From the sequence record SRR20825006_2049: a stretch of DNA of 43,790 bases; one strand, 5' to 3'. Below the pieces are notes generated by a model. That model did no database searches. It was given only the letters and a program-made list of their open reading frames with translations, and was not told the origin of the DNA. The position numbers were made by a program, and so were the translations under genes. Of the stretch, positions 1 to 43,790 are shown piece after piece; position 1 is the stretch's first letter, and the number at the start of each line of letters is the position of its first letter.

Positions 1-933
1 ATCTTCTAACCATCCTTTGTATCCTTTTTCAACAGTAATAATCGGGATACGGATTGAAGCTCCACGGTCTGAAATTCCGTAAGAGAAATCGTGAATAGAA
101 GCAGTCTCATGCTGACCAGTTAAACGCTGATCGTTAAACTCACCGTATACTGCAATATGTTCAGAAGTTACAGGACGGAAAGCTTCACAGATAGTGTCGT
201 ATACTTCTTTAGAGCCAGCAGTTCTTAAAGTTGTATTTGAGAAGTTAGCGTGCATACCAGAACCGTTCCAGTCACCTTTAATTGGTTTTGGGTGGTACTC
301 AATATAGTAACCATACTCTTCAGTAAGTCTTTGTAATAAGTAACGAGCTACCCAGATTTCATCACCTGCTTTTTTAGCTCCTTTTGCAAAAAGTTGGAAT
401 TCCCACTGACCGCTAGCAACCTCTTGGTTGATACCTTCAAAGTTAAGACCAGCATCAATACATAGATCTGCGTGCTCCTCAACAAAAGCTCTACCGTGTG
501 TGTTTTTACCACCTACAGAGCAATAGTACATACCTTGAGGACCAGGATAACCACCAACAGGGAAACCTAAAGGCAGTTGTGTGTTTTTATCCATAATGAA
601 ATATTCTTGCTCAAAACCGAACCAGAAATCATCATCTTCATCATCGATTGTTGCTCTTGCGTTAGACTCGTGTGGAGTACCATCTGCATTAAGAACCTCA
701 GTCATTACTAAGTATCCATCTCTACGAGCAGGATCTGGATATATTGCAACGGGCTTCAATAAGCAATCAGAAGAGCCTCCTTCGGCTTGTTTTGTTGAAG
801 AACCATCAAAAGACCAAACAGGACAGTCTTCTAACTTCCCGCTAAAATCTTCTTCTACTTTGGTTTTACTTCTAAGATTGGCAGTAGGTGTATAACCGTC
901 CAACCAGAGATACTCTAATTTTGATTTGCCCAT
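1..933 (-). CDS. glnII: Glutamine synthetase type II (beta-grasp + catalytic domain); 3' end runs off the left edge of the window
   Basis: Not in the ORF track. Manual translation from ATG at 933 gives MGKSKLEYLWLDGYTPTANLRSKTK...WSFDGSSTKQAEGGSSDCLLKP...GFEQEYF...GINQEVASGQWEFQ...HPKPIKGDWNGSGMHANFS, which are GSII signature motifs. The frame is open to position 1. Confidence 0.93.
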   Translation of the reverse strand, partial: MGKSKLEYLWLDGYTPTANLRSKTKVEEDFSGKLEDCPVWSFDGSSTKQAEGGSSDCLLKPVAIYPDPARRDGYLVMTEVLNADGTPHESNARATIDDEDDDFWFGFEQEYFIMDKNTQLPLGFPVGGYPGPQGMYYCSVGGKNTHGRAFVEEHADLCIDAGLNFEGINQEVASGQWEFQLFAKGAKKAGDEIWVARYLLQRLTEEYGYYIEYHPKPIKGDWNGSGMHANFSNTTLRTAGSKEVYDTICEAFRPVTSEHIAVYGEFNDQRLTGQHETASIHDFSYGISDRGASIRIPIITVEKGYKGWLED

Positions 934-973
934 AATAAATTGATTTTAAATTTTTTTTGAATTAAACTAGAAA

Positions 974-981
974 CAAATATA
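974..981 (-). promoter_or_regulatory. Bacteroidota primary-sigma -7 element (TATATTTG) for the GSII gene
   Basis: Exact TAnnTTTG match on the minus strand, 40 bp upstream of the start codon. Confidence 0.65.
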
Positions 982-1001
982 ACATTTCTTTAATATCTGC
1001 A

Positions 1002-1071
1002 TCTTTAAAAAATAGGGGGTGATGCTTCTTATTAACGGAATAAATTTAATAAGCCCCCTAAAAAATAGGGG
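1002..1071. promoter_or_regulatory. Two copies of a candidate operator CCCCTA-N5-TAGGGG (perfect at 1055-1071, degenerate at 1002-1018)
   Basis: The 13-bp direct repeat TAAAAAATAGGGG occurs at 1006-1018 and 1059-1071, 53 bp apart. It is GC-rich within an AT-rich spacer and lies between two divergent -7 elements. Confidence 0.55.
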
Positions 1072-1096
1072 TGTATTATGAAATCATATATTTTTG

Positions 1097-1104
1097 TACG
1101 TTTG
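1097..1104 (+). promoter_or_regulatory. -7 element (TACGTTTG) for the GSIII gene
   Basis: Exact TAnnTTTG match 31 bp upstream of ATG 1136. Confidence 0.65.
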
Positions 1105-1135
1105 AATTCTGAATTTCATAAAAATTAGCCTTAAA

Positions 1136-3319
1136 ATGGAGACATTGCGATTTTTTGCCCTAAAAGAAAGCCTAAACAGAAAGCCGGTAACGATCCTAGA
1201 GACACAAAAGCGCTCTGAGTTATTTGGTAAACACGTTTTTGGAAAAGATGCGATGCGTCAAGTTTTATCTCAGGATGCTTTTGAGGCAGTGGAAGACGCC
1301 ATAAACACAGGGGCAAAAATAGATCGTGTAATGGCAGATAGTATTGCGGCCGGGATGAAGCAGTGGGCGTTAGAATTAGGTGCAACCCATTATACGCACT
1401 GGTTTCAGCCTTTAACCGGGGCTACGGCAGAAAAGCATGATGCGTTTTTTGAACAAACTTCAGAAGGTAGGGCTATCGAGAAATTTGAAGGTGCAAAATT
1501 AGTTCAACAAGAACCAGATGCGTCTTCTTTTCCTCACGGTGGAATTAGAAATACTTTTGAAGCGCGCGGGTATACCGCTTGGGATCCTACATCGCCGGCA
1601 TTTATTTTAGATACCACCCTTTGTATTCCTACTGTTTTTGTATCGTATACAGGAGAGGCATTAGATAACAAAACACCTTTGTTAAGAGCCCTCAACTCCA
1701 TTGATCATCACGCCACAGAGGTCGCTAAATATTTTAATAAAAGTGTCACTAAAGTCACGGCTACTTTAGGCTGGGAACAGGAATATTTTTTGATAGATTC
1801 AGCACTGGCAGCTTCTCGCCCCGATATCATGCAAACCGGGAGAGCCTTGCTTGGTCACGCTCCGGCTAAAGGGCAACAATTAGATGACCACTATTTTGGG
1901 TCTATTCCGGTACGTGCACTTAATTTTATGAAAGAACTCGAGCAGCAATGTATGCTTTTAGGAATCCCTGTTAAAACACGGCATAATGAGGTCGCACCAA
2001 ACCAATTTGAGTTGGCTCCAATTTTTGAGGAAGCCAACCTTGCGGTAGATCATAATTCGCTTATAATGGATTTGATGGATCGTGTTGCTAGCCGCCATAA
2101 TTTAAAAGTGCTCTTTCACGAAAAACCGTTCGCCGGAATAAACGGGAGCGGAAAACATAATAACTGGTCTCTGGCAACAGATACCGGAGTCAACTTGTTA
2201 AGTCCAGGTACGACTCCGATGAAAAATTTACAGTTTCTTACCTTTTTTATAAATACTATTAAAGCAGTTCAGGAAAACGAAGCATTGCTTAGAGCGTCTG
2301 TGGCTTCGGCTTCTAATGATCACAGATTGGGTGCCAATGAGGCACCACCCGCGATTATGTCGGTATTCATAGGAAAACAGTTAACCGCTGTTCTTGACGA
2401 ATTAGAAAAAGTAACAGATGGAAAACTCTCTCCACAGGAAAAAACAGATCTAAAGCTCAATGTGGTAGGTAAAATTCCTGAAATTTTGTTGGACAATACA
2501 GATAGGAACAGGACATCACCTTTTGCGTTCACCGGAAACAAATTTGAGTTTAGAGCCGTAGGTTCCACCACAAACTGCGCAAGACCCATGGTTGTTTTAA
2601 ATACGATCGTAGCCAAACAGCTTAAAGATTTTAAAGCAGAAGTAGATAAGCTAATAGATAAGGAGAGCATGAAAAAAGATGATGCGATCTTTAATGTACT
2701 GCGCGAGTATATAAAGTCTTCTAAAAAAATAAGGTTTGAAGGTGATGGCTATAGTGCAGAATGGGAAAAGGAGGCCAAGAAGCGAAAACTGAGTAATAAT
2801 AGAACTACTCCCGAAGCTTTAAAAGTTCAAATAGGAAAGCAAGTTTCAAGCCTATTTGAAGAAATGGAAGTGATGAATAACGTTGAGCTTAAAGCGCGTT
2901 ATGATATTGAATTAGAAGAATACATTAAAAGAATTCAGATTGAAAGTAGAGTTCTAGGCGCCATTGCCGGCAATCATATAATTCCCACAGCGATACGCTA
3001 TCAAAATCTATTGATCAAAAATGTAAATGGCCTAAAGAATATCTACGAAGCCGACTATCAAGAGTTGGCTCAAGAACAACTAGAGCTTATTCAGAAAATA
3101 TCGAAATATATTAGTACGATCAATAAAGAAATAAGTTTTATGATCGAAGCAAGAAAAGAGGCTAATGCACTAGATACTAAAGAAAGAGCAGAGGTATACC
3201 AGACTAAAGTATTACCATTTTTTGACTCTATACGGTATGCTTCAGATAAACTCGAACTTATGGTTGAAGATAAATTATGGCCTTTGGCTAAAAACCGTGA
3301 ACTGCTTAATTTAAATTAA
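1136..3319 (+). CDS. glnA: Glutamine synthetase type III
   Basis: 727 aa with GSIII motifs THWFQPLTG..AEKHD, QEPDASSFP.GG.R.TFEARGYT.WD, GWEQEYFL, HNEVAP.QFE, HEKPF.G.NGSGKH.NWS and DRNRTSPFAFTGNKFEFRA. Confidence 0.96.
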   Translation: METLRFFALKESLNRKPVTILETQKRSELFGKHVFGKDAMRQVLSQDAFEAVEDAINTGAKIDRVMADSIAAGMKQWALELGATHYTHWFQPLTGATAEKHDAFFEQTSEGRAIEKFEGAKLVQQEPDASSFPHGGIRNTFEARGYTAWDPTSPAFILDTTLCIPTVFVSYTGEALDNKTPLLRALNSIDHHATEVAKYFNKSVTKVTATLGWEQEYFLIDSALAASRPDIMQTGRALLGHAPAKGQQLDDHYFGSIPVRALNFMKELEQQCMLLGIPVKTRHNEVAPNQFELAPIFEEANLAVDHNSLIMDLMDRVASRHNLKVLFHEKPFAGINGSGKHNNWSLATDTGVNLLSPGTTPMKNLQFLTFFINTIKAVQENEALLRASVASASNDHRLGANEAPPAIMSVFIGKQLTAVLDELEKVTDGKLSPQEKTDLKLNVVGKIPEILLDNTDRNRTSPFAFTGNKFEFRAVGSTTNCARPMVVLNTIVAKQLKDFKAEVDKLIDKESMKKDDAIFNVLREYIKSSKKIRFEGDGYSAEWEKEAKKRKLSNNRTTPEALKVQIGKQVSSLFEEMEVMNNVELKARYDIELEEYIKRIQIESRVLGAIAGNHIIPTAIRYQNLLIKNVNGLKNIYEADYQELAQEQLELIQKISKYISTINKEISFMIEARKEANALDTKERAEVYQTKVLPFFDSIRYASDKLELMVEDKLWPLAKNRELLNLN

Positions 3320-3566
3320 GTTGGTGCCAAATTTTTGGTGTATTAGGAGCCTCAGCACTATTAATACTATGTAAATTAATTGTGAATTTCTTACTTTTTT
3401 AGTAGGTTAAATCCTACAAAATATTTTAGGGTAACATAAAGGGTGTTTTTCCCTTCTCGTATTTTAGAGTAGGCAGGCTCTACGATTTTTATTTACAACG
3501 TTTTCGTTATGCGTGAATTTCATCGAAAAGTTACAATCTTCTTAAAATCTGAGCTTTAGATTTTTA

Positions 3567-3574
3567 TAAATTAG
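3567..3574 (+). promoter_or_regulatory. Candidate -7 element (TAAATTAG, one mismatch) for the curli operon
   Basis: Near match to TAnnTTTG. The implied transcription start near 3581 coincides with the first base of a leader hairpin. Confidence 0.4.
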
Positions 3575-3581
3575 CATCGCA

Positions 3582-3665
3582 TTGAGGCTGAAAGAAGTAC
3601 TTTAGTCTCAACTTCCCCTCAAAATCTCTTTTGGCTAGAGCCCCCTCTCTTTTAGGGTCAAAAGA
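3582..3665 (+). promoter_or_regulatory. Structured 5' leader of csgA: two hairpins with C-rich single-stranded tracts
   Basis: TTGAGGCTGAAAG (3582-3594) pairs with CTTTAGTCTCAA (3600-3611). TCTTTTGGC (3627-3635) pairs with GTCAAAAGA (3657-3665) and encloses CCCCCTCT. The G-U wobbles work only on the + strand. Confidence 0.5.
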
Positions 3666-3721
3666 TTGAAATAGTATTTTATTAACCATTCTATATATTA
3701 TTAATTTAAAACTTTTCAATC

Positions 3722-5245
3722 ATGAAAAAAGTTATGTTAAGCGCAGCAGCGCTAATGTTTGGGGCAGTAGCATTTGCACAAACCAGCACTCAGGCTTCAG
3801 AAGCCGATCTAAGTGATACGCCAATTATAGGGGGTATCATTGATTACTCAAATATTACCACAGCAGATAAGCTTCCAGCAGCGGCAGCTACAGCAAACCG
3901 TGGGTATACTGAGCAAAATGCAACAATGCCAGGGGCTATGAATGATATTAAGGCCCGTCAAGAAGGTGAGAAAAACTCAATTGTAGGGTATCAAACCGGT
4001 GCGGGCAATAAGGTATCTATGTCTCAGATGGGCGATGTAAATGGTAATGCGGCTGATAGTGGCGAATCTAATCTTATTTATTCTACACAAATAGGTCAGA
4101 ACAATGATGGGCGACTTGAGCAACAAGGTGATTTTAATGAGGTTATCTTAGATCAGAATAACGATAATCCTTTTGCGGCCGGGGGTACCGTAGGTAATAA
4201 AGCGGATATTCAGCAGGGAACAGCTAATCAAGCAGAGAAAAATTATGCAGCCGTTCAACAATACGGAGATGATAACTCCACTAAAATCTTACAAACTTAT
4301 GACAATAGTGATGCTCTAGTAATACAAGGAGGTGTTGGTAATATGGTTGAGATCAATCAATATGCTGACCCGGAAAATAGTAAAGGTCACGAGGCACTAG
4401 TTGAACAGTATGGTGATGATAATCAGGCGTTGATCAATCAAAACGCTGATGGAATGAAAGGTCGTAATTACGCTAGAGTTTTCTCTTATGGTAATAATAA
4501 CAAATCAGAGCAAACTCAAACTACTGATAGTGATACCAAAGGAAACGTAGCTTTAGTGAACCAAGGTGTTGATACCGGAAGTTCAGCCGCTCTTTTTAAT
4601 ACTGCAGAATACGCTGTAGTAACATCAGTTGGTGAAGTTATGAACGGTACTCCTAATACACAATCAGATTATAGTGAAGCTATTCAAACCCAGTCTGGTC
4701 ACGATAACGTAGCGGAGTCTCATCAATTTGGTGCAGGTACTAGCACTACTAATGGAGATTATTCTAATCAAACTCAAGATGGTAAAGGTAATGAAGCTTA
4801 TGCGTTTCAAAATGCTTACGGAAGCGCTAGTGGTCGAGGTAATTCTTTACAATCAACACAAACTGGTGACGACAACTACGTAGCTACAGGACAAAATGGT
4901 AGAAATCAAGATGCTACTATTTCTCAAACAGGAGATGATAACTATGCAGTTGCTACACAAAGAGGACGTGGTCATGTGGTAGATATTATGCAAAATGGAG
5001 ATATGAACGCTGCTGAAACTGCTCAGTACGGGGTTGGAAACTCAATTGTTATAAGCCAAGACGGTGGACACAGTTGGAAGGCAGAGCAAGATGTACCAGG
5101 AGCTGCACCTAATGGAGGGAATTCTCTAGATGTTATTCAAGTTGGTCCTAGTACTATTCTTAACAGCGGACTTCAGACTCCTGCGGCTGTTACTAGAGTA
5201 GGTCTTACTGCACCTGCAATGGCTCGTGCATCGGGTTCACTTTAA
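3722..5245 (+). CDS. csgA: Major curlin subunit (CsgA-like), about 15 curlin repeats
   Basis: Sec signal peptide ending AFA|Q. About 30 N/S-x5-Q strands form curlin repeats, for example NSLQSTQTGDDNYVATGQ and QDATISQTGDDNYAVATQ. The protein is Gln/Asn/Gly-rich and lies upstream of csgEFG homologues. Confidence 0.88.
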   Translation: MKKVMLSAAALMFGAVAFAQTSTQASEADLSDTPIIGGIIDYSNITTADKLPAAAATANRGYTEQNATMPGAMNDIKARQEGEKNSIVGYQTGAGNKVSMSQMGDVNGNAADSGESNLIYSTQIGQNNDGRLEQQGDFNEVILDQNNDNPFAAGGTVGNKADIQQGTANQAEKNYAAVQQYGDDNSTKILQTYDNSDALVIQGGVGNMVEINQYADPENSKGHEALVEQYGDDNQALINQNADGMKGRNYARVFSYGNNNKSEQTQTTDSDTKGNVALVNQGVDTGSSAALFNTAEYAVVTSVGEVMNGTPNTQSDYSEAIQTQSGHDNVAESHQFGAGTSTTNGDYSNQTQDGKGNEAYAFQNAYGSASGRGNSLQSTQTGDDNYVATGQNGRNQDATISQTGDDNYAVATQRGRGHVVDIMQNGDMNAAETAQYGVGNSIVISQDGGHSWKAEQDVPGAAPNGGNSLDVIQVGPSTILNSGLQTPAAVTRVGLTAPAMARASGSL

Positions 5246-5298
5246 GATTATGAGTATTCGTAGGATATTAAAAACCGCGTAATACAATGCTTGTAAAG

Positions 5299-5334
5299 GT
5301 GGGCATACTTCTAAAAAGTATGTCCACTCTTTAT
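5299..5334 (+). terminator. Intra-operon hairpin after csgA (leaky terminator or mRNA stabiliser)
   Basis: GTGGGCATACTT-CTAAA-AAGTATGTCCAC forms a 12-bp stem with one G-U pair, followed by a weak U tract (TCTTTAT). Confidence 0.6.
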
Positions 5335-5354
5335 AAATTAAAAAAAGACGCTTT

Positions 5355-5897
5355 ATGAAACCAAAATTCTTTTTTACGGCAATATTGATTCTTCTTATGA
5401 CAACTGCATATGCTCAAACGTATAAAAATGAAACTAATAGTGATGATCAAAAACAATTAGTAGAAAAAGAACTGGTGTCTGCTCAAATATTAACCAATTT
5501 AGGTGTTGGAACTGCTCAAAACGATCGCAATGCAACTCTTAGAGGCAATAGTGTAGTGTTGAGTCAGATTGGCGATTACAATACAGCCGCGATAAATGTA
5601 GTTGCTCAGGCCAGTGAAATCAACATAAATCAAGTAGGAGATCAAAACTATGTAGGCTTAGATTATAAGGTTAAAACAGCTATTTCAGAAATTCTTCAAG
5701 AAGGTAATCGAAATACGGTTTATGACATTGTTAATAATCGTGATGCAGATATTTCGCTAGATATACAACAACAAGGAAATGATTTAAACTTTCAAAGACT
5801 CGGAGTAAATAAACTCACCGAGTCCTTACAATTTAAGCAAACTGAAGCATCACCGGTATTGATTATACGTAGTGATTCTTTTGGGTTTGTAAACTAG
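5355..5897 (+). CDS. csgB: Minor curlin / nucleator (CsgB-like)
   Basis: Signal peptide ending AYA|Q. About 4 degenerate curlin repeats (QIGDYN, QVGDQN, QEGNRN, QQGNDL). Located between csgA and csgE. Confidence 0.72.
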   Translation: MKPKFFFTAILILLMTTAYAQTYKNETNSDDQKQLVEKELVSAQILTNLGVGTAQNDRNATLRGNSVVLSQIGDYNTAAINVVAQASEININQVGDQNYVGLDYKVKTAISEILQEGNRNTVYDIVNNRDADISLDIQQQGNDLNFQRLGVNKLTESLQFKQTEASPVLIIRSDSFGFVN

Positions 5898-5902
5898 AAA
5901 AT

Positions 5903-6697
5903 GTGCTAATTAAACCTATTGTAAAATTGAAAATTATAAGTGTTTATAGTGTTCTTCTTTTTTTTTCATTGGTTAAAACACACGCGCAATTCTATAATAA
6001 AGAGGTCGCAGCGTCTATAAGAATAGAGCGAAATAGTGAGTTTTTAAAGTTTTTTGCATTGGCAGAAAATAAATCTCCTGTAGACCGTACCCTAGAATAT
6101 GATTTTTTAATTTTTAAAACTCAAGCTGACGGCACAGTTTCAAAAGATAATGATAAACAAAGGTTCGTATTAAGTGCGTACGAAAAAAAGGAGCTTCAAA
6201 ACTTAGTTTTATCTAATGCCGTCACTAACAAAACAATTATCGTTTTATTAATCTATGATCAAGACGGTAAACCTATAGGTAAAGATAGGATCGAGTTAGA
6301 ACAAGGTAGTCTATCGAATTTAGACAATTTAAAGGGAAATCTCATCGCCATTTCTTCAGATCAAATAGATCAAGCTGCTCCACAAGATGGTTTTAAACTA
6401 CAAGGTCTGGTAATACAAAAGTCAATCACAAAAGCGGGCAGAGATTTTTACAAATACTTTTATTCCCTTTTCTACAATAAAGATATAAAGTCTTCCAAGA
6501 ATATTAGAATTCTTGAGGTTCCGGGTAGATCAAGAACTACTCGCATCTCGGTTAAAATAGATGATTTTGTCGTTTGGCAATTTTTTGCCCAACCTCAGCG
6601 CAAATATCTTGAACAGCACGCAAGCATCGCAATTAGTAAGGTTGTAGAGCGATTGCAGATTTTAGAACAACAGAAGGATAAGTTTATACACTATTAA
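5903..6697 (+). CDS. csgE: CsgE-family curli assembly protein with an extra N-terminal CsgH-like beta-sandwich domain
   Basis: The C-terminal GLVIQKSITKAGRDFYKYF...IRILEVP...ISVKIDDFVVWQFFAQP aligns by eye with E. coli CsgE GLLTDHTVSSIGHDFYRAF...LTINERP...ITITVNQDVIFQTFLFP. An extra domain of about 110 aa follows the signal peptide. The GTG start is uncertain. Confidence 0.8.
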   Translation: MLIKPIVKLKIISVYSVLLFFSLVKTHAQFYNKEVAASIRIERNSEFLKFFALAENKSPVDRTLEYDFLIFKTQADGTVSKDNDKQRFVLSAYEKKELQNLVLSNAVTNKTIIVLLIYDQDGKPIGKDRIELEQGSLSNLDNLKGNLIAISSDQIDQAAPQDGFKLQGLVIQKSITKAGRDFYKYFYSLFYNKDIKSSKNIRILEVPGRSRTTRISVKIDDFVVWQFFAQPQRKYLEQHASIAISKVVERLQILEQQKDKFIHY

Positions 6698-6698
6698 T

Positions 6699-7109
6699 AT
6701 GAAAACAATTACTTTTTTAATTCTATTATTTGGAGGAATAACCTTCATGCACGCCCAGCAATTTACTTACAAACCGCTTAACCCGGCTTTTGGAGGGGAC
6801 ACCTTTAATTACAATTGGTTATTGAGTTCGGCTACTGTACAAAATGGTTTAAAAGAAGGTTTGAGTGCTGAAGATCAAAAGTCAGAATTAGAACAATTTG
6901 GTGATAATTTGAATAAACAAGTTTTAAGTCAGATTTCAAGAACACTACTTCAGCAACAAATAGAAGGAATTGGTGATTTTACCGAAGAAGGCACATTTAC
7001 CTATGGAACGCTGGCCGTTGAAGTTTTTGAGAGTGAAGAAGGGTTAGTGATCAATATTCTAGACACTTCTACAGGTGAGCAAACTCAAGTTATAGTCCCA
7101 AATCAATAA
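6699..7109 (+). CDS. csgF: Curli assembly protein CsgF
   Basis: The mature N-terminus QQFTYKPLNPAFGGDTFNYNWLLSSATVQN matches the CsgF pattern NPxFGGxxxNxxxLLxSAxxQN. Confidence 0.93.
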   Translation: MKTITFLILLFGGITFMHAQQFTYKPLNPAFGGDTFNYNWLLSSATVQNGLKEGLSAEDQKSELEQFGDNLNKQVLSQISRTLLQQQIEGIGDFTEEGTFTYGTLAVEVFESEEGLVINILDTSTGEQTQVIVPNQ

Positions 7110-7115
7110 ATCAAG

Positions 7116-8552
7116 ATGAAATTTTACAAAGTCATTACAGCGGTATTTTTAATTACCGCTTTAAATTCTTGCGGAACTTATTTCAACCAACCTTTTGACC
7201 AAACCCCGGCACGTTTAGGGGAATACTCTAAGTCTACTCAAAACCTATTAAACTTACCACCGGCCCAAGCTCCTGTGGAAGTGGCAGTTTATAATTTTTC
7301 AGATCAAACAGGGCAATACAAAGCGGTTGAGAATGGTAGTACATTTAGTACTGCGGTAACTCAAGGCTCTACGGCAATCTTACTAAAGGCACTTGAAGAT
7401 AGTGGTTGGTTTATTCCTATAGAGCGAGAAAACCTAAGTAACCTTTCAACAGAGCGCAATATCATTAGAAACACAAAGCAAGAGTATATAAAAAACTTAA
7501 ACCCCAATGAGCCACCGCTTCCACCACTTAAATATGCCGGTATTTTATTAGAGGGTGGCATTGTGTCGTATGATACTAATATAATTACCGGAGGTGTTGG
7601 TGCGCGTTATTTTGGACTTGGAGGTTCGGCAAAGTATAGGCAAGACCGTATCACGGTCTATTTAAGAATGGTCTCTACCAGTAATGGTGAAATATTAAAA
7701 ACGGTTTATGTTTCTAAAACCATCTTGTCACAAGCGCTAGATGCTAGTTTGTTTCGCTTTGTAAAGTTTCAACGCTTATTAGAAACTGAGATGGGAATCA
7801 CTCGCAATGAACCCGTTCAACTTGCAGTAAAAGACGCTGTTGAGAAAGCTGTTCATGATTTAATTATAGAAGGAATAGCAGATGGATATTGGTCTGCCAA
7901 AGGCGGAAATGCTGTTAATGAAGAATTAGTAACCGCCTACAATGCAGACAAAGAAGTTGCCGAAAGTACTGGATTGTATAATCGTATATTTTTTAAGCAG
8001 CAGTATACTAATGCCTTGAACTTCTCTTTAGGTACTACGATGCTTGATGCAGATTATAGTGCTAAGCGTTTTGGGGCTATGATTAAGGCAGGATATACAA
8101 AAGCATTGAGTCAAAGTTTCAGTCTAAATTTTAATGCAGCGTATTTAAATTTTAAAACGGGAGATACCTATGATCAAAATTTTGCAAGCGTTGATTTGAA
8201 TGCCGAATTCAAACTTTTAAAAAATGATAAGTTATCTCCTTATTTATTTGCCGGAGGTGGAGTTCTATTGGGCTTTTCTGAAAATGAAGAATCATTAGGT
8301 CTAGATGCTGGTCAAACCGATGCAAAAGTTCAATATGGTGCAGGTCTTGAGTATGCTCTATCTTCTAAAATTGGGCTCAAATTATGGGCAGAACATAATG
8401 TTACTTTCACCGATAAGGTAGATAACCTTATAAATGGTAAAAGAGATGATCATTACTTGAATTTGGGTGTTGGATTAAAATACTACTTCGATTTTGCTAA
8501 AAAGGCAACAATTCAAACTTCAACTGATGCAACTAACCCTGTTAATAATTAG
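7116..8552 (+). CDS. csgG: Curli secretion channel lipoprotein CsgG fused to a C-terminal outer-membrane beta-barrel domain
   Basis: Lipobox LNSC. CsgG motifs VAVYNFSDQTGQYK, FSTAVTQG, ALEDSGWF.PIER.NL.NL..ER.IIR and GG.GARYFG.G are present. Residues from about 299 onward show amphipathic beta-strands ending LGVGLKYYF. Confidence 0.93.
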   Translation: MKFYKVITAVFLITALNSCGTYFNQPFDQTPARLGEYSKSTQNLLNLPPAQAPVEVAVYNFSDQTGQYKAVENGSTFSTAVTQGSTAILLKALEDSGWFIPIERENLSNLSTERNIIRNTKQEYIKNLNPNEPPLPPLKYAGILLEGGIVSYDTNIITGGVGARYFGLGGSAKYRQDRITVYLRMVSTSNGEILKTVYVSKTILSQALDASLFRFVKFQRLLETEMGITRNEPVQLAVKDAVEKAVHDLIIEGIADGYWSAKGGNAVNEELVTAYNADKEVAESTGLYNRIFFKQQYTNALNFSLGTTMLDADYSAKRFGAMIKAGYTKALSQSFSLNFNAAYLNFKTGDTYDQNFASVDLNAEFKLLKNDKLSPYLFAGGGVLLGFSENEESLGLDAGQTDAKVQYGAGLEYALSSKIGLKLWAEHNVTFTDKVDNLINGKRDDHYLNLGVGLKYYFDFAKKATIQTSTDATNPVNN

Positions 8553-8556
8553 AACA

Positions 8557-10083
8557 ATGAAAATTAATTGTATTTACTTTTTAATTCTAACAGTAGGTCT
8601 AATGCTTTCTTGTAGCGAAGATACTATTGAAGAAAATGGTATAGGTTCGCTTGACGGCACTGTGGTTGATGCTGTTTCAAAAACGCCCTTAGCTAATGTG
8701 AAAATAGTTACGAATCCTTCATCAAGCACAGTGTTTACAGATGGTGATGGTAATTTTGTGATTGAAGCAGTAAAAACAGGAGAGTATTCTGTTCAAGCAG
8801 AGTTAGAAGGCTATACAGATGCTTTTGAAGCGGTGACCATTTTAAGTGAACAACGCAGCAGTGTAAGTTTTGAATTGGTTGTAGGTGGAGATGAAAACAG
8901 AGCTCCTAAAGTTCCCGAGTTACTTTCACCAGAAAATGGAGCTTCTGACTTAGAGGCAAAGGTCGAATTTGTTTGGTCATCATCTGCTAATGATACTGAT
9001 GAAATTGTGTATACCTTACAACTTAGAAATGGAACTACAAATGAAATCCAGAATATAGAAGTTGTTGCTGATACTATGGCAACCGTAGAAAAGTTAAGGT
9101 ATGGAAGCAATTATTTTTGGCAAGTAACTGCATCTGATGGAGAAAATGAACCTGTACAAAGCGTTTTAGGACAATTTAGTACAACTACAACGCCTGAAAA
9201 TGATTTTCTATATGTAAGATCTATTAATGGGAATAGCGTGATTTTTTCAGGAGGTAACGATGAAGATGCTGATGATGAAAATACCGGAGAGATTAATTTT
9301 AATGAGTTTCAACTTACCTCAGAGACCTATAATAGCTTTAAGCCGCGACGTAATGTAGAAACCTCCAAAATCGCGTTTTTAAGAACTGTCGATGGAGCAA
9401 CACAACTGCACACCATGAATTTAGATGGTTCAGACATAAAGCAGGTGACTAATGCTATTCCTTTAAATGGATTTCGAGTAAGTGAACTCAATTATACTTG
9501 GGCACAAAACGGTGGGAAACTCTACTATCCTAGCTTTGACAAGCTTTATAGTATTAATCCTGACGGTGGTGGTCTTTCCTTAATCTACCAAACTCCTGAC
9601 GGAAGTTTTATTTCAGAAGTGAGTGCGGCTGCATTTGACGACAATTTAATCGCCTTGAAGACCAATGATAGCAACGGCTATAACGTAAGTGTATATACGG
9701 TGCGTTTATCATCAGGAACAATAGAGCAAATGGTTTACCAAAACACTCCGGGTGCTGTAATAGGTATTGACTTAGACGCAAACGGAAGCAGGCTTGTCTA
9801 TGCCAAGGATACTTCTGGCTCAGAAAACACGCAATATCGTCAATTTTCTAGCAGGATCTACATATATAACCTCAATACAAATTCTGAAGCGATTTTAAAT
9901 AATGGAGTAACCGAAGGATTGAATGATCTGCAACCTAGTTGGTCGCCTTCGGAGGGAGAAATCATTTTTACTAGAAAACCGAGTAATCTAAATTCAGAAC
10001 CTGAGATTTACATTTCATCTCTAAATAATTTCTCAAATGACGACCTTCTCTTCACTAACGCATCAATGCCAGATTGGGAATAG
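8557..10083 (+). CDS. Curli-operon lipoprotein: carboxypeptidase-regulatory-like domain + Fn3-like domain + TolB/PD40-like beta-propeller
   Basis: The likely start is ATG 8557, 4 bp after the csgG stop, rather than TTG 8494. Lipobox MLSC is followed by acidic SEDTIEE. Domain motifs are G.V.D..SKTPLANV...TD.DGNF, P.LLSPENGA...YFWQV.ASDG and PSWSPSEGEIIF. Confidence 0.75.
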   Translation: MKINCIYFLILTVGLMLSCSEDTIEENGIGSLDGTVVDAVSKTPLANVKIVTNPSSSTVFTDGDGNFVIEAVKTGEYSVQAELEGYTDAFEAVTILSEQRSSVSFELVVGGDENRAPKVPELLSPENGASDLEAKVEFVWSSSANDTDEIVYTLQLRNGTTNEIQNIEVVADTMATVEKLRYGSNYFWQVTASDGENEPVQSVLGQFSTTTTPENDFLYVRSINGNSVIFSGGNDEDADDENTGEINFNEFQLTSETYNSFKPRRNVETSKIAFLRTVDGATQLHTMNLDGSDIKQVTNAIPLNGFRVSELNYTWAQNGGKLYYPSFDKLYSINPDGGGLSLIYQTPDGSFISEVSAAAFDDNLIALKTNDSNGYNVSVYTVRLSSGTIEQMVYQNTPGAVIGIDLDANGSRLVYAKDTSGSENTQYRQFSSRIYIYNLNTNSEAILNNGVTEGLNDLQPSWSPSEGEIIFTRKPSNLNSEPEIYISSLNNFSNDDLLFTNASMPDWE

Positions 10084-10100
10084 TAGTAAAAAGCTTTTTT

Positions 10101-10136
10101 TAAAAACGTCCTGAAATATCAGGACGTTTTTATTTC
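10101..10136 (+). terminator. Intrinsic terminator ending the curli operon
   Basis: Perfect inverted repeat TAAAAACGTCCTGA-AATA-TCAGGACGTTTTTA with a U tract. Confidence 0.85.
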
Positions 10137-10137
10137 T

Positions 10138-10145
10138 TACTTTTG
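10138..10145 (+). promoter_or_regulatory. -7 element (TACTTTTG) for purM
   Basis: Exact TAnnTTTG match 17 bp upstream of the ATG. Confidence 0.65.
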
Positions 10146-10162
10146 CCAAATAATTAACAATC

Positions 10163-11341
10163 ATGAGTCAAGAGATTTCTAAACGCTACGCTCAGCGTGG
10201 TGTTTCCGCCGGAAAGGAAGAAGTGCATAAAGCCATTAAAAATGTCGATAAAGGATTATTTCCTAAAGCATTTTGCAAAATAGTCCCTGATTATCTGACC
10301 GGTAGTGAAGAGCATTGTTTAATTATGCACGCTGATGGTGCCGGGACCAAATCTTCGCTCGCTTATATGTATTGGAAGGAAACCGGCGATCTTTCCGTTT
10401 GGAAAGGCATTGCTCAGGATGCGTTAATTATGAATATCGACGATCTTCTGTGCGTGGGCGCTACCGATAATATTTTGCTTTCGTCAACGATTGGTCGAAA
10501 CAAAAACCTGATCACCGGCGAAGTCATTTCTGCAATTATAAATGGTACCGAAGAATTGATAGCTGACCTTGAAAAACACGATGTTTCTATCAAAAGTACC
10601 GGTGGGGAAACCGCAGATGTTGGTGATCTCGTGCGCACTATAATCGTAGATTCTACGGTGACGGCGAGAATGAAGAAAGAAGATGTTATTGATAATGCAA
10701 ATATTAAACAGGGTGACGTTATCGTAGGTCTGGCTAGTTTTGGTCAATCTACTTATGAAACCGAGTACAATGGCGGTATGGGAAGTAATGGTCTTACTTC
10801 TGCACGTCACGATGTTTTTGACAACTATTTAGCCGAAAAATTCCCTGAGAGTTTTGATAAAGCTGTACCGGAAGATTTGGTATATAGTGGCTCAAAGAAG
10901 CTTACAGATTCCGTTGAAGCGAGTCCGTTGGACGCCGGAAAATTAATGTTATCTCCAACACGAACTTATGCGCCTGTGATCAAAAAGATTTTAGCTTCCG
11001 TAGATAAAAGTTTACTACACGGGATGGTGCATTGCAGTGGTGGAGCGCAGACTAAAATTTTACATTTTGTTGAAAATCTGCACATTATTAAAGACAATCT
11101 ATTTGAGGTTCCGCCACTATTCAAACTTATTCAAGAAGAAAGCGGTACTGATTGGAAAGAGATGTATCAGGTTTTCAATATGGGACATAGAATGGAATTG
11201 TATGTAGATCCAAGTCTGGCTCAGGATATTATTGAGATCTCTAAATCTTTCAATATAGATGCTCAGATCGTTGGGCGCGTTGAGGCTTCAAATGAGAAGT
11301 CACTAACAATTAAATCGCCCTTTGGTACGTTTGAATATTAA
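10163..11341 (+). CDS. purM: Phosphoribosylformylglycinamidine cyclo-ligase (AIR synthase), Bacteroidota type
   Basis: Motifs RY..RGVSA.KEEVH, HADGAGTKS, MNIDDLLCVGA, GGETAD, G.GSNGLTSARH, HCSGG and FNMGHRME. Confidence 0.92.
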   Translation: MSQEISKRYAQRGVSAGKEEVHKAIKNVDKGLFPKAFCKIVPDYLTGSEEHCLIMHADGAGTKSSLAYMYWKETGDLSVWKGIAQDALIMNIDDLLCVGATDNILLSSTIGRNKNLITGEVISAIINGTEELIADLEKHDVSIKSTGGETADVGDLVRTIIVDSTVTARMKKEDVIDNANIKQGDVIVGLASFGQSTYETEYNGGMGSNGLTSARHDVFDNYLAEKFPESFDKAVPEDLVYSGSKKLTDSVEASPLDAGKLMLSPTRTYAPVIKKILASVDKSLLHGMVHCSGGAQTKILHFVENLHIIKDNLFEVPPLFKLIQEESGTDWKEMYQVFNMGHRMELYVDPSLAQDIIEISKSFNIDAQIVGRVEASNEKSLTIKSPFGTFEY

Positions 11342-11366
11342 TAAGTAATCTGTAAAATCAAATGAT

Positions 11367-12365
11367 TTGAAAAGACTTGTATACTTCACTCTATGCTGCG
11401 TCATCCTTTTGACAGGTAAAACTGTTCATGCGCAGCACGTCGCTTTTCCGCTTCCTATTAAAAAGAATTTAGTAAAACGATTAACTGAACAATTAGCTCC
11501 AAAACCGGAGACCAATTGGCAAGAATTGAATCGTGTGGGAATTGATTTAAGTGAAGTTGCTTTTGTGAATTGGAATGCCGGTGGTAGTAATTCCATTTCA
11601 GGTCTTGCTGAAGTGGTTCTAGAACGTAATTATTCTGATAAAAAGCGCAAATGGCGTAATAAACTTATTACGCGCTATGGTGTAAACAGTCAGGAAGGGC
11701 AGGAGTTACGCAAAACGGATGATAATTTAGAGCTTACCTCAGATTTTGGATACCGTCGCGATACCTTATCTAACTGGTACTATTCAGCTAAATTTAGATT
11801 TGCTTCTCAATTTACAAACGGATATAAATATCCTGATACCAGCACGCCAATTTCTCAGTTCATGGCTCCGGGCTACATCTTTTTAGGGGTAGGTGGTGAG
11901 TATGGGCAACGTTTGGATAATTTATCTATATACGCTTCTCCATTAACCTATAAATCAACTTTTGTACTTGATCAGGACCTGGCTAACAATGGTGCTTTTG
12001 GTGTTGAACCCGCGGTGCGCGATGCTGATGGAAATATTATTAGGGAAGGCTCAAACGTCAATAGCGAATTGGGGATTTTGATACAAAGTTCTTTAAATGC
12101 TCAAGTAATGGAGAATATAAACCTGACCAATCTGGTCAATCTTTATACTGATTATCTAAAAAGCTTCGGGAATGTTGATATAGACTGGGAACTCAACTTG
12201 AATTTTAAAGTGAATAGTTTTGTGCTGGCTAAAGTGGGATCACATTTAAAATACGATAATGACGTAAAAATTACCGAAACCAACGTTGATGGTGAAGAAG
12301 TGGTAATGGGAGCCAGAACTCAGTGGAAACAACAACTGGGGATTGGCGTTGTTGTAGATTTTTAA
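11367..12365 (+). CDS. DUF3078 family outer-membrane beta-barrel protein
   Basis: Signal peptide, the motifs NWNAGG.NSIS, RKTDD, QF..GY.YP...S.FMAPGY and FGNVDIDWE, and a C-terminal Phe. TTG start. Confidence 0.8.
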   Translation: MKRLVYFTLCCVILLTGKTVHAQHVAFPLPIKKNLVKRLTEQLAPKPETNWQELNRVGIDLSEVAFVNWNAGGSNSISGLAEVVLERNYSDKKRKWRNKLITRYGVNSQEGQELRKTDDNLELTSDFGYRRDTLSNWYYSAKFRFASQFTNGYKYPDTSTPISQFMAPGYIFLGVGGEYGQRLDNLSIYASPLTYKSTFVLDQDLANNGAFGVEPAVRDADGNIIREGSNVNSELGILIQSSLNAQVMENINLTNLVNLYTDYLKSFGNVDIDWELNLNFKVNSFVLAKVGSHLKYDNDVKITETNVDGEEVVMGARTQWKQQLGIGVVVDF

Positions 12366-12448
12366 TCCTTATGGTATTTCTAAAACCAATTGGTTAACTT
12401 TTACGTAATTATTAGACAACCCCTAATAGTGTTTAATGGTATAAAACT

Positions 12449-13189
12449 ATGACCCCAAAGTATTTATTGAATGATAAAGGCAAGTACTTATCTTTTATAG
12501 GTTTGCTTATTGTCATTAACCTCACCGTTATTGCCTTGACCGATCTCGAAACAAGCAGGTTGATACGCCTTATAAGTATCGGTATTTTTTTTGCGTATTA
12601 TCTGATCAAGAAAGAACTCCTAAACCTTTGGACGGTTATTGCGTTCTTATTTTTTATAGGAAGAGATATATTTTTTCAATTTTATGAAGAACCTTGGGGG
12701 TACAAATCCTACCTGATCCTCGGTACATTATGTTATTTGACCATAGTTTTTGAACGGCTTCCTAAAATTTCAGAGATAAATTTTAAACCCGGCGTAGTAC
12801 TCATTACGCTTATCTTAGTTGCTGCAAATACCTATACGCTTTATGTGATTATGAATATGAGTATGGTAACCTATACCTTTCACGACGGTGTAGAGCCTAT
12901 ACTTCTCTATGTTTACGGGGCAGCTATGATGGTTTTAGGTGTTCAGGCGATTGCTTACAATAACAAGTACAACAGCAACCGGTCGTTGTTGTATATCTTT
13001 TTTGCTTTTGGTTTTATATTCTCAGATATAGCCGCTTTATTTGCATATTATTTTGAATTTGAGATTTTCTATTTCTTTGATCGATTTTTCTTTTTAGGAG
13101 CGATGGCTATGTTGGTGCAGTACGGTCTTAATTATGAGAGTGTAAAAGAAGAATTCTATCAGTATGAGATGATTGATAAAAATCTTTAA
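12449..13189 (+). CDS. Polytopic membrane protein, possibly a distant YhhN/TMEM86-like protein
   Basis: About 7-8 hydrophobic segments, with intramembrane Asp in GRDIFF and FSDIAA reminiscent of the YhhN GD/SD motifs. The ORF is solid; the family call is weak. Confidence 0.55.
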   Translation: MTPKYLLNDKGKYLSFIGLLIVINLTVIALTDLETSRLIRLISIGIFFAYYLIKKELLNLWTVIAFLFFIGRDIFFQFYEEPWGYKSYLILGTLCYLTIVFERLPKISEINFKPGVVLITLILVAANTYTLYVIMNMSMVTYTFHDGVEPILLYVYGAAMMVLGVQAIAYNNKYNSNRSLLYIFFAFGFIFSDIAALFAYYFEFEIFYFFDRFFFLGAMAMLVQYGLNYESVKEEFYQYEMIDKNL

Positions 13190-13253
13190 GACTAAAGCGT
13201 TTCTTAGCGCCGCCAAAGGTAATGCCCGAGGTAGTTTAATTTAATTCATTTTT

Positions 13254-13781
13254 ATGGCTAAAATTTTAGGTATTGGATCACGCGTTAAACACGCTGAATA
13301 TGGTGTTGGCGTTGTGACTAATGTAACTTCAGAACTTTACTGGATCACTTTTATTGACAACGGTCTTGAAACGGTCACTATTGATACCGAAATGGAAATC
13401 ATTGAGGCGGTTGATGATGAGGTAGATACAGTAAGTTTTTATGAGGTCGAAAAGACGTTGCGCAACCTACTGAAGCAGTATTCAGATATTTCTGAGATCG
13501 TACCTATAGCTGATAAATATAAAGGCGGCACCCTCACGTTAAGTCCGGCAGATGCAGGTCTGGCAAGTAAAGATATTCCTATTGAAACCTTCTTTCACAA
13601 GATCGTAATGGTGCGTGATCGCATTCGAGTGATGGAACAGAAGATCAACAGCAGTAAAAATCTTGACGATCAAGAGAAAATAGATCTTCAGCAATATATA
13701 ACCCGTATTTACGGTAGTTTGACAACCTTTAATGTACTGTTTAAAAACAGTTCGCAAAACTTTAAAGGCTCTAGTAAATAA
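13254..13781 (+). CDS. Hypothetical protein with an N-terminal SH3/Tudor-like domain and a helical C-terminus
   Basis: 175-aa ORF followed by a terminator. GSRVKHAEYGVGVV resembles the G.RV.H..FG.G.V Tudor-like motif. Confidence 0.7.
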   Translation: MAKILGIGSRVKHAEYGVGVVTNVTSELYWITFIDNGLETVTIDTEMEIIEAVDDEVDTVSFYEVEKTLRNLLKQYSDISEIVPIADKYKGGTLTLSPADAGLASKDIPIETFFHKIVMVRDRIRVMEQKINSSKNLDDQEKIDLQQYITRIYGSLTTFNVLFKNSSQNFKGSSK

Positions 13782-13813
13782 GGCCAGTAGCATTTAAAGC
13801 AATTTATTAAAAC

Positions 13814-13844
13814 AAAACCCTGAATATTTACATTCAGGGTTTTT
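13814..13844. terminator. Bidirectional intrinsic terminator between convergent genes
   Basis: AAAACCCTGAAT-ATTTAC-ATTCAGGGTTTT(T) with A/T tracts on both sides. Confidence 0.85.
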
Positions 13845-13874
13845 GGTTCTAGTTTCTATAGGCGAAGCCTAGGC

Positions 13875-14195
13875 TTATCCCTTTTGTAGCTCAAAAACTT
13901 CATTTAATGGGGTTTCTACAGGAGAATGGTCTGCGTTGGTTTCCATAATGTCAGCCATATAGGCCCACCATTTCTTAACAATAGGATCCTGCGGAAGCGC
14001 CGCAGTGGTATGCCCTTCTTTAAGTTGTTGAAATGCAAAAAGCTGCAGGCTAGATTCATCTAGAAAAATATGATAGGTTTCAATCCCGGAATCGTTTAGA
14101 AGTTTTTGCAGTTCCGGCCAGATCAAATCGTGACGGCGTTTATATTCTTTCTCAAAACCGGGTTTGAGTTGCATGGTAAAAGCGTGAACAGGCAT
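13875..14195 (-). CDS. rhaM: L-rhamnose mutarotase
   Basis: Motifs AF.M.LKPG...EY.RRH..IWPEL and KWWAYMADIMETN.D.SP...PL.EVF. Confidence 0.93.
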   Translation of the reverse strand: MPVHAFTMQLKPGFEKEYKRRHDLIWPELQKLLNDSGIETYHIFLDESSLQLFAFQQLKEGHTTAALPQDPIVKKWWAYMADIMETNADHSPVETPLNEVFELQKG

Positions 14196-14199
14196 AGTA

Positions 14200-15585
14200 T
14201 TAATTTTCTATTTGAATATCGATCTCTGTATATAATTGGTTAGCCAATTGCTCAACATAAGATTTAAAATAGGCGGCATCTTTAAATTTTGGCTCTTGAC
14301 TCAATTCCCAACCAGAAACTCCATAATAGGTCACCGGCGTGTCGTTGCCTACATTGAGTTTAGCCAAATAGGATTGTGTGAAATTTCCGGTGCTTGGTGC
14401 TTCAGCATAATTTTGATAGGCAGTAGCAGGCAGGATCAATGCACTTCCCATAATCCATTTACGATCGTAGGTCAAGCTGTCATGTTGAATAAGCGCAACC
14501 CATTTTTCGGATTTTAATTCTTCTACACCATTTTTATTGTTAATGTTAGAAAGCCCGATGGCGAGCGTATCGCCTTGCTGTAATCCGGCAACCGAAACCG
14601 TATTTTGGTAGGCATACATCCCTGGCCAGATACTTGTAGTTTCTTCAGCTTGATACATATTTCCTGCGGTGTCCCAGTTAGTATAGTCAATATGCATGGA
14701 TGATTTAACCGCACCTTCTTCAACAATTTTAAAATGGGTTTGTTCTACATTACTAAGCGTGTCAGTAACCAGAATTCCTAAACGTCTGATGCTGTCCTTT
14801 GCTATAATTCCAAAGCCACCCAGTCCGGCTGAATTACCTACCGGGAAAACATCGCGGCCCCAAGCTTCCATCGTATGGTAATTGTCAACAACTGCGCCAG
14901 CTGAATCCAGACCAACATTTTCCGGGGAAATAGCTGCAGTTTTCTTACCGTAAACATCTTTAGCATTTCTTCCGTCAAGATAATGTCTAAAGGCAACTTT
15001 GTCGTTTTCCCAAGTAGGGCCATCGGTTTGATACTTTTGAAAACCTAAAGCTTTTGGCATACCTTGAGCAGAGAGCGTCTCTTCTAAAGCAGGTTGTACA
15101 GGTTGGTCTTTCGCCTCACGTTTACCAAAACGTATACTTGTTTTTATGTCATATTGAGGAGCCTCTGCAACCCACTCAAGCTGAATTTTTTTAGCTTCCT
15201 TTGGTTCAAAATCCATAACAAAAAATAGATGATCGGCTGTGCCATCTGCATCCATATCAATCAATTGCGAGGCTATGGCGTCTTGATCAAGTGTGAGTAA
15301 CGGATAGTTTTTTGAAGCGATATACTCTAATTTTTCTAGCGGAATAGCAACAGCTTTATCAGTAAGTGCAATGTCCTCAGGATTGGTAAGGCTAATTTGT
15401 GTCAGTGCTTTCTCCTTATGCTGTGAACAGCCGGCCAGTGCTAAAATAAGAAAGGCGGTGCTCAGGCATTTTAATGGCATTGGTAGCCAGCTTACGGCTT
15501 CTATGCCTACATTGAAATTAAAAATGTGTTTTTTTTGAATACCTCTTGGTTTTGCCTCTTGATTGGTTGTTTTAGAAATGCTCAT
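14200..15585 (-). CDS. DUF4861 family lipoprotein
   Basis: Motif DGPTWENDKVAFRHYLDGRNAKDVYGKK and lipobox LAGC. An alternative start at 15480 gives a normal-length signal peptide. Paralogue of 34182-35186. Confidence 0.75.
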   Translation of the reverse strand: MSISKTTNQEAKPRGIQKKHIFNFNVGIEAVSWLPMPLKCLSTAFLILALAGCSQHKEKALTQISLTNPEDIALTDKAVAIPLEKLEYIASKNYPLLTLDQDAIASQLIDMDADGTADHLFFVMDFEPKEAKKIQLEWVAEAPQYDIKTSIRFGKREAKDQPVQPALEETLSAQGMPKALGFQKYQTDGPTWENDKVAFRHYLDGRNAKDVYGKKTAAISPENVGLDSAGAVVDNYHTMEAWGRDVFPVGNSAGLGGFGIIAKDSIRRLGILVTDTLSNVEQTHFKIVEEGAVKSSMHIDYTNWDTAGNMYQAEETTSIWPGMYAYQNTVSVAGLQQGDTLAIGLSNINNKNGVEELKSEKWVALIQHDSLTYDRKWIMGSALILPATAYQNYAEAPSTGNFTQSYLAKLNVGNDTPVTYYGVSGWELSQEPKFKDAAYFKSYVEQLANQLYTEIDIQIEN

Positions 15586-15623
15586 ACTTTTTTTATTTTA
15601 GGCTGAATTTTAGCAGGAATGCT

Positions 15624-17009
15624 TTAATGTTTAAGCTCAACATTGACTTGCGGAGTATCTTTAGAAAACTCTTCCTTTAAAATTACTTTTAATTCATCAA
15701 CTTTCTTAGGTTGTTCTAAAGCTATATTTTGGGTTTCTGAAGGATCACTTTCAATATCATACAATTCAAAATCGGCTTGACCTTCAAGGTGGCGCGTTCT
15801 AATAAGTTTAAACGGCGGAACAATCAAAGATTCTTGCAAATGACCTCGAGTGTAAATAGGCTTTTTGCGGGCGCTCGGTGATGAAATTAGTGATTTTTCG
15901 ACCGATTCCCCTTCTACCGAAGGCGGTATTGCTGTGGCCTGCGCCCATTGTAAAAAGGTAGGCATCCAGTCAGAGACATTAATATAATTTGAAGACGAAC
16001 CTTTGGCATTGAGTTTCGGCCAAGAAAAAATTGCAGGAACACGAAGGGCTCCTTCATAGTTAGAAGTTTTAAAATCCCTCAACGGTAGATTACTGCCCAG
16101 AGTATAATTAGGACCATACTTACCCTCATATTGAGTGGTAGGAATCCATTGTTCTTGAGCTCCGTTATCGCTTATAAAAAGAATTATGGTATTTTCAGCT
16201 CTTTGAGTTTGCTTTAATTTCTGCAGCACTTTGCCAATGCCGTGATCCATATGACTCATTGCAGCGGCATAAGCGCGTCGTGAACTGTCTGCAATTGAAC
16301 TGTACTGTTCTAACCATTCTTGAGGCTCCTGCAACGGAATATGTGGTGCGCTGTATGCCAACTGCAGGTAAAAGGGTTTTCCGGGATTCAGAGTGTCTAA
16401 ATAATGTATTGCGCCGGCAGTAAGTAAATCTGTTACGTGCCCTACTTCGGTAATGAATTTTCCATTTTTATACCAGGTGCTGTCGCCATTTTTATAAGTA
16501 TGCGCATACTGATCTAGTTGACCGTGTAAAAATCCGTAGGAAAAATCAAATCCATAGGCTTCGGGACCACTTTCGGGTTTTAGGCCTAAATGCCATTTAC
16601 CCATTAATGCTGTGTTGTAGTTAAGCGCACCAATCGCTTGAGGTAAGGTTGTAATGCTATCCGGTAGATTGAGTTCACTGCGACCACTTATAGGAGCTAC
16701 GATGCCCATTCTGCTTGCCGGACGCCCGGTTAAGAAACTAGCGCGAGCAGGGGAGCAGGTGGGGTAGGTGTAGTAACGTTCTAAAAGAAGTCCTTGCGTG
16801 GCTAGACTGTCTAAAGTAGGCGTTTTGATTTCTGAACCATGAATCCCTAAATCATTCCAGCCCGCGTCATCAGCGATAATGACTAAAAAGTTCGGTTTAT
16901 CAGTGGAAACTTCAGATTTAGTACTGTGATTTTCCTTGCAAGAAACATTCACTAAAATGGACACTATGCAAGAAAAGAATAAATAGAAAATTGATGAGAA
17001 TCTTGGCAT
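15624..17009 (-). CDS. Formylglycine-dependent (S1) sulfatase, Cys-type, lipoprotein
   Basis: Motifs PNFLVIIADD, CSPARASFLTGR, GKWHLG, APH.PLQ, SDNG and ELYD...DPSE; lipobox NVSC. Confidence 0.93.
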   Translation of the reverse strand: MPRFSSIFYLFFSCIVSILVNVSCKENHSTKSEVSTDKPNFLVIIADDAGWNDLGIHGSEIKTPTLDSLATQGLLLERYYTYPTCSPARASFLTGRPASRMGIVAPISGRSELNLPDSITTLPQAIGALNYNTALMGKWHLGLKPESGPEAYGFDFSYGFLHGQLDQYAHTYKNGDSTWYKNGKFITEVGHVTDLLTAGAIHYLDTLNPGKPFYLQLAYSAPHIPLQEPQEWLEQYSSIADSSRRAYAAAMSHMDHGIGKVLQKLKQTQRAENTIILFISDNGAQEQWIPTTQYEGKYGPNYTLGSNLPLRDFKTSNYEGALRVPAIFSWPKLNAKGSSSNYINVSDWMPTFLQWAQATAIPPSVEGESVEKSLISSPSARKKPIYTRGHLQESLIVPPFKLIRTRHLEGQADFELYDIESDPSETQNIALEQPKKVDELKVILKEEFSKDTPQVNVELKH

Positions 17010-17047
17010 AGGCTGTAATGAATAGTGTTTAATTAAAGGAAGCTATT

Positions 17048-17092
17048 CAAAGTTAGCGATCAAGCTAAGGTATTCTATCCTGTTCTCTCCTG
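17048..17092 (-). promoter_or_regulatory. Promoter of the sulfatase-DUF4861-rhaM unit: CAGG-N6-CAGGATAG-N19-TAACTTTG
   Basis: -7 element at 17048-17055 and CAGGATAG at 17075-17082 on the minus strand, with the same spacing as at 32485-32519 and 35202-35236. Confidence 0.7.
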
Positions 17093-17121
17093 TGTGTTTG
17101 CAGAGATTCACAAACTGCTGT

Positions 17122-17155
17122 AAAACAACAATGCCGCGGTGTTACCCGCAGCATT
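17122..17155 (-). terminator. Intrinsic terminator after the distal susD
   Basis: The minus strand reads AATGCTGCGG-GTAACA-CCGCGGCATT-GTTGTTTT, with a wobble pair valid on the minus strand. Confidence 0.7.
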
Positions 17156-17202
17156 ATCGTCTCAAAATTAGAATTAAATCTAAACACAAACAAAATCGTT
17201 AG

Positions 17203-18963
17203 TTACTCTTCATCGTTCCATACAAAAGGGAGGTACCAATTTTCTTGAGACATTAATTTGGTACGAACGGCAGAAGCTTCTGCACTGCCTTGCGCATTCA
17301 ATTTAGCATAGATCTTATCAGCTAAAAATGCAGGATCGTTACGATGTATTGCTACCCGCACTAAGTCCCCCCAGCGATTGCCTTCAAAAGCAAGTTCGAG
17401 CGCAGCTTCTTCAATTAAATTATTTTCTATGGAAATCAAGCTGTCCCCATACACCGGCGCACGTTCGAGATAGGCTCTACCTCGCAGACCACCGTTGCGA
17501 TACCAATTTCCTCTGTAGAATGGGAAATCACCTTGTCGCGCATCAAAATCATAAGGAAACGGAAGATTCGTCTGTTCTATATCTGTCACATCTTCAACGC
17601 CTTCAACGGTATATTCATTTTGTAAACCATAGTTGAGTAAAGCATCAGCGAGACGGTGTTGCCCATCGCGGTTTGCCGCTTCAGCATAACGTAAATGCAA
17701 TTTTGCTGCACGATATAGAAACCATCTACCATCACGCTGAAATACATCTACCGGTAATTGACTTACGGGGTCTAAGTAGTTATATAAATACTTCATGATA
17801 ACCGGATCGCCGTTAATCATAGAGTAAGAGAACTTAGAACCGCGGGCATCATAAGGAAACCCGTTGAGCTGCGTTTGATCTTCCCACAAATTCATCGCTT
17901 CTTGAGACGGCTTGAGTAAGTAGTTGCCATTCTGATTAGAAAATAAATTGATGAACGGGTTTTCAGGCGCAAAGCTGGAGTCAAAGGGTAGTGACCAGAT
18001 CCACTCGGTGTTCCATAAGGCATCAGGCTCTCTAGAAAACATAGAACGCCAACCTTGTGTATTGTTATTGATCAGTGCCTGAGCATCTTGCTCGCGGTAA
18101 CGTATATAACCTACAGCTAAGTCATTATTGCTTGCGATCTCAGCATATTTTACGCGGTATACATCATAGCGTTCAGAGTCGCTACCACTGTCTGAGGCGG
18201 TTTCTAAAACCACTTTGTAGTGCGATGCTGCCTGCACATAATTGCCTCGCCACAAATGTAAATCACCCAGCAAACATTCTTTATTGATGAAAAATTTCCC
18301 GGTGTTATACCCATCAACATCTATGAGTAAGGTACTATTAGCACTGTAAGTATCTGTGTAAGGCAAGCCTTCGGTGAATGTGATGAGCTCATTTAATAAT
18401 TCCTCAAATTGAATGCGTGGATATTGATTGAGGTTGCGAATATCGTTTAGGTTCTCGACCGGCTCCGTGATGTAAGGCACCTGACCGTAGTGAATTCCTA
18501 ATTGTAAGTATAACCAACTTCTTAAAGTTCCTATATCTGAGTAGCGCTCATTATATTCATTACTGTCTAATCTGTTATCAGCGCGCATAAGATCAAAATT
18601 CTTCAGCGCATCGTTACAATTGTTGATTACCTCATAGAAATCTTTCGGGCTTGCGTATGGGTTTTCGGCGGTTACGCTATGTTCGCTGAGTTGTGTGTAA
18701 AATGGACCAGCATTATAGGTAGGGCTTACTAAATCTGCACGCAATTCGTTAAGAACAACGTATTTTTCTGCAAGTCCCATAAACTTTCCATAGATACCCA
18801 CCACAGCGGCATCTGCGTCAAAAACATCGCGATAAACCTGATCTTGATTCAGTTGGTCCTGAGGTTCCACATCCAAATATTCTTGACAAGAACCTAATCC
18901 TAAGAGCAATGCAAGAGCCCCAAGCTTTAGCGTATATTTTGTATTTGTAAATAGTGTCATCAT
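17203..18963 (-). CDS. susD: SusD/RagB family glycan-binding lipoprotein
   Basis: Lipobox LGSC followed by QEYLDVEP, motifs Y..INNCN and ELAFEGNRWGDLVR, directly downstream of a susC. Confidence 0.9.
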   Translation of the reverse strand: MMTLFTNTKYTLKLGALALLLGLGSCQEYLDVEPQDQLNQDQVYRDVFDADAAVVGIYGKFMGLAEKYVVLNELRADLVSPTYNAGPFYTQLSEHSVTAENPYASPKDFYEVINNCNDALKNFDLMRADNRLDSNEYNERYSDIGTLRSWLYLQLGIHYGQVPYITEPVENLNDIRNLNQYPRIQFEELLNELITFTEGLPYTDTYSANSTLLIDVDGYNTGKFFINKECLLGDLHLWRGNYVQAASHYKVVLETASDSGSDSERYDVYRVKYAEIASNNDLAVGYIRYREQDAQALINNNTQGWRSMFSREPDALWNTEWIWSLPFDSSFAPENPFINLFSNQNGNYLLKPSQEAMNLWEDQTQLNGFPYDARGSKFSYSMINGDPVIMKYLYNYLDPVSQLPVDVFQRDGRWFLYRAAKLHLRYAEAANRDGQHRLADALLNYGLQNEYTVEGVEDVTDIEQTNLPFPYDFDARQGDFPFYRGNWYRNGGLRGRAYLERAPVYGDSLISIENNLIEEAALELAFEGNRWGDLVRVAIHRNDPAFLADKIYAKLNAQGSAEASAVRTKLMSQENWYLPFVWNDEE

Positions 18964-18975
18964 CTCTTTCTTAAA

Positions 18976-21900
18976 TTATAGTCCTAGTCTTAAACCCATT
19001 TGTATTGTAGTAAACTGAGGCATTAACCCCAGATCTGCTCCTTGACCAAAAATGGAAGAAGTCGCACTGAACTCAGGATCGTAGCCTAAATAATCAGTCA
19101 GCGTAAACAGGTTATTTGCCGAAGCATATACTTTAAACGATTTTATATGTTCTAGATCTATTGAAACATCATAGGCCACCACGAGGGTTTTAAGTCGTAA
19201 ATAAGAGCCATCCTCAATCCAGCGATCAGAAAATGAAGCGTTGCCTAATGGATCGCCCCAAACTGCTCTGGGTATTGTAGTCTGCTGACCTTCTGCAACC
19301 CAGCGATTGTTTACAGCGATGGTCTGGTTCTCATAACCACTCATTTTCTCAAGATTATAGCGTACACCATTGTAAAGATCATTACCTAGCGAAAAATTGA
19401 ATAAGCTCGAAATGCTTAAGCGTTTCCATTTAAAGTTAGCGCTGAAACTTCCAAAAAGATCCGGATTAGGATTTCCTATTACAACCCGATCATCATCGTC
19501 AATAATGCCGTCATTGTTTAAATCTGTAAAAATGACATCACCACCACTAAAAGCACGTAGCGCACCATTTTCCATTCTTCTACTTAACCCTGCGGCTTGA
19601 GCTTCGGCAGTAGTTGCATAAACACCGTTAGTCTCATACCCAAAAAATAAATTAGCATCCTGACCTTCGTGCGTGATGTAGGTTGCGCCACCAAATTCAG
19701 AAATAATAGGTCCCGATGGTAAACCGGTCACCTCATTGACGTAGCGCGAAAGGTTAAGTCCTAAATCAAACTTAACATCAGAAGTATTTACCAGTCGGGT
19801 ATTCAGGCTTAAGTCAATACCTTGTGTTTGCATATCGCCACTGTTAGAAACTACATAGTTAAAACCGCTTGTGGTATTAACCGGCTCGTAAGTGATCATA
19901 TCAGAAGTCTTATTTTGATACACATCAACTGAAGCATTAAAGCGCTCATTAAATAAGCTCAAGTCAAGACCTAAATTCAGTTTAGATACCGTTTCCCATT
20001 TGAGTTCGGGATTCCCAATATTTCCGCGAACGAGGCCTTGAATCCCTAAAAGATTCTGGGATACATAGAGCTGCTGTGAAGTAAAATTGCCAATATCATC
20101 GTTACCGCTTACTCCGTAGCTTGCTCTCAATTTTAAAAGGTCTAAAGCCGAAGCATTTTTAAAAATATCCTCTGAAGAAAGCAGCCACGCTCCTGATACA
20201 GACCCTAAGGCTGCAAATTGAGAATCTCCAATGTTGAAGCCTCCATTTTGAATATCATCTCCAAAGCGACTAGAACTATCAATTGCTCCATTCAGCGTTA
20301 AATAATATTTGTTGAGGTAATCATATTCTGCGCTGAGGTAGCCGTTGATCCACTTCCATTCGCCTAAAGAACCTCCTACCACACGAAGTAAATTGCTCCC
20401 GGCGCCCACTGTCGTAAAATCATCTGTAGCCGAATTGAATCCAAGACCTAGATCGCTTTCAGATTCGTTACTTTGTGTTCTAAAACCTAATCTGAGATCT
20501 AAACCGTGCGTATTATTGAAGCGTTTTCCATAATTCAAAAAGGTGTCAGTATACAGAGAGTATAAACGTTGTACTTCACTACCGCTGCGGTTGTTACCTA
20601 TTGCCGTAGGTAAAATAACATCTGCCACACCAAAATCAGGTATAAAGAAAGACTCTCGTTCTTTGTTATAAGTAAGCCCAACCAGCATATTAGCCTGTAG
20701 ATTTTCGGCGATGCTATAATTGAAGTCCAGATTCCCGTAAAAGCGATAATTTTTATTAATGCCAATTCCGTTCTCAATAATTGCAAGCGGATTTCCCACA
20801 TTAAATAGATCAACATCAGATAAATTAGGAGAAACTTCTCCGGCTGCATTGATCACATTTATTGCTGTAAATGGAGCTTTAGTAAGTGCCAGATACATTG
20901 GGCTGGTTTTGTACGCTAAACCTTGATCTCGTAAGTGCTCTGTATTATGTATAAAGGAAAGATTTGCGTTTACGGTCAGTTTTTCGGTCAATCTAAGTGC
21001 AGCATTCAGGCGGGTGTTATACCGCTCAAGGCCTGTATTTCTGATTACACCTTCGCTGTTGAGATAACCTACCGAAAGGCCATACTTTGCAATATCATCA
21101 CCTCCTCTAATTTTTAAAAAATAGTTTTGGTTTGCACTGCTTTTAAAAACCTGATCTTGCCAGTTGGTTTGATTATGATAGGCATAGTAATTCTCACTTT
21201 GTCGATCATCATTCATCCAAGGGTAATTGGCTATTTGTTGCTGAGTATCACCGCGTGTGGCAACAAGCTGAGACAAATAGGTTCTGTAGTCTCCTGACCG
21301 CAATACCGGCAGTTCATTAGGTTCTTGGTTGATTCCACCGTACATCGTAAAATCTATTTTTGTACTTAGATCAACCGGTCGGGTGGTGGTTATGATGATC
21401 ACCCCGTTAGCTCCTTTGGTTCCGTAAATTGAAGAACCATCTTTCAAAACAGTTATATCTTCAATGTCTTTTACCTCTAGCATAGAAAGGGGCGAAGAGC
21501 CGGTATGCTGAATGATTCCAGATCCATAATCTTCATCATCGTAGATCATACCGTCCACAATAAGTAAAGGTTTATTTGTAGCATAAAGCGAATTGAAACC
21601 TCGTAGTGTAAGATTTGCGCCCGCTCCCGGAACGCCAGATTTACGTACACTGTTGAGGCCGGCTACACGCCCTTGTAAAAAATCTGCAACCGACTCATTA
21701 ACCGGGTTGCCCCATTGTCCTTCAGAAAAGTTTACCGTAGTGGCAGCCTTTGGATTAGTATATTGTAAAGCTTGCCCTCCCGGTAATTCTGAATTTTGAT
21801 AAAACTGAGAATAGTTGGCTTCATAAAGCGAAATTTCAATTCCGCTAGATCTGTTGTTTAGCGGGTATACTTTACTTTGAAACTCTTGACCGCTAATGCT

Positions 21901-22188
21901 AAGTAGCGCATTTAGGTGCGGCACATTTATAGAAAAACTTCCATCTTCATTACTGATGGCAGCAGAAAAATTAGGCACGGCGATGTTTATTCCAGAAATG
22001 CCTTTACCGTTTGCAGCATTTTTAATAATTCCTGTTACTGCAATTCCTTTTGAAGACTCAGAAGCTACATCAGTAGTGTCAGCAGTACTTTGAGCATAGA
22101 GCCCTTGAGTAACTCCCCCATAGAGAAACAAGCATAAAATACAGGTTAGTTGTAATATTTTGAGCATAACTATTGGTTTAAAAGACAT
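18976..22188 (-). CDS. susC: SusC/RagA TonB-dependent transporter (atypical TonB-box region)
   Basis: Motifs LQGRVAGL, PLLIVDG, IEDITVLKD..SIYG.KGANGVIIITT, NPELKWET and EDGSYLRLK. TAATG overlap with the upstream gene. Confidence 0.93.
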   Translation of the reverse strand: MSFKPIVMLKILQLTCILCLFLYGGVTQGLYAQSTADTTDVASESSKGIAVTGIIKNAANGKGISGINIAVPNFSAAISNEDGSFSINVPHLNALLSISGQEFQSKVYPLNNRSSGIEISLYEANYSQFYQNSELPGGQALQYTNPKAATTVNFSEGQWGNPVNESVADFLQGRVAGLNSVRKSGVPGAGANLTLRGFNSLYATNKPLLIVDGMIYDDEDYGSGIIQHTGSSPLSMLEVKDIEDITVLKDGSSIYGTKGANGVIIITTTRPVDLSTKIDFTMYGGINQEPNELPVLRSGDYRTYLSQLVATRGDTQQQIANYPWMNDDRQSENYYAYHNQTNWQDQVFKSSANQNYFLKIRGGDDIAKYGLSVGYLNSEGVIRNTGLERYNTRLNAALRLTEKLTVNANLSFIHNTEHLRDQGLAYKTSPMYLALTKAPFTAINVINAAGEVSPNLSDVDLFNVGNPLAIIENGIGINKNYRFYGNLDFNYSIAENLQANMLVGLTYNKERESFFIPDFGVADVILPTAIGNNRSGSEVQRLYSLYTDTFLNYGKRFNNTHGLDLRLGFRTQSNESESDLGLGFNSATDDFTTVGAGSNLLRVVGGSLGEWKWINGYLSAEYDYLNKYYLTLNGAIDSSSRFGDDIQNGGFNIGDSQFAALGSVSGAWLLSSEDIFKNASALDLLKLRASYGVSGNDDIGNFTSQQLYVSQNLLGIQGLVRGNIGNPELKWETVSKLNLGLDLSLFNERFNASVDVYQNKTSDMITYEPVNTTSGFNYVVSNSGDMQTQGIDLSLNTRLVNTSDVKFDLGLNLSRYVNEVTGLPSGPIISEFGGATYITHEGQDANLFFGYETNGVYATTAEAQAAGLSRRMENGALRAFSGGDVIFTDLNNDGIIDDDDRVVIGNPNPDLFGSFSANFKWKRLSISSLFNFSLGNDLYNGVRYNLEKMSGYENQTIAVNNRWVAEGQQTTIPRAVWGDPLGNASFSDRWIEDGSYLRLKTLVVAYDVSIDLEHIKSFKVYASANNLFTLTDYLGYDPEFSATSSIFGQGADLGLMPQFTTIQMGLRLGL

Positions 22189-23645
22189 TACTTAATTACG
22201 GGCACTAGTTTTAAATAATCTAAAGTCAGGGTATTAGCACCTGTAGAGCTTGTGTTGGCTGCAATCAGTGAGATCAGGTCAAGCATTCCGGCCTGGTCCA
22301 GAGTGAATTCGCCAATATAAACCTCCTCATACGTATTAGGAGGAACATCAGTATAATCAAGGGTAGCAATAGGATCTGTCACTGTACCATCTTCTTGAAT
22401 AGTGCCGCCAAACCTTAAGCGTTGTTGAAACGTGTTTGATTGTATATCATTGATCGCGCGCCAGTAAACCTCGTAAGTCGTGCTATAAAGATTGTTAGCA
22501 TTATAGTAGATAGAGAACAATGGGACTTCGTGGTTTTGCACCATGATGTCATAAAACAGTTCTCCGTCAGGATCTTCTTTTTCGCGATAATAGGTGTTCC
22601 CACGCTTGTCACCTTGACTAAAACCTGATGGTTCTTCACCTTCAATTAGCGTAGTCAGCAAACGGGTCTCTAAAGGCACGTCTAAACTGCGCATAACATA
22701 CACAATCCCATTACTCAACTGCACTTCTTCAACGATAGCATCTGTATCTATAGGGACTTTAACACCAAACTTTGAAGTGAGTGTATCTGGCAAATTTTGA
22801 CGAGCAATTGCTTTGTGAAATGCTAAGTCCCGTACAGTGAAATAGCTGGCATAGGTAGTGGTAGAATCTTCGTTGCTTTTTATCAAATAAGGTTCAAGCT
22901 TTTGAACTTCGCTTTGATAGGCTTCATCTTCCATCAAGAAAAAGGTATACTTATTCTGCTCATTGTTGAGGTTGTAAACATTGGTGAAAAACGAATTGGT
23001 CAAAGAATCTGAAAAGAGTTCAGGCATAAGTGCTGCAGTTGCTTTAGCAGTGCTATCACTTTGATATAGGTTGAATTCATTCAGATCAATCAAAAAGGAG
23101 CTCATAGCATTTGCCGAAGCATCAGTGTTTAAATATTCCCAAATATTTTGTTTAGGCACTAAAGCCTTGTCGATCACGTGAAATAAGCCATTTGAAGCAT
23201 ATTGATCTGCGGTAACGACATCGGCATCAGCCATTACAGATCCATTTTTAAATTCTAAATACTTGTGCGAAAGCATTTGCACCGTTAAGGTGTCGGCTTC
23301 AGTAACCGATGAGAAGGCGGTAAGCGCAATATGATTCTCAATAAAAAGCTTTTTCGCCGAAGCGTCAGCCAATGCGTCTGCTTCAATAGTTGCCATCGCT
23401 TCATTAGTAGGCGCCCAAACCGTGTAGGTTTTAGAACCTGCCAGAACTTTATCATAACCGGTTTCTTCTAAAAGCGCACCAAATTCTGAAGTTTCTGCGG
23501 TAGCAGTAATACGTTGATTTAAAGTAGCATTTAGATTTACATCAGTTGTAGCGCTATGTTCTTCCCACGGATCAGAGCACGACAGCATTGCCAGAAGGGC
23601 GATGCCGGCAGTAAAAATGCGTGTATGTTTATTTAGATAGATCAT
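22188..23645 (-). CDS. Fasciclin (FAS1) domain lipoprotein with a C-terminal beta-sandwich
   Basis: FAS1 H1/H2 motifs YTVWAPTNEAM, ASNGLFHVIDKAL and LSNGIVYVM; lipobox MLSC. The start is more likely 23645 (or 23684) than 23711. Confidence 0.82.
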   Translation of the reverse strand: MIYLNKHTRIFTAGIALLAMLSCSDPWEEHSATTDVNLNATLNQRITATAETSEFGALLEETGYDKVLAGSKTYTVWAPTNEAMATIEADALADASAKKLFIENHIALTAFSSVTEADTLTVQMLSHKYLEFKNGSVMADADVVTADQYASNGLFHVIDKALVPKQNIWEYLNTDASANAMSSFLIDLNEFNLYQSDSTAKATAALMPELFSDSLTNSFFTNVYNLNNEQNKYTFFLMEDEAYQSEVQKLEPYLIKSNEDSTTTYASYFTVRDLAFHKAIARQNLPDTLTSKFGVKVPIDTDAIVEEVQLSNGIVYVMRSLDVPLETRLLTTLIEGEEPSGFSQGDKRGNTYYREKEDPDGELFYDIMVQNHEVPLFSIYYNANNLYSTTYEVYWRAINDIQSNTFQQRLRFGGTIQEDGTVTDPIATLDYTDVPPNTYEEVYIGEFTLDQAGMLDLISLIAANTSSTGANTLTLDYLKLVPVIK

Positions 23646-23676
23646 CCTTTTATGGAATTGTTTAGTGTGTTTGATT

Positions 23677-25368
23677 TTATTCATAAATGAGTCCGTCGCC
23701 TCCTGCTTCAAATTTTGGATACAGCTGATCCATATCTACAGGCCTGAATTCGATAACATCAATCCAAGATTGTCCACCGGCATAAGCAAGCGACTCCAAA
23801 GTAATGGTGTGTCTTCCTGTGGTAGGCACTTCAACAATACCAGCTAATCGCGAATTAAATCTGCTGGTGGTAACACTCAAGTGACGCTTATATCCCTGAG
23901 ATTCCAGGACACGCTCAGGAAGTTCGGTATTACCGTATTCGGTAAAATTGATCAGGCGTGGTAATGCTTCGCCGTTAAACAATACTCTTACAGAACTTGA
24001 TGCACGACCATTTTGACGATAGGAAACCCAAATTTTGTAGCGCCCTTTTATGATCACAGGTGTGGTAAAAGCCAGGTTGTTGATCACTCCGGTTCTATGT
24101 CTTAAAAGCTCTACAACATCACCGTGCCAAGCCTGAGAAAGCTGCGCTCCATCACCAGTGGCAGCAGCCAGATAGCCCATCTTAAAGGCTTCATTACCTT
24201 CCCAGGTTACTTCAGATAATTCTGATCTGGCCAACTCGGCATAGTTACCCGGTTTTCTAAACACGGCACTTAGTTGTCTGTATTCCGGTTGATCTGCAAC
24301 ATCAAAATATACAGGAGCCGGAAAACGTTTTTTAATAAAGAAATTATCATTTACATAGTGCAACACACCGTTAGACGCCGTAATATCACTTTGCGCTCTA
24401 TTGATCTGAACGCCCGGTTCAAAAATACCGTTGAAGGTTTCCTCATTGAGTAATAAAGAATCACTAGCAAGTTTTACACTGATTACTTCTAAAGGAGCTT
24501 TAGTGAGAACTACTGACTTTACCGCAAGGTCTGCCAAGTAATCTAACTCAGGAATTATGCGGTAGGCCACAAATAGGTTTAAACTATCTTCTGGATTAGT
24601 AGGATCGTCAAGGTGGCTGTAACGTGCTTTTAAATCTTCGATAGAATTTAAGCCGGCCTCTTGAAAAATCGCATTGGTTTGTGCCAAAACGCTAACGTGG
24701 CTTGAAATACTGTCTTGGTCATAAGTGACCGGCTGATCTAAAACATCATACCATCCTGTTTCGCGTACCGCTTCAGCAAATAATGATAATTCCGGGTCTG
24801 CATCAATGGTTTCAGCCAGTGTCTTATCAGCAACACGAAGCGCCTTGTCAATCACGTGAATCACCCCATTACCTACTTCAAGATTTGACGTGATAATGCG
24901 CGAATCTTTGTTTATGGTAATACTTGATTCGCCATTGATATTAGAAGCCCCGGTGATCAAAAATTGACCTTGTAAGCTTGGCGTTGCGATTTTTCCATCA
25001 TTAAATTCAACAGTGGTCACAACATCAGAAAGTATGTGCAGCTTAGCAAGCTCTTGTAAATCTTCAAGCGGAACATCAGTTATACTTCCTGCGCCTACAT
25101 CTCCTAAAAAGCCTTCAATGGCCGCATTGGTAGGAAGAAATAGGGTATAGGTCCCGTAGGTATTCATAAAGGAAGCGTAGTCTGTCACCTCTAAAATCTC
25201 AAGGAATAGTGAATACTCCTCTTCGTTAGCTCTTAGAAATTCTGTAATATTTAGAGTCTCATCTGTAGACTCCTTATATTTTTCTTGAGTACACCCAAAA
25301 ACCATACTCGCTAAAGCTATAAGTATGAAGACTGATGTAAGTTTGAACCCTTTTAAATGTGTTTTCAT
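23677..25368 (-). CDS. Fasciclin domain lipoprotein (two FAS1 domains + C-terminal DUF5108/CBM-like domain)
   Basis: Motifs YTLFLPTNAAI, GNGVIHVIDKAL and ASNGVLHYVN; lipobox VFGC. Confidence 0.85.
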   Translation of the reverse strand: MKTHLKGFKLTSVFILIALASMVFGCTQEKYKESTDETLNITEFLRANEEEYSLFLEILEVTDYASFMNTYGTYTLFLPTNAAIEGFLGDVGAGSITDVPLEDLQELAKLHILSDVVTTVEFNDGKIATPSLQGQFLITGASNINGESSITINKDSRIITSNLEVGNGVIHVIDKALRVADKTLAETIDADPELSLFAEAVRETGWYDVLDQPVTYDQDSISSHVSVLAQTNAIFQEAGLNSIEDLKARYSHLDDPTNPEDSLNLFVAYRIIPELDYLADLAVKSVVLTKAPLEVISVKLASDSLLLNEETFNGIFEPGVQINRAQSDITASNGVLHYVNDNFFIKKRFPAPVYFDVADQPEYRQLSAVFRKPGNYAELARSELSEVTWEGNEAFKMGYLAAATGDGAQLSQAWHGDVVELLRHRTGVINNLAFTTPVIIKGRYKIWVSYRQNGRASSSVRVLFNGEALPRLINFTEYGNTELPERVLESQGYKRHLSVTTSRFNSRLAGIVEVPTTGRHTITLESLAYAGGQSWIDVIEFRPVDMDQLYPKFEAGGDGLIYE

Positions 25369-25377
25369 AGCTTGATA

Positions 25378-26871
25378 TTATTTGTAGAATGGATTCTGTG
25401 TGAGTGCTTTATTAGTGTACAGCTCAAACGTATTTATTGGTAAATAGTGGCTGTTAGGATCCTGAAGTTTTGCAAGAATACTTTGCTGTTGATTGGCAGG
25501 AGCACTGCGCAGCGCCACACCAAGTAAGATGTCTAAATAGGCGTAGTTGTTCTTACGCGCGTTACGCAATACATCAAACCAGCGTTTTCCTTCAAAGGCA
25601 AATTCGCGCGCACGTTCCGCTAGAATATAACGCCTTATCCCATCTTGATCCTGAGGTGTAACTTGTTCTTGCGTTTGCGCTATGGCAGCTCTTTTTTCTC
25701 TGAGATCTTCAATAATACTGATCGCTTCGGCGCCTCTTCCTAATTCGTTGAGGGCTTCGGCTTTCATCAATAAAGCATCAGAATATCTATAAACAAACCA
25801 GTGCGTGTCTGACTCTTGTAAAGCTTTACGTTGGTCTTCGTTAAGACCGGTGAATTTGTAAATTTCATTGGTTCCCGGAACCAGTGATGCACGTTCACCG
25901 CGCACGTCTTTGTTTTCAGGCTCATCGAAGTCTACTCCAAATACTTCTTCCAGCACCGCTGGAGCGGCTAGGTATTGCGGTTGCTGTAAAAAGATTCCAT
26001 AAAACGGACCACGATTTTCTGGTGTGTATTGAAGTTCAAAAATGCTTTCGGTAGAATTGCCTATGGCAAAAACCGTGGTAAACCATTGCGGACTCGCATC
26101 AATCAATTCAAATTGTCCTGAGTTGATGATCTTATCAGCAGCGACTAAAGCCTCATCATAATTTTCTAACCACAGGTTTAGATCTGCCTGCATCGCATTG
26201 ATGGCAAATTTTGTAATGCGGCCTTTGTTTTCAGGCGTGTTGCCATAATCTTCAACACTTAGGCGCTCTGCTTCGTTAAGATCAACCAGTACTTGCGCAA
26301 AAATTTGATCTTGTGGAGTGGTTTCAAGCTGAAAATTATCTCCATCAGACAAGGTGGCGTCAAGTTTAAGCGGTACATCTTTAAACGATTTCGCTAGCGT
26401 AAAATATAAATAAGCACGTATCGCCAAAGCTTCAGATAAATAATTGTTGAGCTGCTCTTGTGTAAGTGTTGGGTCTTCCTCAAGAACGTCTGGAGCAAGA
26501 TCGATCACCGTATTACAGTAGTTGATAATGCGATAAAATTGAGACCAGGTCGTAATACTGTTTGACGGTAAAATATTTGTGGTTATGATATCGCTTTGAT
26601 CGTTTGAGGTAAAAGCAGCCGGACTCACCATTCCTCCGCGTAATTCGCCGTACATAAATAAATATTCAGCGAGCGTTAGATCGCTTTCTGATGGCGGTGT
26701 GTTCAGCATAGCAGAATAAATGCCTATCACTGCTGCCTGAACATCTTCTTTAGTTTGCCAGAATTCTTGGCGTACAGTACCATTCTCAGGTCTAAGGTCT
26801 AAATAACTATCACAAGACAGACTTAATGCTGCAAGAAGGATAGTGAGTATATGTGTAATTCTTGTTTGCAT
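25378..26871 (-). CDS. susD: SusD/RagB family lipoprotein
   Basis: Lipobox SLSC followed by DSYLDLRP, motifs FYRIINYCN, EALAIRAYLYF, YRYSD.LLMKAEA and ER.REFAFEGKRWFD. Confidence 0.93.
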   Translation of the reverse strand: MQTRITHILTILLAALSLSCDSYLDLRPENGTVRQEFWQTKEDVQAAVIGIYSAMLNTPPSESDLTLAEYLFMYGELRGGMVSPAAFTSNDQSDIITTNILPSNSITTWSQFYRIINYCNTVIDLAPDVLEEDPTLTQEQLNNYLSEALAIRAYLYFTLAKSFKDVPLKLDATLSDGDNFQLETTPQDQIFAQVLVDLNEAERLSVEDYGNTPENKGRITKFAINAMQADLNLWLENYDEALVAADKIINSGQFELIDASPQWFTTVFAIGNSTESIFELQYTPENRGPFYGIFLQQPQYLAAPAVLEEVFGVDFDEPENKDVRGERASLVPGTNEIYKFTGLNEDQRKALQESDTHWFVYRYSDALLMKAEALNELGRGAEAISIIEDLREKRAAIAQTQEQVTPQDQDGIRRYILAERAREFAFEGKRWFDVLRNARKNNYAYLDILLGVALRSAPANQQQSILAKLQDPNSHYLPINTFELYTNKALTQNPFYK

Positions 26872-26888
26872 AGATATGATTGTTCTAA

Positions 26889-29800
26889 TTAAAATCGAGT
26901 TTGTATTCCTAAGGTAAATCGGCGCGTAGGGGGCGTTCTTGAGTAGTCAATTGCAATTCCAAAAGGATCGCCACCTCGCATATTCACTTCAGGGTCCTGA
27001 CCGCGATAATTGGTAAATGTGAGCAGGTTGTCTGCTGTTACATATACGCGCAGGTCATCGAGTTTCCATTTTTTGAGAAAAGGTTTTGTAAAGTTGTAGC
27101 TGAAGGTCGCAGAGCGGAAACGCACAAAAGAAGCATCTTCTACATAGCGATCTGAACCTAGCCAGTTGTAACCGGCACCGTACACCGCGCGAGGCATATT
27201 GGTCTGGTCGCCCGGGTTTCTCCATCTAGACAGTACTGCGGTACTCTGATTGTCATACGTATACATATTGGTTGTCAACATATCAGTACCATTCACGATG
27301 TCATAATCCAGACGATAGGTGAAAAACAACAACAGCTTAAACTGATCATTAAAGGTTACCGAAGGTCCAAAACCACCGGTGAATTTTGGGTTGCTATTTC
27401 CCAGATAAACCACATCTCTACTGTCTATATTTCCATCTTTATTGATGTCTTCATAGATAGCGTCTCCCGGTTGAAAAATATAATCTGTGTTAGGGTAGTT
27501 GAAGCGCATGTAAACCGTTTCACCATTAGGCCCGGTGATCACATTGCCATTAGCATCCCGTGCTTGCGTAGATTCTAAGTCAGGATATACACCTTTAAAG
27601 CGATAGCCGTAAAACGAACCAAAAGGATTGTCAGTTTGTAAAAAGCGCTTGAACTCTCCATTACGATCTACATTACCGCTTTCGCTTGGGTAGAATTCTG
27701 AAATTTCTCTAATGATATTCTGATTGCTCGCAATGTTGAAGTTGAAGTCCACCTTCCATTTATCTGTTTTGATAGGAGTGGTGTACAGACCTACTTCCCA
27801 ACCTTGGTTATCTAATGTACCTACGTTTTGATCAGAAAGGTTGCTGTAACCCGATACGGTAGTTAAATCTACATTTTGGAACAGTAGATCTTTTGTTCGG
27901 TTTTTATAGACATCAACATCAAGCATAATTCTTCGGTTGAACATTTGTAGGTTTAAACCAATGTTCTGCCCGGTGAGAGTTTCCCAACGTAGATTGTCGA
28001 GTTCAATGTTTTGTGGGTAAACCCCGTTCATTCCTAAATAAGAAGAATTAAAGTTTCCGTAGACATTAAAATAGCGGTAATCGTAACGCGGCGCACGACC
28101 TGATTGACCATAACTAGCTCTAAAACTCAAGTCATCAATAAAATCATAGTTATCCATAAAAGGCTCTCCCGAAACTCTCCATCGCGTAGAAACAGAAGGG
28201 AAAAGTGCATAGCGATTACCCGGACCAAATTTTGAATTTCCGTCGCCACGTACACCTACATTCAGAATATAACGATCCAGTAAACTATATTGAGCATTTA
28301 CTAATGCAGCGACGTTGCGAGACTGACTATTGTTATTATAAAGTTGCAATTCCGCATTTTGTGTTCTGGAAGGAACAGACGGGTCTGTAAGCAATGAAGA
28401 CGCTGTGTTTGAAGTCAGTGCCTGGTGAGACTCGTATCTAAAATCATTGGTTTGAATAGATAAAAGCGTTTGCAACGAGTGATCTTTGCCAATCTCCGGT
28501 GTGTAAATAAGATTAGTCTTTGAGGTTACACTAGCAATATCTACATCCGCATCAGAAGCTTGGTTGACCACAGTTTCTGTAAACGGTCTTCCGGTTGCAT
28601 TTTGTGGTAAAAATGCTTTGGCCTTGGTACTGTTGAAGTCAAATTGCAGATCAAAAGTCGAGATCAATCGGCGTGGGATTAAATCTACTTTTAGATTGAA
28701 ATGCGGTACGATACGTTCTCCTGTCTGTTCGTTGGTCGCATATTCTGCCATCGCTACAGGATTGTAGGTTCGGCTATAGGCGCCTTGAATATTTTGGGCA
28801 GGAGAGAAATAATTAGGAGTAAGATCTCCTACATCGTCATACTCATAGATGCTCATATTAGGCATTTTAGTATAAGCGACGCTTCTGAGTCGGTCTCCGC
28901 TGCTGGTTCCGTTAACGTAGTTTCGGTCTGTAACCGTATGTGTATAAGCGATATCAGCCTTGAATCTTATTCTGTCTGAAACAACGTAATCTAAATTCAG
29001 ACGCCCATTAATACGTTGAAAAGCGGTTCCTTTAGTTACACCTTTAGAATCGTAGTAACCTACTGAAGTATAGTAACGTGCTTTCTCACCACCACCTTGT
29101 AAAGAAAGATTGTGTTCTCCCGTTAAACCGGTCTGCGAAATGGCATCAACCCAATCTGTATTATTACCGTAGTTTTTATAGAAATATACCTCTTGTGGAT
29201 CGTATTGAAATTCTTTTACAGTAAGTGTATTTAGTGGCGTCCCATTGCGATTCATAAATTCCTCAGGAATCAATTGCGAATATTGATCTCCGCTTAACAT
29301 AGGTATGGTACGCGGTAACTTCATAAAAGTACCCGTAAAAGTGTATCCAATTTTTGGTGCACCTACAGAACCCCGTTTGGTATTGATGACAAGCACACCA
29401 CTTGCAGCACGTGCTCCCCACATTGCTGTAGCTGCCGCATCTTTAAGTATGGTAATACTTTCAATATCTGAGGGTGCGATATTTAATAATGCCGCATAGC
29501 CTTGTTCGTCAGCAGAGCCAAAGTTAAAATCCTCAGGGATTGAAGTCTCATAAGGCATTCCGTCAACAACCACGAGTGGATCAGACGAACCGGTGATAGA
29601 TGAAGTTCCGCGGATGCGTATTTGCATTCCCGCTCCGGGATCTCCCGAGTTTGCCGTGATATCCACACCAGGAACGCGCCCTTGCAAGGCTTCGTCTATA
29701 GAAGCAGCCTGAGTATTTTCTACATCTGCCGCCTTTACTGTAACGGTACTGGTGGTCATATTTCGCTCTGAAATATCAAGTAAACCGCTTTCTGTTGGTT

Positions 29801-30167
29801 TTTCAACACTAATCATAACTTCATCAAGTTCATCTACTGATGGCGTAAGATTAATAGTGTAGCTCGACTGTCCTGAAAGGGGTATCGTTTGCGAAGTATA
29901 TCCTAAAGTTGAAATAACCAGTTTATTGCTTCGGCTTTTTACACGTATGGCAAAATTTCCGTCAAAATCTGCAATGACTCCGGTTACCGTTCTGTTTTCG
30001 GCATCTTGTTCAGCAATCGTTGCCCCGGGTATGGGTTGATTATTAGAGCTATCTAAAATAGTACCTCTAACTACCATATTGGCATCTTGAGCAAGCGTTT
30101 GATTACTTACTAGAATAAAAAGGATTATGGTGAAACAATAATGTATAGTTGTGTAAAGTTGTCTCAT
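26889..30167 (-). CDS. susC: SusC/RagA TonB-dependent transporter
   Basis: TonB-box-like LDEVMI, motifs ALQGRVPGV, DPLVVVDG, DIESITILKDAAA...GAR.ASGV.VINTKRG and LRWET, and a C-terminal Phe. Confidence 0.95.
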   Translation of the reverse strand: MRQLYTTIHYCFTIILFILVSNQTLAQDANMVVRGTILDSSNNQPIPGATIAEQDAENRTVTGVIADFDGNFAIRVKSRSNKLVISTLGYTSQTIPLSGQSSYTINLTPSVDELDEVMISVEKPTESGLLDISERNMTTSTVTVKAADVENTQAASIDEALQGRVPGVDITANSGDPGAGMQIRIRGTSSITGSSDPLVVVDGMPYETSIPEDFNFGSADEQGYAALLNIAPSDIESITILKDAAATAMWGARAASGVLVINTKRGSVGAPKIGYTFTGTFMKLPRTIPMLSGDQYSQLIPEEFMNRNGTPLNTLTVKEFQYDPQEVYFYKNYGNNTDWVDAISQTGLTGEHNLSLQGGGEKARYYTSVGYYDSKGVTKGTAFQRINGRLNLDYVVSDRIRFKADIAYTHTVTDRNYVNGTSSGDRLRSVAYTKMPNMSIYEYDDVGDLTPNYFSPAQNIQGAYSRTYNPVAMAEYATNEQTGERIVPHFNLKVDLIPRRLISTFDLQFDFNSTKAKAFLPQNATGRPFTETVVNQASDADVDIASVTSKTNLIYTPEIGKDHSLQTLLSIQTNDFRYESHQALTSNTASSLLTDPSVPSRTQNAELQLYNNNSQSRNVAALVNAQYSLLDRYILNVGVRGDGNSKFGPGNRYALFPSVSTRWRVSGEPFMDNYDFIDDLSFRASYGQSGRAPRYDYRYFNVYGNFNSSYLGMNGVYPQNIELDNLRWETLTGQNIGLNLQMFNRRIMLDVDVYKNRTKDLLFQNVDLTTVSGYSNLSDQNVGTLDNQGWEVGLYTTPIKTDKWKVDFNFNIASNQNIIREISEFYPSESGNVDRNGEFKRFLQTDNPFGSFYGYRFKGVYPDLESTQARDANGNVITGPNGETVYMRFNYPNTDYIFQPGDAIYEDINKDGNIDSRDVVYLGNSNPKFTGGFGPSVTFNDQFKLLLFFTYRLDYDIVNGTDMLTTNMYTYDNQSTAVLSRWRNPGDQTNMPRAVYGAGYNWLGSDRYVEDASFVRFRSATFSYNFTKPFLKKWKLDDLRVYVTADNLLTFTNYRGQDPEVNMRGGDPFGIAIDYSRTPPTRRFTLGIQTRF

Positions 30168-30168
30168 C

Positions 30169-32403
30169 TTATTCTGTATATAAAAGGTAGTTATCTACTA
30201 GGTGTATTAAACTGCGATCTGCAAGGTTGTTGCTAGCGCTGGGAATATAATCGGCGATGCGTCCTGCGGAATCTACAAAGCTCAGTTCGCCAGGGCCGGT
30301 TATTAAACCTATATAGGTTTTTTCTCCAATGCCGTCTCTACGTAAAGTTTCTATCTGGCCGCTGATCAAACCATCGTCTGAAGCGGTTCGGGTGGCAAGA
30401 ATGTGGTAACGTATAAAGTCTGCTACCTGATCCTGTTGCCCACCGTTTGAGGGGTTAAAGTCAGGGATTCCCGTTGTGGAATCACCCGGTAGGACACCAT
30501 CTCGTACTGCTTGTTCAATAGCAGCATTATTGGGTACCACAAAGGTGTAAGATGTACCGAGTTCAACACCGGTAATGCTTCCGGCAGCGGGATCATAGAG
30601 TAAAGAATTCTCCAGATAATTATAAAAATTGCTGTATTCTGAATCAGGTTCTTCCGCCAGGCGCATAATATCTAAACCGGGCGCTTCTTCACTAAATTCC
30701 AGTAAATTGTCAATATAATAGGTGCGGCCGTTGCGCTGATCTTCAAACCCTATAATGTTTACTCGGTTTCCTAAGACCTCATTTCCGGCAGCAAAGACCG
30801 TATTGTTTTCCCATTTAATGTATTCTCCCGGAAGGTCAAAATCACCAGAACGAATGATTCCTGAACCGGAAAGGTCATTAAGTTCGTCATTAGGCGTGGG
30901 GATAATGCCGTTATAAAGCACGCGCAACAAACGAGACCTGGCAATAGTACCGGCCACGGTGTTTCCGGTAGCAGGATTTGTATACACCCATTCTTCACGA
31001 TTAATGTTGTAATCGTAACCTAAATCTCTAAGAACATCATCAGACGGCAGGAACAGCGTGTATCTGCTATTGATATTGCTTATGATTTCGCGATAGCCTG
31101 AACCATCATTATACAAGCGTGTCGCTAAGGTGAATTCAGGATCTAAATACGCCGAAGTATATACACTAAAAAATAAGTTAGACTCTTGCACTTTATTGGT
31201 GCCATAGAAGAAGCCATTGCTTAAAACCTGAGCTTCATTTACTTCAGTGCTTAAATCAATGCGTATATCTTCTTCTAGTGCATTACTATAGGCTTCCACA
31301 AGCGAAGGCCAGACTGCATTTTGTACCATATGCGCATTCACAAAATCCTCAAAAACATATTTAGGGAGTAGGTCTAGCGATGCATAATTCTTGAGCAAAA
31401 CTTCATCAATAAAGCTTTGCAGAACGCTATTTTCAGGAACAAACATGGTATAAGCATCGCTCTGCCCATCATTGTCTGCTTCTTTGAGGTAGTTTTCATT
31501 ATTTGGTGAAAAGGATAGCGCAGGGTCATATACTTTTATGTAAACCTGATCTGTATTTCTAGTAAAATTCTGATAGGTAGTGGTCGCATCCTGATCAAAC
31601 ACATAGTTTACAAGATTGTCCTCAAGGATGCTTCTAAAAAGGCTGTATTCGCTGCTGGTTTCAAGCTTTTGATCGAGATTGATTAATGGAAGCGAGACTT
31701 CATCAACTTCGTGAATGATCCCGTTTTCTGCAACAATATCAGCATTAACCATTGAAGAACCCAGTACATTAAAGCCTGTATATGATTGCCCCGGGAAGAA
31801 ATAATTGTAATCAAAGGCTCCTAAGCCATTGGCGGTCATATATTCATCTACAAAATAGGTGAGGTACTTATTGTTGTTGTCCCCGGGAATGTAAGGGTCG
31901 CCGTCAGGAGCGTTATTCCGGTTAGAACCGGCGACAACGATTTCGTTTCCATCTACTGTTTTGACTTCAAAACCATCATAATAGGCGGTTCTTCTTCTAA
32001 ATGCGTTGTCTTCTTCCCAGCCTGTATTAGATTGATAGTCTGAAAGACGCTCTGTTCTGAAGGCATTATAGATAAGCGCGTATCTAACGATCTTGTTTGC
32101 CAAGACGGAATCGATTGCACTAACGTTAGCGATACCTTGTTCTTGAAAGAAACGCTCAAAAGCCTCATCGTTTGGGGCGATCATGGTCCAGTAACCAGCT
32201 TTCCCTAAAATATCTTTGTAATTGGCTTTTTCAATAAGTTGTGTAAGCACAGTAAAATTTCCTCGAGCTTCTAATTGTTGATAAATAGGCTCCTCAAGGT
32301 CATCGGGTCTTGCATAATATTCATCAAATTCTTTAGAGCTGCAACTAGCGATAACGATTGCGCAACAGAGAAATAAGATGTGCGTGAGTAATGGTCTATT
32401 CAT
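30169..32403 (-). CDS. Multi-fasciclin lipoprotein (about four FAS1 domains)
   Basis: Four H1-like motifs (WTMIAPNDEAF, YTMFVPENSVL, YTLFLPSDDVL, YTFVVPNNAAI), H2 motifs AENGIIHEVD and LIHLVDNYL, and lipobox IASC. Confidence 0.85.
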   Translation of the reverse strand: MNRPLLTHILFLCCAIVIASCSSKEFDEYYARPDDLEEPIYQQLEARGNFTVLTQLIEKANYKDILGKAGYWTMIAPNDEAFERFFQEQGIANVSAIDSVLANKIVRYALIYNAFRTERLSDYQSNTGWEEDNAFRRRTAYYDGFEVKTVDGNEIVVAGSNRNNAPDGDPYIPGDNNNKYLTYFVDEYMTANGLGAFDYNYFFPGQSYTGFNVLGSSMVNADIVAENGIIHEVDEVSLPLINLDQKLETSSEYSLFRSILEDNLVNYVFDQDATTTYQNFTRNTDQVYIKVYDPALSFSPNNENYLKEADNDGQSDAYTMFVPENSVLQSFIDEVLLKNYASLDLLPKYVFEDFVNAHMVQNAVWPSLVEAYSNALEEDIRIDLSTEVNEAQVLSNGFFYGTNKVQESNLFFSVYTSAYLDPEFTLATRLYNDGSGYREIISNINSRYTLFLPSDDVLRDLGYDYNINREEWVYTNPATGNTVAGTIARSRLLRVLYNGIIPTPNDELNDLSGSGIIRSGDFDLPGEYIKWENNTVFAAGNEVLGNRVNIIGFEDQRNGRTYYIDNLLEFSEEAPGLDIMRLAEEPDSEYSNFYNYLENSLLYDPAAGSITGVELGTSYTFVVPNNAAIEQAVRDGVLPGDSTTGIPDFNPSNGGQQDQVADFIRYHILATRTASDDGLISGQIETLRRDGIGEKTYIGLITGPGELSFVDSAGRIADYIPSASNNLADRSLIHLVDNYLLYTE

Positions 32404-32431
32404 TTAATTGATTTATAGCTGATGAATTGAT

Positions 32432-32456
32432 AGATGGATTAGGGGGAGCTCCATCT
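32432..32456 (-). promoter_or_regulatory. Leader hairpin with a C-rich loop
   Basis: The minus strand reads AGATGGA-GCTCCCCCTAA-TCCATCT, 28 nt upstream of the start codon at 32403. Confidence 0.5.
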
Positions 32457-32484
32457 GAGTAACTTGTTAAATTTATTAACAACC

Positions 32485-32541
32485 CAAATGTATTAGGAAA
32501 TCTAATTTTGACTATCCTGCTCTAACCTGCTTAAAATCTGC
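32485..32541 (-). promoter_or_regulatory. Promoter of the fasciclin/susCD operon: three GCAG repeats ending CAGGATAG-N19-TACATTTG
   Basis: The minus strand reads GCAGATTTTAA-GCAGGTTAGA-GCAGGATAG, then 19 bp, then the -7 element at 32485-32492. Confidence 0.7.
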
Positions 32542-32860
32542 TAAAAGCATTTAGTTGTGGGGGTTAGAGGTGGGTTGATGCGCGTTGAAGTCAGAGAATA
32601 TGCAGGATAGTGTACGATTTACATTTATTTTATATTTTATGATAAATTTTAGAAGGTGTGAGGCAAAACTTTGCAAAAACTGATCATTTTTTACTGCTTG
32701 TTGGTTTTGGAGAGGATTAAAACAGTATTCGCTTAAAGATTTAAATTGTCAATTCTAGGTAAATTCGTCACATTTCTATTGAGCAGGCATTTTTTTAGTT
32801 AAATATCCACGAAATTTCAGTTTGTAAGCAAAATTCTTTGGATAACAACAAATAGTATAT

Positions 32861-32913
32861 TATGTTTGTGCAATCGATTGTATTTTTATTTACTTAAATT
32901 GAAATCGTTTTCG
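32861..32913 (+). promoter_or_regulatory. -7 element (TATGTTTG) followed by two LacI-type operators
   Basis: -7 element at 32861-32868. TGCAATCGATTGTA (32869-32882) and GAAATCGTTTTC (32901-32912) fit the LacI/GalR pattern GNAANCGNTTNC. Confidence 0.65.
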
Positions 32914-32934
32914 TAATCCATTATTACTAATCTT

Positions 32935-34161
32935 ATGAAGAAATCAAGTGTCTTTTATGCTGTGCTCATCCTTTTTATAGGGCTCAGCAGTTCTTGTAAA
33001 CAATCTGCCAAACAAGAATCGCAAGAAGATAAAGCAGTCACCGAAAATATGTCTCTGGAAGGTAAAAAATGGTCTGTTCAAATGGCTGAGTCTATCAGGC
33101 ATAGATTCCCGGAAGGCTATCAAATTGATGACCGAACCACGGCAAAATGGGATTATGTACACGGACTGGTTTTAAAAGCTTTTCTTGATCTTGAGATGGT
33201 GACAGATTCTGTTGCGTATTACGATTATGTGGCTGATTATGCTGATCAGTTGGTCAACGAGGACGGAAGTATTGAAACCTATACGCTGGACGATTACAAT
33301 ATAGATATGATCAATGCCGGTAAATTGCTCTTTGAGGTTTACGAGCGCTCGGGGAACGAAAAATACCTGAAGGCGATGCAACTATTGAGAAAGCAATTGG
33401 CAGAACACCCCAGAACATCCCAAGGCGGTTTTTGGCATAAAAAACGGTACCCAAGTCAGATGTGGTTAGATGGTTTGTATATGGGAGCGCCTTTTTACGC
33501 CCAGTACGCAGTCACTTTCGGTGATCCTGAAAATTTAAACGACGTCGCTAAACAGTTTGACTTGATTCAAGAGCACGCGATCGATCCTGAAACTCAATTA
33601 CTTTATCACGGTTGGGATGAAAGCAGAGAGCAGCAATGGGCTGATCAAGAAACCGGCGTGTCGCCTAACTTTTGGTCCAGATCATTAGGTTGGTACATGA
33701 TGGCTTTGGTTGATGTGTTAGATTATTTCCCGGAAGAACATCCTAAACGAAAGGAGCTGATTTCTTACTTACAACAGCTCACCGAAGCTTTAATTCCTTA
33801 TCAACATGAAAGTGGTTTATGGTATCAAGTGCCTACGATGGGAGACAAAGAAGGGAACTATTTAGAGGCATCCGGATCTTCTATGTTTGCTTATGCAATT
33901 GCAAAAGGAGTGAATAAAGGCTATCTTGATCAGCGTTTTAAAGCTGTAGCCAATAAAGCTTTTGACGGCTTAACGCAAGAACTCATTGTGCGTAATGATG
34001 ATGGAACGATTACCCTGACTCAGGTATGCGCCGTAGCCGGTTTAGGAGGAGATCCGTATCGCGATGGTTCGTTTGAGTATTATGTAAATGAGCGTCAAAA
34101 AGATAACGACCCAAAAGGAACAGGTCCGTTTATTATGGCTGCACTTCAACTAGATCGCTAA
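32935..34161 (+). CDS. Glycoside hydrolase family 105 (unsaturated rhamnogalacturonyl/uronyl hydrolase, YteR-like), lipoprotein
   Basis: Motifs WDY..G, YNIDMIN.GK, GGFWHK..YP.QMWLDGLYM, HGWDES, FWSR.LGW, GLWYQV and NYLEAS.S.M; lipobox SSSC. Confidence 0.92.
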   Translation: MKKSSVFYAVLILFIGLSSSCKQSAKQESQEDKAVTENMSLEGKKWSVQMAESIRHRFPEGYQIDDRTTAKWDYVHGLVLKAFLDLEMVTDSVAYYDYVADYADQLVNEDGSIETYTLDDYNIDMINAGKLLFEVYERSGNEKYLKAMQLLRKQLAEHPRTSQGGFWHKKRYPSQMWLDGLYMGAPFYAQYAVTFGDPENLNDVAKQFDLIQEHAIDPETQLLYHGWDESREQQWADQETGVSPNFWSRSLGWYMMALVDVLDYFPEEHPKRKELISYLQQLTEALIPYQHESGLWYQVPTMGDKEGNYLEASGSSMFAYAIAKGVNKGYLDQRFKAVANKAFDGLTQELIVRNDDGTITLTQVCAVAGLGGDPYRDGSFEYYVNERQKDNDPKGTGPFIMAALQLDR

Positions 34162-34181
34162 TCAAACAAGAATCAAAAAAA

Positions 34182-35186
34182 ATGAAAACTAGAATTTTAT
34201 CAGGAGCTTTTGCCTTAGCAGCGCTTGTAGCTTGTAAAGAAAAGGAAGAAAAAAACACTGTTGAGGAAATCATTGAGATAGAAGAAGTAGCTCCGGAAAC
34301 CTATGCTGAAATATCGGTAAAAAAAGGCGGTAGCTGGAAAGAAGATACACGAGAATACATTGACGGATCTTTTGAGAATGTAGACGAACTTATAGTTCCT
34401 GAGGAGCATACAGATCATTCTTGGTATATACGCTATGAAGGTCCGGGATGGGAAAATAAGCAAACCGCATACCGTCTGTATTTAGACTGGAGAAATGCAA
34501 TAGATATTTTTGGTAAAAAAGTTGATACACTTGTGCTTCCTTATGTGGGTACAGATGGTTTTGACTCCTATCATAATAATGCACCTTGGGGACAAGATAT
34601 TTTAAAAGCCGGGAAATCTATGGGGATTGGCGGCTACGGAAGATTTACCGGTGATACCATAACACACTTTGATGAAGTTCAGAAAACCAGCGTAAAAGTG
34701 AATAACGAAGCTTCTCAATCAAGTGTGGCAATTAATTATGAAGGTTGGAAAACCGGTGACGTTACAACAGACCTGAAGTCGGTTATCAGTATTTTTCCTG
34801 ATGATCGCTTTTTGAAAGCCGAACTCACACCCAGTATTTCTTTTGATGGCTTAGCTACCGGTATTGTGAAGTTTGAGGAGATTCCTTTAATGCAAGGAAC
34901 AAGTGAAGATGGGTCTTGGGCCTACATCTCAACTTATGGCGTGCAAACATTAGCAGGAGAGCAGGACCAGCTGGGTATGGCAATTTTTTACAAAACCGAA
35001 GATGCAGAGGTTGTTGACGGTCCGCACGATCATTTGGTAGTATTTAAACCTTCAACCGAAACGCAAACCTATTATATTCTAAGTGCATGGGATCAAGAGC
35101 AAAACGGTATTAAATCGAAAGAAGCTTTTGAAAAAGATTTAGCGGAAAAACTGGCTAAACTTGATAACCATGGTGTTTTAGAATAG
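34182..35186 (+). CDS. DUF4861 family lipoprotein
   Basis: Motif EGPGWENKQTAYRLYLDWRNAIDIFGKK, lipobox LVAC, directly after GH105. Confidence 0.8.
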   Translation: MKTRILSGAFALAALVACKEKEEKNTVEEIIEIEEVAPETYAEISVKKGGSWKEDTREYIDGSFENVDELIVPEEHTDHSWYIRYEGPGWENKQTAYRLYLDWRNAIDIFGKKVDTLVLPYVGTDGFDSYHNNAPWGQDILKAGKSMGIGGYGRFTGDTITHFDEVQKTSVKVNNEASQSSVAINYEGWKTGDVTTDLKSVISIFPDDRFLKAELTPSISFDGLATGIVKFEEIPLMQGTSEDGSWAYISTYGVQTLAGEQDQLGMAIFYKTEDAEVVDGPHDHLVVFKPSTETQTYYILSAWDQEQNGIKSKEAFEKDLAEKLAKLDNHGVLE

Positions 35187-35201
35187 CCATACCATACAGT
35201 A

Positions 35202-35236
35202 CAGGATAAGGAAAGCACTTAACCTTTTTAAATTTG
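35202..35236 (+). promoter_or_regulatory. Upstream kduI promoter: CAGGATAA-N19-TAAATTTG
   Basis: CAGGATAA at 35202-35209 and -7 element at 35229-35236, with the same spacing as the two minus-strand PUL promoters. Confidence 0.65.
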
Positions 35237-35268
35237 GGTTTAGAGAAAATTAATGTTCCATTTAAATA

Positions 35269-35309
35269 AAATGTAAATTTTACATTTAAAAAATAGAATT
35301 GTAGCTTTG
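35269..35309 (+). promoter_or_regulatory. Perfect palindrome AAATGTAAA-T-TTTACATTT plus a second -7 element (TAGCTTTG) for kduI
   Basis: Palindrome at 35269-35287; TAnnTTTG at 35302-35309. Confidence 0.55.
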
Positions 35310-35346
35310 AGAGATAACTTAAAGTGTAAACAGAAAAAATAATTCC

Positions 35347-36180
35347 ATGACAAAATCAGAATTTAGATACGCACATCATCCTGAGGATGTAAAAAGATAT
35401 ACTACTAAAGAACTTAGAGAGCACTTTTTAATTCCGGAGTTGTTCGTTAAAAATGAGATCAATCTTACCTATACAATGTATGACAGGTATATCGCCGGAG
35501 GTGCATTTCCTGTTGATCAAGCGGTAAAACTTGAGCCTATAGATGATCTAAAAGCTGAGCATTTTCTTGATCGTCGCGAATTAGGAGTTATCAATGTAGG
35601 AGGAAAAGGTAAAATCACCGTTGATGGTGAGGTTTATGAATTGGGTAATAAGGAAGCACTTTACGTAGGTAAAGGTGTGAAAGAGGTTGTATTTGAAGCT
35701 ACTGAGGAGCAGCCGTATTTTTATATCAATTCGGCACCTGCACATCACGCGTATCCCACAAAAAAGGTAACTAAAAAAGAAGCCGAAATTGTAGAACTGG
35801 GTGATACAAAATATTCTAACAAACGTGTGATCAATAAATTATTGGTTAACAGTGTGGTTGATACGTGTCAACTTCAAATGGGGATGACAGAGCTGCAAGA
35901 AGGTAATGTTTGGAACACCATGCCGGCGCATACACATACCCGAAGAATGGAAGTATACTTCTATTTTGATCTTGAAGAAGGGCAAACCATAAGTCACTTT
36001 ATGGGACAGCCAGACGAGACCCGTCACGTATTTATGAAAAATCACCAGGCGATCATTTCACCAGAGTGGTCTATTCATTCCGGGGCAGGTACCTCAAACT
36101 ATACGTTTATTTGGGGAATGGCCGGTGAGAATATGGATTACGGCGATATGGATGGCGTTTCACCAGAAGATTTAAAATAA
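35347..36180 (+). CDS. kduI: 5-dehydro-4-deoxy-D-glucuronate isomerase
   Basis: Motifs LR..FLI..LF, FL.RRELG.IN.GG.G, WNTMPAHTH.RRMEVYFYF and SP.WSIHSG.GT.NY.FIWGM.GEN. Confidence 0.96.
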   Translation: MTKSEFRYAHHPEDVKRYTTKELREHFLIPELFVKNEINLTYTMYDRYIAGGAFPVDQAVKLEPIDDLKAEHFLDRRELGVINVGGKGKITVDGEVYELGNKEALYVGKGVKEVVFEATEEQPYFYINSAPAHHAYPTKKVTKKEAEIVELGDTKYSNKRVINKLLVNSVVDTCQLQMGMTELQEGNVWNTMPAHTHTRRMEVYFYFDLEEGQTISHFMGQPDETRHVFMKNHQAIISPEWSIHSGAGTSNYTFIWGMAGENMDYGDMDGVSPEDLK

Positions 36181-36181
36181 G

Positions 36182-36943
36182 ATGAGTTTATTCAGTTTAA
36201 AAGGAAAGACTGCACTAGTCACCGGATGCAAACGAGGAATAGGCTTCGCAATGGCCGAAGCTTTAGCCGAAGCCGGAGCTGATATTCTTGGAGTTTCAGC
36301 TTCTTTAGAAACTTCAGGCTCAGCGATTGAAAAGGCGGTGAAAGCCGCTGGAAGCAGTTTTAAAGGATATCAGTGTGATTTTTCAGATCGTAAATCGCTT
36401 TATGCATTTATAGAAAAGGTAAAATCAGAAAATGATTCCATAGATATTTTAGTCAATAACGCCGGTACGATTTTACGTGCTCCGGCAGCAGAACATAGCG
36501 ACGAATACTGGGATAAGGTAATTGAAGTAAACCAGAATGCGCAGTTTATATTAAGTCGTGAGTTGGGTAAAGAAATGGTAAAACGCGGCAGCGGAAAGAT
36601 CATTTTTACCGCCTCGTTATTAACCTTTCAAGGCGGTATTACCGTCCCTGGTTATGCGGCTTCAAAAGGAGCGATCGGTCAACTTACGATGGCTTTATCT
36701 AATGAATGGGCCGGTAAGGGCGTTCAGGTTAATGCGATTGCTCCGGGATATATTGCTACAGATAATACCGAAGCATTACGCGACGATCCTGATCGAAGCA
36801 GTTCAATTTTGGCGAGAATTCCGGCAGGAAGATGGGGAAAACCCGAAGACTTTAAAGGACCGATCATATTCTTGGCTTCTCAAGCCAGCGATTATATGAG
36901 CGGAACCGTAATGACCGTAGATGGCGGTTGGATGGGAAGATAA
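36182..36943 (+). CDS. kduD: 2-dehydro-3-deoxy-D-gluconate 5-dehydrogenase (SDR family)
   Basis: Motifs TGCKRGIG, NNAG, ASLLTFQGGITVPGYAASKG, NAIAPGY.AT.NT..LR.D and VDGGW; adjacent to kduI. Confidence 0.9.
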   Translation: MSLFSLKGKTALVTGCKRGIGFAMAEALAEAGADILGVSASLETSGSAIEKAVKAAGSSFKGYQCDFSDRKSLYAFIEKVKSENDSIDILVNNAGTILRAPAAEHSDEYWDKVIEVNQNAQFILSRELGKEMVKRGSGKIIFTASLLTFQGGITVPGYAASKGAIGQLTMALSNEWAGKGVQVNAIAPGYIATDNTEALRDDPDRSSSILARIPAGRWGKPEDFKGPIIFLASQASDYMSGTVMTVDGGWMGR

Positions 36944-36967
36944 ATCTCATCATAAAAATTTAAGATC

Positions 36968-38392
36968 ATGAGTACAGGTACAGCAGCACAGGTTAAAAAC
37001 ACATTTATAAAAGACAGTTTTCTTTTAGAAAATAAATATGCTGAAGAACTTTATCATAAATACGCTGCTCCGCAGCCTATTATTGACTACCACAATCATT
37101 TGCCACCGGCAGAGATTGTAGCCGATAGACAATTTGAGAACATTTCAAGGGTATGGCTTAACGGGGATCACTATAAGTGGCGTGCGATGCGCACCTTGGG
37201 TGTAAATGAGCGTTTTATTACGGGTGATGCTTCAGATGAAGAGAAGTTTATGGCTTGGGCCAAAACTGTTCCGTACACCTTGCGTAATCCATTGTATCAC
37301 TGGACGCATTTAGAATTGAAGCGTTATTTTGATATTGATGAGCTGCTTAATGAACACAGCGGTCCGGAAATTTATGAAGAAGTTAATCGCCAGTTACAGC
37401 TTAAAGAAAACAGCTGTCGCGGGTTATTGACCCAAATGAATGTAGAAACTGTTTGTACTACCGAAGATCCTTTAGATACCTTAAAACATCATCAGGCTTA
37501 TGATGGCGCTGATGGCGGACTCAAGATGAGCACCGCTTTTAGACCAGATAAAGCGATTTTAATAGAAGCCGAAGATTTCAATACGTATCTTGATAAGTTG
37601 GCTGAAGTTTCCGGAGTTTCTATTGTGTTGTATGCAGATTTACAGGAAGCTTTACGTCAGCGTATCGACTTTTTTCATAAAAATGGATGCCGACTTTGCG
37701 ACCACGGCTTGAATCAAATCTCGTGGTCAGCATTTACAGCTTCGGAAATTCAAGAAATTTTTAAGAAACGCCGTGGCGGTGCCAGTTTGTCTTCCGTAGA
37801 AATTGAAAAATTTAAGACAGCCATTTTACTCTTTTTAGGAGAAACCTATCACGAGTTGGGATGGGTGCAGCAATTTCACTTAGGCGCTTTGCGCAACAAT
37901 AATAAGCGTATGCTGGCGCAATTGGGACCAGATACCGGTTGGGATTCTATTGGGGATTATTCTCAAGCAGAAGCCTTATCAGGATTTTTAAATGCCCTTG
38001 ACAGCAATGATAAATTGACCAAAACCATTATCTACAACCTCAATCCTTCAGATAATGAAGTGATGGCTACGATGATTGGTAATTTTAATGACGGAAGCGT
38101 TAAAGGGAAAGTTCAATTAGGTTCCGGATGGTGGTTTTTAGATCAGAAAGACGGAATGGAAAAGCAAATGAATGCGCTTTCTAATATGGGCTTGATCAGT
38201 TGTTTTGTTGGGATGCTAACAGACAGCCGAAGCTTTTTGTCATTTCCGAGGCACGAATATTTTAGACGTGTGCTTTGTAATCTGTTTGGTAAAGAGATCG
38301 CTTCGGGCGAAATCCCAAATGATATGGATTTGGTAGGGCAGACGATTGCCAATATCAGTTATCACAATGCTAAAGAATATTTCAACTTCTAG
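36968..38392 (+). CDS. uxaC: Uronate (glucuronate/galacturonate) isomerase
   Basis: Motifs PIIDYHNHL, GDHYKWRAMR, NPLYHWTHLEL, GSGWWFLDQ and GMLTDSRSFLSFPRHEYFRR. Confidence 0.96.
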   Translation: MSTGTAAQVKNTFIKDSFLLENKYAEELYHKYAAPQPIIDYHNHLPPAEIVADRQFENISRVWLNGDHYKWRAMRTLGVNERFITGDASDEEKFMAWAKTVPYTLRNPLYHWTHLELKRYFDIDELLNEHSGPEIYEEVNRQLQLKENSCRGLLTQMNVETVCTTEDPLDTLKHHQAYDGADGGLKMSTAFRPDKAILIEAEDFNTYLDKLAEVSGVSIVLYADLQEALRQRIDFFHKNGCRLCDHGLNQISWSAFTASEIQEIFKKRRGGASLSSVEIEKFKTAILLFLGETYHELGWVQQFHLGALRNNNKRMLAQLGPDTGWDSIGDYSQAEALSGFLNALDSNDKLTKTIIYNLNPSDNEVMATMIGNFNDGSVKGKVQLGSGWWFLDQKDGMEKQMNALSNMGLISCFVGMLTDSRSFLSFPRHEYFRRVLCNLFGKEIASGEIPNDMDLVGQTIANISYHNAKEYFNF

Positions 38393-38397
38393 ACCTA

Positions 38398-39411
38398 ATG
38401 CGTAACACTCCAGACATAATCACCTTTGGCGAAGTGCTGCTACGATTGTCACCTGCAGAAAACCGAAAATTGACGCAGGCCAAGTCGTTAGATTTTTTCT
38501 TTGGCGGTACCGAAATGAATGTTGGTGCTTCTCTAGCAGTTTTAGGAGAGTCGGTAAAACACATAACCGCTGTTTCTGACGACCTAGTGGGCGAAGCCGC
38601 CCTTGCAAGTATGCGACACTATGGCCTTGATGTTGCTGATGTTCAGAAAGTCGCGCACCCTATAGGCCAATACGTACTTGAAGTTGGTTCGGGAATGCGT
38701 AGCAGTCAGATTGCATACAACCGTTTAAATGGATCGTTTGCAAATATTCAGCCTGAAAACATAGCTTGGGATGCAATTTTTGAGAATGCTCAATTTTTTC
38801 ATTGGACTGGGATTACCCCGGCGATTTCAGAAGCAGCATATCAAGCTTTAAAAGCAGGACTTGTATCTGCGAAAGAAAGAGGTTTGCAGATTACTGCAGA
38901 TCCTGCATACCGCAGTAATTTATGGCAGTATGGGCGAAAAGGGCAAGAGGTCTTAAAAGAATTAGTAAGTCTATCTACCATTTTTATTGGTGGCGTAAAT
39001 GAGATCAATGAAATTCTTGGAACTTCTTACGGGCTAGATCAAGATGGATTTATCGCAGCCAGTAAAAAGTTGATGGAAGAATGCCCAAGCATTACACAGA
39101 TTTTTGATAAGGTCAGAACCGGTATGAGCGCTTCCTGGCAAAAGATCTACGGAAGAGCTTGGGTAGATAATACCTATATTGAAACATCAGAATTAGAGAT
39201 TACACAGGTGGTGGATCGAATTGGAACCGGTGATGCCTACGCAGCCGGACTCATATACGGTTTGCTGCATTTTGATGCCGAAAAAGCACTGAATTTTGCC
39301 AACGCGGCGTGTGCATTAAAGCACACCATTTTAGGAGATGTTAATCTGGTTTCTGTTGCTGAGATCAATGAGGTGATGCAAGGAAATACCGGTGGAAGAA
39401 TCAAAAGATAA
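38398..39411 (+). CDS. kdgK: 2-keto-3-deoxygluconate kinase (PfkB family)
   Basis: Motifs TFGEVLLRLSP, FHWTGITPA, DRIGTGDAYAAG and LKHTI.GD; pathway context. Confidence 0.87.
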   Translation: MRNTPDIITFGEVLLRLSPAENRKLTQAKSLDFFFGGTEMNVGASLAVLGESVKHITAVSDDLVGEAALASMRHYGLDVADVQKVAHPIGQYVLEVGSGMRSSQIAYNRLNGSFANIQPENIAWDAIFENAQFFHWTGITPAISEAAYQALKAGLVSAKERGLQITADPAYRSNLWQYGRKGQEVLKELVSLSTIFIGGVNEINEILGTSYGLDQDGFIAASKKLMEECPSITQIFDKVRTGMSASWQKIYGRAWVDNTYIETSELEITQVVDRIGTGDAYAAGLIYGLLHFDAEKALNFANAACALKHTILGDVNLVSVAEINEVMQGNTGGRIKR

Positions 39412-39422
39412 AACAATAATAA

Positions 39423-40094
39423 ATGGCTAAATATTCACGTATAGAAGTGGTGCTTCAGATGAAAGAAAACGGAATTGTTCCGGTTTTTTATAATGCTGAT
39501 GTAGCGATCTGCAAGCAGGTTTTAAAAGCTTGTTATGATGCAGGCTTACGCACTTTTGAGTTTACGAATCGCGGAGACTTTGCTCACGAAGTTTTCGCTG
39601 ATTTAAATAAATATGCGAAGGCAGAACTGCAGGGGATGATGATGGGAGTAGGCTCTGTGCTAGATGCAGGAACCACATCTTTATATCTTCAATTGGGAGC
39701 AGACTTTATTGTATCTCCAATTGTCAATGCTGAAATGGCAAAAGCGTGTAACCGTAGAAAAGTAGCCTGGATGCCGGGTTGCGGTTCGGTTACTGAAATT
39801 TCTTATGCTGAAGAGTTGGGTGCTGAGGTCGTTAAAATCTTTCCGGGAGCGCAGGTAGGTGGCCCTGCTTTTGTAAAAGGAGTAAAAGGACCTTTACCTT
39901 GGGCTAGTATAATGCCTACAGGTGGTGTGAGCCCCACCGAAGAAAACTTAAAAGAGTGGATTGCAGCCGGAGTACACTGCGTGGGGATCGGGTCTAAACT
40001 TTTTATAAAAAATACAGAAGGAGCCTACGATTATGCTGCGATCACGCAAACGATCAGCTCGGCGCTTGATCTTGTTAAAAAATTACGCTCATGA
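39423..40094 (+). CDS. kdgA: KDPG/KHG aldolase
   Basis: Motifs FEFTNRG, GVGSV.D, GADFIVSP, VKIFPG and MPTGGV. Confidence 0.92.
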   Translation: MAKYSRIEVVLQMKENGIVPVFYNADVAICKQVLKACYDAGLRTFEFTNRGDFAHEVFADLNKYAKAELQGMMMGVGSVLDAGTTSLYLQLGADFIVSPIVNAEMAKACNRRKVAWMPGCGSVTEISYAEELGAEVVKIFPGAQVGGPAFVKGVKGPLPWASIMPTGGVSPTEENLKEWIAAGVHCVGIGSKLFIKNTEGAYDYAAITQTISSALDLVKKLRS

Positions 40095-41083
40095 GCAGGC
40101 TGAAGAATTTTATTTTAATAGTTCTTGCCGTAGTTGGCCTTGTATGCCAGACTGCTTGTAAAGAAGCTTCAGATTCTCGCGTGATCAAACTGGCGCATGG
40201 TCTTGATGTGTCGCACCCGGTGCATAAGGCGATGGTTTTTATGGGCGAGCGTCTCAAAGAAAAATCGACCGGAAAGCTCAGTTTAGATATTTACCCCAGC
40301 CAGCAATTGGGTTCTGAGCGCGAATGTCTAGAACTGTTGCAAATAGGAAGTTTGGGGATGACTAAAGTGTCCACCGGTGTACTTGAGAATTTTGCACCGC
40401 AACTTAAAGTATTCGGTCTTCCTTTTTTGTTTAGAGATGCAGAACATCGGTTTGCGGTTCTAGAAGGTGAGATCGGGGAGCAATTGCTGAGTTCGAGTAT
40501 TCCGCAGCGTCTTAAAGGCTTGACGTTTTACGACGCCGGTAGCCGCAGCTTTTATACTAAAAAACCGGTAGAAACTCCAGAAGATCTAAAAGGATTAAAA
40601 CTACGTGTGATGGAAAGTCAGACGGCGATGAATATGGTTAAAAACCTTGGAGGTTCTCCTACTCCAATTGCCTGGGGCGAACTCTATACAGCTTTGCAAC
40701 AAGGGGTTGTGGATGGTGCAGAAAATAACTTGCCTAGTTTTTACCTGTCGCATCATTATGAGGTATGTAAATACTTTGTAGTGGACGAGCACACTGCGCT
40801 ACCTGATGAGTTGTTGATAAGCACGCTTATCTGGGATGATCTTTCTGAAGAAGAACAGCGCTGGGTAAAAGAGGCAGCTGATGAATCGCTGGCTTTTGAA
40901 AAGGAAATTTGGCACGAAGCCGAAATGGAAGCACTAGCCGAAATCAAGAAGGCCGGAGTAGAGATAATTACACCAGATAAAGAACCGTTTCGCAATCGTG
41001 TGAAATCAATGTATGAGGAGTTTTCACAGAATCCTGAGATGAAAAAGCTAATAGAACAAATTCAAGCCGTTAAAACCAATTAG
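40091..41083 (+). CDS. dctP: TRAP transporter substrate-binding protein (DctP family), probable lipoprotein
   Basis: Motifs YP..QLG.E, DLKGLKLRV and ELYTALQQGVVDGAEN; lipobox-like QTAC. Confidence 0.92.
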   Translation: MSRLKNFILIVLAVVGLVCQTACKEASDSRVIKLAHGLDVSHPVHKAMVFMGERLKEKSTGKLSLDIYPSQQLGSERECLELLQIGSLGMTKVSTGVLENFAPQLKVFGLPFLFRDAEHRFAVLEGEIGEQLLSSSIPQRLKGLTFYDAGSRSFYTKKPVETPEDLKGLKLRVMESQTAMNMVKNLGGSPTPIAWGELYTALQQGVVDGAENNLPSFYLSHHYEVCKYFVVDEHTALPDELLISTLIWDDLSEEEQRWVKEAADESLAFEKEIWHEAEMEALAEIKKAGVEIITPDKEPFRNRVKSMYEEFSQNPEMKKLIEQIQAVKTN

Positions 41084-41086
41084 AGT

Positions 41087-41557
41087 ATGAAAAAAAGATT
41101 AGACAAAATTTTAGGAGGCATCTTGGTTTTTCTGATGGCTTCAATCGTTATCGCTGTGCTGTGGCAGGTCTTTTCTAGATATGTGCTACAAGCTGCTAGC
41201 TCGTTTACAGAAGAAATTGCGCGCTTCTTGCTGATCTGGATCGGTATTTTGGGAGCGGCTTATGCTGCCGGGCAACAAGATCACTTAGCGATTAACATAC
41301 TTCCACCTAAACTCAACGTCAAAAACCGGATTAAACTGCGAATGGGGATTAATATTTTGATCATTTTATTCGCGCTTTTTGCTTTGATCGTTGGCGGCAT
41401 CAATTTGGTGTACGTTAATTTTGAACTTGGGCAATATTCTGCAGCATTAGGCCTGCCGCTTGGTTTTGTCTATGCCGTGTTACCTATAAGTGGCGCATTG
41501 ATCATTTGGTATAAGATCATCGAATTAGCGAACCCTCAAAAATATTTAGCATCATGA
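41087..41557 (+). CDS. dctQ: TRAP transporter small permease
   Basis: Motif QVFSRYVL....FTEEIARFLLIW...LGA, four TM segments. Confidence 0.9.
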   Translation: MKKRLDKILGGILVFLMASIVIAVLWQVFSRYVLQAASSFTEEIARFLLIWIGILGAAYAAGQQDHLAINILPPKLNVKNRIKLRMGINILIILFALFALIVGGINLVYVNFELGQYSAALGLPLGFVYAVLPISGALIIWYKIIELANPQKYLAS

Positions 41558-42840
41558 TAGAAGTATTAATTCTGGTACTGGTTTTCTTTGTGCTTCTGGG
41601 TATTGGGGTGCCTGTGGCTTGGTCTATTGGGATTTCCTGTTTATTGACCATCATGGTATCTATTGATTCGCTAGCCAGTGTCACCACAATTGCGCAGCGT
41701 ATGGCTACCGGTTTAGATAGTTTTTCGCTGTTGGCTATACCTTTATTTGTGCTTGCCGGTCAAATTATGAATCAAGGCGGAATAGCACTTCGACTTATTA
41801 ATTTTGCTAAAGCGCTTATGGGCGCGCTACCCGGAGGACTGATCTATGTGAATGTTATAGCAGCGATGCTTTTTGGTGCAATTTCAGGTTCTGCGGTAGC
41901 AGCAACTTCAGCGATTGGAGGGATTTTAGGACCCTTTATGGAAAAAGAAAATTACTCTAAAGAATTTGGAGCGGCGATCAATATTACGGCTTCGACCACA
42001 GGATTGATCATTCCTCCTTCTAATGTGTTGATCGTGTATTCACTTGCGAGCGGCGGTGTCTCTATCGCTTCATTATTCCTTGCAGGATATATACCCGGAA
42101 TTTTAATGGGACTCGCACTAATGTTAGTGGCTACCTTCTGGATCAAAAAGAAAAAATATCCTGCAGGTGAACGCAGTAGTTTTGGGACGATACTTAAAAC
42201 CTTTTTAGATGCTTTGCCTAGTTTGTTGCTGCTAGTCGTTGTAATTGGCGGAATTGTAACCGGTGTTTTTACAGCAACTGAAGCCTCAGGAATTGCAGTG
42301 CTGTATTGCTTAGTGCTTTCGTTTGTGTACCGCGAACTAAAAGTTTCGAGTCTTAAGAGCATTTTCTTAAGCTCTGTGGGTACCACGGCGATTGTGATGC
42401 TCTTGATCGCTACATCAATGAGTATGTCGTGGGTAATGTCTTTTGAGAACATTCCTCAAAATGTGAGTTCAGCATTACTTTCTCTTAGCGACAATAAACT
42501 GGTTATCCTGATCATCATCAACGTTCTTTTACTCTTTGTAGGAACTTTTATGGATATGACTCCGGCAGTCTTGATATTTACGCCTATATTCCTTCCGGTG
42601 GTTACCAGTATGGGAGTTGAGCCGGTTCAATTTGGAATCATGATGGTAATGAACCTTTGTGTGGGACTATGTACCCCGCCGGTGGGCGCAGTATTATTTA
42701 TCGGAGTAGGAGTGGCAAAAACTTCAATTCAGAAGATAATGAAACCCCTGTTGCCCCTTTATGCAGTAATGGCCATCGTTTTATTGATGGTAACTTTTAT
42801 TCCGGCGATAAGCCTGTGGTTACCTTCATTATTTGAATAA
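41554..42840 (+). CDS. dctM: TRAP transporter large permease
   Basis: Motifs LLAIPLF.LAG.IM..GG, FGAISGSA.A, IIPPS, FTATEA and TPPVG. Confidence 0.93.
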   Translation: MIEVLILVLVFFVLLGIGVPVAWSIGISCLLTIMVSIDSLASVTTIAQRMATGLDSFSLLAIPLFVLAGQIMNQGGIALRLINFAKALMGALPGGLIYVNVIAAMLFGAISGSAVAATSAIGGILGPFMEKENYSKEFGAAINITASTTGLIIPPSNVLIVYSLASGGVSIASLFLAGYIPGILMGLALMLVATFWIKKKKYPAGERSSFGTILKTFLDALPSLLLLVVVIGGIVTGVFTATEASGIAVLYCLVLSFVYRELKVSSLKSIFLSSVGTTAIVMLLIATSMSMSWVMSFENIPQNVSSALLSLSDNKLVILIIINVLLLFVGTFMDMTPAVLIFTPIFLPVVTSMGVEPVQFGIMMVMNLCVGLCTPPVGAVLFIGVGVAKTSIQKIMKPLLPLYAVMAIVLLMVTFIPAISLWLPSLFE

Positions 42841-42869
42841 TTAATTAACGCATCAACCAGATAAACCCT

Positions 42870-43790
42870 ATGAAAAATCTCACTCGAGCAAACACAGGTT
42901 TAACCGAAAAACTTCCTATAAAAGTCATTCAATATGGTGAAGGAAATTTTCTTAGAGCCTTTGTAGATTACATCATTGATAAACTGAATAAAGAAGCAGA
43001 CTTTAATGCCGGTGTTGCGGTGATCCAACCGCTGCCAGGTGGGATGGTAAGTATGCTTAACGATCAAGACGGACTCTATAATTTATTTTTAAGAGGAATT
43101 AAAAACGGAGAGGAAACCGAAGAAATACACACCATTTCCTGTGTGCAGGAGGGGCTGAATCCGTATACAGATTACGATAAATATCTCGCACTTGCCACTG
43201 GTGAAGAGCTAGAATTTTTAATCTCAAACACCACCGAAGCAGGGATTAGTTTTGACGAGAATGATACGCTTGCAGGCACGCCACACAAAAGTTTTCCGGC
43301 TAAAGTAACTGCCTTATTATACAAGCGCTATACTCATTTTGAAGGAGCTTCAGATATGGGATTGACGATCATTCCTTGCGAATTGATCAATCATAATGCA
43401 GATACGCTTAAGAAAATCATTTTGCAATACGCAGATTTATGGGACTTAGAGCCTGCATTTAAAACTTGGGTAGAAGAGGACAATAGCTTTCATAATACAT
43501 TGGTAGATCGCATAGTTCCGGGGTATCCTAAAGATGATATTGATGCATATCAAAGTCAGTTAGCAAATAAGGATAATCTTATCGTATCGGCCGAAACATT
43601 TTTACTTTGGGTGATTGAAGGCGACGCGCGATTAAAGCTAAAAATACCGTTTGATAAAATTGACGAGAATGTTTTGGTCGTTGAAGATATGCAGCCTTAT
43701 CGTACACGTAAAGTGCGTATTCTTAACGGAGCACACACGACGATGGTCCCTTTTTCATTGCTCTACGGAAATGAAACGGTAAAAGAAACT
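42870..43790 (+). CDS. uxaB: Tagaturonate reductase (altronate oxidoreductase); truncated at the right edge
   Basis: Not in the ORF track. Manual translation gives MKNLTRANTGLTEKLPIKVIQYGEGNFLRAFVD...ISNTTEAGI...SFPAKVT..LY.RY...PCELI..N...NTLVDRIVPGYP...RKVRILNGAHT. Confidence 0.93.
   Translation, partial: MKNLTRANTGLTEKLPIKVIQYGEGNFLRAFVDYIIDKLNKEADFNAGVAVIQPLPGGMVSMLNDQDGLYNLFLRGIKNGEETEEIHTISCVQEGLNPYTDYDKYLALATGEELEFLISNTTEAGISFDENDTLAGTPHKSFPAKVTALLYKRYTHFEGASDMGLTIIPCELINHNADTLKKIILQYADLWDLEPAFKTWVEEDNSFHNTLVDRIVPGYPKDDIDAYQSQLANKDNLIVSAETFLLWVIEGDARLKLKIPFDKIDENVLVVEDMQPYRTRKVRILNGAHTTMVPFSLLYGNETVKET

Follow-up and report, generated by a model that had tools for sequence, protein, structure and literature searches.

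Does the run of co-oriented genes near one end of a 43,790-nt stretch of DNA (record SRR20825006_2049; hereafter the window) encode a curli system, and what might the modules fused or added to its core contribute? To our knowledge, what is understood of curli biogenesis comes almost wholly from E. coli. Our analysis indicates that the locus is very probably an operon for functional amyloid of the curli type (type VIII secretion), carried by a marine, Leeuwenhoekiella-like flavobacterium, with the layout that is standard for Flavobacteriaceae and working by the mechanism proposed below.

Operon layout and conservation

Six ORFs, all on the plus strand, were identified between 3722 and 10083 from the ORF list and the sequence itself (Table 1). 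They are separated by 109 nt between genes 1 and 2 and then by 5, 1, 6 and 4 nt, in agreement with the 1-6 bp gaps from csgB onward described in the initial annotation. Sec signal peptides are predicted for all six products, those of genes 5 and 6 being lipoproteins. Pfam finds the core curli parts above cut-off, namely Curlin_rpt, CsgE, CsgF and CsgG, together with OMP_b-brl, and the CsgE and CsgF genes adjoin csgG; the earlier statement that the core is complete thus stands, as does that of two domain fusions (CsgC/H-like to CsgE, CsgG to OMP_b-brl) and an extra gene, the lipoprotein gene 6. The NCBIfam equivalog cut-offs are not reached (CsgA 61.4 bits vs 160, CsgE 37 vs 137, CsgF 36 vs 171, CsgG 225 vs 505), and by these scores the Csg proteins are distant homologues of the enterobacterial ones, not equivalogs.

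Table 1. Features of the locus, with positions in the window.
Feature	Position	Strand	Basis
Non-coding leader, 402 nt, 5' of gene 1	3320..3721	+	ORF-free
Gene 1, major curlin (CsgA-like), 507 aa, signal peptide	3722..5245	+	Curlin_rpt
Strong hairpin in csgA-csgB gap	5291..5337	+	-24.3 kcal/mol, z = -9.1, 0/200 shuffles
Gene 2, small curlin (CsgB-like by size and position), 180 aa, signal peptide	5355..5897	+	
Gene 3, CsgC/H-like::CsgE fusion, 264 aa, signal peptide, GTG start	5903..6697	+	
Predicted CsgC/CsgH-superfamily beta-sandwich, residues 29-140, cysteine-free	5987..6322	+	Fold and transitive profile matches
CsgE domain, residues 166-257	6398..6673	+	Pfam CsgE 58.1 bits
Gene 4, CsgF, 136 aa, signal peptide	6699..7109	+	Pfam CsgF 109.9 bits
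Gene 5, CsgG::outer-membrane barrel fusion lipoprotein, 478 aa	7116..8552	+	CsgG and OMP_b-brl
C-terminal OMP_b-brl domain, residues 303-458	8022..8489	+	Predicted barrel
Gene 6, lipoprotein, 508 aa, Cys19-S-E-D-T-I-E-E	8557..10083	+	Pfam domains, AF2 model
Intrinsic terminator closing the unit	10101..10132	+	14-pair stem, then T-run

A survey of gene neighbourhoods in Flavobacteriaceae bears out the idea of a conserved flavobacterial form, with the full gene order kept in 70 of 80 loci. The remaining ten comprise eight short or cut contigs, one artefact of the ORF filter and one locus with a short major curlin only. By tblastn, all 80 loci have CsgF and CsgG, and 78 have the sixth gene; since the loci, all from one family, were collected with a long-CsgE query, the count of 80/80 for the CsgE fusion is biased by selection. 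The surroundings are conserved too, with purM downstream in 69 loci and GSIII upstream in 52. In the case of one relative (locus L072), the flanks are 95% identical to those of the window, whereas the operon at the same site is only 29-70% identical. Exchange of this cassette among close relatives suggests diversifying selection acting on the fibres.

As to the subunits, the product of gene 1 scores 79.6 bits with Curlin_rpt over four stretches (cut-off 20.7), carries about 15 Q-x-G-x-x-N strand motifs in residues 80-450 and is free of cysteine. The gene 2 product stays just under the same cut-off at 18.9 bits, and from its size and position we infer that it is the nucleator; a curlin shorter than 230 aa was called in 79/80 loci, immediately 5' of the CsgE gene in 70/70 of those with the full order.

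The locus had been described as one co-oriented unit closed by a strong terminator. Orientation and terminator hold, the latter at -19 kcal/mol (z = -6.8; 0/200 shuffles equally good) and with a counterpart, a hairpin with a T-rich tail 3' of the sixth gene, in 66/76 loci. The single transcript is less secure, because the hairpin in the 109-nt gap after gene 1 is very strong and the six genes may be attenuated or transcribed in two parts. No U-run follows the stem of this hairpin, which might act as an attenuator or as an mRNA 3' stabiliser, and 73 of 74 loci (gaps of 20-600 nt) have a hairpin of -15 kcal/mol or lower in the same gap, by raw energies without a shuffled control. The plus strand of the leader contains no match to TAnnTTTG, the motif used in our promoter scan, and no promoter was recognised there; across the window the motif is not enriched (49 found vs 49.1 expected). 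The leader, which is 95% identical to that of L072, matched nothing in Rfam at E<=1. The window's other 27 ORFs include neither a stand-alone csgC-like protein nor a csgD-like (CsgD/LuxR-type) one, as had been noted before.

The sandwich domain joined to CsgE

In the AF2 model of the gene 3 product (pLDDT 88.3), residues 35-132 form seven strands and residues 170-260 an alpha/beta CsgE domain, with a linker of low confidence at 149-161 between them. The CsgE domain matches PDB 2na4 CsgE at E = 0.02; 124 homologues of the gene 3 product were collected, mostly of 245-270 aa. By Foldseek, the N-terminal sandwich resembles CsgC (2xsk; TM 0.76, rmsd 3.2, 95 columns) and CsgH (2n59; TM 0.65), which are seven-strand beta-sandwiches of the same size from the same operon context. 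In the window's own domain, searches detected no Tafi-CsgC or CsgH match at E<=10 and nothing over any Pfam cut-off, and a profile search of the PDB with this domain found neither CsgC nor CsgH. Support for a relationship comes instead through intermediates. A profile search with the sandwich gathered 330 relatives, including stand-alone proteins of 125-165 aa; two of the relatives pass the Tafi-CsgC cut-off (P0500 with 29.1 bits and P0364 with 38 bits), and one relative consists of two CsgC-like domains and a CsgE domain (Tafi-CsgC 38 bits).

We consider it unlikely that this sandwich serves as an Ig-like spacer or oligomerisation module of a generic kind, rather than being a homologue of the anti-amyloid chaperones CsgC and CsgH. 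Generic Ig-like domains equal or beat CsgC and CsgH in the Foldseek list, which is headed by those of GH2 enzymes and transglutaminases; DUF1425 matches 12/37 members of the domain, as against 2/37 for Tafi-CsgC and 1/37 for CsgH; the sandwich has no cysteine; and hhalign aligns it directly to E. coli CsgC with a probability of 11.7%. The stand-alone relatives, however, reach 86.6% in the same comparison, relatives drawn in by the sandwich's profile pass the Tafi-CsgC cut-off, and CsgC superposes over its full length. Moreover, the sandwich is always attached to CsgE within a curli operon that has no csgC, and Dueholm's CsgC model matched one flavobacterial CsgE: in Table S1 of Dueholm 2012 (PMC3521004), which includes F. 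johnsoniae and Flavobacteriaceae bacterium 3519-10, the same accession of a Flavobacteriaceae genome stands under both CsgC and CsgE.

On the strength of fold similarity and of these transitive profile matches, we regard the N-terminal domain of gene 3 as a probable member of the CsgC/CsgH superfamily. The csg[H]E label of the initial annotation is therefore probably right as to the superfamily and too narrow in naming CsgH, since Tafi-CsgC matches the relatives more often and no cysteine is present. In this regard, CsgC is defined by a CxC motif and CsgH by distant cysteines (Taylor 2016, PMC4838910); because residues 29-140 contain neither pattern nor any cysteine, the domain falls outside both definitions, and it further differs from these chaperones in being fused to CsgE and in lying under every Pfam cut-off. 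Separately, leads from the Atlas, to be taken as leads only, label Bacteroidota clusters as CsgH and CsgC.

The export channel and the sixth-gene lipoprotein

The CsgF protein is 26% identical to that of E. coli over 133 aa and shares with it an N-terminal N-P-x-F-G-G segment; in E. coli, the N-terminal segment of CsgF plugs the CsgG channel. In gene 5, the CsgG part (Pfam CsgG 217 bits, residues 50-261) aligns end to end with E. coli CsgG (43% identity, 278 aa). OMP_b-brl follows with 34.2 bits, or 39.3 bits when residues 285-478 are scanned alone (cut-off 28.7). This domain is thus akin to the small OMP_b-brl barrels, PorG-like in Bacteroidota, although the resemblance to PorG itself is weak (26.7 bits vs a cut-off of 130); it differs from them in being covalently joined to a CsgG protomer. 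No PDB entry matched it by sequence, and its number of strands is a family-level expectation. The best 120 homologues of gene 5 all measure 442-502 aa. The lipobox cysteine of the gene 5 product, Cys19, is followed by G-T-Y-F and by no surface-export signal.

In the case of gene 6, the longest ORF begins at 8494, and the ATG at 8557 yields a lipoprotein signal peptide ending at Cys19. Pfam and the AF2 model (pLDDT 86.1) describe two sandwiches, one CarboxypepD_reg and the other Fn3-like, and a TolB-like propeller; the best structural match by Foldseek is TolB (4r40_C, E = 5.5e-15, TM 0.55). We considered and rejected the possibility that gene 6 encodes a TolB orthologue of the Tol-Pal system: NCBIfam TIGR02800 gives 34.1 against a cut-off of 343 and the likeness is limited to the propeller, two beta-sandwiches taking the place of the TolB N-terminal domain in this lipoprotein, which has a surface-export-like signal. 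As described, such a signal places a polar or positive residue after the cysteine and then a pair of acidic residues, at roughly +2 to +4, the consensus in F. johnsoniae being S-D-D-F-E (Lauber 2016, PMC5080379). The Cys-S-E-D-T start of gene 6 fits this Bacteroidota signal, which the CsgG protein lacks, and a Cys-[SNT]-E-[DE]-like start occurs in nearly all of 78 orthologous N-termini.

Whether gene 6 belongs with the other five is a separate matter. We regard it as quite improbable that only genes 1-5 are curli and that gene 6 is an unrelated TolB- or peptidase-like envelope lipoprotein sharing their transcript or a conserved chromosomal position. Adjacency alone proves little, because the purM/GSIII neighbourhood is itself syntenic in Flavobacteriaceae (purM 3' in 69/80 loci and GSIII 5' in 52/80), and the family searches identified only the component domains of the protein. 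Against this stand the 4-nt gap from csgG and a terminator found only 3' of gene 6, with terminator-like sites at the same place in 66/76 loci. The comparison with L072 goes further: the body of gene 6 is 51% identical, a csg-like divergence, and was exchanged along with the csg genes, whereas identity is 98.5% in the adjoining purM, and the exchange has its right-hand breakpoint within the 3' end of gene 6, near 9934. Together with its presence in 78/80 loci, these features argue that gene 6 is part of the csg unit.

Proposed mechanism and relation to known systems

It is most unlikely that what the operon exports through a CsgG-family pore is a repeat adhesin that forms no amyloid, or an S-layer-like protein, rather than curli in the strict sense: although non-curli paralogues of such pores exist (Dueholm 2012, PMC3521004), gene 1 reaches only 61 of the 160 bits of NCBIfam CsgA and a literature search found no test of amyloid formation in Flavobacteriaceae, the four curlin-repeat stretches and some 15 motifs of gene 1 speak for an amyloid, as does the presence of CsgE and CsgF, which are highly curli-specific according to the same source.

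Under the preferred reading of a curli operon, CsgG would form an oligomeric channel in the outer membrane, capped on its periplasmic side by CsgE. The CsgC/H-like sandwich borne by each CsgE might keep unfolded curlins soluble and pass them directly to the channel, and we propose that a separate csgC is unnecessary because each CsgE has its own sandwich. CsgF would sit at the channel exit and hold the small curlin, which would act as nucleator when the large curlin, with its roughly 15 repeats, polymerises, and the hairpin after csgA may serve to keep subunits well in excess of the machinery. With one barrel per CsgG protomer, a ring of classical barrels would surround the channel and could anchor it in the membrane or provide a place for docking. 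The gene 6 protein, which its Cys-S-E-D signal would flip to the outside of the cell, would work with the channel module, its TolB-like propeller perhaps holding or organising the fibres. A wider view, which we consider conceivable though well short of likely, is that Flavobacteriaceae build an as yet undescribed outer-membrane amyloid-export super-complex (barrel-ringed CsgG, chaperone-bearing CsgE cap, and propeller lipoprotein organising or anchoring the fibres) combined with an exchangeable surface cassette, in which the subunit-plus-chaperone half recombines apart from the channel half and selection, exerted for instance by phages, grazers or kin recognition, favours diversity of the fibre.

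If these assignments are right, the covalent CsgC-like::CsgE fusion would be a natural experiment on chaperoning coupled to channel delivery, and the surface lipoprotein would be a partner with no counterpart in E. coli. The barrel-bearing CsgG bears on how the channel is anchored, as Dunstan is said to have reported in 2015 that CsgG channels are BAM-independent. Marine Flavobacteriaceae are major colonisers of particles and algal surfaces, and for that reason an abundant amyloid adhesin system would be relevant to attachment.

The initial annotation saw here a distinct, uncharacterised subtype. Our literature search found no published description of the CsgG-barrel fusion or of the sixth gene, and to that extent the claim survives; on the other hand, Bacteroidetes curli without csgC and csgD have been in print since Dueholm 2012 (PMC3521004), and CsgH-like sub-families in Bacteroidetes have been mentioned since Taylor 2016 (PMC4838910). 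The locus is of the same kind as those csgC/csgD-free Bacteroidetes systems and as the 'CsgA/B+CsgEFG' class of a 2025 review (PMC12822426); in the portions of these two sources at hand (PMC3521004, PMC12822426), the fusions and the sixth gene go without mention, their sole trace being the doubly listed CsgC/CsgE accession. With E. coli K-12 curli (csgBAC, csgDEFG), the locus shares curlin-repeat subunits, CsgE, CsgF and a CsgG lipoprotein. It departs from the enterobacterial layout of divergent csgBAC/csgDEFG operons with CsgD in being a single plus-strand operon without csgD or a separate csgC, in its major subunit of about 15 repeats as against five in E. coli (PMC12822426), and in the CsgC/H-like domain on CsgE, the barrel on CsgG and the sixth lipoprotein gene. 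What is new here, beyond these known systems, is a diverged operon (29-70% identity) at the same site in a relative with 95% identical flanks.

Operon layout and conservation

The initial annotation had described a co-oriented unit closed by a strong terminator, with gaps of 1-6 bp from csgB onward, and this description is correct, as can be read from the ORF positions, gaps and terminator in the window: six ORFs lie on the plus strand, separated, in order, by 109, 5, 1, 6 and 4 nt. It had also claimed all the core curli parts, two domain fusions and one extra gene, with neither csgC nor csgD in the window. The Pfam check agrees, as Curlin_rpt, CsgE, CsgF and CsgG are all matched, CsgE occupies only the C-terminal part of gene 3, OMP_b-brl is joined to CsgG in gene 5 (39.3 bits for the barrel part by itself, against a cut-off of 28.7) and gene 6 is the addition; none of the 27 remaining ORFs in the window encodes a CsgD-like regulator or a CsgC on its own.

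Features of the window, with the Pfam matches of the six curli genes
Feature	Coordinates	Strand	Remarks
Glutamine synthetase, Gln-synt_N/C type	1-933	-	
Type III glutamine synthetase (GSIII)	1136-3319	+	left neighbour of the six-gene unit
Gene 1, large curlin (csgA-like)	3722-5245	+	507 aa; Curlin_rpt 79.6 bits over four stretches
Hairpin in csgA-csgB gap	5291-5337		stem of ~20 pairs; -24.3 kcal/mol, z = -9.1
Gene 2, small curlin (csgB-like)	5355-5897	+	180 aa; Curlin_rpt 18.9 bits, slightly under the 20.7 cut-off
Gene 3, CsgC/H-like::CsgE	5903-6697	+	264 aa; GTG start; CsgE 58.1 bits, confined to residues 166-257
Gene 4, CsgF	6699-7109	+	136 aa; CsgF 109.9 bits
Gene 5, CsgG::barrel	7116-8552	+	478 aa; CsgG 217 bits, residues 50-261; OMP_b-brl, residues 303-458
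Gene 6, lipoprotein	ATG 8557 (longest ORF from 8494)	+	508 aa; CarboxypepD_reg domains match, Fn3 signals weak
Terminator hairpin	10101-10132		14 pairs, then T-run; -19 kcal/mol, z = -6.8
TAnnTTTG	10138-10145		between curli terminator and purM
purM	10163-11341		right neighbour of the six-gene unit
Polysaccharide utilisation locus	14200-35186		two SusC/SusD pairs, three fasciclin-domain proteins lying interleaved with them; also a sulfatase, GH88, two DUF4861 proteins, rhamnose mutarotase
Uronate catabolism cluster	35347-43790		KduI, short-chain dehydrogenase, UxaC, PfkB-family kinase, KDPG aldolase, TRAP transporter (DctPQM), mannitol-dehydrogenase-family enzyme

The CsgG part of gene 5 is 43% identical over 278 residues to the entire E. 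coli K-12 CsgG, gene 4 is 26% identical to the CsgF of the same strain and retains the N-terminal N-P-x-F-G-G segment, and gene 1, which is cysteine-free, has some 15 strand motifs of the form Q-x-G-x-x-N. NCBIfam recovers the same Csg families with every score far under the equivalog cut-off and, judged by these scores, the window proteins are distant homologues. A reading of gene 5 as the holdfast protein HfaB was dropped, since the protein reaches 47.5 bits for HfaB (cut-off 300) and 225 bits for CsgG. Regarding T9SS export of gene 1, none of the T9SS-family models was matched in an NCBIfam scan at E<=0.1.

A single scan of species-representative genomes with the gene 3 alignment returned 80 loci (L001-L080), all with Flavobacteriaceae record titles and from genera that include Dokdonia, Aequorivita, Lacinutrix, Leeuwenhoekiella, Mesonia, Marixanthomonas, Salinimicrobium and Salegentibacter. 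By tblastn, genes 2-5 are found in all 80 and genes 1 and 6 in 78. The CsgC-like and CsgE domains form a single ORF in 80/80 loci, a count biased by the query, CsgG and the barrel in 78/80, and the two halves of gene 6 in 77/80. The full order, from large curlin to gene 6, is kept in 70 of the 80 loci, in line with the earlier proposal of a flavobacterial type; eight misses lie on short or cut contigs (L003, L037, L038, L042, L045, L048, L062 and L068), in L040 the ORF filter removed two genes that tblastn recovers, and L032 has, as its large curlin, only a short one of 250 aa. Median gaps across loci are 4, 2, 9 and 16 nt, and a hairpin with a T-rich tail follows gene 6 in 66/76. Mean identity to the window falls from 78% for the CsgG domain, 66% for CsgF and 55% for the CsgE domain to 48-50% for gene 6, 46% for the CsgC-like domain, 44% for gene 2, only 40% for the barrel and 36% for gene 1. 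The curli-type operon in the window is real, conserved and clearly delimited. One, two, three or four large curlins (>=380 aa) are present in 47, 13, 8 and 6 loci, respectively; in L006, L010, L012, L017, L022, L028, L052, L054, L066 and others, two, three, four or more copies of about 480-500 aa stand in tandem 5' of the small curlin, and the window has one copy.

Counted by an energy cut-off alone (-15 kcal/mol or lower), a hairpin occurs in the csgA-csgB gap of 73 of the 74 loci with a usable gap, with unlike sequences. In the window, the tract 3' of it is A-rich and not U-rich. This hairpin may work by attenuation or by 3' stabilisation, raising the ratio of subunit to machinery. Sigma-70-like sites are not commoner than in shuffled sequences (21 vs 23.4), and a riboswitch search of the csgA leader matched no Rfam family. 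TAnnTTTG is the Bacteroidetes -7 box; it is absent from the 402-nt csgA leader, and over the whole window its 49 occurrences against 49.1 expected indicate no enrichment.

Flanks, breakpoints and mosaicism

Conservation extends to the chromosomal site: purM lies downstream in 69/80 loci and GSIII upstream in 52/80, so that adjacency by itself is no proof of function. In the window, the glutamine synthetases of the two types are divergent and lie just upstream of the curli leader.

L. palythoae DSM 19859 (L072) shares the window flanks, its GSIII, purM and DUF3078 proteins being 99.9, 98.5 and 99.4% identical, and the DNA identity amounts to 95.3% over window 1-3781 and 95.6% over 9934-14750. 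In between, window 3782-9933 differs from L072 6208-11945: DNA aligns only at 6747-7925 (73%), and the proteins of genes 1 to 6 are 29, 36, 40, 70, 63 and 51% identical. One breakpoint falls directly past the csgA signal peptide, the other some 50 codons short of the end of gene 6. The flanks mark the same chromosomal site, and a reading of L072 as a second, paralogous locus was therefore dropped. The operon body looks as if it had been swapped by homologous recombination, in a cassette replacement. From the position of the breakpoints, gene 6 shares its history with the csg genes, unlike purM, and this is our best argument that gene 6 belongs to the curli system.

Within the operon, the nearest loci for genes 1-3 are L001 (Dokdonia sp. 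Asnod3-C12) and L002 (56, 49-56 and 63-66% identity), and for genes 4-6 they are loci of Leeuwenhoekiella and Flavimarina (79-82, 78-83 and 66-74%). FastTree phylogenies, fast trees with local support values only, group the gene 3 of the window with L001 and L002 (SH-like support 99) and its gene 5 with loci from Leeuwenhoekiella (three) and Flavimarina (one), at support 100; the two trees disagree. On these sequence comparisons, the window operon is a mosaic of 3722-6697 and 6699-10083.

The sixth gene and the curlin tails

From its start at 8557, gene 6 encodes a lipoprotein signal peptide with Cys19 as its last residue. Its homologues number 826, the best being 99% identical and named as a Leeuwenhoekiella palythoae protein. 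The predicted structure, from an alignment of 41 sequences (pLDDT 86.1), has two beta-sandwich domains and, C-terminal to them, a propeller, whose best PDB matches are TolB structures (4r40_C, E = 5.5e-15, target TM 0.55). Gene 6 is not a TolB orthologue, given its low NCBIfam score (34 bits, cut-off 343) and its different N-terminal half; the propeller is like that of TolB, whereas the N-terminal half is not.

Available sections of Lauber 2016 (PMC5080379) describe the minimal signal for lipoprotein export in Bacteroidetes as a pair of acidic residues after a polar or positive residue beside the cysteine, S-D-D-F-E in F. johnsoniae. The start C-S-E-D-T-I-E-E of gene 6 fits the signal in this form, and nearly all 78 printed N-termini of its orthologues have the lipid-bearing Cys followed by S/N/T-E-D/E-T/Q; the CsgG start C-G-T-Y-F does not fit. 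From this fit, the gene 6 protein is predicted to be surface-exposed. A complex prediction for residues 285-478 of gene 5, the barrel, together with mature gene 6, run without alignments, gave no verdict (score 0.01, mark 0.34) and counts neither for nor against a complex.

Aligned C-terminal tails of the large curlins are lineage-specific and yielded no common motif as a possible ligand of the TolB-like propeller. Many have a cysteine tail, C ... C-P-G-C (L004, L019, L027, L030, L031, L034, L054, L066 and L076), the Dokdonia type ends in S-F-T-L-A-P-I-N, and the window curlin ends in R-x-G-S-G-L, as do those of L001 and L002.

The domain fused to CsgE and known curli systems

The 124 homologues of gene 3 are mostly of 245-270 aa. 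Its AlphaFold model, from an alignment of 42 homologues, has a pLDDT of 88.3 and shows a seven-strand sandwich at residues 35-132, a low-confidence linker and an alpha/beta CsgE domain. Foldseek against the PDB places many generic Ig-like domains on top for the sandwich (best E = 1.6e-5), with CsgH (2n59) at rank 14 (target TM 0.65) and CsgC (2xsk) at rank 31 (target TM 0.76, rmsd 3.2 across 95 columns). A PDB profile search with 37 orthologous N-terminal domains (gene 3 residues 29-140) contained neither CsgC nor CsgH, Pfam on these 37 gave Tafi-CsgC in 2, CsgH in 1 and DUF1425 in 12, all under cut-offs, and hhalign of the domain against E. coli CsgC reached a probability of 11.7%.

The same 37-member profile, searched at E<=0.001 against 1.84 billion representative proteins, found 330 relatives; CsgE fusions (240-270 aa) are numerous among them, and some relatives stand alone (125-165 aa). 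Among the 34 of 150 listed relatives taken into a Pfam scan, P0500 (140 aa) matched Tafi-CsgC with 29.1 bits, above the cut-off of 25, P0364 (395 aa), with two CsgC-like domains and CsgE, with 38 bits, and P0475 with 20.7 bits, next to 18.9 bits for CsgH. An alignment of 19 stand-alone relatives matched E. coli CsgC by hhalign at 86.6% (E = 4.4e-6, 42 columns). Atlas leads (score 0.81), to be taken as leads only, include Bacteroidota clusters named CsgH and CsgC. Direct sequence tests thus appear weak and the transitive route better, and we conclude that the N-terminal domain of gene 3 is a member of the CsgC/CsgH superfamily.

The operon core and the presence of curli in Bacteroidota are already known. 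Available parts of Dueholm 2012 (PMC3521004) describe Bacteroidetes curli systems without csgC and csgD and, in Table S1, list a single accession of Flavobacteriaceae bacterium 3519-10 as CsgC and again as CsgE; the word 'fusion' is absent from the main text. In the available portion of a 2025 review (PMC12822426), such loci are classed as 'CsgA/B+CsgEFG' and Bacteroidota curli operons are called widespread. The terms 'bacteroid' and 'flavobacter' occur nowhere in the text of Sleutel 2023 (PMC10192328), and in excerpts of Van Gerven 2018 (PMC6173799) the phylum is merely listed. The initial annotation had considered the added modules mechanistically uncharacterised, and the full-text literature searched, with subscription journals and figures outside it, describes neither the CsgG-barrel fusion, nor the sixth gene, nor flavobacterial curli experiments. 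Three elements are new: fusions shared across the family, an additional lipoprotein predicted for the cell surface, and the apparent exchange of the cassette; the function of the added parts, the fusions and gene 6, is something we infer.

In available sections of Taylor 2016 (PMC4838910), CsgH-like sub-families are reported in Bacteroidetes, and CsgC is defined by a CxC motif and CsgH by distant cysteines. The gene 3 domain is cysteine-free and thus, under these definitions, neither CsgC nor CsgH in the strict sense. Of the proposed csg[H]E label, then, membership of the CsgC/CsgH superfamily stands and the specific assignment to CsgH, found below the cut-off in one of 37 members, does not. 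While CsgC and CsgH have, in that partial account, cysteines of their own (CxC or distant), the domain in the window has none and is fused to CsgE.

Follow-up and report, generated by a model that had tools for sequence, protein, structure and literature searches.

Nearly all that is known about curli biogenesis comes from Enterobacteria, whose outer-membrane machine is made up of CsgG, CsgE and CsgF. In the 43,790-nt stretch of DNA that we analysed (sequence record SRR20825006_2049; the window), one more gene lies directly behind csgG, and its product, an uncharacterised lipoprotein here named LP, had been put forward as a candidate new curli component. We wanted to know whether LP is a part of the curli machinery.

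LP and the csg operon

The region 8557-10083 on the (+) strand is a real gene encoding 508 aa, because at least 80 orthologues of uniform length exist; the open reading frame has no internal stops. In an alignment of 34 sequences, which are 47-74% identical to LP of the window, the homologues measure ~490-525 aa and 64 columns are invariant. When clustered at 50%, the family has 74 full-length representatives of 480-530 aa. The csgG stop codon (TAG) ends at position 8552 and the LP start codon (ATG) lies at 8557, so that the two genes are separated by the 4 bp (AACA) described originally. An in-frame TTG at 8494 would extend the protein by 21 residues, but the ATG fits better since the signal peptide and the lipobox match a start at this position.

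LP is the sixth gene of the operon, and all of the genes are on the (+) strand. The first one (3722-5245) encodes a CsgA-like major curlin of 507 aa with three stretches matching Pfam Curlin_rpt (E 1.5e-22), which stays below the cut-off of the NCBIfam CsgA/CsgB models. The second (5355-5897) encodes a CsgB-like minor curlin of 180 aa; its Curlin_rpt match is weak (18.9 bits, cut-off 20.7), and phmmer detected a match at the same position in 70 of 76 related modules. These genes are followed by csgE (5903-6697; 264 aa), with a long N-terminal extension and the CsgE domain at residues 166-257 (Pfam CsgE, E 1.2e-15), and by csgF (6699-7109; 136 aa), whose match to Pfam CsgF (E 1.3e-31) covers profile positions 6-132 of 132.

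The fifth gene (7116-8552) encodes a CsgG of 478 aa that is fused to a C-terminal, 8-stranded outer-membrane beta-barrel (Pfam CsgG, E 2.3e-64; OMP_b-brl, E 3.6e-8). The CsgG domain spans residues 50-261 and the barrel strands residues 299-458. All eight strands are present in the AF2 model, mostly with pLDDT values of 80-96, and Foldseek matched the fusion to CsgG (4uv2, E 3.5e-17) as well as to the OmpA, NspA, Ail and OmpX barrels. The 15 matches listed in a search with the barrel domain, Gillisia and Myroides among them, were all CsgG fusions of 438-479 aa, 13 of them with a precomputed OMP_b-brl assignment. In the literature on curli and CsgG in Bacteroidota and Flavobacteria we found no description of either the LP gene or the CsgG::barrel fusion.

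A putative intrinsic terminator with a 14-pair stem and a T-run is located at 10101-10132 (+), behind LP. It is the only strong site on this strand from csgA to purM, in agreement with the original observation that LP precedes the operon terminator. Two other terminator-like sites on the (+) strand (3402-3455) are located upstream of csgA, and the 4-nt gap between csgG and LP contains no terminator. Among related copies (the best 80 of 428 stretches), a terminator-like site is present within 100 nt past LP in 71 of 80, versus 42 of 410 control windows. These results show that the csgA(n)-csgB-csgE-csgF-csgG::barrel-LP transcription unit ends with LP.

Domain composition and predicted fold

Behind its N-terminal signal sequence, LP contains the three segments that had been recognised originally (carboxypeptidase-regulatory-like, Fn3-like and TolB-like propeller), all of which were recovered by Pfam, in homologues or by AF2 and Foldseek. 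The first is a CarboxypepD_reg or transthyretin-like beta-sandwich at residues 29-107 (8641-8877, +). Residues 32-107 match Pfam CarboxypepD_reg (PF13620) with 47.6 bits, above the gathering threshold of 32.3, and the match is found in all 34 homologues. The second, an Fn3-like beta-sandwich at residues 121-210 (8917-9186, +), is below the fn3 threshold in LP of the window (E 0.087) and reaches E ≤ 0.01 in 21 of the 34 aligned homologues. When a profile was compared with PDB sequences, Fn3 domains were matched with E values of 0.001-0.008, and the matches were generic (NOMO, Fn3, titin and a carboxypeptidase A entry).

The third segment, residues 215-508 (9199-10080, +), is a TolB-like beta-propeller that ends in a conserved MPDWE motif, of which W507 is invariant in the 34-sequence alignment. 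Its sequence matches are weak: the TolB model TIGR02800 gave 34.3 bits against a cut-off of 343.15, over profile positions 305-417 alone, and propeller families were assigned to few of the 34 homologues (PD40 to five, DPPIV_N to four). The AF2 model of LP (pLDDT 83.6) has two beta-sandwiches (residues 29-107 and 122-209) followed by ~23 strands over residues 217-506. The top PDB matches in Foldseek are the TolB structures 4r40, 4pwz, 1crz and 2hqs (E 5.6e-13 to 1.4e-11), with target-normalised TM-scores of 0.54-0.56 and sequence identities of 14-18%; eukaryotic receptor propellers are also among the top matches, and tricorn (1k32) was matched as well. As modelled, the LP propeller is of the TolB-type fold, and LP as a whole is not a member of the TolB family.

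TolB of the Tol-Pal system thus has the propeller in common with LP. The titles of PDB entries 2hqs, 2ivz and 3iax indicate that the TolB propeller binds Pal and disordered TolB-box peptides of colicins, and this likeness suggests that the LP propeller has a peptide-binding face. However, LP lacks the N-terminal domain of TolB and has two Ig-like domains instead, it is predicted to be lipidated, and its gene is found in a csg rather than a tol-pal context.

Pfam and NCBIfam scans gave no match of LP to any Csg family, even at E ≤ 10, which bears out the earlier statement that no canonical Csg protein has its architecture. The same databases revealed no peptidase domain in LP, which ends with the propeller at residue 508, and none of the family members seen has a hydrolase domain. 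A search of the ESM Atlas with LP retrieved solely clusters of its own family (Bacteroidota, 484-504 aa). PF26549 is precomputed on many LP homologues.

Genomic context in related Flavobacteriaceae

LP might be a passenger, i.e. a surface lipoprotein with a function of its own (for instance the binding of peptides, polymers or surfaces) that makes no contact with the curli machinery and shares the csg promoter as both products are wanted in surface-attached growth. The lack of a match to any Csg family is in line with this possibility, and so is the generic domain set (CarboxypepD_reg, Fn3, PD40 propeller), which recurs in unrelated surface proteins by the thousand; LP matches 46,593 library proteins at E ≤ 0.001, and giant repeat proteins are common among them. 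A Rosetta-stone fusion would have linked LP to the machinery, but a search for longer proteins in which the LP propeller is joined to a Csg protein gave no such fusion and nothing beyond two distantly related multidomain proteins with PD40 (26-27% identity), which is weak evidence.

The genomic context points in the other direction. We analysed 80 species-level genomes, all Flavobacteriaceae-like and representing the best 80 of 428 confirmed stretches, to which the counts in this section refer. Co-occurrence of LP with csgG-barrel fusions had been proposed as a check of the original prediction, which homologues lying mostly away from csg genes would contradict. For 79 LP copies the upstream sequence extends over 1.5 kb or more; 77 of these copies are located directly behind a csgG::barrel fusion and two behind a deletion remnant of the fusion, so that the contradicting pattern is absent from this sample: none of the 79 lies away from csgG sequence, which also argues against a passenger. 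The fusion is an intact ORF in 76 of the 77 cases and frame-disrupted in one (L038). Other csg genes accompany it, as csgF was detected in 74, csgE in 73, csgB in 70 and csgA in 66 of the 76 modules for which 4.5 kb or more of upstream sequence is available. At 60 orthologous csgG-LP junctions the gap ranges from -23 to +98 nt; it is at most 24 nt in 54 of them, and in 23 the start and stop codons overlap, which is likewise not what a passenger would lead one to expect.

Adjacency is partly explained by vertical inheritance, because synteny in the 80 loci extends to the wider region (GSIII ... purM). The two sides of LP nevertheless behave differently. Downstream, purM is found within 300 bp past LP in 62 of the 76 copies that are followed by 1.5 kb or more of sequence; of the remaining 14, ten carry insertions of 3.6-5.5 kb, two lack purM and two stand first in tandem modules. 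Hence, 12 loci are interrupted between LP and purM and none between csgG and LP, which is more than plain synteny and speaks against a passenger.

The same holds for duplications. The whole csgEFG-LP module is duplicated in two genomes (L050 and L075). In L075 the two csgE-F-G-LP modules are in tandem and are mutual best matches, with LP as the best-conserved member of the pair (84% identity, compared with 76% for CsgG, 73% for CsgF and 58% for CsgE). Together, these data show that LP and csgG::barrel have been inherited and duplicated as a pair and have remained neighbours.

Loci with partial loss of the curli genes lend the passenger some support. L078 and L080 have lost csgA, csgB, csgE, csgF and the CsgG domain, and their LP is an intact ORF of 496 aa that retains the lipobox and the C-terminal motif. 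Apart from an upstream shift of ~57 bp the two loci are 100% identical, and they therefore count as one event and allow no dN/dS estimate. The barrel-only ORF of L078 was considered as one half of a pair of free-standing barrel and LP, and rejected; it lacks a signal peptide and starts inside the linker, and is therefore a deletion remnant. Another locus (L049) is without csgA, csgB and the N-terminal half of csgE, and has kept csgF, csgG::barrel and LP. These loci count against a strict dependence of LP on curli. Weighing them against the unbroken association with csgG, we consider it unlikely, though worth keeping in mind, that LP is a mere passenger.

Predicted surface exposure and proposed role

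The N-terminus of LP consists of a signal peptide (residues 1-18; AF2 helix 2-17) and a lipobox, MKINCIYFLILTVGLMLS-C, with the lipidated Cys19 (8557-8613, +; TGT at 8611-8613). It is followed by S-E-D-T-I-E-E (8614-8634, +), a predicted surface-export signal. The acidic residues described originally are thus present, with four of them at +2 to +8 in GLMLS-C19-SEDTIEE. C19 is invariant in the 34 aligned sequences, and S20 and E21 are invariant or nearly so. Among the complete N-termini of orthologues from the best 80 of 428 stretches, a lipobox is present in 80 of 80, the tail C-[SNTD]-[ED]-[DE] in 77, and at least two acidic residues at +2 to +7 in 79. The wider family behaves alike (at least two acidic residues in 70 of 72 lipobox-bearing representatives). 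CsgG from the same loci served as a control: its lipobox tail, C19-GTYFNQ in the window, contains no acidic residue in any of 76 cases.

According to the available part of the study that defined it experimentally, the export signal of Bacteroidota comprises, directly after Cys+1, one residue that is polar or positively charged and then two or more acidic ones, as in SDDFE of F. johnsoniae and SDDDD of B. fragilis; a polar residue and then two acidic ones sufficed to move a periplasmic lipoprotein outward (PMC5080379). The LP motif fits this signal, as the original prediction held, and on the strength of the conserved motif LP is probably surface-exposed.

Alternatively, LP may be an outer-membrane lipoprotein that faces the periplasm, where it would act as a TolB- or CsgC-like factor for unfolded curlins or tie the CsgG complex to the envelope, replacing csgC and csgH, which are absent from Bacteroidota. 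Its top structural matches are indeed periplasmic TolB proteins, and its Ig-like sandwiches presumably recall CsgC. The accessible text of PMC3521004 gives csgC and csgD as absent from Bacteroidetes. Moreover, the export-signal rule is statistical and the surface location of LP is a motif prediction. The conserved S/N-E-D tail nevertheless fits the export signal (PMC5080379, as far as its available text goes) and is under selection, given the 79 of 80 LP N-termini with at least two acidic residues versus 0 of 76 for CsgG in the same operons; the N-terminal domain of TolB is missing and TIGR02800 is matched far below its cut-off (34 bits versus 343). This makes a periplasmic location distinctly unlikely. 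That LP is a functionless remnant of an S9/DPP-IV or tricorn-like peptidase minus its catalytic domain, as a weak Dpp5 match of the propeller (32 bits, cut-off 900), the DPPIV_N and tricorn matches and an Atlas cluster auto-named 'Peptidase family S9-like' might suggest, is highly improbable in view of the uniform length, invariant columns and conserved MPDWE of the full-length family and the missing hydrolase domain.

In each of the related genomes that we examined, LP accompanies the curli secretion genes, and it is therefore a good candidate for a so far unrecognised component of the curli machinery. We favour, with a probability of about 0.6, the reading that LP is a lineage-specific, surface-exposed accessory lipoprotein of the curli (type VIII) secretion-assembly system of Flavobacteriaceae. 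The LP gene, like those of the canonical accessory proteins (CsgE, CsgF and CsgG in Enterobacteria, CsgH in Alphaproteobacteria), is part of a csg operon; it adjoins csgG, and its product is predicted to act at the outer membrane. It resembles csgH, described in the part of PMC3521004 available as a lineage-specific extra gene recognised by position, in being such a gene itself. LP differs from the Csg proteins in that it is unrelated in sequence, far larger (508 aa), composed of three domains, and a lipoprotein with a predicted surface-export signal. Because CsgE, CsgF and CsgG are all still present, it is an addition and not a replacement.

As an accessory lipoprotein, LP would be exported by Sec, lipidated at Cys19 and directed by its S-E-D tail to the outer leaflet and the cell surface, while the non-acidic lipobox tail of CsgG would keep CsgG facing the periplasm. 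The two Ig-like sandwiches may form a stalk that holds the propeller above the membrane, beside the secretion pore, and LP may dock on the CsgG-fused barrel, as other surface lipoproteins of Bacteroidota dock on their barrel partners. Like TolB with disordered TolB-box peptides, the propeller may use one face to bind a disordered stretch of CsgF/CsgB or of a curli subunit as it emerges, and would thereby retain or organise subunits at the pore exit. Docking on the barrel and binding of unfolded subunits are the molecular role that we infer for LP. The roles suggested originally, namely to anchor, cap or nucleate fibres or to partner the fused barrel, are likewise conjectural. A complex prediction of the barrel (CsgG residues 270-478) with mature LP (19-508) scored 0.20 and 0.01 against a mark of 0.34 and, run with neither folded controls nor our own alignments, weighs neither way.

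SusD/SusC, BtuG/BtuB and BamH/BamG offer parallels, as LP has a lipobox with an acidic export signal and its gene lies beside that of a beta-barrel. The available text of two studies describes BtuG-BtuB complexes (PMC10404256) and, in F. johnsoniae, anchoring of the surface lipoprotein BamH by the BamG barrel (PMC12611786). The barrel next to LP is different from SusC, BtuB and BamG: it is the 8-stranded, OmpA/NspA-like domain of a CsgG fusion and belongs neither to the TonB-dependent transporters nor to the FadL-like barrels. As far as the Foldseek matches go, SusD, BtuG and BamH have no fold in common with LP, which is paired with the barrel at the level of the genes.

PorG of the T9SS is a small barrel that associates with the lipoprotein PorK and may tether a lipoprotein-containing machine. 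The fused barrel matches NCBIfam T9SS_PorG weakly (26.7 bits, far below the cut-off of 130), but no T9SS genes are present and the barrel here is fused to CsgG. One could further imagine that each of the nine barrels of a CsgG nonamer carries one LP and that the stalks and propellers together cover the curli pore with a crown or vestibule on the outside of the cell, in concept similar to the BAM canopy of F. johnsoniae, which is also extracellular. Such a capture and folding chamber for an amyloid would hold unfolded CsgA near CsgF/CsgB so that fibres nucleate in open seawater, where nucleation-precipitation would otherwise fail through free diffusion; we regard this arrangement as a long shot.

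The locus represents a widespread curli version of marine Flavobacteriaceae with two additions, an OmpA-like barrel on every CsgG protomer and a conserved three-domain lipoprotein that is probably surface-exposed. Should LP turn out to belong to the machine, type VIII secretion would have its first extracellular lipoprotein subunit, and with it a handle on the retention and nucleation of fibres at the cell surface. LP would also be a further case of an emerging theme, in which Bacteroidota decorate their outer-membrane machines with surface lipoproteins.

Layout of the csg operon and the CsgG fusion

Six plus-strand genes form a compact block in the window: csgA-like (3722-5245; 507 aa, Curlin_rpt E-value 1.5e-22), csgB-like (5355-5897), csgE (5903-6697), csgF (6699-7109), csgG (7116-8552) and the gene encoding the 508-aa lipoprotein (LP; 8557-10083). 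The TAG stop codon of csgG ends at 8552 and the LP ATG begins at 8557, leaving a gap of 4 nt. From csgA to the gene that follows LP, the plus strand has a single strong terminator-like site, a 14-pair hairpin followed by a T-run, 18 nt past the LP stop codon (10101-10132). The original prediction, according to which LP starts 4 bp after csgG and ahead of the operon terminator, was therefore correct throughout. Downstream of this terminator lie a purM-like gene (10163-11341) and a gene encoding a DUF3078 protein (11367-12365). Directly upstream of the operon, positions 1-3319 hold a divergent glutamine synthetase pair, of type I-like (1-933, minus strand) and type III (GSIII; 1136-3319, plus strand), which is syntenic in many related loci. 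The 264-aa CsgE contains the CsgE domain only at residues 166-257; its N-terminal part of ~160 aa, with a start resembling a signal peptide, matches no family, and the CsgE ORFs of related loci are of similar length.

The 478-aa CsgG contains, besides the CsgG domain (50-261), an OMP_b-brl domain (303-458). According to Foldseek, its N-terminal part matches E. coli CsgG (4uv2; E-value 3.5e-17, ~42% identity), and its C-terminal part matches 8-stranded barrels, namely the OmpA transmembrane domain, NspA (TM-score normalised to target 0.83), Ail and OmpX. The AF2 model has eight long strands at residues 299-458 with pLDDT values mostly of 80-96. Together, these results indicate that every CsgG protomer carries a small outer-membrane barrel; we refer to this gene fusion as csgG::barrel. 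The fusion is intact in 76 of 79 related modules (csg genes plus LP at one locus). The barrel also gives a weak match to the NCBIfam model of T9SS PorG (26.7 bits; cut-off 130).

csg operons have been surveyed across phyla, and passages of that survey describe Bacteroidetes as lacking csgC and csgD, name csgH as an extra gene in Alphaproteobacteria, and mention neither an extra gene nor a CsgG fusion for Bacteroidetes (PMC3521004). A description of LP or of the CsgG::barrel fusion was not found in the curli literature searched, including parts of a 2026 review (PMC13721041).

Architecture and predicted location of the lipoprotein

The N-terminus of LP reads MKINCIYFLILTVGLMLS-C19-SEDTIEE, corresponding to a lipobox-containing type II signal peptide. 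A CarboxypepD_reg domain is present at residues 32-107 (Pfam, 47.6 bits; cut-off 32.3), and no other part of the protein has an above-threshold Pfam match. The AF2 model, based on a 34-sequence alignment (mean pLDDT 83.6), comprises a signal helix (2-17), two beta-sandwiches (29-107 and 122-209) and ~23 strands at 217-506. Its top PDB matches in Foldseek are TolB structures (4r40, 4pwz, 1crz and 2hqs; E-values 5.6e-13 to ~1e-11, TM-scores normalised to target 0.54-0.56), followed by receptor ectodomains with Fn3 and propeller domains and by tricorn protease. At the profile level, the propeller gives only weak NCBIfam matches (TolB, 34 bits, cut-off 343; Dpp5, 32 bits, cut-off 900), and among 34 LP homologues matches were obtained to fn3 (21/34), PD40 (5/34) and DPPIV_N (4/34). 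The three proposed segments, carboxypeptidase-regulatory-like, Fn3-like and TolB-like propeller, are real. No catalytic domain was detected by Pfam or NCBIfam.

The protein ends in a motif, M-P-D-W-E/K/Q, that is nearly invariant in orthologues (LP residues 504-507 plus E508; window 10069-10080). W507 is present in 34/34 sequences, and LP stops one residue further. As the AF2 model has a strand at residues 503-506, this motif may close the propeller as its “velcro” strand; it could instead serve as a recognition tag.

In Capnocytophaga, a periplasmic lipoprotein is reported to need no more than a polar or positive residue and then two acidic ones just past Cys+1 for export to the surface, and the consensus export signals of B. 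fragilis (SDDDD) and of F. johnsoniae (SDDFE) were both functional when transplanted (PMC5080379). The acidic residues originally noticed behind the lipobox Cys fit this pattern: Cys19 of LP is followed by S-E-D-T-I-E-E. Among 80 complete orthologue N-termini, S is the commonest residue at position +2 (58, against 18 with N, 3 with T and 1 with D), E occupies position +3 in 79, the remaining one having D, and 77 have D or E at position +4; at least two acidic residues occur within +2 to +7 in 79/80. In the wider family, the same minimum is reached by 70 of 72 lipobox-bearing representatives. As CsgG has to face the periplasm, the CsgG proteins of these loci provide an internal control; their tail, C-G-A-Y-F-N-Q or a close variant, contains no charged residue (76/76). 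In view of the conserved motif and the contrast with CsgG, surface exposure of LP is a well-founded prediction.

Linkage of the lipoprotein to csg genes across genomes

A protein search with LP gave 826 matches, the best 120 of which are 46-99% identical, mostly ~500 aa long and from Flavobacteriaceae (Leeuwenhoekiella, Dokdonia, Aequorivita, Lacinutrix, Croceiramulus and others). Public annotation labels the protein as nothing more than a “carboxypeptidase regulatory-like domain-containing protein” or a “Tol biopolymer transport system component”. In a profile search against 1.84 billion representatives, 74 of the 150 best matches are 480-530 aa long, with end-to-end coverage in those checked; the others are mostly giant repeat proteins matching only via Fn3 or CarboxypepD_reg repeats. 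The best protein match (99% identity) is named Leeuwenhoekiella palythoae at NCBI, and the syntenic LP in the record of L. palythoae DSM 19859 (L059, 10001-11458) is just 51% identical to the window LP; either the name spans diverse genomes or the window represents another Leeuwenhoekiella lineage.

A genome scan with LP yielded 428 confirmed stretches, and the best 80 (40-74% identical, each from a different species-level genome and labelled with an L number) were screened for csg genes by comparing all ORFs with the window's own proteins (phmmer, E-value 1e-5). They contain 82 LP copies, 79 of them preceded by 1.5 kb or more of sequence. LP directly follows an intact csgG::barrel ORF in 76 of these 79, a frame-disrupted fusion in one (L038) and a barrel-only remnant in two (L078 and L080), and in none is it located away from csgG sequence. 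The anticipated co-occurrence with csgG-barrel fusions is hence found for 77 of 79 copies, and homologues residing mostly away from csg genes, which would have argued against a curli component, were not encountered among these loci. Of the 76 modules for which 4.5 kb or more of upstream sequence is available, 74 gave a match to csgF, 73 to csgE, 70 to csgB and 66 to csgA, the csgA and csgB counts being from a single-sequence search that may miss divergent curlins. For the 60 junctions with both ends placeable, the distance from the csgG stop to the LP ATG ranges from -23 to +98 nt, with 23 overlaps and 54 at most 24 nt; these distances are approximate because each LP start was assigned to the first ATG located 12-32 codons ahead of the lipobox Cys. 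The 100 nt following LP contain a terminator-like hairpin in 71/80 copies, compared with 42/410 random 100-nt windows within LP coding sequence.

Adjacency alone is weak evidence, since the whole GSIII-to-purM region is syntenic throughout the LP family loci. Unequal breakage of the junctions and co-duplication of LP go further than conserved synteny. Where 1.5 kb or more of sequence follows LP (76 copies), purM is found within 300 bp after LP in 62; of the other 14, ten have an insertion of 3.6-5.5 kb after LP, two (L036 and L039) have no purM within 10 kb, and two are first copies of tandem modules. Interruption of the csgG-LP junction was not seen in these loci. The insertions occur in Dokdonia-type loci (L007-L010, L015, L017, L018, L020, L026 and L030); that of L007 (11653-16853) consists of three minus-strand genes and encodes a 1117-aa protein with repeats that, on visual inspection, resemble ankyrin repeats. 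Two genomes (L050 and L075) contain two modules each, in which LP is duplicated together with csgE, csgF and csgG. The L075 paralogues are mutual best matches (LP 84%, CsgG 76%, CsgF 73% and CsgE 58% identity), making LP the best conserved of the four; between the L050 modules, identities are 65% for LP, 68% for CsgG and 71% for CsgF. The number of csgA copies per locus varies from none detected to five, so that curlin copy number is highly plastic and csgB-E-F-G-LP is fixed. Tandem csgA-like genes upstream of csgB (L006, L008, L010, L015, L020, L028 and L044) each encode ~280-650 aa. LP is thus an operon member that is co-inherited and co-duplicated with the csg genes.

Possible role of the lipoprotein

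In L078, the region from GSIII to mid-csgG, comprising csgA, csgB, csgE, csgF and the CsgG domain, is deleted. A 204-aa barrel ORF with a GTG start and without a signal peptide (9366-9980) directly follows the GSIII gene, and LP is intact (496-aa ORF, lipobox, CSEDPINE tail and C-terminal MPDWQ). L080 is 100% identical save a shift of ~57 bp, and the two therefore reflect a single deletion event; the fact that the presumably useless barrel fragment is still open suggests that it was recent. The locus in L049, which is a complete MAG chromosome, lacks the N-terminal half of csgE along with csgA and csgB (7749-8185) and has intact csgF, csgG::barrel and LP. These loci leave room for a function without a strict need for curlin subunits.

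LP would be placed on the cell surface next to the CsgG pore, where the two sandwiches probably form a stalk and the propeller probably serves for binding. Since surface lipoproteins of Bacteroidota usually dock onto a barrel, its most economical partner would be the fused 8-stranded barrels on their extracellular side. BamH, for example, is bound by the BamG barrel in the BAM complex of F. johnsoniae (PMC12611786), and BtuG-BtuB is another such pair (PMC10404256). It is also plausible that the propeller binds a disordered segment of a curlin or of CsgF, given that, according to the PDB entry titles of the Foldseek matches, Pal and disordered colicin peptides bind to the TolB propeller. Of the original interpretation, operon membership, co-occurrence with csgG::barrel and the surface signal hold; the specific role, as anchor, cap, nucleator or partner of the fused barrel, stays a candidate. 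As CsgE, CsgF and CsgG are present and canonical, LP is an addition to a known machine and replaces no part of it.
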